Source: an uncultured virus (IMG/VR IMGVR_UViG_3300047548_000197) (Duplodnaviria; Heunggongvirae; Uroviricota; Caudoviricetes). Taken from it: 64,000 nucleotides of DNA. How positions within the stretch are numbered: the stretch's first letter is position 1; each line of letters starts with the position of its first letter. The position numbers were made by a program, and so were the translations under genes. The notes under the pieces were generated by a model, which saw only the letters and a list, made by a program, of their open reading frames with translations, did no database searches and was not told the origin of the DNA. Below are positions 1 through 64,000 of the stretch, in pieces. The stretch is taken from the IMG/VR virus record IMGVR_UViG_3300047548_000197, one strand, 5' to 3'.

Positions 1-722
1 AGAACAGCATCCCATGGGAATCCAGCCTAGCAGTTGGAAAGAACAAACAAATCTTCGCGAGTGTAAGAGGTAAGTTAGATGTTGCGAATAAAGAACTTGG
101 TGCCGAGCGAGGTGAGGCTCCTGATGCAGTTGGTACTGGCAATCGCTTTAGTCATCTTATGGCTATTGCTCCCAATGCTTCTTCTTCCATTCTCATGGGG
201 AATACTTCTCCTAGTATTGAACCTTATCGTGCCAACGCTTATCGCCAAGACACTCTATCGGGTTCTCACCTAAATAAAAACCGATTCCTCGATATCGTTA
301 TTAAGGAAGAGGCTAAGAAACATGATGAAGAATGGTACAACGAAGTTTGGCGTTCGATTATTGCGAATGATGGTTCAGTTCAGCACTTGGATTGGATGGA
401 CGACTGGAACAAAGATGTTTTCAAGACGTCTATGGAAATTGACCAGCGTTGGGTCGTCCAACATGCCGCAGACAGGCAAGTACATATAGACCAAGCGCAG
501 TCTTTGAACGTGTTCTTTAGACCTGATAGTCATATCAAATATATCCACGCTGTACACTTTATGGCATGGAAGTTAAAGTTAAAGACTATGTACTATTGCC
601 GTAGTGATAAGATCGCTAAAGCAGACAAGGTTTCCAAGCGCATCGAACGTGAAGTGATTAAAGAAATTGACTTGACTGCTATGACTGGTGATGAGTCTGT
701 ATGTTTGGCATGTGAAGGGTAA
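1..722 (+). CDS. nrdA: Ribonucleotide reductase class Ia alpha subunit, C-terminal part (starts before window)
   Basis: APNASSS...SIEP, DQAQSLN, KTMYYCR and C-terminal CLACEG motifs; frame open to the window start. Confidence 0.95.
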   Translation, partial: NSIPWESSLAVGKNKQIFASVRGKLDVANKELGAERGEAPDAVGTGNRFSHLMAIAPNASSSILMGNTSPSIEPYRANAYRQDTLSGSHLNKNRFLDIVIKEEAKKHDEEWYNEVWRSIIANDGSVQHLDWMDDWNKDVFKTSMEIDQRWVVQHAADRQVHIDQAQSLNVFFRPDSHIKYIHAVHFMAWKLKLKTMYYCRSDKIAKADKVSKRIEREVIKEIDLTAMTGDESVCLACEG

Positions 723-724
723 TC

Positions 725-913
725 ATGGACGCATACGATATCTGTCATAAAATCCAAAAATACTGGATGGCGCTTGTTCCAAAGAACAGCGGTGAGTTAC
801 CAAAATCTAAAGAACCTGTAAAGGTAATTGTGTTAACTGATGATGGATATCGCGAAGTTCGCGGTGTCGTGATAAACGAAGGACGTATAGAACTAATACT
901 GGACAACGAATAA
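725..913 (+). CDS. Hypothetical protein
   Basis: 62-aa ORF tightly packed between nrdA and nrdB. Confidence 0.6.
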   Translation: MDAYDICHKIQKYWMALVPKNSGELPKSKEPVKVIVLTDDGYREVRGVVINEGRIELILDNE

Positions 914-1908
914 TGGTAAAGAAACAACATAACTTAACAGACGAAAGAACGTACTTTAAACCGTTCAACTACCCATGGGCATATGACGCATGGCTCAAAC
1001 ACGAACAAGCACACTGGCTACACACTGAAGTGCCAATGCTTGAGGATGTTAAAGATTGGAAAAAGAAATTAACAAAAGAAGAAAAAGAGTTTTTGACAAA
1101 CATCTTCCGTTTCTTCACACAAGGCGACATCGACGTTGCTGGTGGTTATGTTAACAACTATCTTCCACATTTTAAGCAACCTGAAGTTCGTATGATGCTA
1201 TTGGGCTTTGCTGCTCGTGAAGCCTTGCACATTGCTGCTTACTCTCACTTGATTGAAACACTCGGTCTACCAGAAGTGACTTACAGCCAGTTCTTGGAAT
1301 ACCAAGAGATGAGAGACAAACATGACTACGTATTAGAGATCGCTTCTAAGAGTGGTAATGTTACTGATACTGCCACACACATTGCTGTGTTCTCTGCCTT
1401 TACTGAAGGTATGCAGTTGTTCTCTTCTTTCATCATGTTACTGAACTTCCCACGTCATGGTATGATGAAGGGTATGGGACAGATTGTCACTTGGTCTATT
1501 GTTGATGAAACAATGCATGCCGAGAACATGATCAAGCTGTTCAAGACATATATCAAAGAACATCCAGAAATCTGGAACGATGAACTCAAAGGACGTATCT
1601 ATAGTATTGCTGAACGTATGGTTGAACTAGAAGACAAGTTTATTGATTTGGCTTATATCACAACTGGCGGATCTATGCGAAACTTAGATAAGGCAGATGT
1701 AAAACAATATATCCGTTATATTGCAGATCGCCGTTTAATCACTATGGGATTAAAGGGTATCTTTAAAGTAAAAAAGAATCCTCTACCTTGGGTTGAGGAG
1801 ATGATTAATGCCCCAGTACACGGTAACTTCTTTGAGAACCGTGTAACAGATTACGCAAAGGGCGCATTGTCTGGCACTTGGGATGATGTTTGGGGTAAGG
1901 CTGCTTAA
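913..1908 (+). CDS. nrdB: Ribonucleotide reductase beta subunit
   Basis: FFTQGDIDV, REALHIAAYS, EGMQLFSSF, DETMH, NFFENRVTDY diiron motifs. Confidence 0.97.
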   Translation: MVKKQHNLTDERTYFKPFNYPWAYDAWLKHEQAHWLHTEVPMLEDVKDWKKKLTKEEKEFLTNIFRFFTQGDIDVAGGYVNNYLPHFKQPEVRMMLLGFAAREALHIAAYSHLIETLGLPEVTYSQFLEYQEMRDKHDYVLEIASKSGNVTDTATHIAVFSAFTEGMQLFSSFIMLLNFPRHGMMKGMGQIVTWSIVDETMHAENMIKLFKTYIKEHPEIWNDELKGRIYSIAERMVELEDKFIDLAYITTGGSMRNLDKADVKQYIRYIADRRLITMGLKGIFKVKKNPLPWVEEMINAPVHGNFFENRVTDYAKGALSGTWDDVWGKAA

Positions 1909-2534
1909 TGTTAGAAACTATTTGTGATACAATGGTTGAAGCATACCGTCGCAACTGGATTACTAGCCGCGACGGTAATGTGAGTATTCGCCATCATGAC
2001 CGTGATCATTTCTATATCACTCCAAGTGGTATCCGCAAGCAAACCATGCAACCTGATCAATTTAAGAAGATCAGCATACATGGTTTGCTGTGGCAAGAAG
2101 AACGCTACACTGATATCAGCGCTAACCTAAGACCAAGTGGAGAGATTCCTCTCCACTTTGGTTTGCAGAGAGCTATGGGTCAACACAGTAACGATGTTCG
2201 TGTAGTTGTTCATGTGCATCCAACATATTGTATTGCTGCCATGCATGCTGGTATTGACCTAAGTACTATCAGCAGCGCATTCCCAGAACTTAATCGTTAC
2301 ACCAAGGTTGCGCCAAATGTAGGAGACGTGCCGCCAATCAGTCAAGAACTAGCTGATCAATGTTTTGAGAAATTAGAACTAGATGAATATGGAAATATTG
2401 CATATGATATCGTTGGCATTAAGGGACATGGAGTAGTTGCTATTGACACTAGCCCATGGCGTGCGTTTGAACACATAGAAAGATTAGAACATATTTGTCA
2501 GATTGTTCTAGCTTCTGGAAAGATAAACTGTTAA
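1908..2534 (+). CDS. Class II aldolase/adducin family protein
   Basis: DGNVS, FYITPSG, PSGEIPLH, VVHVHP, GHGVV, IERLEH motifs. Confidence 0.85.
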   Translation: MLETICDTMVEAYRRNWITSRDGNVSIRHHDRDHFYITPSGIRKQTMQPDQFKKISIHGLLWQEERYTDISANLRPSGEIPLHFGLQRAMGQHSNDVRVVVHVHPTYCIAAMHAGIDLSTISSAFPELNRYTKVAPNVGDVPPISQELADQCFEKLELDEYGNIAYDIVGIKGHGVVAIDTSPWRAFEHIERLEHICQIVLASGKINC

Positions 2535-2553
2535 GTAAAGATAGGAACAAGTA

Positions 2554-2700
2554 ATGCCAACAAGACATTTTGAATGTACAGAATGTGAAGCGCGTGGTAA
2601 GATCATCGTCAAAGGTGATGACCACAGACTGGAAGATATTGTCTACTGCCCAGTCTGCTCTGCAGACATTTATGAAGAAGAAGAGTTCGACGAAGAATAA
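2554..2700 (+). CDS. Small zinc-ribbon protein with acidic tail (48 aa)
   Basis: Read by hand: MPTRHFECTECEARGKIIVKGDDHRLEDIVYCPVCSADIYEEEEFDEE; AGGA RBS; two CxxC. Confidence 0.7.
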   Translation: MPTRHFECTECEARGKIIVKGDDHRLEDIVYCPVCSADIYEEEEFDEE

Positions 2701-2740
2701 CATCACTGGATAAATAGTTCTTTTATGACTATTATCCATA

Positions 2741-3166
2741 ATGTGGCTTTACGAAAACGAACAGATAAATGAACTTCCTTCCGATTGTATTGGTTTTGTA
2801 TATCTTATTACAAATAATACCAACGGTAGGAAGTACATTGGTAAAAAACTTGCAAAGTTCTCAAGAACTACTACTAAAACAGTCGTTCTAAAGAATGGCA
2901 CCAAGAAAAAGAAAAAGATCAAATCAAAGATTGATTCTGATTGGTTAGATTATTATGGCTCATCTATTGAGCTAAACAAAGACGTAGAATCTCTCGGTAA
3001 GGGTAACTTTACTCGAGAGATTTTGTTTTTCTGCAAATCAAAAGCAGAATGTTCTTACATAGAAGCTAGGGAGCAGTTTACAAGGAAAGTGCTCGAATCC
3101 GATGACTACTATAATGGACAGATATCTGTCCGTGTTCACGGGTCACACATCAAAGGAAAGATATGA
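2741..3166 (+). CDS. denA: GIY-YIG endonuclease (T4 endonuclease II-like)
   Basis: GFVYLITN...KYIGKK motif, YYNG; position after nrdB as in T4. Confidence 0.7.
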   Translation: MWLYENEQINELPSDCIGFVYLITNNTNGRKYIGKKLAKFSRTTTKTVVLKNGTKKKKKIKSKIDSDWLDYYGSSIELNKDVESLGKGNFTREILFFCKSKAECSYIEAREQFTRKVLESDDYYNGQISVRVHGSHIKGKI

Positions 3167-4221
3167 AATATCTACTATTTGCAATTGCATTAGGATTATC
3201 AACAGTAGCTGAGTGGTATGCCATCGTTGGTTTAATGGCTATCTTTGCTGCAGCACCTATACCAATTGCTATCATGGGCGTATTATTAGGCGCTGCTAAA
3301 CTTGTTATTGCTTCATGGTTGTATCGTAACTGGAAAGAAATTCCAGTGTTAATGAAGACATACTTTACTGCATCCTTGATCATATTGATGTTCTTGACAT
3401 CAATGGGTATCTTTGGATTCTTGTCCAAGGCTCACTTGGACCAAGCTGTGCCATCTGGTGATATCGTGGCAAAGCTAAGCATTGTTGATGATAAGATTAA
3501 AACCGCAAAGGATAATATTGATGCGAATCGCCGAGCACTCAAGCAGCTTGATGAGGCTGTGGACCAAGTTATGGGTAGAAGTCAAGACGAAAAGGGTGCC
3601 GAAAAAGCGGTTGCGATTCGTCGTGGGCAGACCAAAGAACGCGCTAGATTACTTCAAGATATTGAAGCCGAACAGAAAACTGTTGCCAAACTTAATGAGG
3701 AAAGGGCACCCATCGCCACTGAAGTACGTAAGGTGGAAGCAGAGGTTGGTCCAATAAAATATATTGCTGCTGTTATCTACGGTGATCAGCTAGGTGATGA
3801 CATTTTAGAAAAAGCAGTGCGTGCAGTAACCATGTTGATTGTTGCTGTGTTTGATCCGCTGGCAGTGCTGTTACTGATTGCTGCCAACTGGCAAATGCGT
3901 AGAGAACAAGTGGTGGTACAGCCACCACAAGAAGAAACGTATAAGCCAGATGCATGGCTTGCTGATGTTGGTGAACCACCAACTGAACAAGAAAAGAAAT
4001 CTATCGAGGATTTTGTACCACAGCCACAAGAATACATTTCTGAAGAGCCTTTAGATATTGTGGTTGATGAAACCAAAGATTGGGATCCTAAACTATATCA
4101 AAGAACAGAACCGAAGATGCATTGGACTCCAAAGGCTCAATCTTTCTTATCAAAGGTGCGTGAAGTATTCAATTCAAAGACTATTGAATCAGAAGTGGAA
4201 GATCTGCAGAAATCTAAATAA
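3163..4221 (+). CDS. Membrane protein with coiled coil
   Basis: Three N-terminal hydrophobic helices, coiled coil, FDPLAV helix, acidic tail. Confidence 0.75.
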   Translation: MKYLLFAIALGLSTVAEWYAIVGLMAIFAAAPIPIAIMGVLLGAAKLVIASWLYRNWKEIPVLMKTYFTASLIILMFLTSMGIFGFLSKAHLDQAVPSGDIVAKLSIVDDKIKTAKDNIDANRRALKQLDEAVDQVMGRSQDEKGAEKAVAIRRGQTKERARLLQDIEAEQKTVAKLNEERAPIATEVRKVEAEVGPIKYIAAVIYGDQLGDDILEKAVRAVTMLIVAVFDPLAVLLLIAANWQMRREQVVVQPPQEETYKPDAWLADVGEPPTEQEKKSIEDFVPQPQEYISEEPLDIVVDETKDWDPKLYQRTEPKMHWTPKAQSFLSKVREVFNSKTIESEVEDLQKSK

Positions 4222-4259
4222 CAATGTAGTTCCCTACAATTATAACAACAAGGATTATC

Positions 4260-4736
4260 ATGTACAAAAAGATCGCTACAGCGGTGCTTTTTGTTATGGC
4301 TACATCAACAGCGATGGCTATCGATCCCATCGTAACTGACTCGACTTCTAGAAGCACCACAGATTCTAACAGCACAAGCACAACGACTGTTAAATCACCT
4401 CCTCCAACTGCAGTTGCTCCTGCAATCACTGTAATCAACTCAGACGTTTGCGCAGTCGGCGCATCAGCAGCAGTGCAAACTCAGATTCTTGGTATCTCCA
4501 TGGGTGGTACTATGACTGACAAAAACTGCGAACGTCTAAAACTTGCCCGTGGTATTTACGACATGGGTATGAAGGTTGCTGCAGTTTCTATCATGTGTCA
4601 AGATGAACGTGTGTTCACTGCCATGATGAATGCTGGTACTCCATGTCCAGTAGACGGCAAAATCGGCGAGCAAGCTAAAGCAATCTGGGAAGCCAACCCA
4701 GAAAAGATCCCACAAAAAGTTAAAAGCAAGGACTAA
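4260..4736 (+). CDS. Secreted Cys-containing hypothetical protein
   Basis: Signal peptide, S/T-rich linker, four Cys; CTAAATA late-like motif upstream. Confidence 0.75.
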   Translation: MYKKIATAVLFVMATSTAMAIDPIVTDSTSRSTTDSNSTSTTTVKSPPPTAVAPAITVINSDVCAVGASAAVQTQILGISMGGTMTDKNCERLKLARGIYDMGMKVAAVSIMCQDERVFTAMMNAGTPCPVDGKIGEQAKAIWEANPEKIPQKVKSKD

Positions 4737-4738
4737 CC

Positions 4739-6544
4739 GTGTCTAGACTGGTTAGTCTTGTACTTGGTTTTGTACTGAGTTGCTCAGTAGCACAAGCACA
4801 AATAAATGTTGTACCAGTTAATAGCGGTACAGGCAATCTTGTATCCATCCCGATTCCAGGTGGTTCTGGTTTATCGGTAACAGTTGGTACGGGATCCGCT
4901 GCACTGCCTCTCCAGGAAATTAAAAATAATCCCAATGCTGTTAATATAACAACACACGACGATTCTTATAATAATGTTCCACTGGGTTTTGACTTTCCGT
5001 TTTATGGAAGAGTGTTTAACAACTCTTGGGCTATGACCAATGGTTTAGTTACATTCCAAGATCCTACTCAATCTGGTCTAGGTGGCGCTTGCTGTGAGGG
5101 TGTTGACTTAAGAACTACTACAGATCCAAGATATAACTACACCATCTACGGGTTGCATACAGATCTTTATTCTTGGAATGGACAGAATCAATATTACCTG
5201 CGTGAAGGTAATAGTATGACTTACGGTTGGTATGGGGTTAGTCAATGTTGTAGTTCTCAGGGTGGTAATAGTTTTGAGATTAAAATCAACTCTGCTGGTT
5301 TAGTTGATACACGTATTACAGGGGCAATGGTTTCTGGTAATAGAGTAACATCTGGTATGGCAGGTGACTTGTCTAAAGGTGAGTACTATCAGTACTATCA
5401 CGGTTCTGGTATAAACATAACACCTGGAAGCTCAAGCATTTTTAGTTGGCAAGCACTTGGTGGAACTGGCGCGCTAGATCAATGTATTATCAATCCACTA
5501 TCATCCCCAACTTGCTCAGGATACCAAGCTGCTTATACTACTCAGCAGTGTACTATTAGTGCTCTGTACGATCCATCATGCCCAGGATACCAAGCTGCGT
5601 ACTTTACACAACAGTGCACATTAAACCCATTGTATGATAGAAGCTGTTCAGGTTATGAAACTGCATATCACGATCAACAGTGTTCTATCAATGCTTTATA
5701 TGCTACTGACTGCAGAGGTTATGCTGCAGCATACTTAGAGCAACAATGTTCACTCAATCCACTATATTCTACAACTTGTTCTGGATACGCCAAGGCTTAC
5801 TTTGACCAGCAGTGTTCTCTGAATGGTTTATATGATCGCACTTGCCCTAATTACGGTGAGGCATACGCTAAAAAGATGTTGCTTGAACAACAAGGTATGG
5901 CTTCAACTGTCGCTACAGCTGGTGTGATCGCTCAGACTGCTCCAGTAGCTACTGTTGGCTCAGAAGGTTCTGTTTCTACTGCTCCATCATCAACTGGTAA
6001 CTCAACAGTAGATAAAGTTATCTCCACTCCAGCACCAACTGCAAATGCTGCAGCAGCACCTGCTGCTCCAGTTCAACTGACAGCCCCCGCACCAGCACAA
6101 CAACAGCAACAGGCGCAGCAAGAAAAGAAACCTGAGGGTGGTGAAAAACCTGCTGGTGGTCCAACGCAAATGGCTCAAGCGCCCAGCGGTGATAAGCCAG
6201 CTCAACCTACTGCTCGTCAAGCACTAGCCGAACGTAGAGCCGAAGCAGCTAGAAAAGATGCTGTTGAAAAAGGTAAGAACTTAGCAAATGATATGGGTAA
6301 AGCTGCTGATATGGAAAGTCAAAAGGCAGTACAAAGTGTAGTTATTCAAGCTATGGGGTTTACTCCAGGCTTTGATACTTACAATAAAACTATTATTCCA
6401 GACACAACATTCTATAAACCAGTGAGTGTCTATAATAATCAAAAGAATATTGACAATCGTGCCAACTTAAGAATGTGGACTGGTACAGATAGACTACATA
6501 ATGAAATGGTCGATTCACAATACAAGGAGAAAAGAAATGACTGA
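4739..6544 (+). CDS. Secreted protein with NIDO-like domain and six 22-aa Cys repeats
   Basis: Signal peptide; VPLGFDFPFYG..TNGLVTF; repeats QCxxxxLYxxxCxGYxxAYxxQ. Confidence 0.75.
   Translation: MSRLVSLVLGFVLSCSVAQAQINVVPVNSGTGNLVSIPIPGGSGLSVTVGTGSAALPLQEIKNNPNAVNITTHDDSYNNVPLGFDFPFYGRVFNNSWAMTNGLVTFQDPTQSGLGGACCEGVDLRTTTDPRYNYTIYGLHTDLYSWNGQNQYYLREGNSMTYGWYGVSQCCSSQGGNSFEIKINSAGLVDTRITGAMVSGNRVTSGMAGDLSKGEYYQYYHGSGINITPGSSSIFSWQALGGTGALDQCIINPLSSPTCSGYQAAYTTQQCTISALYDPSCPGYQAAYFTQQCTLNPLYDRSCSGYETAYHDQQCSINALYATDCRGYAAAYLEQQCSLNPLYSTTCSGYAKAYFDQQCSLNGLYDRTCPNYGEAYAKKMLLEQQGMASTVATAGVIAQTAPVATVGSEGSVSTAPSSTGNSTVDKVISTPAPTANAAAAPAAPVQLTAPAPAQQQQQAQQEKKPEGGEKPAGGPTQMAQAPSGDKPAQPTARQALAERRAEAARKDAVEKGKNLANDMGKAADMESQKAVQSVVIQAMGFTPGFDTYNKTIIPDTTFYKPVSVYNNQKNIDNRANLRMWTGTDRLHNEMVDSQYKEKRND
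5480..5868 (+). repeat. Six degenerate tandem 66-nt coding repeats (22 aa, 2 Cys each)
   Basis: Periodicity visible in the translation. Confidence 0.85.
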
Positions 6545-7088
6545 AGAAATTAAAGACGTCAACGCTAAGATTGATGATGCAGAAGCAGCAATGAAAAAGT
6601 ATGCCAGCAAGGACACAGTCATCAGCATTGGTGGCTACGAGTTCACACCTGCTAAACTTATGGTTGCATTCACATTGGTATCATCTACACTTGGTGGTTT
6701 GTATGGAGCATTTGAAGTTTACAAAGACTATCAAAGCATGAAAGAAAAGATTGCCAAGTACGTGTCACCAGACTTGACTGAGATCTACAAGAAACTTGAT
6801 GTTGTTCAAGTACAATCTGAAAAGTCTATGCAATACACACAAGACATCAAGAACGATTTAAAGAATGACATTCGTCGCGTTGAAGGTGTTGCTGAAAACG
6901 TAGAGCGTTCTGTCAAACAAAGTCAACGTGATACAGACCAGTCTGTTCAAGCCTTACGCAATGAAGTTCAAGCTGTGCGTAACGATCTAAGAAGCACAAC
7001 TAGGGAAGTTGACCAGACTCTAAAACAGATTGATCGTTCTGTAGACCAAAAGATCCAAAAGGCTTTAGACAACCCATTGGCTAAATAA
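6537..7088 (+). CDS. Membrane-anchored coiled-coil protein
   Basis: AGGAG RBS; one TM helix then coiled coil ending LDNPLAK. Confidence 0.75.
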   Translation: MTEEIKDVNAKIDDAEAAMKKYASKDTVISIGGYEFTPAKLMVAFTLVSSTLGGLYGAFEVYKDYQSMKEKIAKYVSPDLTEIYKKLDVVQVQSEKSMQYTQDIKNDLKNDIRRVEGVAENVERSVKQSQRDTDQSVQALRNEVQAVRNDLRSTTREVDQTLKQIDRSVDQKIQKALDNPLAK

Positions 7089-7112
7089 TCATTGTTTATA
7101 TAAGGAATTACA

Positions 7113-7643
7113 ATGGCAGAAGAAGTAAAGAAAGCGCCCACTCGAAGTGAACGCGAAGCAGCAATTAAAGATAAAGCAGGTTTAGTTATCGTTGTTATGG
7201 CATTGTTCCTAGCACTTAATACTTACTATGCCAATAGTTTCTCCAGCGCTGCGATGTCAAATTTAATCGAAGCGTCTGATACATATAACTTTTTTCAAGC
7301 AAAGTCTATCAAGCAGTCAATTGCTGAGGGTCAGCTAGAAGAAACCAAAGATCCAGCACGTAAAGAATACCTACAAAAGAAAATTGATCGCTATGAAACC
7401 GATCCAAAAACAAATGAAGGTAAGAAGGAATTGTTGGCTAAAGCCCAAGCGCACAAAGATGCTCGTAACGAAGCCAAACTTCACAGCCCTTGGTTGACAT
7501 TCTCTGGTATGTTATTCCAATTGGCTATCGTGTTGCTGTCTGCTTCTATCATCGCAGTTGATATGCGTATGTATTGGGGTTCATGGGGTGTAGGTGTCTT
7601 GGCATTAGTGCTAATGATGCAAGGTATATTTTTAATCGTCTAA
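7113..7643 (+). CDS. DUF4337-like membrane protein
   Basis: ASDTYNFFQAKSIKQ, LFQLAIVLLS motifs. Confidence 0.7.
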   Translation: MAEEVKKAPTRSEREAAIKDKAGLVIVVMALFLALNTYYANSFSSAAMSNLIEASDTYNFFQAKSIKQSIAEGQLEETKDPARKEYLQKKIDRYETDPKTNEGKKELLAKAQAHKDARNEAKLHSPWLTFSGMLFQLAIVLLSASIIAVDMRMYWGSWGVGVLALVLMMQGIFLIV

Positions 7644-7652
7644 GGAATTATA

Positions 7653-8120
7653 ATGGACTCTCAAGATAAAAATAATAATGTAATGAGTGAGAGTGAAAAG
7701 AAAAAAGAAGATTGGATGAATAGCAAGTGGCGTCCAGCCATGGGTTGGATTTACATGGGTACATGTGTTGCTGACTTTGTTCTATTCCCTATTCTATGGA
7801 GCTTGTTGCAAGCTGTATTAAAACAGCCAGTCACACAATGGCAACCACTAACATTGCAAGGTGCTGGTTTGTACCACATCGCAATGGGTGCTGTTCTTGG
7901 TATCGCTGCAATGGGTCGTACACAAGAAAAACTTGCAGGAGCAAACAATGGCGGTGCAGCAGCAATCTCCCAACCATCAATTTTGCCAACAGCACCTAGC
8001 GTACCTGCGCCAGTTGCAACCCCAGCACCAGTCGCAAGACCAGTACCCAAAGTTGCAGCAGCGCCAGTAGTTGAACTAGAAGCTGGTGACCCACCAGTGC
8101 GTAATACACGCAACGACTAA
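7653..8120 (+). CDS. Holin-like membrane protein (3TM holin family-like)
   Basis: SKWRPAMGW...GAVLGI..GRTQEK motifs. Confidence 0.6.
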   Translation: MDSQDKNNNVMSESEKKKEDWMNSKWRPAMGWIYMGTCVADFVLFPILWSLLQAVLKQPVTQWQPLTLQGAGLYHIAMGAVLGIAAMGRTQEKLAGANNGGAAAISQPSILPTAPSVPAPVATPAPVARPVPKVAAAPVVELEAGDPPVRNTRND

Positions 8121-8232
8121 AACTTTAGTTTTCTGGAAAGACCCCACCTAGTGTGGGGTTTTGTCATTTAAATTTGTCTTGCATTTGACTTTATGCCATA
8201 ATAACGGTGTTAGGGTTGATTAAGGATATATT
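8120..8232 (+). promoter_or_regulatory. Stem-loop plus sigma70-like promoter cassette
   Basis: GACCCCAC-ctagt-GTGGGGTT hairpin followed by -35/-10-like boxes (CATAAT) and AAGGA RBS. Confidence 0.6.
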
Positions 8233-8391
8233 ATGAATCTTGATACTATTAACAAAGAATTGCAGCTGATTGCAGATCTGTCTCAACAAGAATACATCGA
8301 TGCCCTTTACGATGAATTCATGGATGAGATGTATTACCTGTTAGAATGTGAGCAGTGGGAAAGAGATATGGAGTTTTATGAATTCGGTTGA
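8233..8391 (+). CDS. Small acidic hypothetical protein (52 aa)
   Basis: Read by hand: MNLDTINKELQLIADLSQQEYIDALYDEF...; RBS AAGGA. Confidence 0.6.
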   Translation: MNLDTINKELQLIADLSQQEYIDALYDEFMDEMYYLLECEQWERDMEFYEFG

Positions 8392-8647
8392 AGAAGAAAT
8401 TTTGGATATCGCGCAAGAAGAATGCGCAGAAGTAGTTGTAGCAATTAGCAAGATTCATCGATTTGGTATCGACAACTACAAACCAGGAAAACCAAAGACT
8501 AACCGTGAGCACCTTGAAGAAGAGATTGGTGACTTGGTTTGCATGTTTGACTTGATGCGCGAAAGGGGTTTGATCCGTTGGGAAAATGTGATTGAAGCCT
8601 CTGAAAAGAAACGTGAAAAGTTAAGAACTTGGAGTAATATATTATGA
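8378..8647 (+). CDS. MazG-like nucleotide pyrophosphohydrolase
   Basis: QEECAEVVVAISK and LEEEIGDL motifs. Confidence 0.75.
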   Translation: MNSVEEEILDIAQEECAEVVVAISKIHRFGIDNYKPGKPKTNREHLEEEIGDLVCMFDLMRERGLIRWENVIEASEKKREKLRTWSNIL

Positions 8648-9117
8648 TTCGTTGGATTGAAAATGTCAGTATGAGCGATGTTCATCTTGGTCATCACAGT
8701 GACCTTGGAGAGAACTGCATGCTCATTCGCATTCAAGATCCAGCCACTGAGTTTTGTCCAACAAAGCATGCATTTAAGGAAGTGCACCAGTTTGAATTCC
8801 TTGACGCTGAGGATGAAGATGGGTTTCCTGATGAGTGCAAGATCAGCGATGAGCAAGCAAGCACAATCACAAGTTTGTTGCAACGTGCGCTAGACAATCA
8901 TATGAATGTATTGGTACACTGCCATGCAGGTATCTGTCGTAGTGGTGCTGTTGTTGAAGTTGGTTCTATGATGGGGTTTACTGCCACAGAGCGTTTCCGT
9001 CAACCTAACTTGCGAGTCAAGCACAAGATGATGAAGGCTCTTGGATGGACTTACGATGCAGACGAAAAGCCTCAAGCTGATTCATGGAGAAACATGAAGT
9101 TGGCTTGGGAACAATAA
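8644..9117 (+). CDS. Protein-tyrosine/dual-specificity phosphatase-like protein
   Basis: VHCHAGICRS (HCX5R) motif. Confidence 0.85.
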   Translation: MIRWIENVSMSDVHLGHHSDLGENCMLIRIQDPATEFCPTKHAFKEVHQFEFLDAEDEDGFPDECKISDEQASTITSLLQRALDNHMNVLVHCHAGICRSGAVVEVGSMMGFTATERFRQPNLRVKHKMMKALGWTYDADEKPQADSWRNMKLAWEQ

Positions 9118-9169
9118 AGTTGCCTTGCAATAACACCTGTTGTATAATTGTTGTATGCAAAGGAGTGAT

Positions 9170-9361
9170 ATGTACCCACATAAAATTTTAATCAATGATA
9201 TCCCTGTGCCGCCTGATTCTGTTCGAGTTGCATTTGAAACAGACTACGGCACACATACATCATACTCTGAATACTTTTGTACAACAGAAGAATTCCTAGA
9301 GTTTTTTAAACCTGTTGTACAACATTATGAGAGATTGAAGAATGAACAACATTCAAACTGA
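9170..9361 (+). CDS. Hypothetical protein
   Basis: AAGGAG RBS; TATAAT promoter upstream. Confidence 0.55.
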   Translation: MYPHKILINDIPVPPDSVRVAFETDYGTHTSYSEYFCTTEEFLEFFKPVVQHYERLKNEQHSN

Positions 9362-9650
9362 AGTTAATCCAACCAACCCAGAATTTCAAACATGGCTTAA
9401 AGGAGTCTTACACGATGATGGAATCAAAGATTTGTGCATTACTTTCACCAAGAAAGATGGGACAGAGCGAAAAATGTTCTGCACTCTCTCAGAAAGCAGA
9501 ATCCCCGTTGACAAGCAACCAAAGTCAGGGGTGGAGGAAGCGACAAATAGCCCGACTAGTGGATCCGCAATTCGCGTGTTTGACACCGAAGCAAATGCAT
9601 GGCGATCATTCCGCTGGGACTCAATCAAAGACGTAAATTTCACACTTTAA
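9342..9650 (+). CDS. SH3/Sm-like beta-barrel (WYL_2-like) phage protein
   Basis: FTKKDGTERKMFCTL...FDTEANAWRSF motif. Confidence 0.7.
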   Translation: MNNIQTEVNPTNPEFQTWLKGVLHDDGIKDLCITFTKKDGTERKMFCTLSESRIPVDKQPKSGVEEATNSPTSGSAIRVFDTEANAWRSFRWDSIKDVNFTL

Positions 9651-9651
9651 T

Positions 9652-9867
9652 ATGACTATGTTTAAATTTAAACCAACCCCACTTAATATTACATTGTTTA
9701 TCGCTCTGGCGATTTTCCTAATTGTAGTATTTCCGTTCCTGTTTATTTGGGCATTGAATACACTATTTCCCGTCCTTGCAATTCAATATACTTTTGATAC
9801 TTGGTTGGCTGTTATTTTGATTCAATCATTCTTTAAAACAGCTATCACAACCAACAAGGATAAATAA
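9652..9867 (+). CDS. Small membrane protein
   Basis: Two hydrophobic helices. Confidence 0.65.
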   Translation: MTMFKFKPTPLNITLFIALAIFLIVVFPFLFIWALNTLFPVLAIQYTFDTWLAVILIQSFFKTAITTNKDK

Positions 9868-10121
9868 TGGCTATTACTATTTCCAATCCAGCCGATCGTA
9901 AAAAGATCAAAGACGCTATTCAAGAGATTAGCAATTCAATGCTACGTATGGAAGCTGAACGTGATCTAATTAAAGAGATCGTAAAAGAAGTTTCTGCTGA
10001 GCATCAGATTCCCAAGAAGATTCTTGCAAAAATTGCCAAGACTTTCCACAAGCAGAACCTGACTCAAGAAGTTGCAGACCACGAGGACTTTGTAGACCTG
10101 TACGATACAGTCACTAAGTAA
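9867..10121 (+). CDS. dsbA: T4 DsbA-like dsDNA-binding protein
   Basis: 84-aa helical protein with KTFHKQN motif, near rnh as in T4. Confidence 0.65.
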   Translation: MAITISNPADRKKIKDAIQEISNSMLRMEAERDLIKEIVKEVSAEHQIPKKILAKIAKTFHKQNLTQEVADHEDFVDLYDTVTK

Positions 10122-10208
10122 CCCTTAATTCCGTAGGGTTATTACAAATAGTTCTTGTCTTTTAAGGCTATTTGGTGTATAATATGTTATTATTTGAGGA
10201 ATAATCCT

Positions 10209-11312
10209 ATGGCTATTAATGCAAAAAAGCGTGCAAAGGCTCATGCAACTCTTAACAAAACAGTTGATGAGCCGATGCTCGACCAAGAAAAATATGTCGT
10301 TTCCATTACGCAAGCACTGCAATGGTACTCGCTGAATGTTGATGAGAAACGCCATCGCAAGTATGCTATCGAATACTTTGCAAAACTAGGCAAGAAAGCT
10401 GAAGTTGTTGCCATCGACAAAGCAAGTGATTACGATGTGCGCCAACTTGGTATTCTGTGTCGTCTTGTTACCAATGGTAATACTCTGAGTGATCAACACA
10501 TGCAGCGTATCGAAACTATGGTGGCAGACATTGTCCGTAAGGCTGGTCGTCCTGTCAAGGTCAAGACTACAGAACAAGAAAGTCCAGTTGTAACCCAACC
10601 ATCTATTCAAGAACGAATGGACGAAAAGGCACACGAACTGGCTGGTGAGATCGAAGGTGCCATCGACGACTTTACCACAAATAAATCTACTGACTTTTCG
10701 ACAAAGAACTATCTGTTGTCCAAAGAAGTTTCTGCGCCCATTGCCAAACGTATTGGTGACTTTTTCGTTGGTCGTGCACAAGAGTTGCGCGAAGCCCTTG
10801 AAGGTGACGACAAGCAACTTGTTGAAGGTTACTCCAACTTCACTAAACGCGAGTTGAAGAAGTTTGCCGAGTTTATGGAAACTATCATCGGTGACTGTAA
10901 TCAGCAAGTACAAACTGCCAAGGCTAATCGTGCTCCACGTAAACGCAAACCAACATCACCAACCAAACAAGTTGCTCGCATCAAGTACATGCGCGAGTTC
11001 CCTGAACTGAATCTAAAGTCTTGCAAGCCAGAAGAAATTATTGGTTCCAGCGAACTGTGGGTCTATAATACCAAGTACCGTAAGGTTCAGGTGTACAAAG
11101 CCGAAGGTGCTCTGGCTGTCAAAGGTACTACAATCATTGGATTCGATATCAAAGAGTCCAAGTCTATGACTTTGCGCAAGCCAGAAGAATTCTTCAAGGG
11201 TCTTTCTATGGGCAAACGTGCACTGAATGGTGCGTTGAAGAAACTGACTACCAAACCGACTGTGCCCAATGGACGCATCAATGAAGAGTGCATCTTGCTC
11301 GGAGCGTTTTGA
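10209..11312 (+). CDS. Conserved T4-like hypothetical protein
   Basis: Long ORF with own promoter cassette; ends NGRINEECILL. Confidence 0.75.
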   Translation: MAINAKKRAKAHATLNKTVDEPMLDQEKYVVSITQALQWYSLNVDEKRHRKYAIEYFAKLGKKAEVVAIDKASDYDVRQLGILCRLVTNGNTLSDQHMQRIETMVADIVRKAGRPVKVKTTEQESPVVTQPSIQERMDEKAHELAGEIEGAIDDFTTNKSTDFSTKNYLLSKEVSAPIAKRIGDFFVGRAQELREALEGDDKQLVEGYSNFTKRELKKFAEFMETIIGDCNQQVQTAKANRAPRKRKPTSPTKQVARIKYMREFPELNLKSCKPEEIIGSSELWVYNTKYRKVQVYKAEGALAVKGTTIIGFDIKESKSMTLRKPEEFFKGLSMGKRALNGALKKLTTKPTVPNGRINEECILLGAF

Positions 11313-11962
11313 TGGAGTTTACTTATATCGAAGATGGTATTGACGCCATCGTTGTTGATAACTTCTACACGCCAGATCAACTGGCAGAGATAAAGACTGA
11401 ATTGAATTGGTTGACCAAACAATCAATCTTTTCAGGTGAAGGCGATCTTGCTCCAGCTACTATTGATGGAATTCCGCTAACATCTAAACGTGGTGTGTTT
11501 CTGGAAACTGTTTTTCGTAACTGGAAACATTCTGCGTTGATCTCGCATTCAATGCGTCAGATGTCTGATCCGCAGTTTATAGAGCGTGTTTTATCATACA
11601 ACTCTTTGTATAAAACTCTATTCGCTTGTAACAGTCGTGCTCACTTGCTTTCATATTACGAGAACTGCGACTACTATAAACCACATACAGATTCTTTCTT
11701 TTATACAGTGTTGACATATTTTAACACAGAGCCAAAACAATTTTCTGGCGGTGAGATAGTTCTTAAGTCTCATAACTCTACAAAAGAAGCTACTATTGAA
11801 CCTGTGAATAACAGGATTGTTATAATTGCTTCATGCACATTACACGAAGTTAAAGAACTAAAATCAGATCTGAATAATACATACAGTGGCGATGGTAGAT
11901 ACTGTAATGCTATTTTCTTGACACACATTGACCAAAGGCAAATTCAAAATGATTCTAATTGA
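11312..11962 (+). CDS. 2OG-Fe(II) oxygenase
   Basis: YKPHTD, FSGGE, LHEV, RYC motifs. Confidence 0.85.
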   Translation: MEFTYIEDGIDAIVVDNFYTPDQLAEIKTELNWLTKQSIFSGEGDLAPATIDGIPLTSKRGVFLETVFRNWKHSALISHSMRQMSDPQFIERVLSYNSLYKTLFACNSRAHLLSYYENCDYYKPHTDSFFYTVLTYFNTEPKQFSGGEIVLKSHNSTKEATIEPVNNRIVIIASCTLHEVKELKSDLNNTYSGDGRYCNAIFLTHIDQRQIQNDSN

Positions 11963-12842
11963 TTATTCCCAAGTATCTCTGGCTACTATCCTAACGTTCA
12001 AACGAGAGCTAAAGGGTACTGAGTCTGAGATTAAAAACCTTATTCGTCATGTGACCTTGTCCACCATTAAGTCGTACAAGAAAAAGTACGGCAAAGAGTT
12101 TGGCGATGTTGTTATTTGCTGCGATGGACGTCAGTACTGGCGCAAAGAAGTATTTGCGCACTACAAAGCCAGCCGTAAGAAAAACCGCGATGCTTCTGAT
12201 CTTGACTGGAAACTTATCTTCGATACACTTAGTGAGATGCGCGAAGACTTGGTCAAGTATTTTCCTTACAAAGTCATTCACGTAGATCGCGCCGAAGCTG
12301 ACGATGTTATTGCTGTGCTGACGAACTGGGTTCAAGAAAACGAATTGATCCAGCAAGGTTTGATGGAAGAACCACAAAAGGTTTTGATCCTGTCGTCAGA
12401 CAAAGACTTTAAACAACTGCAGTTGAAGATGGATGTCAAGCAGTGGTCACCAATGGTCAAGAAGTTTATCACTGCCAGCAAGACTGAGATTCAGCACTGG
12501 ATGATCGAGCATATTGTTAAGGGTGACTCTGGTGATGGTATTCCAAACATTCTGTCTGAAGACGATGTGTTTGTTAAAGGTGAGCGTCAAAAGACTGTAT
12601 CAGCCAAACGCCTAGACGAGTTCTTGGAAAGGGGTGTTGATGCTTGCCGTACAGACCAAGAACGAACTAACTGGGATCGCAACAAACGCTTGGTTGATTT
12701 CTCTTACATTCCTGAAGATGTTAAGAAAGATATCGTAAACGCTTATCTAAATAGTAAGCCTTCTAAGGATAGAATGGCTATTATGACATACCTAATGGAT
12801 AACCGTTGTCGTCTGCTTTTGGACGAGATTGAGGAATTTTAA
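11949..12842 (+). CDS. rnh: T4-type RNase H (5'-3' exonuclease)
   Basis: ILIDYSQ, YWRK..YKASR, EADD, SSDKDF, GDSGDGIPN. Confidence 0.95.
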   Translation: MILIDYSQVSLATILTFKRELKGTESEIKNLIRHVTLSTIKSYKKKYGKEFGDVVICCDGRQYWRKEVFAHYKASRKKNRDASDLDWKLIFDTLSEMREDLVKYFPYKVIHVDRAEADDVIAVLTNWVQENELIQQGLMEEPQKVLILSSDKDFKQLQLKMDVKQWSPMVKKFITASKTEIQHWMIEHIVKGDSGDGIPNILSEDDVFVKGERQKTVSAKRLDEFLERGVDACRTDQERTNWDRNKRLVDFSYIPEDVKKDIVNAYLNSKPSKDRMAIMTYLMDNRCRLLLDEIEEF

Positions 12843-13286
12843 ATGAGAAAATATATCACCCAGTTGTTAGAGGACATCAATGATGATCCCAAAAAGCTGG
12901 AACAATATGCAAAAGACCAAGTGTACAGTAACACACTCAAGGTCTTGTTTGAGAATGCTTTTGATCCTGCTAAAAAGTGGATCTTGCCAGAGGGCGAGCC
13001 ACCATTCAAACCTGCTGCTGAACCACTTGGTATGACGCCAAGTAATCTGTACGGTGAGTTGCGTCGTTTGTATGTGTTTACCAGAGCAGACTTACATGCA
13101 GTCAAACGTGAGTCGTTGTTTATTTCTTTGTTAGAGGGTGTACACCCAAGTGAAGCTGAAGTGTTGATTGCTGTTAAAGATCAAACACTACATAAAAAGT
13201 ATCCCAAGATTACTAGAAAGCTAGTAGAATCTTGTGGCTTTATTCCTGCTTTGCCTAAGAAAGAAAAAGAAAGTGCAACATCTTGA
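12843..13286 (+). CDS. Conserved T4-like hypothetical protein
   Basis: LPEGEPPF...RESLFISLLEGVHPSEA. Confidence 0.75.
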   Translation: MRKYITQLLEDINDDPKKLEQYAKDQVYSNTLKVLFENAFDPAKKWILPEGEPPFKPAAEPLGMTPSNLYGELRRLYVFTRADLHAVKRESLFISLLEGVHPSEAEVLIAVKDQTLHKKYPKITRKLVESCGFIPALPKKEKESATS

Positions 13287-13488
13287 GGATGAAGACAGAG
13301 ACTTTTTACTTTTCTTGTTGGGTTTAGAGCACGACGAGTTTGCCATGATGTTGAATGCCATGACACAACAAGATGCGATGAGAGTGTTAGTCATGATTCA
13401 ACAAGCCAAAGACGAGTTGTTTGACGATCATATGGAGAAAAACGGGATGCCCGAAGCCAGAGACATTCTGGCTAAAATAATGTATTGA
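13273..13488 (+). CDS. Hypothetical protein
   Basis: GTG start overlapping the previous stop region. Confidence 0.55.
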   Translation: MQHLEDEDRDFLLFLLGLEHDEFAMMLNAMTQQDAMRVLVMIQQAKDELFDDHMEKNGMPEARDILAKIMY

Positions 13489-13538
13489 CTTTATACACTA
13501 CATGTTGTATAATAATTTAATAATGTATGGACTAATAA

Positions 13539-14342
13539 ATGTTATTCTTCTTTAAGAAAAAGAAAATTGTAGTAGACTGCTTCACTTATTCTGACGCAGC
13601 TTACCAATTATATAAAATTAGAAAAGCCACAGTCTTTTATCCAGAAGAGTGGAAAAAGATGTCAGCTTGGGTAGAAAACCCACCTATCGACAGAGGCACG
13701 GGAATTAAGATTCCAATGCCAACTATCAAGCAGTGTACTGGTATTAACAAGCTGTATAAACAAGGTGCTATCATACCTCTTTGGTTAGACTTTATTATGC
13801 AACCAAAGACAGCTGCTGAAGGTAAAACAAAACTTGGTATGACTGAGCCAATGTTTGCTGAGCGTATCATCCCACACCCAAGATCTCAATACCCTGGATT
13901 CTTAGAGAATTACATCCACGTTAAAATTAGCAGCGTTTGGAATCTTGTAGAAAAGTCAGGTGTTAATTTTGTTTGGTTGCCTGCTCTGTACAATCTAAAT
14001 GCTCTTGCCGAACACATTATCATTCCACCTGCCATAACTTACTATGATTGGCAAGCTCAAACTAACCTTAATATGTTTGTGCATAAGAATGCACCTGACA
14101 TGACACTAAAGGCTGGTACGCCAATGGTTCAGATTGTTCCAATGACTGATAAAGAAGTTGAGTACAAGTGCCACTTGGTTGGGTTTGAAGAGTACACTTC
14201 TAAGAACACGATCCCTCAACATTTCCCATCAGTAATGGGTGTTAGAAATAATCGCTTTATGAAGGACAAAGCTACTGCTGAACGTCTAGACAAACTAGAA
14301 CAGCAAGAGTCCAAGTGTCCATTTGGGTTTGGTAAGAAATGA
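13539..14342 (+). CDS. Hypothetical protein (beta-rich, ends KCPFGF)
   Basis: 267-aa ORF with TTGACT/TATAAT promoter upstream. Confidence 0.7.
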   Translation: MLFFFKKKKIVVDCFTYSDAAYQLYKIRKATVFYPEEWKKMSAWVENPPIDRGTGIKIPMPTIKQCTGINKLYKQGAIIPLWLDFIMQPKTAAEGKTKLGMTEPMFAERIIPHPRSQYPGFLENYIHVKISSVWNLVEKSGVNFVWLPALYNLNALAEHIIIPPAITYYDWQAQTNLNMFVHKNAPDMTLKAGTPMVQIVPMTDKEVEYKCHLVGFEEYTSKNTIPQHFPSVMGVRNNRFMKDKATAERLDKLEQQESKCPFGFGKK

Positions 14343-14767
14343 AACAAAAGTGGATTAACGCATTCATGGACACAGCTGAACGATTCGCTCAGCTGAGTTC
14401 TGCAAAGCGATTACAAGTTGGTGCTGTTGTCGTAAAAGATGAACGCATCACATCAATTGGTTATAATGGCACACCTGCTGGATGGGACAACAACTGTGAA
14501 GAACTTGTTCACAGAATCGCTGAAGAGCCGATTCTTAAAACTAAACCAGAAGTGATCCATGCAGAAGCCAACGCTATTTCTAAGTTGGCTAAATCATCTG
14601 AGTCTGGTGCTGGCTCTACTATTTTTATCACTCATGCCCCATGCGTTGAGTGCGCTAAATTAATATACGGTGCTGGCATCAAGCATGTCTACTACCGTAA
14701 CTCATACCGCAATGATGACGGATTGAATTTTTTATCTAAATGTAATATTGAAACGGAGAAAGTTTGA
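14339..14767 (+). CDS. cd: dCMP deaminase
   Basis: GYNGTP, HAEANAI, PCVEC motifs. Confidence 0.93.
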   Translation: MKQKWINAFMDTAERFAQLSSAKRLQVGAVVVKDERITSIGYNGTPAGWDNNCEELVHRIAEEPILKTKPEVIHAEANAISKLAKSSESGAGSTIFITHAPCVECAKLIYGAGIKHVYYRNSYRNDDGLNFLSKCNIETEKV

Positions 14768-15639
14768 AGAATTACTTGATCGCTTTACTGTTTGCTTTTG
14801 GCACAGCCCATGCAACAGAAACTATTAAAATTTACTCACCATATAGTCCAACACATTCTGGTACACCAGCAATGTACAAGATTATAGAGACAGCAAACCG
14901 TAGTCAAAACATCTATAATTTTGTTTTGGAGTTCAAGCCTGGAGGCAATCAAATCATTGCTCTCAAGTCTATGGATGCCAACAGTCTTGGTATCATTGCT
15001 CCAGCATTTGTAGAAAATGTAGCTGCTGGTAAGGTCAAAGAGTCAGATTATATTCCTGTTCATGCTCTTGGTGATGCTTGCTGGACTGTTATTACTAATG
15101 GACCAATCAATGTCAACAAAGAGTTGACCGTTGGTGGTGTTGGATTCGGTAATGCTGCGCACCTGACTGCTCTCGCTCTTGGTGAGAAGTACAAGTTTGA
15201 TGTCAAGTACATTGTGTTTAAATCAAACAATGATGCGCTGGTCAATATGGCAGGTAACAATGGTATTTTTATGGTTATCGATCGTCATGAAGCATATGAA
15301 TCCATGAAGATCAAGAATTCTAACTTACAAGCATTCGCTGCTTCTTGTCCAACACGTATTCCCACTGCGCCAAATGTCAAGACCCTAAAAGAAATTGGTA
15401 TTGATGCACCTTACGTGTTCAACATCACAGTTGCTTCAAAGTCTATGGATGAGACTCGTCGTAAAGCAATTAGTATCATTCTTAATGATGCACAAGCCAA
15501 GGTTGGAGCCGATGAAATCTTTAAAGTTTCTGGTATGAAAGTTCCTGCTGTTACACCAGAACAATTCTACACAAAGTCTATTGGTACTGTTAGACGTTTA
15601 CAAGAAAAGTATCGCGATAAAATTGAGGCTTCTAAATGA
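14764..15639 (+). CDS. Divergent Bug/TctC-like periplasmic substrate-binding protein
   Basis: Signal peptide; EFKPGG, GNAAHL, PNVKTLKEIGID. Confidence 0.7.
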   Translation: MKNYLIALLFAFGTAHATETIKIYSPYSPTHSGTPAMYKIIETANRSQNIYNFVLEFKPGGNQIIALKSMDANSLGIIAPAFVENVAAGKVKESDYIPVHALGDACWTVITNGPINVNKELTVGGVGFGNAAHLTALALGEKYKFDVKYIVFKSNNDALVNMAGNNGIFMVIDRHEAYESMKIKNSNLQAFAASCPTRIPTAPNVKTLKEIGIDAPYVFNITVASKSMDETRRKAISIILNDAQAKVGADEIFKVSGMKVPAVTPEQFYTKSIGTVRRLQEKYRDKIEASK

Positions 15640-15986
15640 CATTAGAACAAATTGTATCAGCAACCTTAGTATGGGTTGTTCTTTGTGCCATAGTATTCAC
15701 ACACTCGAACTGGGGTAAAATCCGCGATTGTTTTGCCATGTGGTTTACTCGTGAGTACTGGACAAACTATAACACAGTTGAGTTTGCCAGCTGGACTGCA
15801 AAGGCTGTTATTATAATTCCTGGTCTTATTTTTGGTATCCAAATTTGGTGGTTATACTTCTTTACTCTAGCTACATCCCTAACTCTTATCTGGGCAAGTA
15901 ACAAGAAGCTGCTGCCAACCTTAGTTGGATTCAATGTTATCTGGGCTTGGATCTCTTGTATGGTTTTGGCGCAACACTTGCTATGA
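15636..15986 (+). CDS. Small membrane protein
   Basis: Several hydrophobic helices. Confidence 0.7.
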   Translation: MTLEQIVSATLVWVVLCAIVFTHSNWGKIRDCFAMWFTREYWTNYNTVEFASWTAKAVIIIPGLIFGIQIWWLYFFTLATSLTLIWASNKKLLPTLVGFNVIWAWISCMVLAQHLL

Positions 15987-16297
15987 TTGTACCTACACTA
16001 AATGGATGGGTTTGGAATATTTCTTTCTACCCATGTTCTGCTGATAATCGTAGAACAGTAAAGAATATTTTTTGGTATGACTCGTCAACTGATCTAGAGT
16101 TTGTTAAGCACACAGAAGAATATCAGATAGTCTTACCAGAGTTCACAATCATCGGATCTCTAGAAGAAAAAAGTATAGTCAGGAAAAATCTTGATTATAT
16201 CTGGAAGAATAAAATTCAAGTTGTACACCAAGTAGGTGACGATTGGCGAGTTTCTTTACCCGATGCTCTGGTCGTTAATAATTTCTTAAGCATATGA
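15983..16297 (+). CDS. Hypothetical protein
   Basis: ATGA coupling with neighbours. Confidence 0.55.
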   Translation: MIVPTLNGWVWNISFYPCSADNRRTVKNIFWYDSSTDLEFVKHTEEYQIVLPEFTIIGSLEEKSIVRKNLDYIWKNKIQVVHQVGDDWRVSLPDALVVNNFLSI

Positions 16298-17313
16298 TAC
16301 TTAATTTATTAATTCATCGTCTACCTGAAGTTATTAACAGTCCAAAGATGGACAAGTTTAAAGCTGAACGATTTGACGAACTTTATCCACTGTACCAAAA
16401 ATTAGAACTTGAGCGTTATAATGCCAAGGACAATCTAATCACAGCTGGTAATATGAGTTTGTTTGCAGACCGAACAGGAACATTACCACATTACCTAAAG
16501 GTTAGTGGAGTAACACCACTACCAAAAGTTGAACCTACATTCAACAAGTCATTTAAACAAATTTGTTTAGAAACAGCCAAGGATCTAGTTGAGCGTGCCA
16601 ACGGTGAACAGATTGTTGTTTCATGGTCTGGTGGTCTTGATAGCACAACTGCACTATTTTCTCTGATGCAATATGCAGACCCAAAACAAATCTTGGTGGC
16701 TTGCAATTACTACTCTATCATAGAGTCTGGATCTGTATTCGACAAGTTTATCAAAGGTCGTGGTATTCGTTATAGTCTAAGTACACCTATGAATAATCCA
16801 GAGTTTTCTTCTGGTATCATTGTTTCTGGATATCTTGGAGATCAACTGTTTGGTAAAGTTCAAACTCTATCTCAAGAGCAGTTTACAATGAATTGGAGAG
16901 ACAGTCTAACACTAGATCAAGTTGACTGCATGGAGAAAATACTAGATAATTATCCACTAAAGGTTGAAACCTTACCAGAGTTCCAAGCGTTCATTGAACT
17001 CAATAGCAAATGGCACATGGGTCAAACTAATAGAAAACGTAACATGCCTAGTCAGATTGCTGATAGAATGTACAATTTCTACGAGACCGATGATTTCCAA
17101 CGCTGGAGTCTTGGTAACTATGAACCTAAGTTTTTGAGTTCTGATCCACTAACTTTCAAATGGCCAATTCGTTGCTTGCTGAAAGAGTTGATGGAAACGG
17201 ACTATTACTCGGCAAACAAAGTTATTCAAACATCACACTACCACATTCTAGATCATAAATGGGTTATGCTACTAGAAGACGGCACTAATCTTTACTTAAA
17301 GGATTTCGTATAA
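16294..17313 (+). CDS. PP-loop ATP pyrophosphatase (asparagine synthetase-like synthetase domain)
   Basis: SWSGGLDST PP-loop and VSGYLGDQLFG motif. Confidence 0.75.
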   Translation: MILNLLIHRLPEVINSPKMDKFKAERFDELYPLYQKLELERYNAKDNLITAGNMSLFADRTGTLPHYLKVSGVTPLPKVEPTFNKSFKQICLETAKDLVERANGEQIVVSWSGGLDSTTALFSLMQYADPKQILVACNYYSIIESGSVFDKFIKGRGIRYSLSTPMNNPEFSSGIIVSGYLGDQLFGKVQTLSQEQFTMNWRDSLTLDQVDCMEKILDNYPLKVETLPEFQAFIELNSKWHMGQTNRKRNMPSQIADRMYNFYETDDFQRWSLGNYEPKFLSSDPLTFKWPIRCLLKELMETDYYSANKVIQTSHYHILDHKWVMLLEDGTNLYLKDFV

Positions 17314-17315
17314 TC

Positions 17316-18260
17316 ATGAAGAAATTTTTACTGTTGTTGCTATTCCCAGTGCTGGCGCATGCATGGCAACCAGATTCGTCAAAACCAATTGAAGCGATTA
17401 TGGCATGGACTCCAGGGAGCGTTAATGAAATTTCCTTTAGGGTTTTGGCCAAACAAGTTGAACAAAATACAGGAGCAAAATTTGTTATTGTGAACCGTCC
17501 AGGTGCTGGTGGTGTTATTGGCACTGAAGAACTAAGCAAGAAACCAGCTGATGGTTACTTTGTCACTAACGTGTCAGTTCCAGGTATTGCTGCAATGGAC
17601 AAAGTTTCTGTTCGCGGTGAAGGCAGAACATACACAACAGACAGCTTTGTTTACCCAACTCATGTGGCATCAAGCCCATTTGTTGTAGTTGCCAAGGCTG
17701 GTGATCCAGTTAAGAATCCAAAGCAATTAGTCCAAGCCTTGAAGACAGAAAAGGTTACTATCGCTGCCAGCGGTGGTGCTAGATTAGTCTATGAGTCTAT
17801 TGCGTCTAATGTTAAGTTTGGCGATGTTGTTCGCGTAGATCACAAAGGTCCAGTTGATGCTCTTAATGATGTGGTTGGTGGACACGTAAGATTCGCTATT
17901 GTTCCAGCACTTGTTGCTAACCCTCTTTACAGAGATGGACGAGTACAAGTTGTGGCACTAAGTGGTAACACACCGCTAGTTCAGATTCCTGATGCTGCGA
18001 CTATGGATACAGCTATTCCAAAGTTCAATGTATCTGGTATGTGGGCTCTAATGTTACCTGCGAACGCACCAAAAGAAGTTGTTGAATGGTACAACCGAGA
18101 GTTCACCAAGGCTATGAAGTCTGAAGAAGTCAAAGCTGTGTTCTACGACAACCTATTGACTGAAAATAAGGCTTTACAGAACCCAGAAGCCATGAAATTA
18201 TGGGTAAAAACACGCGAAAAACAGTGGCAACCGTTGGTAGAAGCCGTTTTAGCTAAATAA
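17316..18260 (+). CDS. Bug/TctC tripartite tricarboxylate transporter substrate-binding protein
   Basis: VIVNRPGAGGVIG, KPADGY, KGPVDALNDVVGGHV, PANAPKEVV. Confidence 0.9.
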   Translation: MKKFLLLLLFPVLAHAWQPDSSKPIEAIMAWTPGSVNEISFRVLAKQVEQNTGAKFVIVNRPGAGGVIGTEELSKKPADGYFVTNVSVPGIAAMDKVSVRGEGRTYTTDSFVYPTHVASSPFVVVAKAGDPVKNPKQLVQALKTEKVTIAASGGARLVYESIASNVKFGDVVRVDHKGPVDALNDVVGGHVRFAIVPALVANPLYRDGRVQVVALSGNTPLVQIPDAATMDTAIPKFNVSGMWALMLPANAPKEVVEWYNREFTKAMKSEEVKAVFYDNLLTENKALQNPEAMKLWVKTREKQWQPLVEAVLAK

Positions 18261-18264
18261 GTAT

Positions 18265-18272
18265 TATAAATA
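18265..18272 (+). promoter_or_regulatory. T4-type late promoter TATAAATA
   Basis: Exact consensus in the intergenic region before the ferritin-like gene. Confidence 0.7.
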
Positions 18273-18353
18273 AAAGTATGAGTGCAATGTGATGTTGACA
18301 CTCAGTAAATGAGTGTTTAACTCTTTAACTTTTTAAACTTAAAGGAAATAAAA

Positions 18354-19124
18354 ATGACAGCGCAAGCAAGACCAGTAAATGAATTCCTAGATGACCTATG
18401 GGATTCTTTCAAGCCTCTACACAAGGTTGCCGAGATTCAAACTCGTCAATTCTTTGCAGAAAAGGGTCAAGACAAGAAAGAATTGGCTAACTTCTTCCAC
18501 ATCCGTTTGTCTAACGAACGTATGAACATGATCGAACTTTCTAAGAAAGTTTCTGAGCTACCAGCTTTGACAGATCCAGAAGAATGCCGTTTGCTTTCTA
18601 AGCAAGCATGGGACGAAGCAGAACACTTCCGCATCGTATACGAAATCCTTGAGCACCTAACTGGCGAGAAACCAGACCTAGAAGCTATCTGGAAAGAGTA
18701 CGGTAAAGTTGACGTTCGTATGGGCGCTTCTCTAATTCAAAAGTACGAAGCACATGATAATCCAATCATGATGCACATGTATCAGTACATGGCAGAAGGT
18801 CGTGCTGCTGAAGTTTGGAAGACTATGGCACAATGTGCTGGTGATGAATTCATCCAGCGTCGTTATGACCGTGTTGCCCGTGACGAAAAGTTCCACTCTA
18901 ACATTGGTCGTTTGATGTTGGAAAAAGTTTGTACTACTAAAGAAGCACAAGACGAAGCTCTTTCTTACGTTAAAGAAATGGTTTGGGACTTGTTCGAATG
19001 CTCTTGCACTTCACTAGGTGACTTCAAGACAGCTTCTCCAGAAGTTCAAGCTATCATGCTAGAAGCATACGGTGAACCACACCGTGATCTATGTGTTGCA
19101 TTTAACGGTAAAGAAGCAGTCTAA
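18354..19124 (+). CDS. Ferritin-like diiron protein
   Basis: Paired DEAEH and DEKFH ExxH motifs; strong RBS. Confidence 0.8.
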   Translation: MTAQARPVNEFLDDLWDSFKPLHKVAEIQTRQFFAEKGQDKKELANFFHIRLSNERMNMIELSKKVSELPALTDPEECRLLSKQAWDEAEHFRIVYEILEHLTGEKPDLEAIWKEYGKVDVRMGASLIQKYEAHDNPIMMHMYQYMAEGRAAEVWKTMAQCAGDEFIQRRYDRVARDEKFHSNIGRLMLEKVCTTKEAQDEALSYVKEMVWDLFECSCTSLGDFKTASPEVQAIMLEAYGEPHRDLCVAFNGKEAV

Positions 19125-19142
19125 ACACCGCTCTTTATTGTA

Positions 19143-19712
19143 ATGCGTATTTTGATCTCAATGAGGGATGTTCGCATCCCTCCAAATAATTTCTTGTTTG
19201 ACTGCTTGGAAAGAAGTTGGTACGACTTTCTAAGCGGTCACACTCTTATTCCACACGCCAATACTGTTACTGTGGATGAGAGCATTGAGTTTGATTGTCT
19301 TGTTCTAACTGGTGGTCCAGATTCTCTTGCACGTAACACAACAGAAAACAATCTGTTTTTGCATGCAATTAAAAGAAAGAAGCCTATCATTGGAGTCTGT
19401 CACGGTGCGTTTGTTGTGAACGAACTAACTGGTGGATCCAACGATATCATCCCAGAGTTGATCCCAGCACATGACAATACAAAGCACATGGTAGAGATGG
19501 ATGGTAAGACGATAGAAGTCAACAGCTATCATGGTCAAGTGATTCGTAAGTTAGGGTCTACAATGATTCCACTTGCAACTCATACACCAGATGCAACTAT
19601 CGAAGCGTTTCGTCATCACACCTTGCCAATTTTTGGTATCGTCTGGCACCCAGAAAGAATGGAGAATCCAGTGCTACCACAAGCAGTGCAAAATATTTTA
19701 GAAAATACTTGA
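19143..19712 (+). CDS. Class I glutamine amidotransferase-like / peptidase C26 protein
   Basis: LTGGPD, GVCHG, VNSYH, WHPE catalytic triad motifs. Confidence 0.88.
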   Translation: MRILISMRDVRIPPNNFLFDCLERSWYDFLSGHTLIPHANTVTVDESIEFDCLVLTGGPDSLARNTTENNLFLHAIKRKKPIIGVCHGAFVVNELTGGSNDIIPELIPAHDNTKHMVEMDGKTIEVNSYHGQVIRKLGSTMIPLATHTPDATIEAFRHHTLPIFGIVWHPERMENPVLPQAVQNILENT

Positions 19713-19789
19713 CTTTTTTCCGTTTCTGACGTAAAATTTGTCTAAATAGATCGAGAAGAGAAAACCTTACAGGTTGTAGGGTTTTTCAC

Positions 19790-19818
19790 TTGACTTTAAA
19801 CCAAGGATGTAGTAGAAT
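19790..19818 (+). promoter_or_regulatory. sigma70-like promoter of the leader ORF
   Basis: TTGACT-17-TAGAAT; predicted start site falls at the leader ATG. Confidence 0.7.
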
Positions 19819-19824
19819 TCAATC

Positions 19825-19959
19825 ATGTTAAAAATATCTTGTTCCAGAATGCATAAACAGCTACCGTTGAATAACGGATGGACAAGCACACGCCCATCAT
19901 TTGTCGAAGGCGCTGGTTACGCGATTGAGGATACGAAGGGTTTTGGTAAGAAGATGTAA
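19825..19959 (+). CDS. Putative attenuator leader peptide (44 aa)
   Basis: MLKISCSRMHKQLPLNNGWTSTRPSFVEGAGYAIEDTKGFGKKM; all 20 amino acids; 3' end overlaps the antiterminator strand. Confidence 0.7.
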   Translation: MLKISCSRMHKQLPLNNGWTSTRPSFVEGAGYAIEDTKGFGKKM

Positions 19960-19985
19960 GACGACTTAGATTAGGTCTCTTTACC

Positions 19986-20025
19986 AAAACCCTCGAAGAT
20001 GAAAGTCTCGAGGGTTTTTTGTTTT
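19986..20025 (+). terminator. Intrinsic terminator competing with an antiterminator
   Basis: AAAACCCTCGA...TCGAGGGTTTT followed by a T-run. Confidence 0.8.
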
Positions 20026-20031
20026 AGGGTG

Positions 20032-20297
20032 TTGACTTTTATCACAACTGTGGTATAATACAATGCTCTGTTACTGATGACAGTTTTGCGAATCCCCTTC
20101 AATGTTGAGGGTCTTTCAAGAAAGTTGTTGACAGTAACGCTGACATGATGTAGAATTATGTCTTAGTTGGTTGAGATGATCGTATCTTAGCCAAGACCTT
20201 ACGGTTAGTGAGGTTATTAAAAACGGTATTGACTATAAATCGTAAATGATGTATAATCAATACCTTGCTGCGACAGCGGCATGGTTCTTTAAAAATT
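20032..20297 (+). promoter_or_regulatory. Three tandem sigma70 promoters and a boxA-like site heading the tRNA array
   Basis: TTGACT/TATAAT 20032-20059, TTGACA/TAGAAT 20128-20156, TTGACT/TATAAT 20229-20257, GGTTCTTTAAAAA 20283-20295. Confidence 0.75.
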
Positions 20298-20315
20298 CGG
20301 GACTTTGTTTTAAAA

Positions 20316-20393
20316 CGACTTAGGTTTGAAAGTCGGGGTAAGTGACTCGGTGTAAACTGATATCGACCTCCCTGTTAGTATTGCCTAAGTCGT
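20316..20393 (+). ncRNA. Putative stem-closed ncRNA
   Basis: ACGACTTAGG/CCTAAGTCGT terminal stem; internal motif shared with 24417-24640. Confidence 0.5.
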
Positions 20394-20398
20394 CTTGT

Positions 20399-20472
20399 TC
20401 CTCCATGGTGTAATGGTAACACAACGGGCTTTGAACTCGTTATCGTTGGTTCGATTCCAACTGGGGGTGCCA
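20399..20472 (+). tRNA. tRNA-Gln(TTG)
   Basis: Cloverleaf, loop CTTTGAA, CCA. Confidence 0.85.
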
Positions 20473-20573
20473 AACAAAAACATACTAACCAGTATCGTAG
20501 CAGTACTGCTAGGCTACAGGATTTTCGTGGGTTCGATCCCCACAACTAGGTTCGTTAGTATGTTTTTGTTTGG
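20470..20573 (+). ncRNA. Putative ncRNA: 20-bp stem enclosing a T-arm
   Basis: CCAAACAAAAACATACTAAC/GTTAGTATGTTTTTGTTTGG; internal GTGGGTTCGATCCCCAC. Confidence 0.55.
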
Positions 20574-20595
20574 TAATCGTTCACAAGGAGAAGTT

Positions 20596-20727
20596 ATGAA
20601 ACGAAAACAAATCGTGCGCGAACGTAACTGCTTCGTTCGATTAGCACTATTCCGTAAAGCAGGTGTACATCGTAAGTCTAACAAGGCTCTGCGTCGTGCA
20701 CAAAAACAATCACCATTGGGTTTGTAG
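20596..20727 (+). CDS. Small basic protein whose stop codon lies inside tRNA-Lys
   Basis: AAGGAG RBS; MKRKQIVRERNCFVRLALFRKAGVHRKSNKALRRAQKQSPLGL. Confidence 0.7.
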   Translation: MKRKQIVRERNCFVRLALFRKAGVHRKSNKALRRAQKQSPLGL

Positions 20728-20794
20728 TTTAACGGCAAAAACATCTGGCTTTTAACCAGTAAGACTCTCGGTTCGAATCCGAGCAGACCCACCA
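20718..20794 (+). tRNA. tRNA-Lys(TTT)
   Basis: Cloverleaf, loop CTTTTAA, CCA. Confidence 0.85.
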
Positions 20795-20806
20795 AAAGTT
20801 CTTAGG

Positions 20807-20880
20807 GGTGGGCATAGTGTAGTGGCAGCACCCGACTCTGTGAAAGTCGTAGTATGGGATCGTTACCCATTGTTCACCCC
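20807..20880 (+). tRNA. tRNA-His(GTG), complete CCA not encoded
   Basis: Loop CTGTGAA, G-1 and C73; flanks extend the acceptor stem. Confidence 0.8.
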
Positions 20881-20895
20881 TAAGAATTTTTTAGT

Positions 20896-20971
20896 GCCCT
20901 CGTAGCTCCAATGGTAGAGCAGAGGATTGAAAATCCTTGTGTTGCTGGTTCGAATCCAGCCGTGGGCACCA
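20896..20971 (+). tRNA. tRNA-Phe(GAA)
   Basis: Cloverleaf, loop TTGAAAA, CCA. Confidence 0.92.
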
Positions 20972-20979
20972 CAAATTAT

Positions 20980-21053
20980 TCCTTCGTAGCTCAAAGGTAG
21001 AGCAATCGGCTGATAACCGATAGACAGAGGATCGTTACCTCTCGAAGGAACCA
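20980..21053 (+). tRNA. tRNA-Ile(GAT)
   Basis: Loop CTGATAA, CCA. Confidence 0.88.
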
Positions 21054-21058
21054 AACAT

Positions 21059-21151
21059 GGAGACGTTAGCCGAATCGGCATAGCGGCAGCTGCCTTGAAA
21101 GCAGAAGGCTCAGAAATGGGTGTGTGAGTTCGAGTCTCACCGTCTCCGCCA
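21059..21151 (+). tRNA. tRNA-Ser(TGA)
   Basis: Loop CTTGAAA, long variable arm, G73, CCA. Confidence 0.88.
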
Positions 21152-21156
21152 AGTTT

Positions 21157-21230
21157 GCCCTATTAGTATACTGGTATTATTCCTGTCTTGTAATCAGGAG
21201 AAGGCAGTTCGATTCTGTCATGGGGCACCA
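21157..21230 (+). tRNA. tRNA-Thr(TGT)
   Basis: Loop CTTGTAA, CCA. Confidence 0.85.
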
Positions 21231-21235
21231 GTTTT

Positions 21236-21299
21236 AGGATTCTTTCAGCAAAATACAAAATTTCAAACTTATATCTTGAAAAGAAAGCGAATCCTGTTG
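21236..21299 (+). ncRNA. CAGCA-stem RNA copy 1
   Basis: AGGATTC-tttCAGCAA...GAATCCT-GTTG. Confidence 0.65.
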
Positions 21300-21306
21300 A
21301 TTTTAT

Positions 21307-21381
21307 ATCGCGTTCGACTTCAGGTGAGGTCATCAGCCTTTCAAGCTGACTAGACGGGATCGTTACCCGTACGCGATACCA
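21307..21381 (+). tRNA. tRNA-Glu(TTC)
   Basis: Loop CTTTCAA, CCA. Confidence 0.85.
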
Positions 21382-21386
21382 ATTAT

Positions 21387-21462
21387 GAGTCGGTAGTTCC
21401 AATGGCAGAACGACGGTCTCCAAAACCGTATGTTGGGGGTTCGAATCCCTCTCGGCTCGCCA
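21387..21462 (+). tRNA. tRNA-Trp(CCA)
   Basis: Loop CTCCAAA, CCA. Confidence 0.9.
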
Positions 21463-21469
21463 ATTTTAT

Positions 21470-21548
21470 TCCGTAGAATCCAAGCAAGGTGCAAGGACTT
21501 GACTGTTAATCAATGATTAGACTGGTTCGATCCCAGTGTACGGAGCCA
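21470..21548 (+). tRNA. tRNA-Asn(GTT), atypical D-arm
   Basis: Loop CTGTTAA, CCA. Confidence 0.75.
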
Positions 21549-21633
21549 AGGGCAAATAGAGATCTTGTTTTGATGCATGGTCTCTCAATGTTTGTTAGTT
21601 TCAATGGGTGGTATAGAAACTGACACTAATTTT

Positions 21634-21708
21634 GGGCTGATAGTGATAATGGGAGCACAGGGGCTTTGCAAGCCTTTAGTCGGGGTTCGATCCCCCGTCG
21701 GTCCACCA
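21634..21708 (+). tRNA. tRNA-Ala(TGC)
   Basis: Loop TTTGCAA, G3:U70, A73, CCA. Confidence 0.88.
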
Positions 21709-21715
21709 AGATTTC

Positions 21716-21789
21716 CTCCGATTAGTGAAATGGTATCACCCGTGCTTTGGGAGCATGTAGCGCAAGTTCGATTCTTGCATCGGAGACCA
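21716..21789 (+). tRNA. tRNA-Pro(TGG)
   Basis: Loop TTTGGGA, CCA. Confidence 0.88.
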
Positions 21790-21794
21790 GTTTT

Positions 21795-21864
21795 AGAGTA
21801 GGTTCAGCAACACATTAGAACACCAAACCGTTAATTTGTCATGTTCGACATAACTACTCTGTTG
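21795..21864 (+). ncRNA. CAGCA-stem RNA copy 2
   Basis: AGAGTAG-gttCAGCAA...CTACTCT-GTTG. Confidence 0.65.
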
Positions 21865-21870
21865 TATTAT

Positions 21871-21945
21871 GGGGGCAGCACAGGGGTGCGGCGGATCCTT
21901 GCAAGATTCGTGTCTAGTAGGGTTCGATACCCTCGGCTTCCACCA
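21871..21945 (+). tRNA. Atypical tRNA-Ala(TGC) with reduced D-arm
   Basis: Loop CTTGCAA, G3:U70, T-arm, ACCA. Confidence 0.65.
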
Positions 21946-21951
21946 ATTTCT

Positions 21952-22027
21952 ACCGTAGAGTTCACCTGATGGTGATAACCGACTGTCTATCGGATTGTGG
22001 CGGGTTTGATTCCCGTCTACGGTGCCA
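21952..22027 (+). tRNA. tRNA-Asp(GTC), atypical
   Basis: Loop CTGTCTA, G73, CCA. Confidence 0.75.
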
Positions 22028-22033
22028 TGTTTT

Positions 22034-22095
22034 AGGAAAGGTTCAGCAAACCAAAAGCTAACTTTGGATGTCTAGCGACAAAAACTTTCCTGTTG
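22034..22095 (+). ncRNA. CAGCA-stem RNA copy 3
   Basis: AGGAAAG-gttCAGCAA...CTTTCCT-GTTG. Confidence 0.65.
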
Positions 22096-22100
22096 TATTT

Positions 22101-22175
22101 GGGTTGTAAACTTTGATGATGAAGCCTCGGCTCTTAACCGATGAGAAGACAGTTTGAGTCTGTCACGACCCACCA
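22101..22175 (+). tRNA. tRNA-Lys(CTT)
   Basis: Loop CTCTTAA, CCA. Confidence 0.8.
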
Positions 22176-22220
22176 AACCTCGCCTTAACTGATGGCGTAT
22201 AATGAGATAAGTAATCAGTT

Positions 22221-22279
22221 ATTTTTCTGAAGCACAGCGCCGAGCAGTCAAGTTAATGAGTGCTGTGCTTCAGAAAAAT
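22221..22279. repeat. 20-bp inverted repeat hairpin
   Basis: ATTTTTCTGAAGCACAGCGC / GTGCTGTGCTTCAGAAAAAT. Confidence 0.8.
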
Positions 22280-22408
22280 GGGGACATGATGTAATGGTAG
22301 CATAGCATAGCAAAAAGTCAATCCTGTCTGTAGGATTGTTTCCGCAACACTAACGCTCTAACTCTGTGAAAGTTCTTGTACGTGGTTCGAATCCCGTTGT
22401 CCCCACCA
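22280..22408 (+). ncRNA. tRNA-His(GTG)-like RNA with an ~55-nt insertion between D and anticodon arms
   Basis: GGGGACA/TGTCCCC-ACCA acceptor, D-arm, AACT-CTGTGAA-AGTT, T-loop; insert carries a permuted CAGCA-type stem. Confidence 0.65.
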
Positions 22409-22415
22409 GTTTTAT

Positions 22416-22490
22416 GCCTTGTTAACTCAGCGGTAGAGTAGCTCCCTTACAAGGAGACGGTCGGCGGTTCAATCCCGTCACAAGGTACCA
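22416..22490 (+). tRNA. tRNA-Val(TAC)
   Basis: Loop CTTACAA, CCA. Confidence 0.9.
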
Positions 22491-22495
22491 ATTAT

Positions 22496-22569
22496 GCGTG
22501 TGTAGTTTAATGGTAAAATCAGACGTTGCCAACGTTTAGTTGAGAGTTCGATTCTCTCCACCCGCACCA
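22496..22569 (+). tRNA. tRNA-Gly(GCC)
   Basis: Loop TTGCCAA, CCA. Confidence 0.85.
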
Positions 22570-22575
22570 AGTTCT

Positions 22576-22679
22576 AGGTTAGTTACAGCAAAAATTAATG
22601 CACTGTCAATGGTTGACAAATTGCCTTCTAAGCAATCGTTTGTGGGTTCAAATCCCACTGCAAAACCCCTAACCTGTTG
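22576..22679 (+). ncRNA. CAGCA-stem RNA copy 4, enclosing a tRNA-Arg(TCT)-like core
   Basis: AGGTTAG-ttaCAGCAA...CTAACCT-GTTG with internal D, anticodon and T arms. Confidence 0.7.
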
Positions 22680-22684
22680 TTTTT

Positions 22685-22761
22685 GTCCCTTTAGCATAAC
22701 TGGAGAATGTACCATCCTACGAAGTTGGGCGATGCAGGTTCGAATCCTGTGGGGGACGCCA
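22685..22761 (+). tRNA. tRNA-Arg(ACG)
   Basis: Loop CTACGAA, CCA. Confidence 0.88.
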
Positions 22762-22767
22762 AGTTTT

Positions 22768-22872
22768 AGGCTACTTTCAGCAAACCAAAATTCATAGGTT
22801 CGATTCCTATATTATCCACCAGCCGAAAGGCACTTCGGATGATCGCCATTGGGGCATCAAGGTAGCCTGTTG
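22768..22872 (+). ncRNA. CAGCA-stem RNA copy 5 with internal T-arm
   Basis: AGGCTAC-tttCAGCAA...GTAGCCT-GTTG; ATAGG-TTCGATT-CCTAT. Confidence 0.65.
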
Positions 22873-22877
22873 TTTAT

Positions 22878-22967
22878 GGAGATATGGTCGAGTCTGGTTT
22901 ATGGCACTTGTCTAGAAAACAAGCGGTGGGAAACTGCCCGTGGGTTCAAATCCTACTATCTCCGCCA
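22878..22967 (+). tRNA. tRNA-Ser(AGA)
   Basis: CTTGT-CTAGAAA-ACAAG, long variable arm, G73, CCA. Confidence 0.85.
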
Positions 22968-22988
22968 ATTTTATGAAAGAGGTGTATT

Positions 22989-23567
22989 ATGCCATCAGTA
23001 TTTTTAACAAGTGACACACACTTTGGTCACACTGGTGTGTGTAAGTTTACACGCGAAGACGGTGTTACTAAATTAAGACCTTGGGATTCTCCAGAAGAAA
23101 TGGACGAAGCCATGGTCAAGATGTGGAACGAAACTGTCAAGCCAAATGACAAAGTTTATCACTTGGGTGATGTTGTCATTAACCGCAAGGCATTAAAGAT
23201 CATGCACCGTTTAAACGGTGACAAGATTTTGATTAAAGGCAACCATGATATCTTTAGGTTGGAAGACTATACTCCGTTCTTCCGAGATATCCGTGGAAGC
23301 CATGTGATGAATGGATTGATCTTGACTCACATTCCTGTTCACCCACAACAATTGTATCGTTTTGGTTGTAACATTCATGGTCACTTGCACAGTAACCGTG
23401 TTATGTACCAAGACAAGCACATGGGTGAAATCATAGATCCAAGGTACTACTCTGTATGCGTTGAACAAACAGACTTCAGACCCATCTTGTTTGAGGACGT
23501 CTTGAAGAAAATTCAAGAACAGGGTGGTACCGTGGGTTTCAAGAATGGTAACGGTAAGATAGATTAA
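22989..23567 (+). CDS. Calcineurin-like metallophosphoesterase
   Basis: SDTHFGH, HLGD, GNHD, HGHLH. Confidence 0.92.
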   Translation: MPSVFLTSDTHFGHTGVCKFTREDGVTKLRPWDSPEEMDEAMVKMWNETVKPNDKVYHLGDVVINRKALKIMHRLNGDKILIKGNHDIFRLEDYTPFFRDIRGSHVMNGLILTHIPVHPQQLYRFGCNIHGHLHSNRVMYQDKHMGEIIDPRYYSVCVEQTDFRPILFEDVLKKIQEQGGTVGFKNGNGKID

Positions 23568-23568
23568 T

Positions 23569-23657
23569 GGAGAGTGGGCAGGATGGTAATGCAGCAGATT
23601 GCTAATCTGTCATCGTAGTGATACGGTGAGTGGGTTCGATTCCCACACTCTCCGCCA
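23569..23657 (+). tRNA. tRNA-Ser(GCT)
   Basis: Loop TTGCTAA, long variable arm, CCA. Confidence 0.9.
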
Positions 23658-23732
23658 GTTGTAATGCAGAGTCGCTCTCTGCCGCAGACGTAAGCGAAAT
23701 GCGTGACAGTCGAGGAGAGACCCGAGCCAAAT

Positions 23733-23826
23733 GCTCCCATAGTTTAATGGTAAAACACCTGATTTATACTCAGCATCGTCGCCAGATTAGCGAGCGTTGT
23801 AGGTTCGAATCCTACTGGGAGTACCA
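23733..23826 (+). tRNA. tRNA with TAT (Ile) anticodon and long variable arm
   Basis: CTGA-TTTATAC-TCAG, ~25-nt variable region, T-arm, ACCA. Confidence 0.7.
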
Positions 23827-23832
23827 GATTAC

Positions 23833-23909
23833 GCCGAAGTGATGGAATTGGTATACGTGCCTGTCTCAAAAGCAGGATTCTGTGGGTTCGAGTCCCACCT
23901 TCGGTACCA
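23833..23909 (+). tRNA. tRNA-Leu(CAA), short variable loop
   Basis: Loop CTCAAAA, CCA. Confidence 0.85.
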
Positions 23910-23950
23910 AATTTGACTTATCTGTACAGATAAGGTATAATAGTTGTAAT

Positions 23951-24034
23951 GCGAGTATGGTGGAATGGTATACGCAGCAGACTTAAAATCTGCCTCCTTC
24001 GGGATTGCGAGTTCGAGTCTCGCTACTCGCACCA
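23951..24034 (+). tRNA. tRNA-Leu(TAA)
   Basis: Loop CTTAAAA, variable arm, CCA; internal promoter at 23913-23941. Confidence 0.9.
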
Positions 24035-24041
24035 AGAATAT

Positions 24042-24117
24042 GTCGCTATGGTCTAATGGATAAGGCAACGGTCTTCTACACCGTACGATGGGAGTTCGAA
24101 TCTCTCTAGCGACGCCA
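24042..24117 (+). tRNA. tRNA-Arg(TCT)
   Basis: Loop CTTCTAC, CCA. Confidence 0.9.
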
Positions 24118-24121
24118 TTAT

Positions 24122-24198
24122 GCGCTTGTAGCTCAATGGTTAGAGCAGTGGACTCATAATCCATTGGTTACAGGTTCGAGTCCTGTCGGGCGCACCAG
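24122..24198 (+). tRNA. tRNA(CAT), probably Ile2 (lysidine type)
   Basis: GA-CTCATAA-TC anticodon arm and D-arm resemble bacterial tRNA-Ile2. Confidence 0.8.
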
Positions 24199-24203
24199 AT
24201 TAT

Positions 24204-24281
24204 GTACGAGTGGCAGAGTGGTCCAATGCAACGGATTGCAAATCCGTAAAGCCGTGAGTTCAAATCTCACCTCGTATTCCA
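24204..24281 (+). tRNA. tRNA-Cys(GCA)
   Basis: Loop TTGCAAA, U73, CCA. Confidence 0.9.
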
Positions 24282-24339
24282 GAAATGTGTTGACTTTTTA
24301 ATGAAGTTGATGTATAATAATGTTTAGTTAGTTGAAAAT

Positions 24340-24415
24340 GCACGATTCGTCTATCGGTTTAGGACACCAGCCTTTCACGTTGGTAAGACGGGTTCGATTC
24401 CCGTATCGTGTACCA
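24340..24415 (+). tRNA. tRNA-Glu(TTC), second copy
   Basis: Loop CTTTCAC, CCA; promoter at 24290-24318. Confidence 0.9.
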
Positions 24416-24416
24416 G

Positions 24417-24640
24417 TTTTTATACACATGACAATTTGTTGTCAGCAAGAGAAAGACACGCTAAGAAGATACTTCGAAGGTCAACTTAGTGTAAAAAGAA
24501 TGAGGGTTCGAATCCCTGCACCAGTGGCTGGCATTCTGTCGAGTATCCCAAGTGACGTACCGACCTCCCTGTGCACATAACCGATGGGTGAATGGTATCA
24601 ATAACGTGGTGATACATATAAGTTGTCAGTTGTATAAAAA
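24417..24640 (+). ncRNA. Putative ~220-nt structured ncRNA
   Basis: Long terminal stem TTTTTATACA..TGACAA / TTGTCA..TGTATAAAAA; internal T-loop hairpin AGGG-TTCGAAT-CCCT. Confidence 0.55.
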
Positions 24641-24645
24641 TTAAT

Positions 24646-24733
24646 GGAGGTATCGCATAGCGGTCGATTGCACGGGACTGTAAATCCTGCACCCTTCGGG
24701 GTCTCGGTGGTTCAAATCCATCTACCTCCACCA
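24646..24733 (+). tRNA. tRNA-Tyr(GTA)
   Basis: Loop CTGTAAA, variable arm, CCA. Confidence 0.92.
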
Positions 24734-24874
24734 GTTCGAGCGACGTCAGTTGCTTGTCAATCTTGACATAGGGTCAAGCGTGTTACATGTGCGGGTCAAC
24801 GCCAGTTGGTCTATTCGGTCACCACGCAGAGTGACGGCTAAAGTTCGTAATGCCACTTATTCTTAAGGTGTAAA

Positions 24875-24958
24875 ATGAGAAAATTAAAAAGATTTTGCAT
24901 TAGGTTACTAAGACTTAGAAGAAAGTATTTTTCTGGTTTTAGTACAGGTTTAAACTAA
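24875..24958 (+). CDS. Possible small basic peptide (27 aa)
   Basis: MRKLKRFCIRLLRLRRKYFSGFSTGLN with AAGGTG RBS. Confidence 0.35.
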   Translation: MRKLKRFCIRLLRLRRKYFSGFSTGLN

Positions 24959-24959
24959 T

Positions 24960-25035
24960 GCTCCGTTAGCTCAATTGGGAGAGCGCGACACTGTCACTGT
25001 CGAGGTAAGGGGATCGAAACCCCTACGGGGCGCCA
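24960..25035 (+). tRNA. tRNA-Asp(GTC)
   Basis: Loop CTGTCAC, CCA. Confidence 0.9.
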
Positions 25036-25042
25036 AGGTTAT

Positions 25043-25122
25043 TGCGGGATAGGGGAGTCTGGTCGTCCCCGCTAGTCTCATAAGCTAGAGATCGTGTGGT
25101 TCAAATCCCACTCCCGCAACCA
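25043..25122 (+). tRNA. tRNA-Met(CAT), initiator-like body
   Basis: Loop CTCATAA; acceptor and D-arm resemble fMet; lacks the three G-C anticodon-stem pairs. Confidence 0.8.
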
Positions 25123-25128
25123 TATTAT

Positions 25129-25203
25129 GGTGATATGACGTAGATGGATGCGTGCTGCCCTCATAAGGCATGAAGAGTGGATCGATACCACTTATCACCA
25201 CCA
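25129..25203 (+). tRNA. tRNA-Met(CAT)
   Basis: Loop CTCATAA, CCA. Confidence 0.8.
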
Positions 25204-25217
25204 ATAAATACAAATAT

Positions 25218-25294
25218 GCGGATGTGATGGAATTGGTATACGTGTTGGTCTTAGAAGCCAAATTTTGTGGGTTCGAGTCCCACCATCCGCACCA
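25218..25294 (+). tRNA. tRNA-Leu(TAG), short variable loop
   Basis: Loop CTTAGAA, CCA. Confidence 0.87.
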
Positions 25295-25300
25295 AATTAT

Positions 25301-25375
25301 TCCGAAGTAGCACAGCGGTAGTGCAGTTGACTGTTAATCAATTGGTCGTAGGTTCGATCCCTGCCTTCGGAGCCA
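25301..25375 (+). tRNA. tRNA-Asn(GTT)
   Basis: Loop CTGTTAA, CCA. Confidence 0.93.
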
Positions 25376-25382
25376 TTTTAAT

Positions 25383-25458
25383 GCCCTTTTAGCTCAGTTG
25401 GTAGAGCAGCACATTAGTAATGTGAAGGTCGCGTGTTCGAATCATGCAAGGGGCACCA
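25383..25458 (+). tRNA. tRNA-Thr(AGT)
   Basis: CACA-TTAGTAA-TGTG, GCC acceptor start, CCA. Confidence 0.87.
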
Positions 25459-25481
25459 TTATAGTTTAGTTGGAGAAAACC

Positions 25482-25649
25482 ATGAGTGATGGTGGTAAAG
25501 GTTCAAAGCCACGCCCATTTAGCGTGTCACAAGACGAGTATGATAATCGCTGGGATGCAATTTTTTCTAGAGATCTTCCAAAAGAAACTGAAGAAAAAGT
25601 TACTCGCTACAACGAAGAAACTCAAGAAGTTAAAAAGAATGATAACTGA
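25482..25649 (+). CDS. Small hypothetical protein (55 aa)
   Basis: GGAG RBS; MSDGGKGSKPRPFSVSQDEYDNRWDAIF... Confidence 0.65.
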   Translation: MSDGGKGSKPRPFSVSQDEYDNRWDAIFSRDLPKETEEKVTRYNEETQEVKKNDN

Positions 25650-26301
25650 TATAAAAGTTCTTGATAACTTTTATACACAACCGCATTCTATTGTTGGATT
25701 GGTTGATGATTTTCCTATATCTGGATGTGGTAGTGGAAATAGAAGTATTGGACTAGAATCAATCAACAGAGAAATATATGTTGGTGTCAAGAATGCGCTT
25801 TGCTCTATTCATGGCGTTGATCCAAATAAAGTAAAGTTAAGCACATTCTTTATGCGTCATGAGTACAATGATGTAGATGATATGTTTAATGTTTCAACTA
25901 CTCATATGGATGGTAAAAATCCAGATGTTTGTAGATCTACAGTTGATGAATACAGGTTGGCATTTTGTGGTCAAATATTGTTGACCCCAAAGACAGATCC
26001 AGATTCTGTTGTAACTATTCACAGATTCAAAGATCACATTGATTGGTCGCCACAAGAAATTGTCAAACGATGTATTGACGAGTACACACTTCCAGGTGAG
26101 TTATATCGCGCTGGCAAGATTGATCTAGAAGAATTCAAACGTATGCGAAGTGCGCATGACGATAACTTTGAGTTGACTTGTGAGATCAAAAACGTGTATA
26201 ATAGAATGGTGTCTTGGAAAGGTGGAACTTTACATGGACAAAGAATAACTAAACACACTCCAAAGGTATTGAATCAATACTTTTTTGCTGAGTGGTACTA
26301 A
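25639..26301 (+). CDS. 2OG-Fe(II) oxygenase-like protein
   Basis: VLDNFY start, HMD, NVYNRMV...LHG, QYFF. Confidence 0.65.
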   Translation: MITDIKVLDNFYTQPHSIVGLVDDFPISGCGSGNRSIGLESINREIYVGVKNALCSIHGVDPNKVKLSTFFMRHEYNDVDDMFNVSTTHMDGKNPDVCRSTVDEYRLAFCGQILLTPKTDPDSVVTIHRFKDHIDWSPQEIVKRCIDEYTLPGELYRAGKIDLEEFKRMRSAHDDNFELTCEIKNVYNRMVSWKGGTLHGQRITKHTPKVLNQYFFAEWY

Positions 26302-26305
26302 ATTT

Positions 26306-26382
26306 GCGGGTATGGTGTTTAATGGCTAGCATGACAGTCTTCCAAACTGACGGTACGAGTTCGAATCTCGTTACCCGCTCCA
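26306..26382 (+). tRNA. tRNA-Gly(TCC)
   Basis: Loop CTTCCAA, U73, CCA. Confidence 0.92.
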
Positions 26383-26396
26383 TATAATGAGGTTCT

Positions 26397-26969
26397 ATGG
26401 TAATTATAGATGACTTTATTCCTAAATCCTATCAAGAAGATATTAAGAATACATTTTTACAACAACTGTCGTGGAACTATGTGCCTGATGTTACATTCTC
26501 AGTTTTAGCTAAACAAAACGAACAAGCCCCTGCTGTTGGTCATATGTTCAGAATGTCACAAAACACGCTGTCTGCGTATTTTTCAATGTTGTTGCCAATG
26601 GCGTATAAAGCAGCTGATCATGTTGGCTATACGTTCAATGATGTTGTCAATTGTAGGTCATTCTTACAATTTCCCTTGAATCCTGATTTTCTCGGTCTAC
26701 AGACCGATCCTTGCCATGTTGATCTTAATAGAGATCACTTGGTTCTTTTGTACTATGTTTTAGATTCAGATGGTGATACTATCATCATCGATAAAAAATT
26801 AGATGTTTCGAATGTGAAAGAGTTTGATGTTCATGTAAAAGATCATAATGTTCTTGCCAAGATTTCTCCTAAGCAAGGACGGGCTGTTATTTTTGATGGA
26901 CGTTACTATCACACTGCTGAGCAACCAAAATCTAATATGAGGTGTGTAATTAACTACAATATCATTTAA
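26397..26969 (+). CDS. 2OG-Fe(II) oxygenase
   Basis: HVD, LYYVLDSDGDT, PKQGRAVIFDG..YH, RCVINYN. Confidence 0.85.
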   Translation: MVIIDDFIPKSYQEDIKNTFLQQLSWNYVPDVTFSVLAKQNEQAPAVGHMFRMSQNTLSAYFSMLLPMAYKAADHVGYTFNDVVNCRSFLQFPLNPDFLGLQTDPCHVDLNRDHLVLLYYVLDSDGDTIIIDKKLDVSNVKEFDVHVKDHNVLAKISPKQGRAVIFDGRYYHTAEQPKSNMRCVINYNII

Positions 26970-26976
26970 GGAGAAA

Positions 26977-27462
26977 ATGATGCGACAAATCAATATCGAA
27001 GAAGTCAAGGCTTTTATTCAAGCACAAAGTCCCGAAACCAAAATCTACATCGGTGGAGACTCTGAGCGTTTTAAGATCGGTAATGATTGGTACGCGGATT
27101 ACACTCTAGCTGTTGTAGTGCATATTGATGGAAAACACGGTGCAAAAGTTTTCGGTGAGGTTCAACGTGAACGTGACTGGGATCAAAAGAAAAACCGTCC
27201 ACGTATGCGTCTAATGAACGAAGTTTACAAGATCGCAGAATTGTATCACAAGCTGCATGATGTACTTGAAGATCGTGATGTTCAAATTCACTTGGACATC
27301 AACCCTAACGAAAAGTACGGTTCAAGCTGTGTTATCCAAGAAGCGACTGGATACATTCGTGGTATGTGCAACGTAGTGCCTATGGTTAAGCCACAAGCCT
27401 TCGCTGCAAGTTACTGTGCAGACCGACTAAAGCACATCATGAGCCACCAAAAGGCTGCTTGA
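26977..27462 (+). CDS. RNase H-like YkuK family protein
   Basis: IYIGGDS, RLMNEV, IHLDIN, KPQAFAASYCAD. Confidence 0.8.
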   Translation: MMRQINIEEVKAFIQAQSPETKIYIGGDSERFKIGNDWYADYTLAVVVHIDGKHGAKVFGEVQRERDWDQKKNRPRMRLMNEVYKIAELYHKLHDVLEDRDVQIHLDINPNEKYGSSCVIQEATGYIRGMCNVVPMVKPQAFAASYCADRLKHIMSHQKAA

Positions 27463-27500
27463 CTTTTATTCGGTTTTGTAGTATAATAATTGTATTGATT

Positions 27501-27776
27501 GGGATGATTGCAGCATTTTAAACAATACTGCCTAAAGAGTAGCCCCTACAGGAGGAAACACGGTAACGTGTCAATTTGGTGGGCTAGGTTGGTTAAAGAC
27601 TGTCGCGGACTCTTATCGCCTTGTGAACCCTAGTAGGATTCAGACAGTTATGCCCGAATGCATACCAGTTGTCTACGCTATAATGTAGACCATGCCAGAG
27701 GACTGGACGATTTTCGCTGGGTTTCCAAAAGAGCGTGGTTTTAAGCAAACCAAATAACGTCCCGTTCATCCCGTTG
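27501..27776 (+). ncRNA. CAGCA-stem RNA copy 6 (276 nt, multi-hairpin) with own promoter
   Basis: GGGATGA-ttgCAGCA...TCATCCC-GTTG; TTGACT/TATAAT at 27459-27487. Confidence 0.7.
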
Positions 27777-27817
27777 TTTGACTTTATTGTATGTGTGAAG
27801 TATAATAGAGTTTCGTT

Positions 27818-27968
27818 AGGTTAGGTTCAGCAAATCTACTAGGTTGCAAATCTCTTCGGAGACTGCTACCACCATAGATGGTGCGATCTGATACCCCGAA
27901 AGGGATTCTGCGCACGACATGAGTTTCGAGTTCTCATGTAAAACAAAAAGCAGAAAACTAACCTGTTG
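27818..27968 (+). ncRNA. CAGCA-stem RNA copy 7, immediately 5' of the DUF2828-like gene
   Basis: AGGTTAG-gttCAGCAA...CTAACCT-GTTG; TTGACT/TATAAT at 27778-27806. Confidence 0.7.
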
Positions 27969-28009
27969 TTTGATCTAGGCTTTTGTTGCCTGTTATTGGA
28001 GATGTTAAT

Positions 28010-29446
28010 ATGAATTCGTTTGTTTCAGCCGTTCAAAATCAATCTGCACGCACTACTAACGGCATGCGTGCCCGTGCGTCTACTGCATCTGCTTGCGTAG
28101 ACCTGTTCTTCAAAATCGGCGCAAGCCGTGGTAAGGACATTACAAAAGACTTTGTGGCTGCATATGCAGAAAACCGTGAAGTCGCACTGCGTATCGCGCA
28201 GTGGGTTCGTGACGTCCGTGGTGGCGCTGGCGAACGTGAAATCTTCCGTCAAATCCTGACTTATCTGGACAAGCACAACCCTACTGATGCAGCATTGCTG
28301 TTGATGAAGGTTCCAGAGATCGGTCGTTGGGACGACATCTTTGTTGTAAAGAACAAAGACAACCGTCACAAGGCTCTGTCTATGTTGGGTGACGCACTAC
28401 GTGCAAAGAATGGATTGGCTGCTAAGTGGACTCCACGTAAGGGTGAAGTTGCTGTAGAAATCCGTAACTTCTTCGGTATGAGCCCAAAGTTCTACCGTAA
28501 GTCTCTTGTTGAAATGACTAAGGTCGTTGAACAAGATATGTGCGCACAAAAGTGGGATGCAATTAACTTCTCTCACGTACCTTCATTGGCTCACTCTCGT
28601 TACAAGAAGGCATTCTTCCGTAACACTCAAGAGTATGCCAAGTACGTTGCTGAATTGACTAAGGATCCAAAGGATCGTAAAGTTCAAGTCAAGATCAACG
28701 CTGGTGCGGTTTATCCGTACGATGTGTTGAAGGGTTTGATTGGTTCATACCGTTCAAACTACAACGCGACTGAACTGGGTGCGTTGCAAGCACAATGGGA
28801 TGCCATGGAAAACTTTATCGGTGACGCCAACGTGTTGCCGCTGGTTGACGTGTCAGGTTCTATGTCTTGCCCAGCAGGTGGTCGTAACTCTCAGAGCAAG
28901 ACTACTTGTATGGATGTGGCTGTTTCTCTTGGTCTGTATGTTGCAGACAAGAACAAGGGTAAGTTCAAGGATACATTCCTGACTTTCTCTGGTACTCCAG
29001 AACTTTTGCACCTAAAGGGTAACATTGTTCAGAAGGTTAACCAAATGGTTTCTTCTAACTGGGGTATGAACACTGACTTGGTCAAGGCGATGGATAAGAT
29101 CCTGAAGACTGCTGTCCAAGGTGGTGTTCCACAAGAAGAAATGCCAGAAATGTTGTTGATCATGTCTGACATGCAATTTGACCAGTGCGCTCGTTTCGAC
29201 GACTCCGCAATGAAGATGATTGCACGTAAGTTTGAAGCAGCAGGATACGAACTGCCAAAGATCGTGTTCTGGAATCTGAACGCTGCGGACAATGTCCCAG
29301 TGAAGTACGATGCTTCGAACGTGGCATTGATCTCTGGTTTCAGCCCACAAATCATGGTGTCTGTGCTAGGTGGTGATACTGAAAAGTTTACCCCAGAAGC
29401 CATAATGATGAAGGCTGTCGGTATCGATCGATACGCCATTGCCTAA
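28010..29446 (+). CDS. DUF2828 / TROVE-like helical domain plus vWA protein
   Basis: RDVRGGAGERE, GRWDD, AAKWTPR; vWA MIDAS DVSGSM, SDMQFD, VFWNL. Confidence 0.8.
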   Translation: MNSFVSAVQNQSARTTNGMRARASTASACVDLFFKIGASRGKDITKDFVAAYAENREVALRIAQWVRDVRGGAGEREIFRQILTYLDKHNPTDAALLLMKVPEIGRWDDIFVVKNKDNRHKALSMLGDALRAKNGLAAKWTPRKGEVAVEIRNFFGMSPKFYRKSLVEMTKVVEQDMCAQKWDAINFSHVPSLAHSRYKKAFFRNTQEYAKYVAELTKDPKDRKVQVKINAGAVYPYDVLKGLIGSYRSNYNATELGALQAQWDAMENFIGDANVLPLVDVSGSMSCPAGGRNSQSKTTCMDVAVSLGLYVADKNKGKFKDTFLTFSGTPELLHLKGNIVQKVNQMVSSNWGMNTDLVKAMDKILKTAVQGGVPQEEMPEMLLIMSDMQFDQCARFDDSAMKMIARKFEAAGYELPKIVFWNLNAADNVPVKYDASNVALISGFSPQIMVSVLGGDTEKFTPEAIMMKAVGIDRYAIA

Positions 29447-29449
29447 TTC

Positions 29450-30005
29450 CTAGTCGCTTGGGGACGGGAGCGTTGACTGGTGCGCTTAATCACCAGTCAC
29501 CATAATGAAGTATATTTTTGTCAAATAGGGACATAAGCCATCCATTCGTTTAAGGCGAGAGAGATCCTGAAGGTCGTCACGGCGGTGACATATGACAATT
29601 GATGGTGGGGCTACAGAAGGTTGACATCTTTTGGGAATGTATTTCATTATGGTATCTAACCAGAAGGTACAAATGTGGAGTGCCTTGTCATGACGACTAA
29701 ATGTATGTTGTTTCTAGAGCAAACTACAACAACTCTTTGACTGTTATCAGACTAAACAGTCACCATATTGAAACATATTCATCATTGGTTACTGTAAGCG
29801 TTCGAACGGCTAATTCGAACACGGTAGCGAAGCATGCCTAGCCAGCGCGATGAAAAGCCCCTTGACGGCGAGAGTGTGTTTCAATATGCTCTTTGAGTTT
29901 AACTACACTTGAGAACACGAGTTAGGTGCTAAGTCGACTACCCACCGAAAGTGCAAGGAAGATACGGAGTTAGGCAGGTTTCGTTCGACTCGAACAAAGA
30001 GCACC
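29450..30005 (+). ncRNA. ORF-free cluster of structured elements (two CCA-ending hairpins, two long-stem RNAs, one tRNA-like RNA)
   Basis: Stems 29499-29517/29635-29653 and 29764-29780/29872-29888; GCTCTTTG/CAAAGAGC with T-loop. Confidence 0.55.
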
Positions 30006-30017
30006 TAATTATAAAGT

Positions 30018-30503
30018 ATGGAAAATAAACTATTTGAATGGATGATCAATTTCGTAGAGCAACCCAATGAGTTGCTTGGTGGATGGTCTCCGTGTCCATT
30101 CGCTAGAAAAGCTAGATTGACCGACAAGATAAAAATCCAGTATTCTGAGGCAACTCGGCTACTGGATTCAGTCTTTTCTAATCTGGATTTATTGGATCAA
30201 TATGAAGTTGTTGTGATCTGGTTTGATCATACACAGATAACGCCACATGACTTGAGTCAACAAGTGAACCAAATGAACACTGAACTGTTGAAACAAAATT
30301 ATGTTGTGTTAGAAGATCATCCAGACAATGTTGAAATAATCAATGGTGTTCGTATGAACTTTGGTCACGCTGGTTTGTTGGTTGTTCAAAAGTTGGACAA
30401 ACTACAACAAGCTGCTGAGACGCTAAAGTCAAAGGGATACTATTCTTGTTGGAGCGAAGCTGAACTTGATTCGGTTGTGACATGGCGAAATACTGCAGAA
30501 TAA
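30018..30503 (+). CDS. DUF1415-like hypothetical protein
   Basis: PCPFARKA and EDHP motifs. Confidence 0.6.
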   Translation: MENKLFEWMINFVEQPNELLGGWSPCPFARKARLTDKIKIQYSEATRLLDSVFSNLDLLDQYEVVVIWFDHTQITPHDLSQQVNQMNTELLKQNYVVLEDHPDNVEIINGVRMNFGHAGLLVVQKLDKLQQAAETLKSKGYYSCWSEAELDSVVTWRNTAE

Positions 30504-30910
30504 ATTTAAGTGCCACTAATTATCAAGAATCTCTACACTGTAAGATTCTAAATACATCACACTTGACAGCAATACGCGAGATCTACTCTAAATACTGTGC
30601 ATACAAAAAGTTTGATAGTGTTGTTCCTGTTTTTGATTGGCAGTACACTGCTTCAAACGTAGAGTTGCTTGGTTACTATATCGATGATCGGTTAGTGGCA
30701 TACAGTCATATCATATTGCTTGATGGTAAAAACTGCGAGTGTTCGCAGTTTGCATGGGATTATGCAGACCCTTCGCTTGAACTTGGTATTCGCAGTTTAC
30801 AACATGAGTGTGCTTATTACAAACAACGTGGGTATCAGTATTACTACCTTGGACAGTACGCTAAGTATAAGCAACAGTTAGATGGTTTTGAAATTTTAGG
30901 TGCGCTTTGA
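30482..30910 (+). CDS. GNAT-fold protein resembling the C-terminal domain of arginyl-tRNA-protein transferase
   Basis: GYYIDDRLVA, FAWDY..P.LELG, GYQYYYLG..KYK pattern. Confidence 0.55.
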   Translation: MAKYCRINLSATNYQESLHCKILNTSHLTAIREIYSKYCAYKKFDSVVPVFDWQYTASNVELLGYYIDDRLVAYSHIILLDGKNCECSQFAWDYADPSLELGIRSLQHECAYYKQRGYQYYYLGQYAKYKQQLDGFEILGAL

Positions 30911-32025
30911 CATATTCTGTAAATCAACATTGGGATCCACTAAAAGTTTGTTGGGTTGGTAAATCATACTCACCAGAGTTTTATTCGTTTATAAAAAATA
31001 GTAAAGTTCGTTCTGTTATGGAGCGGATCGCAGCAGAGACTGAAGAAGACTACCAACAGTTGGTAAATCTTCTCCAGTCTTTTGGCGTTTTAGTGCACAG
31101 ACCAAACTTGTCTGATAACTATCTTGATTATATGGTTGATGGTAGAATACTGCCACCGCCAATGTGTCCAAGAGACTGGACAATCATGATTGGTGATAAG
31201 TTTTACTACAAAGCGCACATAACAAATTCTGCTGCCGATGGGTTTGATCCTGCACTGACATCACCAATTGATGTCATATGGTCTGATGCTCTTAGAGATA
31301 TCGGCAAACAAAATCCTGTTATCAATAGCATCGCCACTATTGGCTCTCATAAAGATGCAGACTTGTTTAGATGGTTAAACTCTGCTACAACTACCAGAAT
31401 TGGTAGAGACTTGTACTTTGGTACCAATGTAGGTTGGTGGAACAAAGGCAAGGTATTTGATAGATTCCGCGACCAAGGTCTTGAGAGAATCAAGAGACAA
31501 TACCAAGAACAATTTCCCGAATATAGATGTCATGTTATTGACACTGAAGGACATGCTGATGGCACTTACTGTCCAGTAGTTCCAGGTCTTATTGTCAGTC
31601 TTTGTGATGCGCCAATTTATGCAGACACATTTCCTGACTGGCAAGTTGTTCACTTAAAACAAAATAGCTGGGAAGCTGTTCGTCCATTCTTAGAACTTAA
31701 GCAAAAGAATCGTGGCAAGTGGTGGGTTCCAGGTGAAGAATTAAATGATGAATTTACTGATTTTGTTGAGGGGTGGTTGTCACACTGGGTTGGATATGTA
31801 GAAGAAACTGTGTTCGACGTTAACATGCTAGTGATTGACCAAAAGAATGTTGCTTGTTCTGGTTACAACAAACAAGTGTTTGATAAGTTTAGTGAGTTTG
31901 GTATCACACCACATGTGATAAATTTTAGACACCGTTACTTTTGGGATGGTGGTTTGCACTGCGTCACTAGCGATATAAGTAGAACAGGTGAACTTAAAGA
32001 TTATTTTCCAGAAAGAAAAATATGA
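30907..32025 (+). CDS. Amidinotransferase family protein
   Basis: WDPLK, CPRD, GHADG, FDVNML, DGGLHCVT. Confidence 0.85.
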   Translation: MTYSVNQHWDPLKVCWVGKSYSPEFYSFIKNSKVRSVMERIAAETEEDYQQLVNLLQSFGVLVHRPNLSDNYLDYMVDGRILPPPMCPRDWTIMIGDKFYYKAHITNSAADGFDPALTSPIDVIWSDALRDIGKQNPVINSIATIGSHKDADLFRWLNSATTTRIGRDLYFGTNVGWWNKGKVFDRFRDQGLERIKRQYQEQFPEYRCHVIDTEGHADGTYCPVVPGLIVSLCDAPIYADTFPDWQVVHLKQNSWEAVRPFLELKQKNRGKWWVPGEELNDEFTDFVEGWLSHWVGYVEETVFDVNMLVIDQKNVACSGYNKQVFDKFSEFGITPHVINFRHRYFWDGGLHCVTSDISRTGELKDYFPERKI

Positions 32026-32759
32026 AAACATACAGTGTGCAAGCATGGGATAATTTGATTCCAGATGATCTAAGATGGAGAGTCTGGGATCATGTTCAGA
32101 ATCAAACTTACCATGCAACAAGAAAAGATGTACAATACCCAGAGCCTGGATCTATAATCTACTACAAACCAGTAGACGGTAAAAAAGAATATCTTGACGA
32201 ATCTGTGCCATCAGTAAATAATCAGTACATGCACCGTTGTGTGTTTGGTATGAATGATATTGATGTCCGAGCAAATCATCCAGTGATTGGAGAACTTTGG
32301 GAAACGATCAACGGATTCCTTGGTAATAGATTCGTTATTGATGGTGATGCTGAAGGAATGGCGGATCCTCAATTAGAAAGACAATACTCTCTTTGTTATG
32401 TCAATGCTCAACCATCTGAAACTATCAAAAGATCTCATGGCATACATAGAGATACAATTGACTTAGACAATAGCAAACACTTTACTCTGTTGTACATTGC
32501 CAATTTAACATGGTACCCAACTTGGATGGCAGAAAATGTATTCTATGCAGACGACGAATCAACTGGTGATCTACAACAATTCCAAAAAGGTTATGGTCAA
32601 TCCAGAGGGTTTCCTGTTGGAGAACCATACGCAATCGTTGCTCCAGCTGCAGGAAGAGTGATAATGTATGACGGTAGAGCACTACACACAACAAAGCCAA
32701 CTGCACCTTGGGCAGATCATATGAGATATGCAGTAGTCTTTAGAATAAGAGAAAAATGA
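32022..32759 (+). CDS. 2OG-Fe(II) oxygenase
   Basis: IHRD, GRVIMYDG..LH, RYAVVF. Confidence 0.8.
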   Translation: MKTYSVQAWDNLIPDDLRWRVWDHVQNQTYHATRKDVQYPEPGSIIYYKPVDGKKEYLDESVPSVNNQYMHRCVFGMNDIDVRANHPVIGELWETINGFLGNRFVIDGDAEGMADPQLERQYSLCYVNAQPSETIKRSHGIHRDTIDLDNSKHFTLLYIANLTWYPTWMAENVFYADDESTGDLQQFQKGYGQSRGFPVGEPYAIVAPAAGRVIMYDGRALHTTKPTAPWADHMRYAVVFRIREK

Positions 32760-33481
32760 TGCAAAACAAACCCGTATCAACTTACCTTGAACTTGACGGA
32801 CAAGAAGTTTGTCATGAGCTTTGGTCAACGCCAGTTATCTTGGCACGTCCTTTCTCAAAGGAATTTCTAGAGCAACTCAAGAAAGATATCATACCAATTT
32901 TAAATGGTCCAGGTAAATTCAATCATAACGACTTGTGGAATCTTTCTGCTGAATGGACTGATCGTGGTTATAAGATTCCTGACACTATGTTGGCGGTCAA
33001 AGAAAAGTTTCTTGAACTGGCAGACAAACACTTTAGACCACACGCTGAGCAACCACTACCACCACTAAGAGAAGCCAAGGGATACTTTAGACATACAGTT
33101 GGTAATTCAGAGTATAAGATTTCTCCACACAAACATGCAACTACATATGGTGTTGGTGTTTTCTATGTCAACGCACCTGCTGGTAAATCTGGCAATTTGT
33201 TGCTAATGGATCCACGTGGAGGTACAAACTGGGTAAACCAATTCAGTCCATACAAGCGTATTCCTGTTGAAGAAGGTATGATGGTAATCCATCCAGGTTA
33301 TTTGCTACACTTTGTAGAACCAAACACAACAACATTTGATTATGATAACAGAACAGCCATTGTTACTGCTATCCACAGAAGTTATGATGATTTTCTACAG
33401 ACCCTTAAAGAAAACGAAGGATTGTTGGGAGCATTCGGTGCCAATGGTGTGACTGAAGAAGAACAAATGATGGGTAGATAA
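32756..33481 (+). CDS. Putative 2OG-Fe(II) oxygenase
   Basis: PHKH, GVFYV, SGNL...DPR, HPGYLLHFVEPN. Confidence 0.8.
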   Translation: MMQNKPVSTYLELDGQEVCHELWSTPVILARPFSKEFLEQLKKDIIPILNGPGKFNHNDLWNLSAEWTDRGYKIPDTMLAVKEKFLELADKHFRPHAEQPLPPLREAKGYFRHTVGNSEYKISPHKHATTYGVGVFYVNAPAGKSGNLLLMDPRGGTNWVNQFSPYKRIPVEEGMMVIHPGYLLHFVEPNTTTFDYDNRTAIVTAIHRSYDDFLQTLKENEGLLGAFGANGVTEEEQMMGR

Positions 33482-34134
33482 TGAGTGCATTTGAGATAGT
33501 GTTTGATAGTAAGTCGGTGTTTGTTCCTGAAATACGAATACCGATGTTCAGTAAGGATTTAACATTTCCAGCTTATACTCTGGCTGATGTAGTATTCGCA
33601 GAAGAAAAGAATATACTGTCAAAGAAAACATCATCGCAAGAGGATGAAAACTGGTTGACATCTAGATTGTGGTACTATAACTTTCTAGACTTTGAATACA
33701 AAGCTGTGGCAGAGTTACGAAACTTTATAAAACAAAGTTACATTGAGTATATGAATATTCTTGGACACGATGTTGGGGTCACTTATATTCAATGTTGGGC
33801 TAATATTCTTAGAAACGATGGAAGACCAATAGTTCCGCATCATCATGCCGATGGACATGCAAAGAGTTGTCCAGACCAAAGGTACTCTCATCTGTCAGGT
33901 AATATCTGTGTTGAAACTGCTCACACAAGCACTTATTTTAGAAATCCATTCTTAGATAAAGATTGTATCGGTATTAAAAACCGAAATGGTGAAATGATTT
34001 TCTTTCCATCTTATGTTGTGCACTGGACAGATCCGAATCCAATAGACCAACCAAGAGTTACTGTATCATTTGACATTATAACTGAAGAATTTTATAATAT
34101 TATTGATGGATCTAATTATAGAAGGTTGACATGA
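33481..34134 (+). CDS. Putative 2OG-Fe(II) oxygenase
   Basis: CWAN, PHHH, LSGN, FFPSYVVH, RVTVSFD. Confidence 0.8.
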   Translation: MSAFEIVFDSKSVFVPEIRIPMFSKDLTFPAYTLADVVFAEEKNILSKKTSSQEDENWLTSRLWYYNFLDFEYKAVAELRNFIKQSYIEYMNILGHDVGVTYIQCWANILRNDGRPIVPHHHADGHAKSCPDQRYSHLSGNICVETAHTSTYFRNPFLDKDCIGIKNRNGEMIFFPSYVVHWTDPNPIDQPRVTVSFDIITEEFYNIIDGSNYRRLT

Positions 34135-34745
34135 TTAAAATTATTGATAATGTTATTACTCCAACATACGCAAACGTGCTAATGAATGATGCCAGACACA
34201 TTCTACAGTACTGTTATAAAGACAAAACAAGCGAACAAAATAGCTTTTATGCTGGATCAATCTTTACTGATGAGAATACGCATGATTATGGTCAATTGTC
34301 TTGCCCAATAGTTATTGCTCATGAAGCTGCGCCACAATTACAATTTGCTTGGTATTTTGACTTGCTTAGAGCTTTGATGTATAATGTACAAGACATCGTT
34401 CCAGAAATAAATCCAAATTATGTCACTAGGATAAAACACAATATCTTGTTACAACAAGAGAATGCTCCAGAATTGCATTATAATATACCACATCAAGATG
34501 CTGAACGTGGTTGTTACTCAATGATTTATTACCTAGACGATTCAGATGGTGATACATTTTTATTCAATGAGTACTATAATAAAGATTCGCTACCAGATAA
34601 ACTAACAGTTGCTCATAGAGTATCACCTAAAAAGAATCGTGTTGTTATATTTGAATCAGACAGATACCATGCTTCTTCAAACCCAAGAATCAATAAAGAT
34701 AGATTCGTTATAAACTTTGTTTTCGCCAATGCAAATAGTAGATAA
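34131..34745 (+). CDS. 2OG-Fe(II) oxygenase
   Basis: PHQD, YYLDDSDGDT, PKKNR, YHAS, RFVINF. Confidence 0.85.
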   Translation: MIKIIDNVITPTYANVLMNDARHILQYCYKDKTSEQNSFYAGSIFTDENTHDYGQLSCPIVIAHEAAPQLQFAWYFDLLRALMYNVQDIVPEINPNYVTRIKHNILLQQENAPELHYNIPHQDAERGCYSMIYYLDDSDGDTFLFNEYYNKDSLPDKLTVAHRVSPKKNRVVIFESDRYHASSNPRINKDRFVINFVFANANSR

Positions 34746-35358
34746 TATTTTACCAACAGATGAGTTCCAAGCCTTACAGAATTTGTTGCTTGGTCCATCA
34801 ATGCCTTGGTATTATTTGAGTAATATTTCAGCACCAGATTGGTTAAAGGTAGAAGACCCACTTGCTGTAGAAACTGAAGCGTGTCAGTGTTTAATCTTGG
34901 ATAATACTAGACATTATAAGTCTGAAGAGTATAGAATATTAAGACCATATCTTCTTGAATTAGCTCATCGTATCGGTAAACGAGAAGAAGATTATATGCG
35001 TATTCGCGCAGTTATGAAATGGCCAAAACTTGGTATAACTGATGACTACTATAATCTTCCGCATATAGATTCTATTGATTCTACCTTAACTGGTATATTG
35101 TACATCAATGATTCTGATGGAGATACTAGGTTATTTCATCAAAAGCAAAAACTATTCTCCAGTAAGATAACAGATAATTCCACAGACGAAGAGGTAAAAG
35201 AATACGCCAGTAACTTTATCAGATCTGGTTTTACAACTGAGCATAGAGTCACACCCAAGGCTAATCGCTTATTATTATTTGATGGTTTACAATACCACAC
35301 CGCTGGAATGCCAGTGAATACTGAGCGCAGAGTTATTATTAACATAAACTTTGTATAA
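34729..35358 (+). CDS. 2OG-Fe(II) oxygenase
   Basis: PHID, YINDSDGDT, PKANR, YHTA, RVIININF. Confidence 0.85.
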   Translation: MQIVDNILPTDEFQALQNLLLGPSMPWYYLSNISAPDWLKVEDPLAVETEACQCLILDNTRHYKSEEYRILRPYLLELAHRIGKREEDYMRIRAVMKWPKLGITDDYYNLPHIDSIDSTLTGILYINDSDGDTRLFHQKQKLFSSKITDNSTDEEVKEYASNFIRSGFTTEHRVTPKANRLLLFDGLQYHTAGMPVNTERRVIININFV

Positions 35359-35359
35359 A

Positions 35360-35429
35360 GTAATACCTAAGTGTTACATTCCCCTACTAAGTTTAGGGGC
35401 TTGTCTTTTATTGTTGTTTACTGTATAAT
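35360..35429 (+). promoter_or_regulatory. Palindrome, stem-loop and promoter cassette
   Basis: GTAATACCTAAGTGTTAC, CCCCTA/TAGGGG hairpin, TTGTCT-17-TATAAT. Confidence 0.75.
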
Positions 35430-35455
35430 TAAGTTACTGATTAGGAGAAGAGATT

Positions 35456-35926
35456 ATGAGAAAAGGTGAGATGTTAGACAAAATGCTTCATATCGCTGTG
35501 AATGCTCACCACGGTCAATTTGACAAGGGTGGTAATCCTTACATCCTGCATCCGCTGAAGGTTATGCACTACCTAAAGACTGATGACGAAGAACTGATGT
35601 GTATGGCTCTGGGTCATGATGTCATTGAAGACACTGATGTGACTTACCAAGACCTACGCGATGCTGGTATCTCTGAGCGTGTTATCGAAGGGTTGAAGTG
35701 TCTCACTAAGCAACGTGGACAAACCTACGAAGAGTACAAGACTGGTGTGTTTTCTAGCTACGATGCCATGCGCGTTAAGATGGCTGACTTGCGACACAAT
35801 ACCGATATCCGTCGACTAAAGGGTGTCACTGAAAAAGACATTGCTCGCATTGCCAAGTATCAAGTCTTTTACATGGAGATCAAGGCTCGTGTAGAATTCT
35901 TCCAGAAAAATGGATTGATCGCTTGA
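35456..35926 (+). CDS. HD-domain hydrolase (RelA/SpoT hydrolase-like small alarmone hydrolase)
   Basis: AHHGQFDKGGNPYILHP, HDVIEDT, VKMADLRHN. Confidence 0.85.
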   Translation: MRKGEMLDKMLHIAVNAHHGQFDKGGNPYILHPLKVMHYLKTDDEELMCMALGHDVIEDTDVTYQDLRDAGISERVIEGLKCLTKQRGQTYEEYKTGVFSSYDAMRVKMADLRHNTDIRRLKGVTEKDIARIAKYQVFYMEIKARVEFFQKNGLIA

Positions 35927-36001
35927 CTTTAAAGTGATTTTGCGGTAAGATATATAAACAAAGAGTCTGGTAGTCAGACTCTAGATTCTTAGGAGTTAAG
36001 A

Positions 36002-36985
36002 ATGAAATCAAGAACTGGTATTTTCATCGGACGTTTTCAACCCGTCCACCACGGTCATGTCCATGCTCTGGGCGTGGCTGCATCCCAAGTAGAAAAACTC
36101 TACATCCTTGTTGGTTCTGCCAACCAATGTCGAAGCATTAAAAATCCATGGACGTTTTCTGAACGTGCCAACATGATTCGTGCCAAAATGCACGCGAATC
36201 GGATTCAAAACTTTGAAATCATTCCCCTGAACGATTATCGTTACTCAGACACTCAGTGGATGTCTGATGTTCGTGCCACTATCGAACACTACTCAATGGG
36301 CTCACCCATCTTGTTTGGTCACATGAAAGATGGCAACAACTACTTGCGTTGGTTCCCAGAATTGAAATTCAAAGACATTGAATCTCAGTACACTATCAAT
36401 GCCACTGCTGTTCGTCAAGAGATGTTCGAAAATGCAGACTCAGATATGCCTGAGACTGTTCGCGGTGACTATGCCTTCTACCAAAAAGAAAAACAAACCT
36501 TTGCTAACTATCCATTCCCCGAAACACTCAACTTCAACTGCTCTGACGCCATCCTTGAATGTCAAGGACACATCTTGCTTATCCAACGCAAGTTCAGTCC
36601 AGGTCGAGGTGCGTGGGCACTTCCAGGTGGTTTTCGCAATCAGCGAGAAACATTTCTCGACTGTGCCATCCGCGAGTTGATTGAAGAAACCAACGTGCGA
36701 GTACCAGAGAAAGTTCTGCGTGGCTCTATCGTAAAGACCGAATTGTTTGACGATCCAAGTCGTTCGTTCGGTATTCCACGCAACACTATGGCTGTGTACA
36801 TGCGAATCAGTCCAAATCCAGACGGTTCTCTGCCACGTGCCAATGGTGCTGACGATGCTGCTCTTTGCAAGTGGGTGCCACTTACTGATGCACTGAACAA
36901 CATCGAGATGTACGATGACCACAAGGACATCGTATCGAAGGTAACTGGTGTCATGCCAATTCCAGCCTTCGCAAAAATTGCTTGA
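36002..36985 (+). CDS. Bifunctional NMN adenylyltransferase / ADP-ribose pyrophosphatase (NadM-Nudix)
   Basis: GRFQPVHHGH, KNPWTFSER; Nudix box WALPGG..ET...AIRELIEET; GADDA. Confidence 0.92.
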   Translation: MKSRTGIFIGRFQPVHHGHVHALGVAASQVEKLYILVGSANQCRSIKNPWTFSERANMIRAKMHANRIQNFEIIPLNDYRYSDTQWMSDVRATIEHYSMGSPILFGHMKDGNNYLRWFPELKFKDIESQYTINATAVRQEMFENADSDMPETVRGDYAFYQKEKQTFANYPFPETLNFNCSDAILECQGHILLIQRKFSPGRGAWALPGGFRNQRETFLDCAIRELIEETNVRVPEKVLRGSIVKTELFDDPSRSFGIPRNTMAVYMRISPNPDGSLPRANGADDAALCKWVPLTDALNNIEMYDDHKDIVSKVTGVMPIPAFAKIA

Positions 36986-37040
36986 CTAAAAATCAAGATT
37001 GTAGTATAATCAAATCGTAAAAACAGATTAGGAGTTAATC

Positions 37041-38441
37041 ATGAAACTTGCAAAAAACATCCTCTTGAACACTGACAGCTACAAAGTCTCTATGTTCAAA
37101 CAATATCCAGCTGGTACAACTGGTGTCTATTCTTACATCGAATCACGTGGTGGTCGTTACGACGAAACCGTGTTCTTCGGTCTCCAAGCATTCATTAAGG
37201 AGTACTTGCTTGAACCAATCACCCAAGCCGATATTGATGTTGCAGATGAGATTCTTACAGCCCACGGCGAGCCGTTTAATCGTGAGGGCTGGCAATACAT
37301 CCTTGATCAACACAAAGGTTTCCTTCCTGTGGCCATTCGTGCTGTACCTGAAGGCACTGTGGTGCCTGTCAAAAATGTACTGGCGACTATCGAAAACACA
37401 GACCCAGAATGTTTCTGGCTGACCACTTATCTTGAAACTGCTTTGCTTCGCGCAGTCTGGTATCCTACCACTGTAGCAACCCAAAGCAAGTCTATCAAGA
37501 ACATTATCAAAGACTTCTTGGAGCGCACTGGTGACCCATCTACTATTGATTTTAAGTTGCACGATTTTGGTGCTCGTGGTGTCTCTTCAATGGAGTCTGC
37601 TGGCATTGGTGGCGCTGCCCACTTGGTTAATTTTATGGGCTCCGACACTATTACTGGTGTACTGTTCGCTCGTGAATATTACAATGCTGGCATCGCTGGC
37701 TTTTCAATTCCAGCTGCCGAACACAGTACTATCACTTCTTGGGGTCGTGATAACGAGGTAAAAGCATATGCTAACATGGTTGCTCAATTCGCCAAACCTG
37801 GTTCCATTGTTGCTATTGTCAGCGACAGCTATGATGTATATAATGCCGCTTCCAAACTCTGGGGTGAACAACTTCGTCAACAAGTTATTGATAGCGGTGC
37901 AACTATCGTTATTCGTCCTGACAGTGGCGATCCTGTTGCTGTTAACCGTCAATTGATTGAGATTCTTGGAGAGAAATTTGGATACACTACAAACACCAAA
38001 GGTTTCAAAGTGCTTAACAATGTCCGACTTATCCAAGGGGATGGGGTCAATGAAATGTCCATCCGAAGTATCCTTGGTGCACTCATGGCAATGGGATGGT
38101 CAGCTGACAACATTGCCTTCGGTATGGGCGGTGCTCTGCTCCAACAGATCGATCGAGACACTCAAAAGTTCGCAATGAAGTGTTCGGCTGCATTGATCAA
38201 CGGTGAGTGGGTTGATGTTCAGAAGGATCCTATCACTGATAGTGGCAAGAAGTCTAAAGCTGGTCGTGTTACCCTTTGGACCAACTCTGGTGGTGAATTC
38301 GCTTCTGGCGTAACTCCACCAACTGGTTGGACTGATCGAGGTATCGGTGGCTGGACTAATGCTCTAGAAATGGTGTTCATGAACGGACAACTGACCAAAG
38401 ATACATCCTTCGCCGAAGTTCGTGCCAACTCTAACAAGTAA
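37041..38441 (+). CDS. nadV: Nicotinamide phosphoribosyltransferase (Nampt)
   Basis: TDSYKVS, LHDFGARG, PAAEHS, SDSYD, IRPDSGDP, QGDG, KDPITD..KKSK. Confidence 0.95.
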   Translation: MKLAKNILLNTDSYKVSMFKQYPAGTTGVYSYIESRGGRYDETVFFGLQAFIKEYLLEPITQADIDVADEILTAHGEPFNREGWQYILDQHKGFLPVAIRAVPEGTVVPVKNVLATIENTDPECFWLTTYLETALLRAVWYPTTVATQSKSIKNIIKDFLERTGDPSTIDFKLHDFGARGVSSMESAGIGGAAHLVNFMGSDTITGVLFAREYYNAGIAGFSIPAAEHSTITSWGRDNEVKAYANMVAQFAKPGSIVAIVSDSYDVYNAASKLWGEQLRQQVIDSGATIVIRPDSGDPVAVNRQLIEILGEKFGYTTNTKGFKVLNNVRLIQGDGVNEMSIRSILGALMAMGWSADNIAFGMGGALLQQIDRDTQKFAMKCSAALINGEWVDVQKDPITDSGKKSKAGRVTLWTNSGGEFASGVTPPTGWTDRGIGGWTNALEMVFMNGQLTKDTSFAEVRANSNK

Positions 38442-38526
38442 TACTTAAGTATTACTTTTAAAGACCCTACACTCGGTAGGGTCTTTTCATTTAGTTGTTG
38501 TCTTTTATTGATGTTTGCTGTATAAT
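38438..38526 (+). promoter_or_regulatory. Palindrome, stem-loop and promoter cassette
   Basis: Perfect GTAATACTTAAGTATTAC; GACCCTAC-actcg-GTAGGGTC; TTGTCT-17-TATAAT. Confidence 0.8.
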
Positions 38527-38558
38527 AACTGTATTGTGATTGAGAAAGTGACTTTGTA

Positions 38559-40757
38559 ATGATTCTGAACAGCACCCCTGAAAATCAAGCCATCTTGTCC
38601 AACGTGGGCGAAGTCGGCGAGTTCCGTATCCGTAACTCTGCCAAGGCATTTAGCATTCTGTCTAGTGGCTTGTATGCCAACAAGATTAAAGCCATCATCC
38701 GTGAGTTGTCTTGCAATGCTGTTGATAGTCATGTTGCAGCTGGCAAGACCGATGTTCCCTTTGAAGTTCATCTGCCCAATGCACTTGAACCACACTTCTC
38801 TATCCGTGACTTTGGCACTGGTCTTGACCATGACCAAGTGACCAACATCTACACAACTTACTTTGAGTCTACTAAAACCAACTCCAATGCATTTATCGGT
38901 GCCTTGGGTCTGGGTTCTAAGTCTCCATTCTCTTACACTGATAACTTTACAGTGACTGCCATCAAAGATGGTGTCAAGGGTATCTACTCTGCATTTATCA
39001 ACGGTGAAGGTGTGCCGTCTATCGCCAAGATGATGGATGAACCAACCGATGATCCTTCTGGCGTTGAGATCAAGTTCTCTGTGAATGATCGCTTTGACTT
39101 TCAAAAGTTCAAAGAAGAAGCTGTGTCTGTGTACAAGTGGTTTAAACTGCAACCTAAAATCACTGGCGCAACTGTTACTATCACTCAAGAAAAGTACGAA
39201 ACTGAAAACCTGATTCAAGGTGTTCATGTTCGTGAGAATGATCGTTATCGTTCCAAGAGTTCTAGCATTGCTTTGATGGGTAACATTGCATATCCAATTG
39301 ATGTGCCAAACCCTGAGCAGCTGGGCGAAGTTCGTCGTCTGCTTGAGTGTGGTCTTGTGATGGAGTTTGGTATCGGTGAATTAGACTTCCAAGCATCTCG
39401 CGAAGGTTTGTCTTACATCCCACAGACTATCGAGTCTATCAAAAAGAAACTTACTGCTGTCAATGACCAGTTGGTTAATCATCTTGCAAAAGAAGCAGAT
39501 GGTTATGCCAACAAATGGGATCGTGCTATCTTTTTGTCTAAGAAAGTGGACCACCCGCTGTGGCTTGCTGCTGTGCGCACTTACGTTGCTAACACTAATC
39601 TTGAAACAGTTGATGTTGGTAGCAACCGATACAATTTCTTGCGAGAGTTCCGTATCAAGGTTGATGAATTGGCATCTAAGTATAACATTGCTGTTCGTGG
39701 TTTCACTCGCAGCAAAGGTTCTAGTAACTGTGGTAGTCTGACCCACTCGGCTGAACACAGTCGTACTGGTGGTGTGTACGCAACTACATACTACTGGGGT
39801 TTCCATGTTTCAGAGAGCACTGAGTTTGTTATCAACGATACAAACGTCGGTGTTGGTGAACGTGCTAAGTATCATTATCGTAACACCAATGATCTGGGCA
39901 CTACTTATCAAAAGCATGTTTATGTTTTGGATAAATTAGATACTAGCAAGCCGATGGACACTGCACAATTCTTTGCAGATATCCAAGAGCCACCTGCTAG
40001 CAAGCGTCATCTTGCATCGTCTTTGATGATCAAGCCACGCAAAGATTCTAGCGTTGGTCGCAATGTTTCTATCCTTGGTATGGAAAAGAAACGTCGCGGA
40101 TACAGCACTGATGTTATTGTTTGGACGGATGCTGGCAAGCTAGATGGTTTTGATAAAACCAAAACACACTACTATGTGCCGCTGACTGGTTATGTCATGG
40201 TTACCAACACCAAAGGTGGTTACACTGACGCCAAAGAATTGGTTGAGCACTTGAAGTCTTCTGGTATGTCGGCATTCGCCAACGTAACAGTTTATGGTGT
40301 GCGTAAAACTGACCTCCCTGAAGTCAAGAAATTGTCTAACTGGGTTAACATTGAAGATCACATTAGCAAGACACTCAAGGTTCCTGACCAGAACATTATC
40401 TTGACTGTGGCTCTTCAAGATTCCACCCTGACTGCTTTTGCATTCATGGGTAATGCTTACAGTTCTACATTGAAGGTTGACCACTCTGGCGTGAGCCAAA
40501 GTTCTCCATTCAAAGAATATGTAAAGAAATATGACAACTTCAAACGTGTACAGTTTTCTGAACATGCAATGAAGTCGTTGTACTCTGCGTATGGAAAGTC
40601 GATTAACTTCGACATGTCTGCCGCAGTCAAAGCGATTGTTTCAGAACATATCGCAGTTCGTAAACGCTATCCGCTGTTGGGTAGTATTGATAGTGGTGCA
40701 TCTCATGGTGCCATCGCAGAGTATGTAAATTTGATTGACAATTTGAAAGGTATTTAA
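38559..40757 (+). CDS. rIIA: rIIA protein
   Basis: GHKL-like N-terminus LYANKIKAIIRELSCNAVD, RDFGTG, GLGSKSPF, SREGLS; followed by rIIB. Confidence 0.93.
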   Translation: MILNSTPENQAILSNVGEVGEFRIRNSAKAFSILSSGLYANKIKAIIRELSCNAVDSHVAAGKTDVPFEVHLPNALEPHFSIRDFGTGLDHDQVTNIYTTYFESTKTNSNAFIGALGLGSKSPFSYTDNFTVTAIKDGVKGIYSAFINGEGVPSIAKMMDEPTDDPSGVEIKFSVNDRFDFQKFKEEAVSVYKWFKLQPKITGATVTITQEKYETENLIQGVHVRENDRYRSKSSSIALMGNIAYPIDVPNPEQLGEVRRLLECGLVMEFGIGELDFQASREGLSYIPQTIESIKKKLTAVNDQLVNHLAKEADGYANKWDRAIFLSKKVDHPLWLAAVRTYVANTNLETVDVGSNRYNFLREFRIKVDELASKYNIAVRGFTRSKGSSNCGSLTHSAEHSRTGGVYATTYYWGFHVSESTEFVINDTNVGVGERAKYHYRNTNDLGTTYQKHVYVLDKLDTSKPMDTAQFFADIQEPPASKRHLASSLMIKPRKDSSVGRNVSILGMEKKRRGYSTDVIVWTDAGKLDGFDKTKTHYYVPLTGYVMVTNTKGGYTDAKELVEHLKSSGMSAFANVTVYGVRKTDLPEVKKLSNWVNIEDHISKTLKVPDQNIILTVALQDSTLTAFAFMGNAYSSTLKVDHSGVSQSSPFKEYVKKYDNFKRVQFSEHAMKSLYSAYGKSINFDMSAAVKAIVSEHIAVRKRYPLLGSIDSGASHGAIAEYVNLIDNLKGI

Positions 40758-40759
40758 TC

Positions 40760-41725
40760 ATGTCTTATCCATTCCTGATCCAAGGTAACAACATCGTTGT
40801 GGTGATCGGCAACAAGAGCCACACCATCTCTAAAACTCACATCACTTACAACAAAGTGCTTGATGCAATCAAAGCAGGTGATTGGGAAACTGTCAAGGAC
40901 ACCATCGAGCCTAAGAAGGTTGTGTTGAACTACGGCAAGGGCAATGTGTCCGTGCAAGGTGAACAACTGTTCTGGAAAGGCAAAGAGTTGAACAGTGGTC
41001 TTGCCACTCGCATGATTGCCATGCTTCAAGAAGGTTTCCCAATTGAGCCCATGGTCAACTTCATGGAAAACTTGTACAAAAACCCATCAAAGCGTTCTGT
41101 TGATGAGTTGTACAACTTCTTGGAAAAGAGCCAGCTGCCTATCACTCCAGATGGTTGCTTCTTGGCTTACAAGAAAGTTCGCGACAACTACATGGATTGC
41201 CACACTGGCACCATGGACAACTCTGTTGGCAAGATCGTAGAGATGGAGCGTAACGAAGTTGACGACAACAAGGATCGTACTTGCTCTGCTGGTTTGCACT
41301 TTTGCTCATTGGGTTACTTGAACCACTTTGGTGGTGAGCGTATCATGATCGTTAAGATCAACCCAGCTGATGTTGTGTCTATTCCTAGCGACTACAATGA
41401 CACCAAGGGTCGTGCATGTCGCTACGAAGTTATCGGTGAGTTGAACAAAGAAGAAGCACCTGCTGATGCTTTTACTGCTCCTGTTCAAGCCAACGGCAAC
41501 ACTATCGTTCGCCCCGCTGTTCGCGAAGGTAACTCTGCGTTCTATCGTGGTTACGAAGTTGGTTTCCTTGAGTTGCCATCTCGTGTTTTTGCTGAATCTA
41601 CTCCAGAAGAGTACAAGGCATACAACGAAGGTTTTGTCAAGGGCAGCGATGACGCTGTGATTGGCACTCGTCGTTACCGACTGGTTAGTCAAGCGACTAA
41701 TCGTCCTGCTTGGACGCCAGTCTAA
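40760..41725 (+). CDS. rIIB: rIIB protein
   Basis: NPS, ITPDGCFLAYKKV, TCSAGLH, PADVVSIPSDYN, RACRYEV. Confidence 0.93.
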   Translation: MSYPFLIQGNNIVVVIGNKSHTISKTHITYNKVLDAIKAGDWETVKDTIEPKKVVLNYGKGNVSVQGEQLFWKGKELNSGLATRMIAMLQEGFPIEPMVNFMENLYKNPSKRSVDELYNFLEKSQLPITPDGCFLAYKKVRDNYMDCHTGTMDNSVGKIVEMERNEVDDNKDRTCSAGLHFCSLGYLNHFGGERIMIVKINPADVVSIPSDYNDTKGRACRYEVIGELNKEEAPADAFTAPVQANGNTIVRPAVREGNSAFYRGYEVGFLELPSRVFAESTPEEYKAYNEGFVKGSDDAVIGTRRYRLVSQATNRPAWTPV

Positions 41726-41728
41726 AGA

Positions 41729-41749
41729 ATGCCCTTCGGGGCATTTTTT
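41729..41749 (+). terminator. Intrinsic terminator
   Basis: ATGCCC-TTCG-GGGCAT followed by TTTTT. Confidence 0.85.
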
Positions 41750-41806
41750 ATTTGTTTTGCATTTGTAGTTGTGGTATAATTTCTGTATAGTTTTTTGGAG
41801 TTGTTG

Positions 41807-42886
41807 ATGTCTTATTTTATTCGTAATGCTAATATGTTCACTATTGCTTCTGAAGAAGCACTGGACATTCAGAAAGTTCTACCTGTTGGTAACTACACTG
41901 TAAAACAAAACCCAATGAGTGGGCAATTCTTCTTGGAGATGGTTGACTCATTTGAGCCAATGAAAAAGTTGTATGGCAATACAACTAAAAACTCAGATCG
42001 TATCTTGCGCACGTTCATGGATCGCCCCAACTCAACTGGTGTGATGTTGACTGGTGAAAAAGGTTCTGGCAAGTCTCTGCTGGCTAAGACTATTTCTATT
42101 GATGCTGCAAACCAAGGTATTCCTACACTGATTATCAATACTCCATTTACTGGAGATAACTTCAACAAGTTTATGCAGGACATCGAACAGCCATGCGTTA
42201 TCTTGTTTGATGAGTTCGAAAAAGTGTACACTGAGCAAGACCAAGAAGCTGCATTGACTCTGATGGATGGCGTGTTCCCATCACGTAAGCTGTTTGTGCT
42301 GACTTGTAATGACAAGTGGCGTATCAATCAGCACATGCGTAACCGTCCAGGTCGTATCTACTACATGATCGAGTTTGCTGGTTTGGATACTCAATTCATC
42401 CGCGAGTACTGTCAAGATGTCTTGATTGCCAAGAATCACATTGACAAGGTTTGCGAGATCGCTGCGCTGTTCGAACAATTCAACTTCGATATGCTGAAGG
42501 CTCTAGTTGAAGAAATGAATCGTTACAACGAAACTCCTCAAGATGCTATCTCTATGTTGAACGCCAAGCCTGAGTACAACAACAAGGGTACATTCGATGT
42601 AAACTTGGTTGTTAGTGGTCGTGAGATTCCAATGGAAGAGTTGGAAACCAAAGCATGGCATGGTAACCCACTGGTTGGCAACATCCACGTGGAGTACGAC
42701 ACTGATCCAAATGGATTGGTTGAAGATGACACTGTCAACACTTGGTTCACTAAAGTCTTTACTCCAAACGACTTGAAGAAAGTTGCTGCTGAAAAAGGTA
42801 TCTTTACCTACACCAATGCAGCTGGAGATGTTCTGTTGCTGTCTCGCCAAAAGCAACAAACACAATTCAACTACTTGGCAATGTGA
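41807..42886 (+). CDS. AAA+ ATPase
   Basis: GEKGSGKS, ILFDEFEK, NRPGR. Confidence 0.88.
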   Translation: MSYFIRNANMFTIASEEALDIQKVLPVGNYTVKQNPMSGQFFLEMVDSFEPMKKLYGNTTKNSDRILRTFMDRPNSTGVMLTGEKGSGKSLLAKTISIDAANQGIPTLIINTPFTGDNFNKFMQDIEQPCVILFDEFEKVYTEQDQEAALTLMDGVFPSRKLFVLTCNDKWRINQHMRNRPGRIYYMIEFAGLDTQFIREYCQDVLIAKNHIDKVCEIAALFEQFNFDMLKALVEEMNRYNETPQDAISMLNAKPEYNNKGTFDVNLVVSGREIPMEELETKAWHGNPLVGNIHVEYDTDPNGLVEDDTVNTWFTKVFTPNDLKKVAAEKGIFTYTNAAGDVLLLSRQKQQTQFNYLAM

Positions 42887-42894
42887 GGTAAATT

Positions 42895-43299
42895 ATGGAT
42901 TTAGCATTATTGGTTTATGGTATCTCGCTGTTGCATGGTATCGGTGTATTTTTCACAGCGATTATTATGTTGTGTGGCGCTGTTGGTATCGGTAATTTTA
43001 TCTATTGGGTTGATTCATACAGCCCATCAGCAGAGAAAATTGCTGGAATTAAGAAACGCCTGTGGAAAGCATTTTGGGTTGGTGTTGTGTCAGCATGGAT
43101 GTTGATCCTGTTGCCCACAGAAAAGACTGCATACACTATGGTTGGTGCTTATGCTGCCCAGAAGGTTGCAGAGAACGAAAAGGTTCAGCAAATGTCTGGC
43201 AAGGTGTTGACTATTATCGAGCAGAAACTTGATTCTTACATTGATGACGGTATCAAAGAAATCGAAGACAAAGCTGAGAAAGCCAAGAAAAAGAAATGA
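42895..43299 (+). CDS. Membrane protein
   Basis: TM helices, LLPTEKTAYTM. Confidence 0.7.
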   Translation: MDLALLVYGISLLHGIGVFFTAIIMLCGAVGIGNFIYWVDSYSPSAEKIAGIKKRLWKAFWVGVVSAWMLILLPTEKTAYTMVGAYAAQKVAENEKVQQMSGKVLTIIEQKLDSYIDDGIKEIEDKAEKAKKKK

Positions 43300-43745
43300 C
43301 CGCTGTTAACAGAGAAGACTTTATTGTCATCCACGTTACACTGCCATCGGGATTTGAGTGTAAGATTCCTGCAAGGGGATTCAATCTCAAGTCTTGGTTG
43401 GCATTCGAAGATAGACTTGGTTCTAAGTATACATATGATGTAGTACCAGAAAAAGTATATCAACATGTTTTATTAGGAGACCCAGACGAATGTCTATCAT
43501 CGCCACCTGTGGACACACCGTCCAAGAAATCGAAGACACCCTCGACATCGCCACAAAAGAGTGGACGATCAACGAAGACGGTTGGCAAAAAGCCATCGGC
43601 TACAAAACCGTCTGCAAAACCTGCTACCAAGAGTACAAGAAAAACGGTGCGCTCATCGACAGCGAAGCCGAAGAGTTCGACTGGCTCCACAACAAGGAAG
43701 AAGATTAATGAACCTAGCAAGCCTACGCGAGTACGCAAAGCATAA
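43296..43745 (+). CDS. Hypothetical protein with S/T/K/P-rich tail overlapping the next gene
   Basis: ATGA coupling to the upstream gene. Confidence 0.5.
   Translation: MTAVNREDFIVIHVTLPSGFECKIPARGFNLKSWLAFEDRLGSKYTYDVVPEKVYQHVLLGDPDECLSSPPVDTPSKKSKTPSTSPQKSGRSTKTVGKKPSATKPSAKPATKSTRKTVRSSTAKPKSSTGSTTRKKINEPSKPTRVRKA
43490..43708 (+). CDS. Small putative zinc-binding protein
   Basis: AGGAG RBS; CGH and CKTC; TAATG coupling to acb1. Confidence 0.6.
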   Translation: MSIIATCGHTVQEIEDTLDIATKEWTINEDGWQKAIGYKTVCKTCYQEYKKNGALIDSEAEEFDWLHNKEED

Positions 43746-44211
43746 AGATGGCACATATGTGGCATTTGAGATGTCACAAGCCAGCAAAGATTTACTGGAT
43801 AATTTTGTCCAGATGAATCTTGGATTAACAGAACGAGTAGACAAGAGTGCATATCACACAACTGTGATCTACTCTAGAACACCTGTACCATCAGCCGAGC
43901 GACATAAAGGATTCAGTGAGAATCAATCAGCAAGTGTTATTGGCTATGAAGTATTTCCTACCAAGAACGATGGTAAGTGTTTGGTGATGCGTATACAATG
44001 CCCATTTGCTGAAGAACTAAACAAGCAGTTGACTATTGAGGGTGCCACATCTGATTATCCAGAGTACAAACCTCATGTGACACTTGCTTACAATATGACT
44101 CAAGAAGTTGATCCTGCTACTATGCCCTTGCCACAGTTCGATCTAGTTTTTGATACTCTAAAGGTAGAGCCACTTGATGCAGAATATACCCCAAAAAACG
44201 CAGACAATTAA
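43708..44211 (+). CDS. acb1: 2H phosphoesterase, T4 gp57B / anti-CBASS Acb1-like
   Basis: GTYVA, HTTVIYSR, GATSDYPEYKPHVTLAYN, EPL match the T4 57B layout. Confidence 0.85.
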   Translation: MNLASLREYAKHKDGTYVAFEMSQASKDLLDNFVQMNLGLTERVDKSAYHTTVIYSRTPVPSAERHKGFSENQSASVIGYEVFPTKNDGKCLVMRIQCPFAEELNKQLTIEGATSDYPEYKPHVTLAYNMTQEVDPATMPLPQFDLVFDTLKVEPLDAEYTPKNADN

Positions 44212-44506
44212 CGATCTGTTTGATAACATTAACTTCAATGTTTATGATTATCCAATAGGTGGCAAGATGGTAGTTGCAAAGTATGCGCTACCAATTTACT
44301 ACGCCACACTTGCAGAAACAGACTCTGCTGTTCGAGAACAAATTAAAACATCTCTGCTTCAACAAACGATTGACCATATATTGCAGAATAAACTTTGCGA
44401 GTTCACTCAGATGCGATCTATTGATGGTCAAACGACAGTGGCTTGCAGGTTGTACTTGGCTCCAAATGACCAGATCAAGATTCTTAGAGTTGCCAATAAA
44501 ATCTAA
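44174..44506 (+). CDS. Hypothetical protein
   Basis: ORF track; fits between acb1 and the promoter cassette. Confidence 0.55.
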   Translation: MMQNIPQKTQTINDLFDNINFNVYDYPIGGKMVVAKYALPIYYATLAETDSAVREQIKTSLLQQTIDHILQNKLCEFTQMRSIDGQTTVACRLYLAPNDQIKILRVANKI

Positions 44507-44581
44507 TACTTAAGTATTACTTTTAAAGACCCTACCGAGTGTAGGGTTTTTGTTGTCTTTTATGATTAACTGATGTATAAT
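44503..44581 (+). promoter_or_regulatory. Palindrome, stem-loop and promoter cassette
   Basis: TAATACTTAAGTATTA; GACCCTAC-cgagt-GTAGGGTT; TTGTCT-17-TATAAT. Confidence 0.8.
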
Positions 44582-44606
44582 AACTACAGTTGATTAGGAA
44601 AACGAT

Positions 44607-44750
44607 ATGAACCGAAATGATCTGATTGAATTGATTCTTGACCATGCGATCCAACGTGGTGAGTATTCCCAGTTGTTTATGGATCGTCTCCATGGTAGCA
44701 ATGATGCTGAACTGAGCGAGTTGCTCGAGAAATTTGAAGAAACTGTCTAA
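44607..44750 (+). CDS. Small acidic hypothetical protein (47 aa)
   Basis: AGGA RBS; MNRNDLIELILDHAIQRGEYSQ... Confidence 0.55.
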   Translation: MNRNDLIELILDHAIQRGEYSQLFMDRLHGSNDAELSELLEKFEETV

Positions 44751-44760
44751 GGAATTTGTT

Positions 44761-45786
44761 ATGCGTAAACTTGCTAAAATTGTTAAGATTGATGAACTGA
44801 ACCCCATCGAAGGTGCTGACGCCATCGAGTGCGCTGTTGTTGGTGGTTGGAAGGTAGTGGCTCAGAAGGGTCTGTACAATGTCGGTGATCTGGCTGTGTA
44901 CTTCGAGATCGACTCTTGGATTCCTACCGAGTTGGCTCCATTCCTGTCTAAAGGTAAAGAGCCTCGCGAGTTCGAAGGTGTTAAGGGTGAACGCCTGAAG
45001 ACTATCAAGCTGCGTGGTCAGTTGTCTCAGGGTCTGTTGATGCCAATTCCATCCGAATTTAATGATCCAAATCATTTCGTCGAAGGGTTTGATGTTACTG
45101 AATTGCTTGGTATCAAGAAGTGGGAGAAGCCTGTTAATGCCCAGCTGGCTGGTGTGTGCCGTGGTAACTTTCCATCTCTGATTCCCAAGACTGATCAAGA
45201 ACGTGCTCAAAACCTAAAGAAAGAAATTGGTCAAGCCATGGCTGTTGAGCAAGCATTCGAAGTCACTGAGAAGCTGGAAGGTTCTTCAATGACTTGCTAC
45301 TTGATTGATGGTGAGTTCGGTGTTTGCTCTCGTAATCTTGACTTGAAAGAAACCGAAGGCAACTCTTTCTGGTCTACTGCTCGTCGTGATGGTGTCGAAG
45401 AAAAGATGCGTGAGCAATTTGGTCTTCGAGACTTTGCTCTACAAGGTGAGCTGATTGGTCCAGGGATCCAAGGTAACATCTACGGATTGAAAGATACACA
45501 ATTCCGTATCTTTGATATCTACGATATCCGTCGTGGCGAGTACGTTGATCCAATGACTCGTCAAGCTATCGTTGGAGAGATGGAACTTGCACATGTGCCT
45601 GTTCTGACTTACCAAGCTAAGTTGACGGACACTCTTGGCATCACTGACATCGATGGCTTGCTGAAGTTCGCTGAAGGTAAGTCTACTCTGGCTGATGTTG
45701 AGCGTGAAGGTGTTGTGTTCAAGGAAATCAATGGTGGTTTCACCTTCAAAGCAATCTCTAACAAGTACCTGCTAGGAGAAAAGTGA
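44761..45786 (+). CDS. ATP-dependent RNA ligase (DRB0094-like family)
   Basis: PIEGADAIE, YFEIDS, KLRGQLSQG, TEKLEGSS, QGELIGPGIQ, REGVVFK, FKAISNKYL. Confidence 0.9.
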   Translation: MRKLAKIVKIDELNPIEGADAIECAVVGGWKVVAQKGLYNVGDLAVYFEIDSWIPTELAPFLSKGKEPREFEGVKGERLKTIKLRGQLSQGLLMPIPSEFNDPNHFVEGFDVTELLGIKKWEKPVNAQLAGVCRGNFPSLIPKTDQERAQNLKKEIGQAMAVEQAFEVTEKLEGSSMTCYLIDGEFGVCSRNLDLKETEGNSFWSTARRDGVEEKMREQFGLRDFALQGELIGPGIQGNIYGLKDTQFRIFDIYDIRRGEYVDPMTRQAIVGEMELAHVPVLTYQAKLTDTLGITDIDGLLKFAEGKSTLADVEREGVVFKEINGGFTFKAISNKYLLGEK

Positions 45787-46112
45787 TGGATCTAGAAATG
45801 TCGCAAAAACACAAGATGTGGACAAAGCAAATACTGATTCACGGTTATTACTTGCAACGCACTTGTTCGGCTTGTCCCGAACAGTACGATGTGTTTGATA
45901 ATAAAGATCAGCAAGTTGCTTATCTGCGTCTGCGACATGGACATTTCTATGCGTCAGTGCCAGACGTTGGTGGTGACGTCGTTTACGAAGCTGATCCAGA
46001 AGGTGATGGTTGCTTTATGGATCATGAGCGTGTCAAGTATTTGACCGAAGCAATTCTTGCATTGCAAGAGTATTATATCAATCGTCGTTGGGACACTGGA
46101 GAATATCTGTGA
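45786..46112 (+). CDS. Hypothetical protein
   Basis: TCSACPEQYD, YLRLRHG. Confidence 0.65.
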   Translation: MDLEMSQKHKMWTKQILIHGYYLQRTCSACPEQYDVFDNKDQQVAYLRLRHGHFYASVPDVGGDVVYEADPEGDGCFMDHERVKYLTEAILALQEYYINRRWDTGEYL

Positions 46113-46576
46113 ATAAATTATACGTATTGGTCGGTGTTCCAGCATCTGGTAAGTCCACGTGGACAAGCAACCAGATCTGGGCTAAAGATATTCCTGTCGT
46201 ATCCACCGATCGATTCGTTGAGGAATATGCTGCCAAGCATGGCAAGACTTACTCTGAAGTGTTTGAAGAGTACATGCCAATTGCAGTTAAACTGATGGCT
46301 AACCAAGTATTGATCTGTCAAGCTAACAAGACAGACATTATCTGGGATCAAACATCTACAACTGTGGCAACACGTGCAAAAAAGATTCGTATGTTGCCTG
46401 AGTATTACAAAATTGCAGTGGTGTTCAAGACTCCACCAACAGCTGAATTGCAACGTCGTTTGGCTAGTCGTCCAGGGAAAACAATTCCTTGGGATGTGGT
46501 GTCCAATATGGCTGCACAATTAGAAGCTGAACCTCCTACAAAGGAAGAAGGTTTCGATGAAATCTGGTACACATAA
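46109..46576 (+). CDS. P-loop kinase (polynucleotide kinase-like)
   Basis: GVPASGKST, VSTD, WDQT, PPTKEEGFD. Confidence 0.85.
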   Translation: MNKLYVLVGVPASGKSTWTSNQIWAKDIPVVSTDRFVEEYAAKHGKTYSEVFEEYMPIAVKLMANQVLICQANKTDIIWDQTSTTVATRAKKIRMLPEYYKIAVVFKTPPTAELQRRLASRPGKTIPWDVVSNMAAQLEAEPPTKEEGFDEIWYT

Positions 46577-46584
46577 GGAATCGT

Positions 46585-46836
46585 ATGACACTTGAAGAAC
46601 GAATCACACAGTTGGAACAACGTCTGGCTTTTATGGAAGGTCGTGTTGCTGCACTCGAGGCAAAGAATATGACCTATGGTCCACTGCCAACTATTCCAGC
46701 ACCAACCACACCAGTGAATCCTTGGTTGCCTAAGAATCCTTGGGAACCACCATATACAGTTACATGTAAGTTGGCTGATGGTACAACCAAAGAATTTACA
46801 TTAGATTCTCCAATATTGGCGATGACAAACAAATGA
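46585..46836 (+). CDS. Hypothetical protein
   Basis: AAGGA RBS; coiled coil then Pro-rich segment. Confidence 0.6.
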   Translation: MTLEERITQLEQRLAFMEGRVAALEAKNMTYGPLPTIPAPTTPVNPWLPKNPWEPPYTVTCKLADGTTKEFTLDSPILAMTNK

Positions 46837-47198
46837 ATGAAACTCTAATTCTTATTGCTCTGTTGTTCACAAAGCATTTTGTTGTGGACTTTCCACTGCA
46901 AAAGCCATATCAGTGGATGAACAAAGGTACGTACGGACATCTTGGTGGCATCTTGCATGCTTGGTTGCATGGCTGTGCAACGGTGTTGTGCTTTTACTGG
47001 TGGGCACCAATGGCTGCTATCTATCTTGGTGTTATGGATATGATTATCCACTACCATATCGACTGGGCTAAGATGAACATCAACAAACACTACGGATGGC
47101 GAGCAGACACCCATGAGCAGTTTTGGTGGTTGTTGGGCTTGGATCAATTCCTGCATGCACTGACTTACATTGGCTTGGTAGCAATGGTGACCCCATGA
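46833..47198 (+). CDS. DUF3307-like membrane protein
   Basis: HFVVDFPLQ, HYHIDWAK, GLDQFLH. Confidence 0.8.
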   Translation: MNETLILIALLFTKHFVVDFPLQKPYQWMNKGTYGHLGGILHAWLHGCATVLCFYWWAPMAAIYLGVMDMIIHYHIDWAKMNINKHYGWRADTHEQFWWLLGLDQFLHALTYIGLVAMVTP

Positions 47199-47653
47199 GT
47201 AATATCTACGAATGGATCGATGAGGGTGGATACTCTGAAGGTAAAACAGATGATCCTAAGTTCTTGGAGACTCAAGCCAAGTGGCATTCACTGATTCCCA
47301 AACGCAGAGTTATCATTGCTGGTGGTCGTGACTACCATAACTACGATGCGCTGTTGGAAGCTGTCACTGAATCTGGTTTCACTATTGATGTGGTTGTTTC
47401 TGGTGGTGCCAATGGTGTTGATGCCATGGGTGAACGCTGGGCTGAAGAAAACGGTGTTAATCTAACTATATTCAGAGCCGACTGGCAAACTCATGGTCGT
47501 GCTGCTGGTCCAATTCGTAACCGAAAGATGGCAGAGAATGCCGATGCGCTAATTGCTCTTTGGGATGGCAAGAGTCGTGGCACTAAGAATATGATTGAAA
47601 CTGCAACCAAACATGGGTTGATGGTTTATGTAAAAAGGATTGATAATGCTTAA
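47195..47653 (+). CDS. SLOG family (DUF2493/YspA-like) protein
   Basis: IIAGGRD, VSGGANGVD, AGPIRN..MA, WDGKSRGT. Confidence 0.85.
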   Translation: MSNIYEWIDEGGYSEGKTDDPKFLETQAKWHSLIPKRRVIIAGGRDYHNYDALLEAVTESGFTIDVVVSGGANGVDAMGERWAEENGVNLTIFRADWQTHGRAAGPIRNRKMAENADALIALWDGKSRGTKNMIETATKHGLMVYVKRIDNA

Positions 47654-48122
47654 ACATACACAAGGTAATTTGATTGATCTTGCCGAAGGTGGACATTTCG
47701 ATGTCATCGTGCAAGGATGCAACTGCTTCAACACCATGGGTGGTGGTATTGCTCGCGAGATTCGTGGACGCTATCCCAGCGCTGCTGCTGTTGATGCAGA
47801 TACCCAACGTGGTGATATTATGAAGTTGGGTAACTGGACTGAAGTTACCATTGATGCGCCAACTGAAGGACACCAATTTATTATCGTCAATGCTTACACT
47901 CAATTCAAGATGAGCACTGGCGAAGATGTGTTTGAATATGATGCATTCGGTTGTGTTATCCGTAAACTTATTCGCTCTTTCCCAGCGCGACGTATTGGCT
48001 TGCCTTACATTGGTATGGGCTTGGCAGGTGGAGATCCCGATATCATCATGGCTTATATCGAGAACTTTGCTGAAGAGCACGCAAAGAGTGGTGGCACTGT
48101 TACATTGGTAGAATTCAAATGA
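47646..48122 (+). CDS. Macro domain protein
   Basis: GCNCFNTMGGGIA, NAYTQ, PYIGMGLAGGD. Confidence 0.88.
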   Translation: MLKHTQGNLIDLAEGGHFDVIVQGCNCFNTMGGGIAREIRGRYPSAAAVDADTQRGDIMKLGNWTEVTIDAPTEGHQFIIVNAYTQFKMSTGEDVFEYDAFGCVIRKLIRSFPARRIGLPYIGMGLAGGDPDIIMAYIENFAEEHAKSGGTVTLVEFK

Positions 48123-51100
48123 GTGTGCGTTGCTGGGTGATTGCTGGTAATCAAGATCAATACCAGCAATATGTTAATCGTAAGTCCAAAGAAATTGATG
48201 GTGTGAAGTTTTCATACGTCAGTCGACCAGAAACTCTCCGTGGGTTTGTTAATCCACATGGTGTGTTTATTGGTTCATGGCGTAGCCGAGATGATATACT
48301 AGAGATACTAGAAATGCTGCTGGTTAGCACCAATACAGACACTAGTAAATTACAGAGACTCAAGACTGAAGTTTGGCAGCAAGCCACGCATCAACAAATA
48401 AACAGTACAGCTATCAATTCAGCTGCAAAGCGACTGGCAGATGCAATTGACCAAGAAGTGATGAATACCATAAAATCATCGGCTGGTCAACTGAGTGATG
48501 GCAGCGTCAAACAAACTCAAGGTTACGAACATTATTTTCTGGAACAGTGACATGACCGAAGAACAAGTAATTAAGGATATCATCCGTCGCGCCAATGCCA
48601 AGGTCAAGCTGATTCGCAAACATCAGAAAGAACTACAAGAGATATACGATCAGTGTAATCACCACGGGACAGTTGAACAGAAATCATCTTATTTCGGTGG
48701 TTCATACTACGATCATGCATACACTCGCTATTGGGCTCAGTGCACAGTCTGTGGAAAGAAGTCCGAGGAAGTGACCAAAGAGCACAGTTATTATGGTTAA
48801 TGACACTAATCCCGCCAAAGACTGGCCAGAAGACTTTGCACACGAAAATGGTATGTACTACTGTCGTTGTATGGTTTGTAAGGAACAATTCATAGGTTAC
48901 AAGCGTAGAGTGGTGTGTAAAGAATGCGATTCTAAACCCAAGTCATGCCCTTGGAACGAATGGAAGCCCAACAAGGATATATCATGAACCCGACAAAAAC
49001 ACTTGAGTACTGGACAGTTGAAAATACTGGTTGGAGCGGTGGTATTTCTTGGTTTAAAACTGGTGGCAGCGAGGCTAATCCACTACGCTTTAAGACCTTT
49101 GATACTGCCCATGAGTTTGCAGTTCGTAACAAGAACAAGTTTGATGATCCAGATCAGCTGTGGCGTGTGGTTTACACAAAGATCGAGCGTAGTGACCCCA
49201 ACAAACGTGTGACCACAGAAGAATACCACATGGTATAAAGTAATACCTAAGGATTACATTTAAAGACCTTCATTTATTGAGGGTTTTGTCATTTAATCGT
49301 TGTCTTTTATTGCAATCGGCTGTATAATAACTACATGGAAACGAAAAAGACCCCCACTCGCCTCTACTACGCCAACACTTGGTTCACGATGCCTTTCCGT
49401 GTCCACGGATACTGGGTTGAGGATGCCACTGGTAAGAACGTCGCTGAAGCTGCTAGCCGAGAGTTGGCTGAAGCAATTAAACAGACCCTGAACGCTATGG
49501 AGCCAAAATGAAGTACATTCTAGTTGAAGCAACAAACCCCAAAGAGCTAATGGTTCGTGTGAACGATTTTATTAGTGAAGGCTACAAGCCACAAGGTGGA
49601 ATAAGCGTTGCCTGCCACTATAGCGGTAGCATCTACTACACTCAAGCAATGGTGAAATAACATGTCTGAATACGTCGTAGTCCACCTCTCTCCCAACTAC
49701 AAATGCGCCCACGAGGACGATGCTCCCATCCTCTTCGAATCCGACTGTCTAGCTCAGGCTATCACCTACTCATCCAAGCGTTGGGACTCCGAGAAGGTCG
49801 ATATAGCCGTTTATCAGCCTCGTACAGAGGGTTATCGCCAGATCAATCGTCACCCTGCTCGGGACGCTAGAGGACGTTTCGAGGTTCGATAATAACCCTC
49901 AGAAGTGTAGGTTATTCCAGAAACTTGTTGTCGGAGTTGCAAATCGGCTGTATAATAACTACAGTTGATTAGGAAAGAAAGACCCAAATGTATAGCTTCT
50001 CACCACTCGCCGATATCCCTGTTGATCACGCTGGTTTGTTTATTGTTGGTATGGGTTGCGCCATGTGGTTGGTAATCTGCTTGTTTAACTCTCCCGAAGA
50101 CTTTTTCGTTAACTTTTTCTTTGTGGTGATTATCATGGCTATCGGTTACGGTGTGTCATTCCACTGGACCAATCAAGAGCCAAAAACCTTTAAGAATGAG
50201 AAGGTCACTGCTGAATTGGTTGGGTTTCAACCTGAAGGTTATCGCGAAAAGTCTGGTAAGAGTATGGTTGATCGTCACTATATGTACGTTGTATATCGTG
50301 TTGGTGGTGAGCAAGTTATCTTGCAAGCTCAAACTGGTTTGGTGTATCCACAAACTGCAATCTTGTACAAAAACTAAGGAATACATCATGACTACTGTGG
50401 CACAAATGATTGAATGGATGAAGACTCTCCCACAAGACGCTGAAGTTGAGTGTGGTGTTGAGGTTACTAACGGATACAGTACTTACATGAATATGGTTTC
50501 TGCTGATATTGAATCCTGTAATGTCATTGACTGTACTGGTCCAGCGTTCGAAAAGTATCCACATGTGTACGGCAAGGTTTTTGTCGAGATCCGAGGAGAA
50601 TAAAATGATAGGTACATATGAGCGCATTGCTCAGCGTCTGTTGGTGGGTCAACCCCGAGCAAAGCCATTCTGTAAGTTGATAGGTGGCAAGTTTATGGTG
50701 GGTACACAAAGCCTGCATCGTACACCACAAAGCCGTCGCTGGCGCACATTTTGGAGATTGAAATTCAATCGTATCGGTAGACCCACTGGAGTTACCCATG
50801 ACTAACCAACTTGATTATCATGACGCCATCCGAGAGATGCACAAGGGTCGGGTGGTGCAATACATCGGTACGGTCAATGGACCAGTGTGGCATCGGGGAA
50901 TATCTTTCTGCATGCAACGTGGGTGTATATTCGTGTTCGACGGCAGAGTGATTCCCAAGTCATATGGGCATATGGTGTACGATCCCGATTTTCGTTATGA
51001 GCTAACTGGTGAAACCGTGGACCCACGTGATTGGCCAAATAAACCCAAACGACATCCAGAAATCAAAGTGATTAGCGGATACTCTAGAATAGGATTAAAC

Positions 51101-52799
51101 AACGTATGAACAAAGTACTAGTAGAAAAATTAGCTGTGCAATCCCTAGTCTGGGTTGATACTGGATTAGCCGACGGACGTGAACAAGTGTTTAGTACAAG
51201 CGTGTTCGCCGAGTTGATTGTGCGAGAATGTGCATGTATCGCTGATGATATGAAAACAATTGAAACAGCAAGAGCAATCAAACAACATTGGGGAGTTACA
51301 GAATGAAACTAATTAGCAGACGAATAAAGATGAATCCAGATACCTTTGCTCCAGAAATGGAAATAGTATTTACTATGCCAATGGAAATGGCAATGGATAC
51401 ACTTGTTCATATGACTGAAGAAGAATTCACAAATAAACTTGGACGAGAGTTGTTTGAAATGTTAAGGACAAAGGAATGAAAGACTTAATTCCATTTAACA
51501 CCCGAGTGATTGACCGTGATGGTGTGGCGGTGCATCAACGTCGTCCTGTATTTGCTTATGTAAAGACCGTTTGGTACAAGCCTTGGTCTTGTAGGATTGA
51601 ATACGAAGTGGATGATTGGTACGATGTTGATGTTGTAAAATATCCAACTTACCGAGTAGGTGATCGTGTCCAAGTAAAGTCAGGTACATTTTCTGCTGGC
51701 TCCATGGGCGAAATCAAGTACATTGAACCTGTTAGTGGTACTCTGTGGGTGCTTAGAGACGGTGCAACCAACGATATTCAATATCAACCACAAGAAGTGG
51801 ATCTGATCTGGAGACGACCACTATGACCTTAGAAAATGCCCTAAAGATCAAACAACTGCTACAAGAGCTAGTGCCAGATCCCGATATCGACTTTGGTCCA
51901 GCCTATGAAGGAACCAAGCAACGACAGCGGGAAGCAATACAAATACTTAATACAGAGATTCGATGGATGAAAGAATTGAGAAAGAAAGCATGAAAGAAGT
52001 ATCAATCCTAATCTTAATCCTGTACGTGATGGCCAATGCAGCCATAGTCTATTACTTTTTCATCTACAAACAAGCCAAGATTGACAAGGAATACCGTGAG
52101 CAACTCTGCAGAATACGACGTGGTTATAGCCACTCTTCAAGCCAAGAAAGATAGTCTGTGGCGTATGACCCAGCAAAACATGAACAGTGAGTTTATTGGA
52201 ATGAATATTATGGATCAAATACGTCTAGACCAGATACAGGAACTAAACGAAGCCATGGGCATGTGGCTAATCTGGAAGGAAGAAAAACGTGACCTTACTA
52301 AGATGTAGTGCATGTCGTTGGGCAGGAATGACACACTGCTCCGAACCTGAATACTGTGGTGGAATGACCTTACCTACATGGGAAGAAACCGAAGATGATC
52401 TAAGGAAGATCCAAGAAGCATTCGTCGCTCTACATAATATCGGGGAAAAGAACTGGTCACCAGAGGAAAGGGAAAGAGCATATAGACTAAGAAAACGATG
52501 TGTGGAACTGGCAGAATATCGATACTCACTATTAAGGAACAACAATGGATAAACTAACTGCCCAAGACGTAATTGATCTAGTAATCAACCGTGCTCAGAG
52601 AATGAGAGAAAGTGGGGAAAGCGATCTACGATCTATTATATGGTTATGTTCTGGTCTACGATCTGATATGATTGCAGGTAAGACTAGAGAAGCAATCTTG
52701 TCTGATCTAGAGGAAGACGAAGAAGAAGTATGCTCTGTGTGTGGAGAAGAATGGTCTGGTACTAGCTGTGGTGCCGAAGACTGTGGATGGATCAAATGA
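48119..52799 (+). other. Block of about 18 small hypothetical early genes, with promoter cassettes near 49240-49328 and 49890-49956
   Basis: Tightly coupled short + strand ORFs (e.g. 48119-48550, 48552-48800, 48793-48987, 48984-49238, 49662-49892, 49988-50377, 50388-50603, 50798-51109, 51106-51306, 51476-51826, 52545-52799); no function recognised. Confidence 0.65.
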
Positions 52800-52878
52800 T
52801 GCTTATATAGGCAGCATCTAGGAGTGTGGTGTTCGTAGTCGGCTAAATAAGGCTTATCTGTGTTAATGAAGAAAAACG

Positions 52879-53163
52879 ATGGCATACAAAGAAAAAACTT
52901 GTCCTAAGTGCGGCGATAAACACACCAAGCGTGGTGAATACTGTTCACGCTCATGTGGTAACAGCAGACCAATGCCTGAATATCAAAAGCAAACTATGTC
53001 TGAAGTCAAGCGTGAATGGGCATATAACACTGATACAGGCGAAGAGTCTAGATGGCGACTAAACAACCACGAAGAACCAGAGCCAGTGGCACCCTTACGC
53101 CATTCTCCATTGGGTGTCAACCAATTTATTGATCGAGACGGTGATCTTTGGACTGAAAACTAA
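52879..53163 (+). CDS. Zinc-finger hypothetical protein
   Basis: CPKC...YCSRSC; CTAAATA upstream. Confidence 0.65.
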   Translation: MAYKEKTCPKCGDKHTKRGEYCSRSCGNSRPMPEYQKQTMSEVKREWAYNTDTGEESRWRLNNHEEPEPVAPLRHSPLGVNQFIDRDGDLWTEN

Positions 53164-53247
53164 AGTATTACTGCAATATTGCAAAAAAGACTTGACTCCA
53201 CCTTGACTTTGGGGTATACTCACTGTGTGAGTGGATGATAAGGATAG

Positions 53248-53457
53248 ATGATGTACGATTCGATTATTTCCCAGTGTGTTTCTAAGGGTATTCCTGAGCG
53301 AGAGATTATGGTCGTTCTCGATCGTATCCGTGGTGTAACCTTAGCTGAGATTGCTAGAGACGAAGGTGTGAGCCCAGAGAGAATCCGACAGATCGAGGCT
53401 AAGGGTCTTCGTCGAATGAAGCAGAAAGGTGTTGTCGTCATTGCAAATATGGAGTAG
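53248..53457 (+). CDS. Stand-alone sigma-70 region 4-like HTH protein
   Basis: TLAEIARDEGVSPERIRQIEAKGLRRM. Confidence 0.8.
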   Translation: MMYDSIISQCVSKGIPEREIMVVLDRIRGVTLAEIARDEGVSPERIRQIEAKGLRRMKQKGVVVIANME

Positions 53458-53706
53458 AATTCTGTCTTTACAGGAGAGACTATGTTTAGTGTGACGGACG
53501 AATCGGGTAATACTTTCGTTTTCGATAGTTTTGAGGAAATTTCACAGTTTTTTAGTGAGTGTGTGTGGGCTGTGGGGGCTGAAGACGCCCAAATCACCGT
53601 GAAATTCGCTAATCCCCTCAACGATTAAGGGTTTTTCCAGAAAACGCTTGTCGTTAATTGCAATTTCGGCGATAATTCTATTATTGAATCGAGAGAAAGA
53701 AAGATT

Positions 53707-54597
53707 ATGACTACTGTGAACTTTGACGCTGCAACTGGTAACTACATCGCCCGAGTGGGCACCAAGACTATCAAGTCTTACTCTAAGAGCTATGTGGAGC
53801 GCAAGGTTCGTGCCTTGTCTGGTGATATGGATCGTGCCATTGCCGTGGCCACTGAAAAGTCCACACGTTACGACATCAATACCCGATTCGGTTTTGTCGA
53901 GAAACTGGTGACCATGGTTGCAACTGGTGTTCAGCCATCGGCAGTTATTACTGGTGAAGGTGGTTTGGGCAAGACTTATACTGTGTCTAAGACCTTAGAG
54001 TCTGCTGGTTATACAGACATCTCTAGTCTCGCTGATTTTGAAGTGGGCAGTGTTATCAATACTCGCAAGTGCTACACCATGGTCAAGGGCTACAGCACTG
54101 CCAAAGGTTTGTATCGTACCCTGTTCGAGAACAACAAAAGTATTATCGTGTTCGACGACTGTGACGCTGTGCTGAAGGATCCAGTGGCTCTGAACCTGTT
54201 GAAAGGTGCACTGGACTCATACGGCAAACGTATCATCTCTTGGAATGCCGACATGCGTGACGATGATCTGCCACGCTCTTTCGAGTTTACTGGTCGTGTC
54301 ATCTTCATCTCTAACATGGATCAGTCGCGTATCGACCAAGCCATTCGCTCTCGTTCTATGATGATCGACTTGTCCATGACCTTAGACCAAAAGATTGATC
54401 GCATGGAACACATTGCCCTTTCCGCTGAGTTCTTGCCTGAGTACGATAAAAAGATCAAGACCGATGCTCTGTCTCTGATTCGTGAAATCAAAGACGACTG
54501 CAAAGAAATCTCTCTTCGTACTCTTATCGCTGTGAGTAAGGTTCGTGCCAGTAACCGAGACTGGCGTGACTTGGCCACTTACATGCTGACTTGCTAA
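53707..54597 (+). CDS. P-loop AAA-like ATPase
   Basis: GEGGLGKT, IVFDDCD, LLKGALD, IFISN, AIRSR. Confidence 0.85.
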   Translation: MTTVNFDAATGNYIARVGTKTIKSYSKSYVERKVRALSGDMDRAIAVATEKSTRYDINTRFGFVEKLVTMVATGVQPSAVITGEGGLGKTYTVSKTLESAGYTDISSLADFEVGSVINTRKCYTMVKGYSTAKGLYRTLFENNKSIIVFDDCDAVLKDPVALNLLKGALDSYGKRIISWNADMRDDDLPRSFEFTGRVIFISNMDQSRIDQAIRSRSMMIDLSMTLDQKIDRMEHIALSAEFLPEYDKKIKTDALSLIREIKDDCKEISLRTLIAVSKVRASNRDWRDLATYMLTC

Positions 54598-54598
54598 A

Positions 54599-56810
54599 GT
54601 AATACTTACGGGTTACTTGTGTTTTATGGTAATCTAGGGTATAATAGGTGCAACTTAGGAGATACGATGTACACAGTGATTTTCCCCAGCGGTCGAGTAA
54701 TGCAATTCTACGTCAAGTCTGTAGCCCAGCTGTATGCCCAGAATGGTCGTGGTACTCTAGTGGACTTGCAAGAATCGGCTTTGGATCGTGTTAAGAATAA
54801 CCCCCAAGTCTTAGAGGTTATTCAGCGTATGGCTTGCCAGTAATTGCAATCTCCCGTATAATAGGTACAACTTAGGAGAGAACGAAATGACAAAGATGCG
54901 ATACAGTGAAGTGCGTGACCTGATTGAAACAGTTACCACACAAACTTACGGTAGTACTGCTCGTGCACACTACGCACTGGGTGCTCTGGAAAGTATCCTG
55001 AGCCATATGGTAGCCGAACTGCCTAAGCACAAACAAGCAGAGTTTGTCCGTGATATCCAATTCTTGGCTAACCGTATCTCTGAAATCAAATAAGGAAAAA
55101 CAATGCGTGGATCGATTCGTACACTGGTGGGTTTTTTGATTGTTTTTGGCAGCGTTGGTGGACTGGACAATGACCAAAGTGTGGTCTTGTGTCTGGCAGC
55201 AGCTGTGGTGGGTATGGTGCTGATGGCAAGTGGTGTTCGTGCCATGAGTCGTCCCTGAATCTGTAGAGAGTTTCGTGAAATCTATAATGAACGGGACTCC
55301 TACTCAATCCTCTCCAACCGATATAAGCCCCAACACATTTTCTTCAAAGCCCTCTATGTTACATCTACTCTTGCTCTTGGTTGGTCTCGGTTTAATCTTT
55401 AGTGGCGCTTACTGGTGGGCTCTGTTAGTATTATTCATAGTTGTTATACTGTAGAGGTTTACACGTTTTGGAATCCATTTTCACCAAAAAATTCCCCGAG
55501 AAAAATTTTCATTCCCAAAGGTTTAATATGAGTCACAGTGATTTTAGCGGTCGTGCCCTAGTTGAGGGTGATCTAGTTGCTTACTTACCACCCAACTATC
55601 GTCATATGATACGTGGTATTGTCGTTGGTTTTACACCCAAGATGATACGCATTCAACGTATTCTACCAACTGCAGATCATGACCGATATATGGCCAATGG
55701 ATGGGCACTACCCCTAGACTTACGCGATTCAGGATATGTAGTTAGACTTGGAGCAGATCATGAGCTTACGTGAATTGATGGTCGAGTACATACTGTTTGC
55801 TTGGAGCGAGAGTGACTTGATGGATCGTTTCAATATCACTGCCACTGAGATAGCGGGATTGTCCGATGTAGACTTGTTAGAGATCTACGATACTACCTTG
55901 CTGGCACCTGTAGACCCTTTCCCCTAGAGAGATAATATGAACCAACTAATTGAAAAACTTGCTGAACAGGCTAGAAACTATGCCCTAGATGAAAAGCGAA
56001 TTTATGAACGGGTGCATAACACTGAACAATGTATGGAAGAATATCGTGAAGTGTATAATACAAAGTTCGCCGAGTTGATTGTTCGGGAATGTATCGAGCA
56101 GGTTTGGTATACTCGTGAAGATGGTATCAATGGCAATGTTTCCCAAATTATCAAAGACAGGATCAAACAACATTTTGAGGTTGGTGGTATGAGCACAGCA
56201 GATAAAAAGACCCTAATCAAACAATTACTAGGAGTTGAAAAATGAAAGAAAGTACAGTAGTTGGTATTATCCTAGGATATATCATTGCCTTTGTCCTAAC
56301 ATTTGGTCATGCTTATCACAGTGTACCAGAAGTTGAGCAGCGTCAGTTTGCAGGACAGATGTATACCATGCACAACGGAGTTGGTACTCGTGCAACTGGT
56401 GCATTTTTGTCTTCTATATTCTGGCCACTGTATTGGTCAGTTAAAATTTGGTCACCCAGTGATCGTCAATCCAATGTAATAGGAAATTAACATGAATAGA
56501 TTTGAACTTGAACAAGGGATTCTGGCTTGTTGGAATATTGTGGATGATATCAAGGCTCTTAATCGCCAGATGCTGGACGTGCGAGAGATGACGCCCGATG
56601 AGATCAGTAATTATCTGTTGGGTCTAGAAACCATCTATCAAGTTAAGTTTGAGCAGACATTTGCAACCTTTGAAGCGTGCATCAAGGATGGCAGTGTATG
56701 ACAGACGAAGAAATCCAACGATTTATTGAGTGGTGTGGTTCGGATATGCCGCATCCTGATCACGAACCACGTAGGATGGCTTACTATGTTCGTCTGTGGC
56801 GGTATTATGA
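54599..56810 (+). other. Block of small hypothetical early genes with duplicated promoter/RBS
   Basis: TATAATAGGT(G/A)CAACTTAGGAGA at ~54640 and ~54857; ORFs 54887-55093, 55528-55773, 55937-56245, 56242-56490, 56492-56701. Confidence 0.6.
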
Positions 56811-56864
56811 AGGGTTGTCTTGCAAGCCTGTATAGGGTATAATACAACTATTATGGAGAAACTT

Positions 56865-57806
56865 ATGAAAATTGCTGTTGCGTCAGACTTGCACCTAGAG
56901 TTTGGTGATGTCATGATCAAGAACGATCAAGGCATCGATGTACTCATCTTGTCTGGTGATATTTTGGTTGAGCGTGACCTAGACATGTTGGATCGTCGTC
57001 AAGTAGAGTTGGGATTTGCACGTGCCAGATCATCGCGTTTTCATGACTTTTTCTCTCGTGTGTGTTTTCAGTTTCCACATGTAATCTACGTTGCTGGCAA
57101 CCATGAACACTACCACGGTGATTTTGCCCAAACTATTGGTGAACTAAAACGCAAGTTGGCTCATCACCCTAACTTGCACATCTTGGACAAAGAGTGCTGG
57201 ACATTGGATGATGTAACTTTTGTTGGCGGTACTCTTTGGACAGACATGAACAAAGAGGATCCACTTACTCTACATGCAATGAAGAACATGATGAACGACT
57301 TTCGTTGTGTTCAAAACTCAAATAGAGTAGTTTCTTACCGCGCAGACGTCTTACGAGACAAGCCAACAGGTATGACTGATGATGAGTTTTTGGCTCTGCC
57401 CACTTCTGAGCGATTCAAGTCTGTGTTTAAGACTCGCGTTGCAACTTTCTGTGCAGAAGATGCTGTTGAAGAACATCGCAAGTGTCTTGGTTACATCAAA
57501 ACAATCGTGGAAAATCATCGCGAGCAAAAAACTGGCAACAAAATTGTTGTAGTTGGTCATCACACACCTTCTCACAAGTCTTGTCACCCAAGATATGCTC
57601 ATGATGACATCATGAACGGTGGTTACCACAGTGACTTGAGTGAATTTATTCTTGATCACCCAGAAATTGTGTTGTGGACGCATGGTCACACACATGAATT
57701 GTTTGATTACACCATCGGAGACACCAGAATTGTGTGTAACCCACGTGGTTATATCGGATATGAAGAAATCGCTGATAAATTTGAATTGAAAGTGGTTGAG
57801 TTATGA
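56865..57806 (+). CDS. Metallophosphoesterase
   Basis: SDLHLE, LSGD, GNHE, GHH, HGHTH, NPRGY. Confidence 0.92.
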   Translation: MKIAVASDLHLEFGDVMIKNDQGIDVLILSGDILVERDLDMLDRRQVELGFARARSSRFHDFFSRVCFQFPHVIYVAGNHEHYHGDFAQTIGELKRKLAHHPNLHILDKECWTLDDVTFVGGTLWTDMNKEDPLTLHAMKNMMNDFRCVQNSNRVVSYRADVLRDKPTGMTDDEFLALPTSERFKSVFKTRVATFCAEDAVEEHRKCLGYIKTIVENHREQKTGNKIVVVGHHTPSHKSCHPRYAHDDIMNGGYHSDLSEFILDHPEIVLWTHGHTHELFDYTIGDTRIVCNPRGYIGYEEIADKFELKVVEL

Positions 57807-58138
57807 GAGAATATACACCTGATACGTGGGTGATGTTGAAATTTGTTGTTAGAGGTGAAACAATCTACAAAATTCTAGCTGGTTGGTACGGTGGTTATAT
57901 CACTGGCGACAGTTGGAAGTTAAATAGTGGTTGTATCAAGGTCGAACAAGATGAAAATCACTACATGTTCTACGGTTCTAGTGGCAGTGTTTATCGCTGC
58001 CATAAAAAATCATATGGTATGAGTGGTTATACATCGCAAGTGTACAGAAACTTTTGTCAAGATGTCGATGGCGCTGATGATATCACAATGGAAGCGTTAG
58101 ACGCTGATGTTAATTTTATGGAATTGGAATATAAATGA
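57803..58138 (+). CDS. Conserved phage hypothetical protein
   Basis: GWYGGYITGDSWKLNSG...GSSGSVY. Confidence 0.7.
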   Translation: MREYTPDTWVMLKFVVRGETIYKILAGWYGGYITGDSWKLNSGCIKVEQDENHYMFYGSSGSVYRCHKKSYGMSGYTSQVYRNFCQDVDGADDITMEALDADVNFMELEYK

Positions 58139-58509
58139 GTAATGTTTTTGAAGATGTTGAGAAGTTTTTGAATGCTGTTGGGCAAAATCCACCGCCATTC
58201 CTTGTTGATGATAATCCACAATCACTTTTGTACAAAGAGTTGATTCGCGAAGAAATCAAAGAGTTCTGGGAAGCTGATGACGCTAACGATGATACCGAAC
58301 GTCTTGACGCTTGTTTTGACATGATTTGGGTTATTGTTGGCTATGCACGCTCACGTGGATGGGATATGGACGGTGCTTGGATCGAAGGCGCACAAAGCAA
58401 CCTTTCTAAGATTGATCCTGCCACTGGTCTAGTGCGTCGACGTGAAGATGGTAAGATTCTAAAGCCAGAAGGTTGGCAACCACCAAACTTCAAACAATTT
58501 GTGGAGTAA
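58135..58509 (+). CDS. All-alpha NTP pyrophosphohydrolase (MazG/PRA-PH-like)
   Basis: LIREE..E, LDACFD, SNLSK, REDGKILKPEGW. Confidence 0.85.
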   Translation: MSNVFEDVEKFLNAVGQNPPPFLVDDNPQSLLYKELIREEIKEFWEADDANDDTERLDACFDMIWVIVGYARSRGWDMDGAWIEGAQSNLSKIDPATGLVRRREDGKILKPEGWQPPNFKQFVE

Positions 58510-58510
58510 C

Positions 58511-59014
58511 ATGATTACACTTTATCTTGATATGGACGGAGTTCTAGCAGACTTCAACAAAGAGTACATTAAGTTGGATCCTAACAAAGAGGATCGCAAG
58601 CGTTTCCGCACTGCAGTTATCGAAGACAAGATTTTCGAGAAGTTAGACTTTATGCCTGACGCTCAAGAACTGCTTAATTATGTTTCTGGCTTGAATGGTG
58701 TTACTGTAGAAATTCTAACATCTATGGGTACACATGAACCTTTCCAAGCCAATGAAGCCAAGATGCAAAAACTCAAGTGGTTGAATGCTAAAAACATTCC
58801 ATATCGCGCTAACTTTGTCAATGACAAGTTGGGTAAGGCAAAGTATGCAACGCCAACCAGTATTCTAGTCGATGACAGTATTGGGTGTATTGATCCATTT
58901 AATGCAGCTGGTGGATATGGTATTCTTCACACTGATTCTGCCAGCACTATTGCCAAACTTAAATCTACAATCTTGCAGATTCATACACTGGCAGCACTTA
59001 AAGAGCATTCATGA
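58511..59014 (+). CDS. HAD-family 5'(3')-nucleotidase
   Basis: LDMDGVLADF, KLKWL, ILVDD. Confidence 0.88.
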   Translation: MITLYLDMDGVLADFNKEYIKLDPNKEDRKRFRTAVIEDKIFEKLDFMPDAQELLNYVSGLNGVTVEILTSMGTHEPFQANEAKMQKLKWLNAKNIPYRANFVNDKLGKAKYATPTSILVDDSIGCIDPFNAAGGYGILHTDSASTIAKLKSTILQIHTLAALKEHS

Positions 59015-59295
59015 AACAAATTATATTAAACACACTAACATGGATTCTAGATGACTTCAGATCTAATAAGTTTCGTTTTTGCGTTGAGTTACTGGCTTGG
59101 GCTATCAGTATTGGTTGTAGCATTACTATGGCTCTCACAGTACCTAATCCTCCACTTCTTGTCCTTTATCCTATATGGATCAGTGGCTGTGCTCTTTATG
59201 CTTGGGCTGCTTATACTAGGAAATCGTTTGGGATGTTGGCTAACTACCTCTTGCTGACTACTATTGATACAATTGGACTAATTCGTATGTTATGA
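59011..59295 (+). CDS. Small membrane protein
   Basis: Three hydrophobic helices. Confidence 0.65.
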   Translation: MKQIILNTLTWILDDFRSNKFRFCVELLAWAISIGCSITMALTVPNPPLLVLYPIWISGCALYAWAAYTRKSFGMLANYLLLTTIDTIGLIRML

Positions 59296-59485
59296 GAAAA
59301 GCCTGGAGATTGTGGGCGAAAGCAATTGGAGAAAAGAGCGGTGCTAGTGTCAAAGAAGCTGACACCATCGCTCTTATTCGTACTTGCATCGTTCTTTGTT
59401 ATATTATTACAAACTTTTTTATCGTTGCTGGTGTTATAAGGCACTGGTGATTGACTTTAATGCAATTTTACGGTATAATTAGATT

Positions 59486-60529
59486 ATGAATACACATATT
59501 ATGAAACACGGTAAAATTGGTTTTGCATGCAAATGGATTGACACTGTCGATCAAGTCGATGGTATCAAACCCAAAGACGATGCAAAGAAATACAGCACAG
59601 GTACAACTACTGTTGCTTGGCTTGGTCGTCAAAGTCGCACATCTGCAGAAGAAAAGTTGTGGGACATCACCAAACAAAATCTTCAAAACACACTCAATCT
59701 AGTAACCAAGGTAGCCAGCTTACCTGAAGGTTTGCGCATGGTTCGTTTGAGCAGCGAAATTCTTCCAGTCTACACTCACGCTGATTGGAAATACTTTTAT
59801 CAGCAACAAGATGTGCTTGATGTTCTGCAACGTGGCTTTGCCAAGATTGGTGACACTGCCCGTGCAGCAGGTGTTCGCCTAAGTTTCCATCCAGGTCAGT
59901 TTACAGTTCTTGCCAGCGAGAACGATGGCATCGTCAATAATTCTATCGAAGAATTTGAGTATCATGCAGACATGGCTCGTATGATGGGTTATGGTCGCAC
60001 ATTCCAAGACTTTAAGATCAATGTACACATCTCTGGCAAACGTGGTCCAGCAGGCATTCGCGCAGCTTACAAACGTCTGTCTACAGTTGCACAAAACTGC
60101 ATCACTATCGAAAACGAAGAAAACGCATGGGGTCTTGATGACTCTCTAGAATTGGCAGACTTATTGCCAATTGTTCTCGATGTACATCACCACTGGTGTC
60201 GTGAAGGTGAGTGGCTTGATCATAATGACGATCGTGTCAAACGTGTTATTGACTCTTGGCGTGGTGTTCGTCCAACTATGCACTACTCTCAATCTCGCGA
60301 AGACTACCTTGTTGATCATTGCATCAAGACAAAACCAGACTATGCTGTGTTGCTGGAAAACGGTTTTAAGAAAGCCAAACTTCGTGCACACTCAGACTTT
60401 TACTGGAACACTGCTTGTAACGATTGGGTTCTAGATTATCTCAAGACTCACGATATCATGTGCGAAAGTAAAGCAAAAAATCTGGCAAGTTTTTCTCTAT
60501 ATGAGAGTTCTAAACAATTATCTGTATAA
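59486..60529 (+). CDS. uvsE: UV-damage endonuclease (UvsE/UvdE)
   Basis: IGFACK, RLSFHPGQF, IENEE, LDVHHH, HYSQS, RAHSD, MCESKAK. Confidence 0.92.
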   Translation: MNTHIMKHGKIGFACKWIDTVDQVDGIKPKDDAKKYSTGTTTVAWLGRQSRTSAEEKLWDITKQNLQNTLNLVTKVASLPEGLRMVRLSSEILPVYTHADWKYFYQQQDVLDVLQRGFAKIGDTARAAGVRLSFHPGQFTVLASENDGIVNNSIEEFEYHADMARMMGYGRTFQDFKINVHISGKRGPAGIRAAYKRLSTVAQNCITIENEENAWGLDDSLELADLLPIVLDVHHHWCREGEWLDHNDDRVKRVIDSWRGVRPTMHYSQSREDYLVDHCIKTKPDYAVLLENGFKKAKLRAHSDFYWNTACNDWVLDYLKTHDIMCESKAKNLASFSLYESSKQLSV

Positions 60530-60532
60530 ATA
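60525..60532 (+). promoter_or_regulatory. T4-type late promoter TATAAATA
   Basis: Exact consensus before the FmdB-like/phoH/endolysin genes. Confidence 0.7.
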
Positions 60533-60549
60533 CAGAGTAAGGAGAAATT

Positions 60550-60789
60550 ATGCCAACATACACATTCCGCGACAATAACACGGGTGAACAATTTGAAAAG
60601 GTTATGAAGATTGCAGAACGTGAGGAGTATCTACAGCAGAATCCACACATTGAATCAATCATCGTTAGCGCTCCAGCTTTTTCTGGAGATCGTATTGTGC
60701 TTAAAACTGATAATGGATTCAAGGAGGTCTTACAAAAGATACATCAAAAAACCCCAGGAAGCATTTTAAACCGAACAACTAAAATCTAA
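60550..60789 (+). CDS. FmdB-like small protein
   Basis: MPTYTF...TGEQFE...FKEVLQKI..PGS. Confidence 0.7.
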   Translation: MPTYTFRDNNTGEQFEKVMKIAEREEYLQQNPHIESIIVSAPAFSGDRIVLKTDNGFKEVLQKIHQKTPGSILNRTTKI

Positions 60790-60805
60790 TTACAAAAGGA
60801 CTTGC

Positions 60806-61597
60806 ATGGCAACAAAACGCCTTGCTGCTAAAAGTCTAGATAATGAACACAGTGATAAGCAGCCCAAACAAATTAATAATTCTTTAAGATTAAGAATGGA
60901 TGATCTAAAAACTTTTGATCCATTGACTGGAAATCAGAAAAAGTTTTTTGATGCTTATAAAAGAGGGGACTATTTCGTAGCACTCCACGGAGTTGCTGGT
61001 ACAGGAAAAACTTTCTGTGCGCTATACAAAGCTATTGAAGAGGTGTTGGATAAATCAAACCCATTCAATAAAATCATCGTCGTTCGTTCTGCTGTGCAGT
61101 CTCGCGAGATTGGTCATCTTCCAGGTGACGTGAACGAAAAGATGGAAATTTATGAGCAGCCTTATCGTCAAATTTGCGAAACACTATTTGGGCGTAAGGA
61201 TGCTTGGGACAGACTCGAAGAACAAGGACATATAACTTTTATCTCAACGTCCTTTATTCGTGGTATGAGTTTTGATGACGCTATCATCATTGTTGATGAG
61301 ATGCAGAACTTGACTTATGAAGAGATCGACACCGTTATGACTCGTGTCGGATATCGATCTAAAATTATATGGTGTGGTGATTATAGACAAACTGATTTGA
61401 ATAAAAAGAAGAACGATGTTACTGGAATTTTAAAATTCTTTGACATTGCTCAACACATGAGTGCTTTTACTCGTATCGAATTTGACGTGAACGACATCGT
61501 GAGATCTTCTCTCGTGAAAGACTATATTTTGGCTAAACTAAAATACGAAGACTTTTACGAAGGAAAATCTAATGCTACTAACAGTAGAGCAGTTTAG
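60806..61597 (+). CDS. phoH: PhoH-like ATPase
   Basis: GVAGTGKT, IGHLPG, FIRGMSF, DEMQN, TRVG, GDYRQTD, IVRS. Confidence 0.95.
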   Translation: MATKRLAAKSLDNEHSDKQPKQINNSLRLRMDDLKTFDPLTGNQKKFFDAYKRGDYFVALHGVAGTGKTFCALYKAIEEVLDKSNPFNKIIVVRSAVQSREIGHLPGDVNEKMEIYEQPYRQICETLFGRKDAWDRLEEQGHITFISTSFIRGMSFDDAIIIVDEMQNLTYEEIDTVMTRVGYRSKIIWCGDYRQTDLNKKKNDVTGILKFFDIAQHMSAFTRIEFDVNDIVRSSLVKDYILAKLKYEDFYEGKSNATNSRAV

Positions 61598-62195
61598 TCA
61601 CCTATTCCCACGAAACACTGATCCACAAGGTTGGGTTGACTCAATGAATGAGGTATTCCCAACTTACGAGATTGATACTCCACAACGTGTTGCTGCTTTC
61701 TTAGCACAATGTGGACATGAGTCTGGTGGTTGGACAGTGTTTGAAGAAAACTTGAATTACTCAGCGAAGGGTCTAACTGGCATCTTCAAAAAGTATTTCC
61801 CAACTGAAGAATCTGCGTTGCCTTACCAGCGCCAGCCAGAGAAAATCGCTAACAAGATCTATTGCAATCGCATGGGTAATGGCAGCGAAGAATCTGGTGA
61901 TGGATATAAGTATCGTGGACGTGGACCAATTCAGTTAACTGGCAAAGCAAACTATACTCAGTTTGCCAAAGACATGTTTGAAAATTGGGAAGAAGTTGTG
62001 AATAATCCAGACTGGGTTACTTATGACAAAGACTTTGCACTGATGTCTGCTATTTGGTTCTGGAACAAAAACAAACTGAACAAAGAAGCAGATGCTGGTG
62101 ATATTAAAACAATGACAAGAAAGATAAATGGTGGATATATTGGTCTTGAAGATCGTATCAAGCACTATAATGAGGCTATCCACTTACTAACATAA
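61572..62195 (+). CDS. Glycoside hydrolase family 19 endolysin
   Basis: FLAQCGHES, ENLNYS, YRGRGPIQLTG..NY, INGG..GLEDR. Confidence 0.92.
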   Translation: MLLTVEQFSHLFPRNTDPQGWVDSMNEVFPTYEIDTPQRVAAFLAQCGHESGGWTVFEENLNYSAKGLTGIFKKYFPTEESALPYQRQPEKIANKIYCNRMGNGSEESGDGYKYRGRGPIQLTGKANYTQFAKDMFENWEEVVNNPDWVTYDKDFALMSAIWFWNKNKLNKEADAGDIKTMTRKINGGYIGLEDRIKHYNEAIHLLT

Positions 62196-62848
62196 TGAAG
62201 AATTTTATACATCATGATTTTGCGAAATTAGAACGTGATACAAGCCCTGATGGTACCCGTTTATACAGGACTCCATCAGGGCTTTCTTATCCAAGTGTTA
62301 CTACAATCACAAAACAAGCGACTGAAGACGGTATCCGAAAATGGAGACTTCGTGTTGGCGAAGAAGAAGCCAACCGTGTTTCTGCCAAAGCCAGTGCACG
62401 TGGCACAAGAATTCACTCACTGTGTGAAAACTATTTGTTGGGTAATGAGATTGTTCCAGACATGTTTGACGCAGAGATGTTTGGTTCTATTAAATTTTTA
62501 CTAGATCAGATCGACAACATTCACTGTTTAGAAACTCCACTGTATTGTGATCACTTTGAAGTTGCTGGTACAGTAGATTGTATCGCTGAGTTTCAAGGTA
62601 AGTTGTCTGTGATTGACTTTAAGACAGCAAGCAAACCAAAAGATCGCGATGACATCTATCATTACTTTATGCAGTGCGCAGCATACTCTGTTGCGTTTGA
62701 AGAACGCACTGGAATACCAATTGGTCGCCTTGTAGTTATCATGGCTGTTGATAACGATGACCCTAGATGGTTTATTGAGAAACGCGATAACTGGATTGGT
62801 GGTTTCAAGAAATTAAGATTAGACTACAAGTACAAAAATGGCATCTAA
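62195..62848 (+). CDS. PD-(D/E)XK exonuclease
   Basis: YPSVTT, RGTRIH, AGTVDC, IDFKT, QCAAY. Confidence 0.88.
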   Translation: MKNFIHHDFAKLERDTSPDGTRLYRTPSGLSYPSVTTITKQATEDGIRKWRLRVGEEEANRVSAKASARGTRIHSLCENYLLGNEIVPDMFDAEMFGSIKFLLDQIDNIHCLETPLYCDHFEVAGTVDCIAEFQGKLSVIDFKTASKPKDRDDIYHYFMQCAAYSVAFEERTGIPIGRLVVIMAVDNDDPRWFIEKRDNWIGGFKKLRLDYKYKNGI

Positions 62849-63308
62849 TATTTTATTCATAGAATCTGTTCTATCACCTGATCACTGCGAGAGATTGATT
62901 AGCGATTTTATGATAGAACAAGTTGGTCCATCTCTAGACTATAATAAACTAGAACGTAAAAAAGTCACTGACAATACAATTGTAGTTGCTCTTGCTAAGA
63001 AATATGGTTTTGTTTATGACAGAGCATTTATACTTCGTTATAAGCAAGGTGACAAGAGCCCATTGCATGTTGATAATGTTTTTGTCAATAACTCCAAAAT
63101 AGAATCACACGGCTGGATAAAGAGTGTTATTGTTTTCTTGAATGATAACTTTGAGGGTGGTGAGTTGGTGTATCCAGATCAAGGAGTTACCATAAGACCA
63201 AAGGTTGGTAATATGGTCGTTGCTCCAGCTGATAGTAGTTCTCCGCATTATGTTACAGAGACTACCTCTGACCGTTATGTTCTTGTGTTACGTTTAGTTG
63301 ACATGTAA
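62838..63308 (+). CDS. 2OG-Fe(II) oxygenase (prolyl-4-hydroxylase-like)
   Basis: LHVD, FLNDNFEGGEL, PH.V, RY. Confidence 0.87.
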   Translation: MASNILFIESVLSPDHCERLISDFMIEQVGPSLDYNKLERKKVTDNTIVVALAKKYGFVYDRAFILRYKQGDKSPLHVDNVFVNNSKIESHGWIKSVIVFLNDNFEGGELVYPDQGVTIRPKVGNMVVAPADSSSPHYVTETTSDRYVLVLRLVDM

Positions 63309-63331
63309 TAAATATATAAGTATAATATAAG

Positions 63332-63640
63332 TTATTGCTGTAATTCCTTCAAAGCGAAGGACTTCTGGACGGGGGTTCGACTCCCCCCATCTCCACCAAA
63401 AGCATCTATTCCCTTTAGTGAAACCCAAATGCTAGGGTGTAGCATTACTAAAGGGCGCAATGGGTGTTTTTGATGGGGATGCCATGGTTTCGACAGGGGT
63501 AGATAGTAGCGACGGCAGCACGGTAGGCGATGACCGTAAATCAAGCAAACTAAGTAAATGCAAACGACAACGTTTTCGCATTAGCAGCCTAATCACTGCT
63601 TAGGGTTTCGGTTGGTTTCCTCGTAACAGAATAACCAACC
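63332..63640 (+). ncRNA. ssrA: Circularly permuted (two-piece) tmRNA
   Basis: T-arm and acceptor 3' strand ending CCA at 63398, intervening hairpin, 5' strand GGGGATG at 63475, tag ANDNVFALAA-stop at 63560-63592; promoter TTGACA-17-TATAAT at 63298-63326. Confidence 0.92.
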
Positions 63641-63708
63641 ACTTTAAAGTATTGCCACAGCGGGTGCCAATATTATGAACAACAATATTTTTAAAGGAAA
63701 ATTATAAA

Positions 63709-64000
63709 ATGAAAATGGCTTTAGCCTCAGCTTTGTTATTTGTATCTGGTGTTGCATCTGCTCAATCATCTATGAGCGTTAATTATGCAGTTCAAAATGA
63801 TGACTCTCCTGCAGTACAAAAACATGTTACTGCATTGAAAGTCCAGACTAAGTTAACAAAGTCTATTGATGGTGATTTGGGTATCTCAGCTACTACTGCT
63901 GATGTTGCAAACACTATCACTAATCGTTATGAAGCAGGATTGATTTATAGCCTTCCAGTATCCTCTAGCGTAACAGCTTCTGTTCGCGGTGGTCTTGGTA
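63709..64000 (+). CDS. Secreted / outer-membrane beta-barrel-like protein (partial)
   Basis: Signal peptide MKMALASALLFVSGVASA then alternating beta-strand pattern; runs off the window. Confidence 0.6.
   Translation, partial: MKMALASALLFVSGVASAQSSMSVNYAVQNDDSPAVQKHVTALKVQTKLTKSIDGDLGISATTADVANTITNRYEAGLIYSLPVSSSVTASVRGGLG

Follow-up and report, generated by a model that had tools for sequence, protein, structure and literature searches.

A candidate ribosome-mediated attenuator encoding all 20 amino acids precedes the tRNA array of uncultured T4-like phages

The stretch of DNA analyzed here (64,000 nt; hereafter, the window) derives from an uncultured virus of the class Caudoviricetes (IMG/VR record IMGVR_UViG_3300047548_000197). 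The public runs containing it are freshwater or aquatic metagenomes, its rIIA-like protein is ~30% identical to those of Aeromonas T4-like phages, and it carries a tmRNA gene at positions 63306–63683, whose FALAA-type tag, together with the freshwater origin, may point to a betaproteobacterium as the uncultured natural host. Between a gene for a class-I glutamine amidotransferase/peptidase C26 homolog (19143–19712) and a large tRNA array lies a compact leader region, comprising a promoter (P1), a short open reading frame (ORF) that ends inside a hairpin, and an intrinsic terminator (Table 1). A preliminary description of this region, made from the letters of the sequence, had proposed a codon-sampling leader peptide coupled to an attenuator; all of its coordinates and numbers were reproduced.

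Table 1 Features of the leader region and the adjacent tRNA array (positions in the window).
Feature	Position	Strand	Details and basis
Promoter P1	19790–19818	+	TTGACT (19790–19795), 17-nt spacer, TAGAAT (19813–19818); 10/12 consensus matches
Leader ORF, leaderless	19825–19959	+	44 codons, all 20 amino acids; ATG 6 nt past the −10 hexamer
Small hairpin within the ORF	19864–19877	+	CCGTT / AACGG, compensatory changes; RNAalifold, 32 whole transcripts
Conserved box	19876–19902	+	Codons G-W-T-S-T-R-P-S-F, almost without synonymous variation; 40 homologs
Segment 1, antiterminator 5′ arm	19934–19954	+	Last seven codons of the ORF; minimum-energy fold, alignment
Stop codon TAA	19957–19959	+	Between 5′ arm and apical loop of the hairpin, 30 nt ahead of the terminator stem
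Segment 2, antiterminator 3′ arm	19976–19995	+	Terminal bases CCCUCG double as terminator 5′ arm; fold, alignment
Intrinsic terminator	19990–20025	+	Stem 19990–19996 with 20008–20014, then T6 (20015–20020) G T4
Further consensus promoters	20032–20059, 20128–20156, 20229–20257	+	11/12 each; between terminator and first tRNA
tRNA array	20399–26382	+	30 genes, 28 anticodon species, all 20 amino acids; tRNA-Gln first

The ATG of the leader ORF follows the −10 hexamer of P1 so closely that no space is left for a Shine-Dalgarno sequence, i.e. a ribosome-binding site. Transcription from P1 probably starts at the AUG or no more than a few bases away, and the ORF is likely to be translated. Its first 38 codons comprise all 20 amino-acid kinds and 35 distinct codons, and each of the varied synonyms that had been listed was found (Leu TTA/CTA/TTG; Ser TCT/TCC/AGC/TCA; Gly GGA/GGC/GGT; Asn AAT/AAC; Glu GAA/GAG). 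The earlier estimate of ~28 distinct codons under uniform codon use was recomputed as 28.45 ± 2.05 per 38 codons (P(≥35) = 0.001), and draws from the phage's own codon usage gave P ~1e-5 for the codon diversity of the leader. Not one of 9021 38-codon windows taken from 33 long ORFs of the phage reached 34 distinct codons, and only two of the 248 ATG-to-stop ORFs of 35–50 aa in the six frames of the window contained all 20 amino acids. Judged on the window by itself, this composition is only suggestive; it is the comparative data that make it significant.

Homologs of the peptide were found at 48 loci (40 distinct sequences) of uncultured T4-like freshwater phages represented by IMG/VR contigs. 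A search with the neighboring amidotransferase yielded 29 loci, a 19-base pattern 12, and a peptide-alignment search 45; the 48-locus set consists of the latter 45 plus three from the amidotransferase search. Each locus shows a −35/−10 pair, an ATG 6–10 nt past the −10 hexamer, an open frame of 37–46 codons, a stop inside the hairpin, and a terminator, with one exception among the relatives (L081), which is without a clear promoter. Within 10-kb flanks, a tRNA array of up to 35 genes lies 3′ of the leader in 37 of the 40 loci, as had been predicted for related phages, while the remaining three break off 45–256 nt past the stop, too early for an array to be seen. The array always begins with tRNA-Gln, 89–485 nt past the leader stop, and a tRNA gene lies upstream of the leader in no locus. 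As to cultured relatives, blastn of positions 19000–21000 against phage records returned tRNA-sized matches only, in 35 records and with a query coverage of no more than 4%, and no tblastn match of the peptide among 50,697 phage records fell below E 0.7. The tblastn match that we inspected overlaps annotated genes.

The ATG is present in 40 of 40 distinct sequences, the frame is open in every homolog, and length differences preserve it. Among sequence pairs with pS > 0.15, pN was lower than pS in 703 of 725 (median pN/pS 0.55), and conserved Lys, Leu, Pro, and Gly columns are filled by mixed synonymous codons (e.g., AAA 21 / AAG 19; CCG 22 / CCA 16 / CCT 2). This pattern shows that the leader ORF is under coding, i.e. 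purifying, selection. The same observations speak against a non-coding leader or small RNA, according to which the 195-nt P1 transcript would be a processing substrate or a trans-acting RNA with an incidental open frame. That explanation could account for constraint at the nucleotide level within the ORF, where the conserved box has near-invariant codons (TGG 40/40, CGC 38/40, CCA 39/40, TTT 33/40) and the small hairpin covaries in the RNAalifold analysis (pair 54/66: AU 12, GC 11, GU 6; pair 55/65: CG 12, UA 11), as well as for a fold more stable than that of shuffled sequences (z −3.0). It leaves unaccounted for, however, an ATG retained throughout at a fixed distance from the −10 hexamer, length changes that stay in frame, the preponderance of pairs with pN < pS, and the synonymous variation at conserved residues. 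Nor does the region belong to a known RNA family: a search of positions 19000–27000 against Rfam (E ≤ 1) returned tRNA-type and chance matches only, all of them within the tRNA array, and none on 19700–20398. We consider the non-coding explanation highly improbable. The small hairpin within the ORF may be a pause element.

With respect to composition, all 20 amino acids are present in 36 of the 40 distinct homologs despite their length of only 37–46 codons, and the other four have 19. In the phage's own long genes, windows containing all 20 make up 0.24% of those with 37 residues, 0.58% of those with 40, and 1.6% of those with 44. Exactly one Tyr occurs in each of the 40 leaders, at one of four alignment columns; His alternates between two adjacent columns, Cys occupies four columns and is missing from two leader sequences, Gln is found at nine columns, and Val at thirteen. 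We compared these figures with a tree-aware null in which sites evolved independently along a FastTree tree of the 40 sequences (2000 runs), using the per-column parsimony change number, the column residue frequencies, and a root with all 20 amino acids. Under this null, 9.2 ± 5.6 of the 40 tips carried all 20 (maximum 32 in 2000 runs, versus 36 observed), and exactly one Tyr was found in 20.5 tips on average (maximum 38, versus 40 observed). These comparisons show selection on the full amino-acid set, with rare residues shifting column instead of vanishing. Metagenome contigs contributed 16 further distinct ORFs, of which 14 contain all 20 amino acids and two are without Val; the scan skipped four loci, three that run off the contig and one missed by the pattern used. 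As a control, none of ten annotated ORFs of at most 50 aa in the tRNA region of an unrelated Klebsiella phage had all 20, each comprising 13–18 kinds.

Codon usage is similarly broad. Given the respective peptide and the phage codon usage, the number of distinct codons lies above expectation in 38 of the 40 homologs (P < 0.05 in 22, the tests not being independent), and minor codons are used to excess in the leader of the window (mean ln RSCU −0.049 vs 0.165 ± 0.075, P = 0.005). By simple wobble rules, its codons would be readable by 27 of the 28 anticodon species of the array, compared with a maximum of 26 among 9021 44-codon windows from the 33 long ORFs. Given the peptide, this coverage is borderline for the window's leader (P = 0.05); across the 17 phages with at least 24 tRNAs in reach it is above expectation in every one, with individual P values from 0.018 to 0.47. 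Wobble coverage was used in place of exact Watson-Crick codon–anticodon matching, by which 18 of 28 species are represented in the leader, an unremarkable value equaled by 10.8% of gene windows. We also considered whether TAG serves as the leader stop in phages with a CUA-anticodon (suppressor) tRNA, which is not so. Most amino acids occur once in the leader and there are no runs of one codon; such single codons may respond only to severe depletion.

The minimum-energy fold of positions 19825–20028 (−58.8 kcal/mol, z −3.03) contains the pairing that had been described between the last codons of the ORF and a downstream segment overlapping the terminator 5′ arm (segments 1 and 2 in Table 1). 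The terminator itself was absent from a consensus terminator scan that accepted loops of 3–8 nt, presumably because its loop, counted by hand, is 11 nt long. An arrangement in which the 5′ arm coincides with the last seven codons and the stop lies ahead of the terminator is common to the alignment of 39 homologs. In these aligned sequences, 37 of them distinct, the terminator shows 97% pairing, and three of its seven pairs have undergone compensatory change (e.g., UA 17 / GC 15); the upstream hairpin shows 87% pairing, one of its pairs is compensatory (GC 19 / AU 15), and further changes on one side preserve pairing. The hairpin core, GGGUUUUGG with CCAAAACCC, is invariant and as such uninformative on covariation. 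In one lineage (L077/L122), the 5′ arm is short of one T and the 3′ arm of one A, and the helix is retained while the peptide tail is frameshifted; in another (L079), the sequence differs in both arms and in the peptide tail, yet pairing of the arms, including capture of the terminator's CCC, is still apparent by eye. Arms that covary and persist through frameshifts of the peptide tail indicate that here the RNA outranks the peptide.

How decisively such a switch would operate is less clear-cut. When the CCC was forced to pair either upstream or downstream, the median energy difference was 0 kcal/mol, and the upstream state was the more stable in 19 of 38 cases. The two folds are nearly equal in energy because the 5′ arm repeats the 3′ arm of the terminator (GGGUUUU), a repeat that may constitute the design of the switch and yet may render it leaky rather than decisive. 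The overlap between antiterminator and terminator is also short in this first leader family, at 3–5 nt (CCC(UC)). The preliminary description had spoken of classical attenuator geometry; the overlap of antiterminator and terminator agrees with that term, whereas the two folds are about iso-energetic and three segments take the place of the classical four. A candidate fourth segment, which as in the trp leader would pair with the 5′ arm from upstream, was sought and rejected, as RNAalifold pairs GCCC (19892–19895) only with the 3′ arm of the terminator and without covariation. By eye, the same GCCC is weakly complementary to the antiterminator 5′ arm.

The peptide is nevertheless conserved in part, with a near-invariant core of residues and codons, K-[QH]-L-P ... 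G-W-x-[SC]-[ST]-R-P. Of the features predicted for relatives, high codon diversity and covarying helices were found, but the peptide has not been free to drift. A sensor of tRNA supply leaves this core unexplained, which counts against the attenuator reading. The conserved core agrees with a stand-alone gene for a small protein, in which P1, ORF, and terminator form an insulated unit, a peptide of ~40 residues acts on a host or phage target, the hairpin stabilizes the 3′ end of the mRNA, and adjacency to the tRNA genes reflects only synteny. The excess of pairs with pN < pS and the strong, conserved terminator agree with such a gene, and five homologous proteins are already on record as called genes in a large protein collection, although one is named 'hypothetical protein' and none has an informative name. 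On the other hand, a small protein would have no reason to retain all 20 amino acids while its rare residues shift position, nor to preserve paired RNA arms where its tail is frameshifted or rewritten, and a preference for minor codons is unusual in a gene selected for output. The peptides likewise give no sign of a folded protein as far as prediction goes: none of 12 aligned leader peptides matched Pfam; against PHROGs, the window's peptide had no match and the best among the 12 was a single weak one (E 0.29); and AlphaFold2, run on the 12-sequence alignment, returned a model without secondary structure (pLDDT 59.9, pTM 0.13). On balance we judge a small-protein gene unlikely.

The sequence between the terminator and the tRNA genes bears on the same question. 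As the preliminary description had cautioned, three further promoters lie past the terminator in the window, each of them matching the consensus at 11/12, and read-through from P1 can therefore supply only part of tRNA transcription here. In most relatives, one or more such promoters are present, which agrees with a small-protein gene in that the tRNAs would have no need of P1. The caveat is softened by variation among the relatives, in which strong sites (at least 10/12) between terminator and tRNA-Gln number 0 to 3 across 32 distinct intergenic regions. Five of the 32 (L117, L118, L119, L121, and L122) are devoid of sites down to 9/12; four of them leave only 28–45 nt from terminator to tRNA-Gln, and in L122 the next plus-strand site of at least 10/12 lies ~850 nt inside the array. 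As far as sigma-70-type promoters go, the only type covered by the scan, transcripts of the first tRNAs must therefore cross the terminator in these five relatives, whose lack of space for another promoter counts against a small-protein gene. A sequence conserved before tRNA-Gln, TCTTTAAAAAT, was considered as a hidden phage promoter, which would have weakened the case for read-through, and rejected, since it does not recur in the window above chance (4 matches at up to one mismatch vs 3.07 expected). Neither was the T4 late-promoter consensus enriched in the window (2 vs 2.32 expected).

Metatranscriptome contigs from four runs were also aligned to positions 18500–22500. They include a 970-nt contig of a relative, with a depth of 95 compared with 5–10 on contigs of the upstream gene, which begins ~100 nt upstream of the ORF, spans the terminator, and continues beyond it. 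Contigs show neither starts, ends, nor strand, and DNA was possibly present, and we take this observation as evidence neither way.

Phages whose amidotransferase is 63% identical to that of the window are without the first-family peptide and carry a different ORF in the same place. A search with this ORF returned nine loci with six distinct sequences (L128 and L132–L136), and a tRNA array lies 3′ of the leader wherever the sequence reaches. The second-family ORFs span 47–50 aa from a conserved Met, and all six contain all 20 amino acids; these leaders are not leaderless. Near the end of the ORF, the segment UUAGGGUCC or a close variant (e.g., UCAGGGUCC in L133) pairs with the GGACCCU that makes up the terminator 5′ arm. 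Each of the four sequences folded has this antiterminator as its minimum-energy structure, in which the overlap with the terminator is longer than in the first family. The GGGUCC core of the segment is read in two different frames depending on the member, resulting in wholly different peptide tails. In L128 and L136, the two members inspected by eye, the antiterminator 5′ arm is preceded by codons for all 20 amino acids. A different peptide with the same composition and the same helix overlap is difficult to reconcile with a gene for one small protein. Possibly, an all-20 attenuator design has been retained, or reached by convergence, in two markedly different leader families of related phages, a proposal that we advance tentatively and jointly with the whole-pool sensing discussed below.

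Collectively, we favor a model in which the leader is a 20-valent, ribosome-mediated transcription attenuator of the phage tRNA operon, a function that we regard as probable from comparative sequence analysis. The leader-attenuator interpretation of the preliminary description has thereby gained support from the related loci, from the retention of all 20 amino acids beyond the null expectation, from the covarying helices, and from the second family. In such a leader, built to use every amino acid and nearly every phage-encoded tRNA species, an RNA start at or near the AUG would allow a 70S ribosome to load once the 5′ end emerges and then to trail the polymerase, the leaderless start launching the two together. 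A ribosome that keeps in step over ~40 codons would come to sit on the last codons and the stop, keeping the 5′ arm single-stranded; ribosome footprint sizes, as we assume them, would have a terminating ribosome mask this arm and not the terminator. With the arm masked, CCCUCG (19990–19995) would be free for downstream pairing and the transcript would end within the T6 tract. A ribosome lagging at the codon of a scarce charged tRNA would instead let the 5′ arm pair with segment 2 and take the CCC, whose sequestration would weaken the terminator, and polymerase would continue into the tRNA genes.

With all 20 amino acids represented, the transit time of the ribosome would depend on every tRNA pool, and since the products of the operon are the very molecules being read, we propose that the leader mediates product feedback on tRNA supply. 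In its full form, this reading holds that a shortfall of any one tRNA would open the complete phage tRNA set through a 20-valent product-feedback attenuator that was kept or converged on in two leader families; we find it quite possible, while holding it with reserve. We infer the direction and size of the read-through effect, and likewise that starvation or tRNA cleavage by host defense would be the physiological trigger; a connection to anticodon nucleases, i.e. tRNA-cleaving defense, is pure conjecture.

The reach of such a sensor may fall short of all 20 amino acids. In every one of the 40 leaders, an invariant Asp codon is found 8 nt ahead of the 5′-arm GGG, a second residue is placed likewise in 21 of 40, and the other 19 amino acids are clear of the 5′-arm masking zone in only 19 of 40. 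Given the footprint sizes assumed above, a ribosome stalled at the Asp codon would itself mask the 5′ arm, and Asp would therefore not be sensed. The proposal that stalling at any codon opens read-through hence needs qualification on this simple model, in which the Asp codon is too near the 5′ arm, even though retention of the full amino-acid set is in its favor.

A less specific sensor can also be envisaged, responding to transcription–translation coupling in general, i.e. to the loading or movement of ribosomes (for instance, during translation shut-off in abortive infection or upon loss of 70S ribosomes), with the varied composition being secondary. A leaderless start combined with the present helix geometry would respond to any slowdown of translation, and known stress-sensing upstream ORFs act in this manner, as far as the accessible text of the reports goes (PMC12121999, PMC4191407). 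However, selection on the full amino-acid set and the synonymous breadth would then be left unexplained, and the second family is not leaderless. We hold a general coupling sensor to be distinctly unlikely.

The attenuator reading invites comparison with established regulatory leaders. In classical leaders, completed translation favors termination, and the position of the ribosome selects the helix. Leader-peptide attenuators of amino-acid biosynthetic operons include the trp, his, phe, thr, ilv, and leu leaders of enterobacteria, according to the parts of the literature available to us (PMC1183508, PMC3082878). The phage leader resembles these in having a short ORF 5′ of the regulated genes and a terminator 5′ arm with an alternative upstream partner. 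Enterobacterial leaders, however, contain runs of regulatory codons for one to three amino acids, control biosynthetic enzymes, and comprise four segments, whereas the phage leader contains every amino acid, mostly once, precedes tRNAs, comprises three segments, is leaderless, and is borne by a phage. Leaderless starts are featured in mycobacterial polycysteine short ORFs, which the accessible text of a preprint describes as cysteine-responsive attenuators (bioRxiv 10.1101/834739). Going by that text, they share with the phage leader a leaderless short first cistron whose translation sets downstream expression, but are located on a bacterial chromosome and sense one amino acid via a run of Cys codons, while the phage leader covers all 20.

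Upstream ORFs that sense translation stress include E. coli toiL (PMC12121999) and, in B. subtilis, the bmrB leader of bmrCD (PMC4191407); in the accessible accounts of these, stalling in a short upstream ORF raises downstream expression through altered termination. The same accounts concern ribosome-targeting antibiotics and particular codons, and in them no control of tRNA genes and no all-amino-acid composition is reported. Coupling of the state of a tRNA pool to the choice between antiterminator and terminator is a feature that the phage leader would share with T-boxes. A T-box leader binds one uncharged tRNA directly and has no ORF, unlike the phage leader, at which no T-box or other Rfam match was found.

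Phage tRNA arrays have been known for decades. Recent reports, in their accessible parts, present phage tRNAs as a means of evading tRNA-cleaving host defenses (PMC10264068, PMC11555353, PMC11464382). Our search of the accessible literature yielded no account of an all-amino-acid leader peptide, of regulation of a phage tRNA array, or of attenuation ahead of one.

If correct, the attenuator reading would take leader-peptide attenuation beyond the sensing of one to three amino acids, to a cell's entire decoding capacity. It would furnish a search signature, namely a short all-20 ORF ending in a helix that overlaps a terminator, as well as a compact natural part that reports any tRNA shortfall. 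The question of whether phage tRNAs are made constitutively or on demand is rendered directly testable by this locus. If the reading holds, 'whole-pool' leaders may be a general route by which large phages regulate their tRNA arrays.

Some arrays of related phages encode a tRNA with the anticodon CUA, which is labelled 'tRNA-Pyl' by ARAGORN and looks like an amber suppressor. It is present in 8 of the 18 tabulated arrays (loci L089, L092, L093, L098, L103, L112, L113 and L124 on other uncultured phage contigs), and likewise in L006 (8222-8298). The leader ORF terminates with TAA or TGA in all eight phages of the L089 to L124 set, and the leaders ending in TAG (n = 5) all come from phages without a CUA-anticodon tRNA within reach.

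Upstream of the leader promoter P1, the block 19709-19789 is kept in close relatives. It opens with a promoter-like site, downstream of which lies a short conserved sequence (TGTCTAAATAGATC); visual inspection also picks out a small hairpin resembling a terminator (19764-19786). The block may represent a further very small transcription unit.

The region separating the leader terminator from tRNA-Gln, the first gene of the array, contains a second small hairpin, conserved at the matching place in L030, L032, L040, L041 and L006, with its position 5′ or 3′ of the next promoter varying by lineage. The motif TTCTTTAAAA(A)TT is kept in distant clades, 30-110 nt upstream of tRNA-Gln, and a search across the window did not show it to be a recurring motif. 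It may serve as a processing signal of the tRNA precursor.

Within the array itself, Rfam tRNA models yielded two extra matches exceeding the gathering score (22599-22663 and 25129-25200; 41.1 and 45.5 bits), neither of them among the ARAGORN tRNA calls, as well as a tRNA-Sec-like match at 21951-22024 that fell below threshold (32.3 bits). Neither of the two array ORFs had a match in Pfam.

Coordinates of additional features (window unless stated)
Feature	Position	Remark
Promoter-like site	19709-19737	TTGACT-17-TAAAAT; overlaps 3′ end of amidotransferase gene
Second small hairpin	20085-20112	CCCTTCA...TGAGGG then TCTTT or TTATT; 3′ of terminator
TTCTTTAAAA(A)TT	20285-20297; L118 10206-10218; L122 10177-10189	
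ORF, 192 aa	22989-23567	protein-coding; within array
ORF, 271 aa	25486-26301	protein-coding; within array
Promoter-like sites (11/12)	23913, 24290, 26173	within array
TctC-type periplasmic solute receptor homologues (n = 2)	14764-15639, 17316-18260	
Nicotinamide/nicotinate phosphoribosyltransferase	37041-38441	
tmRNA	63306-63683	tag ANDNVFALAA

A tmRNA gene is also found in the relatives L019, L020 and L021, whose tags end in AQFALAA. Among the proteins encoded by this phage, the TctC homologues are unusual phage cargo.
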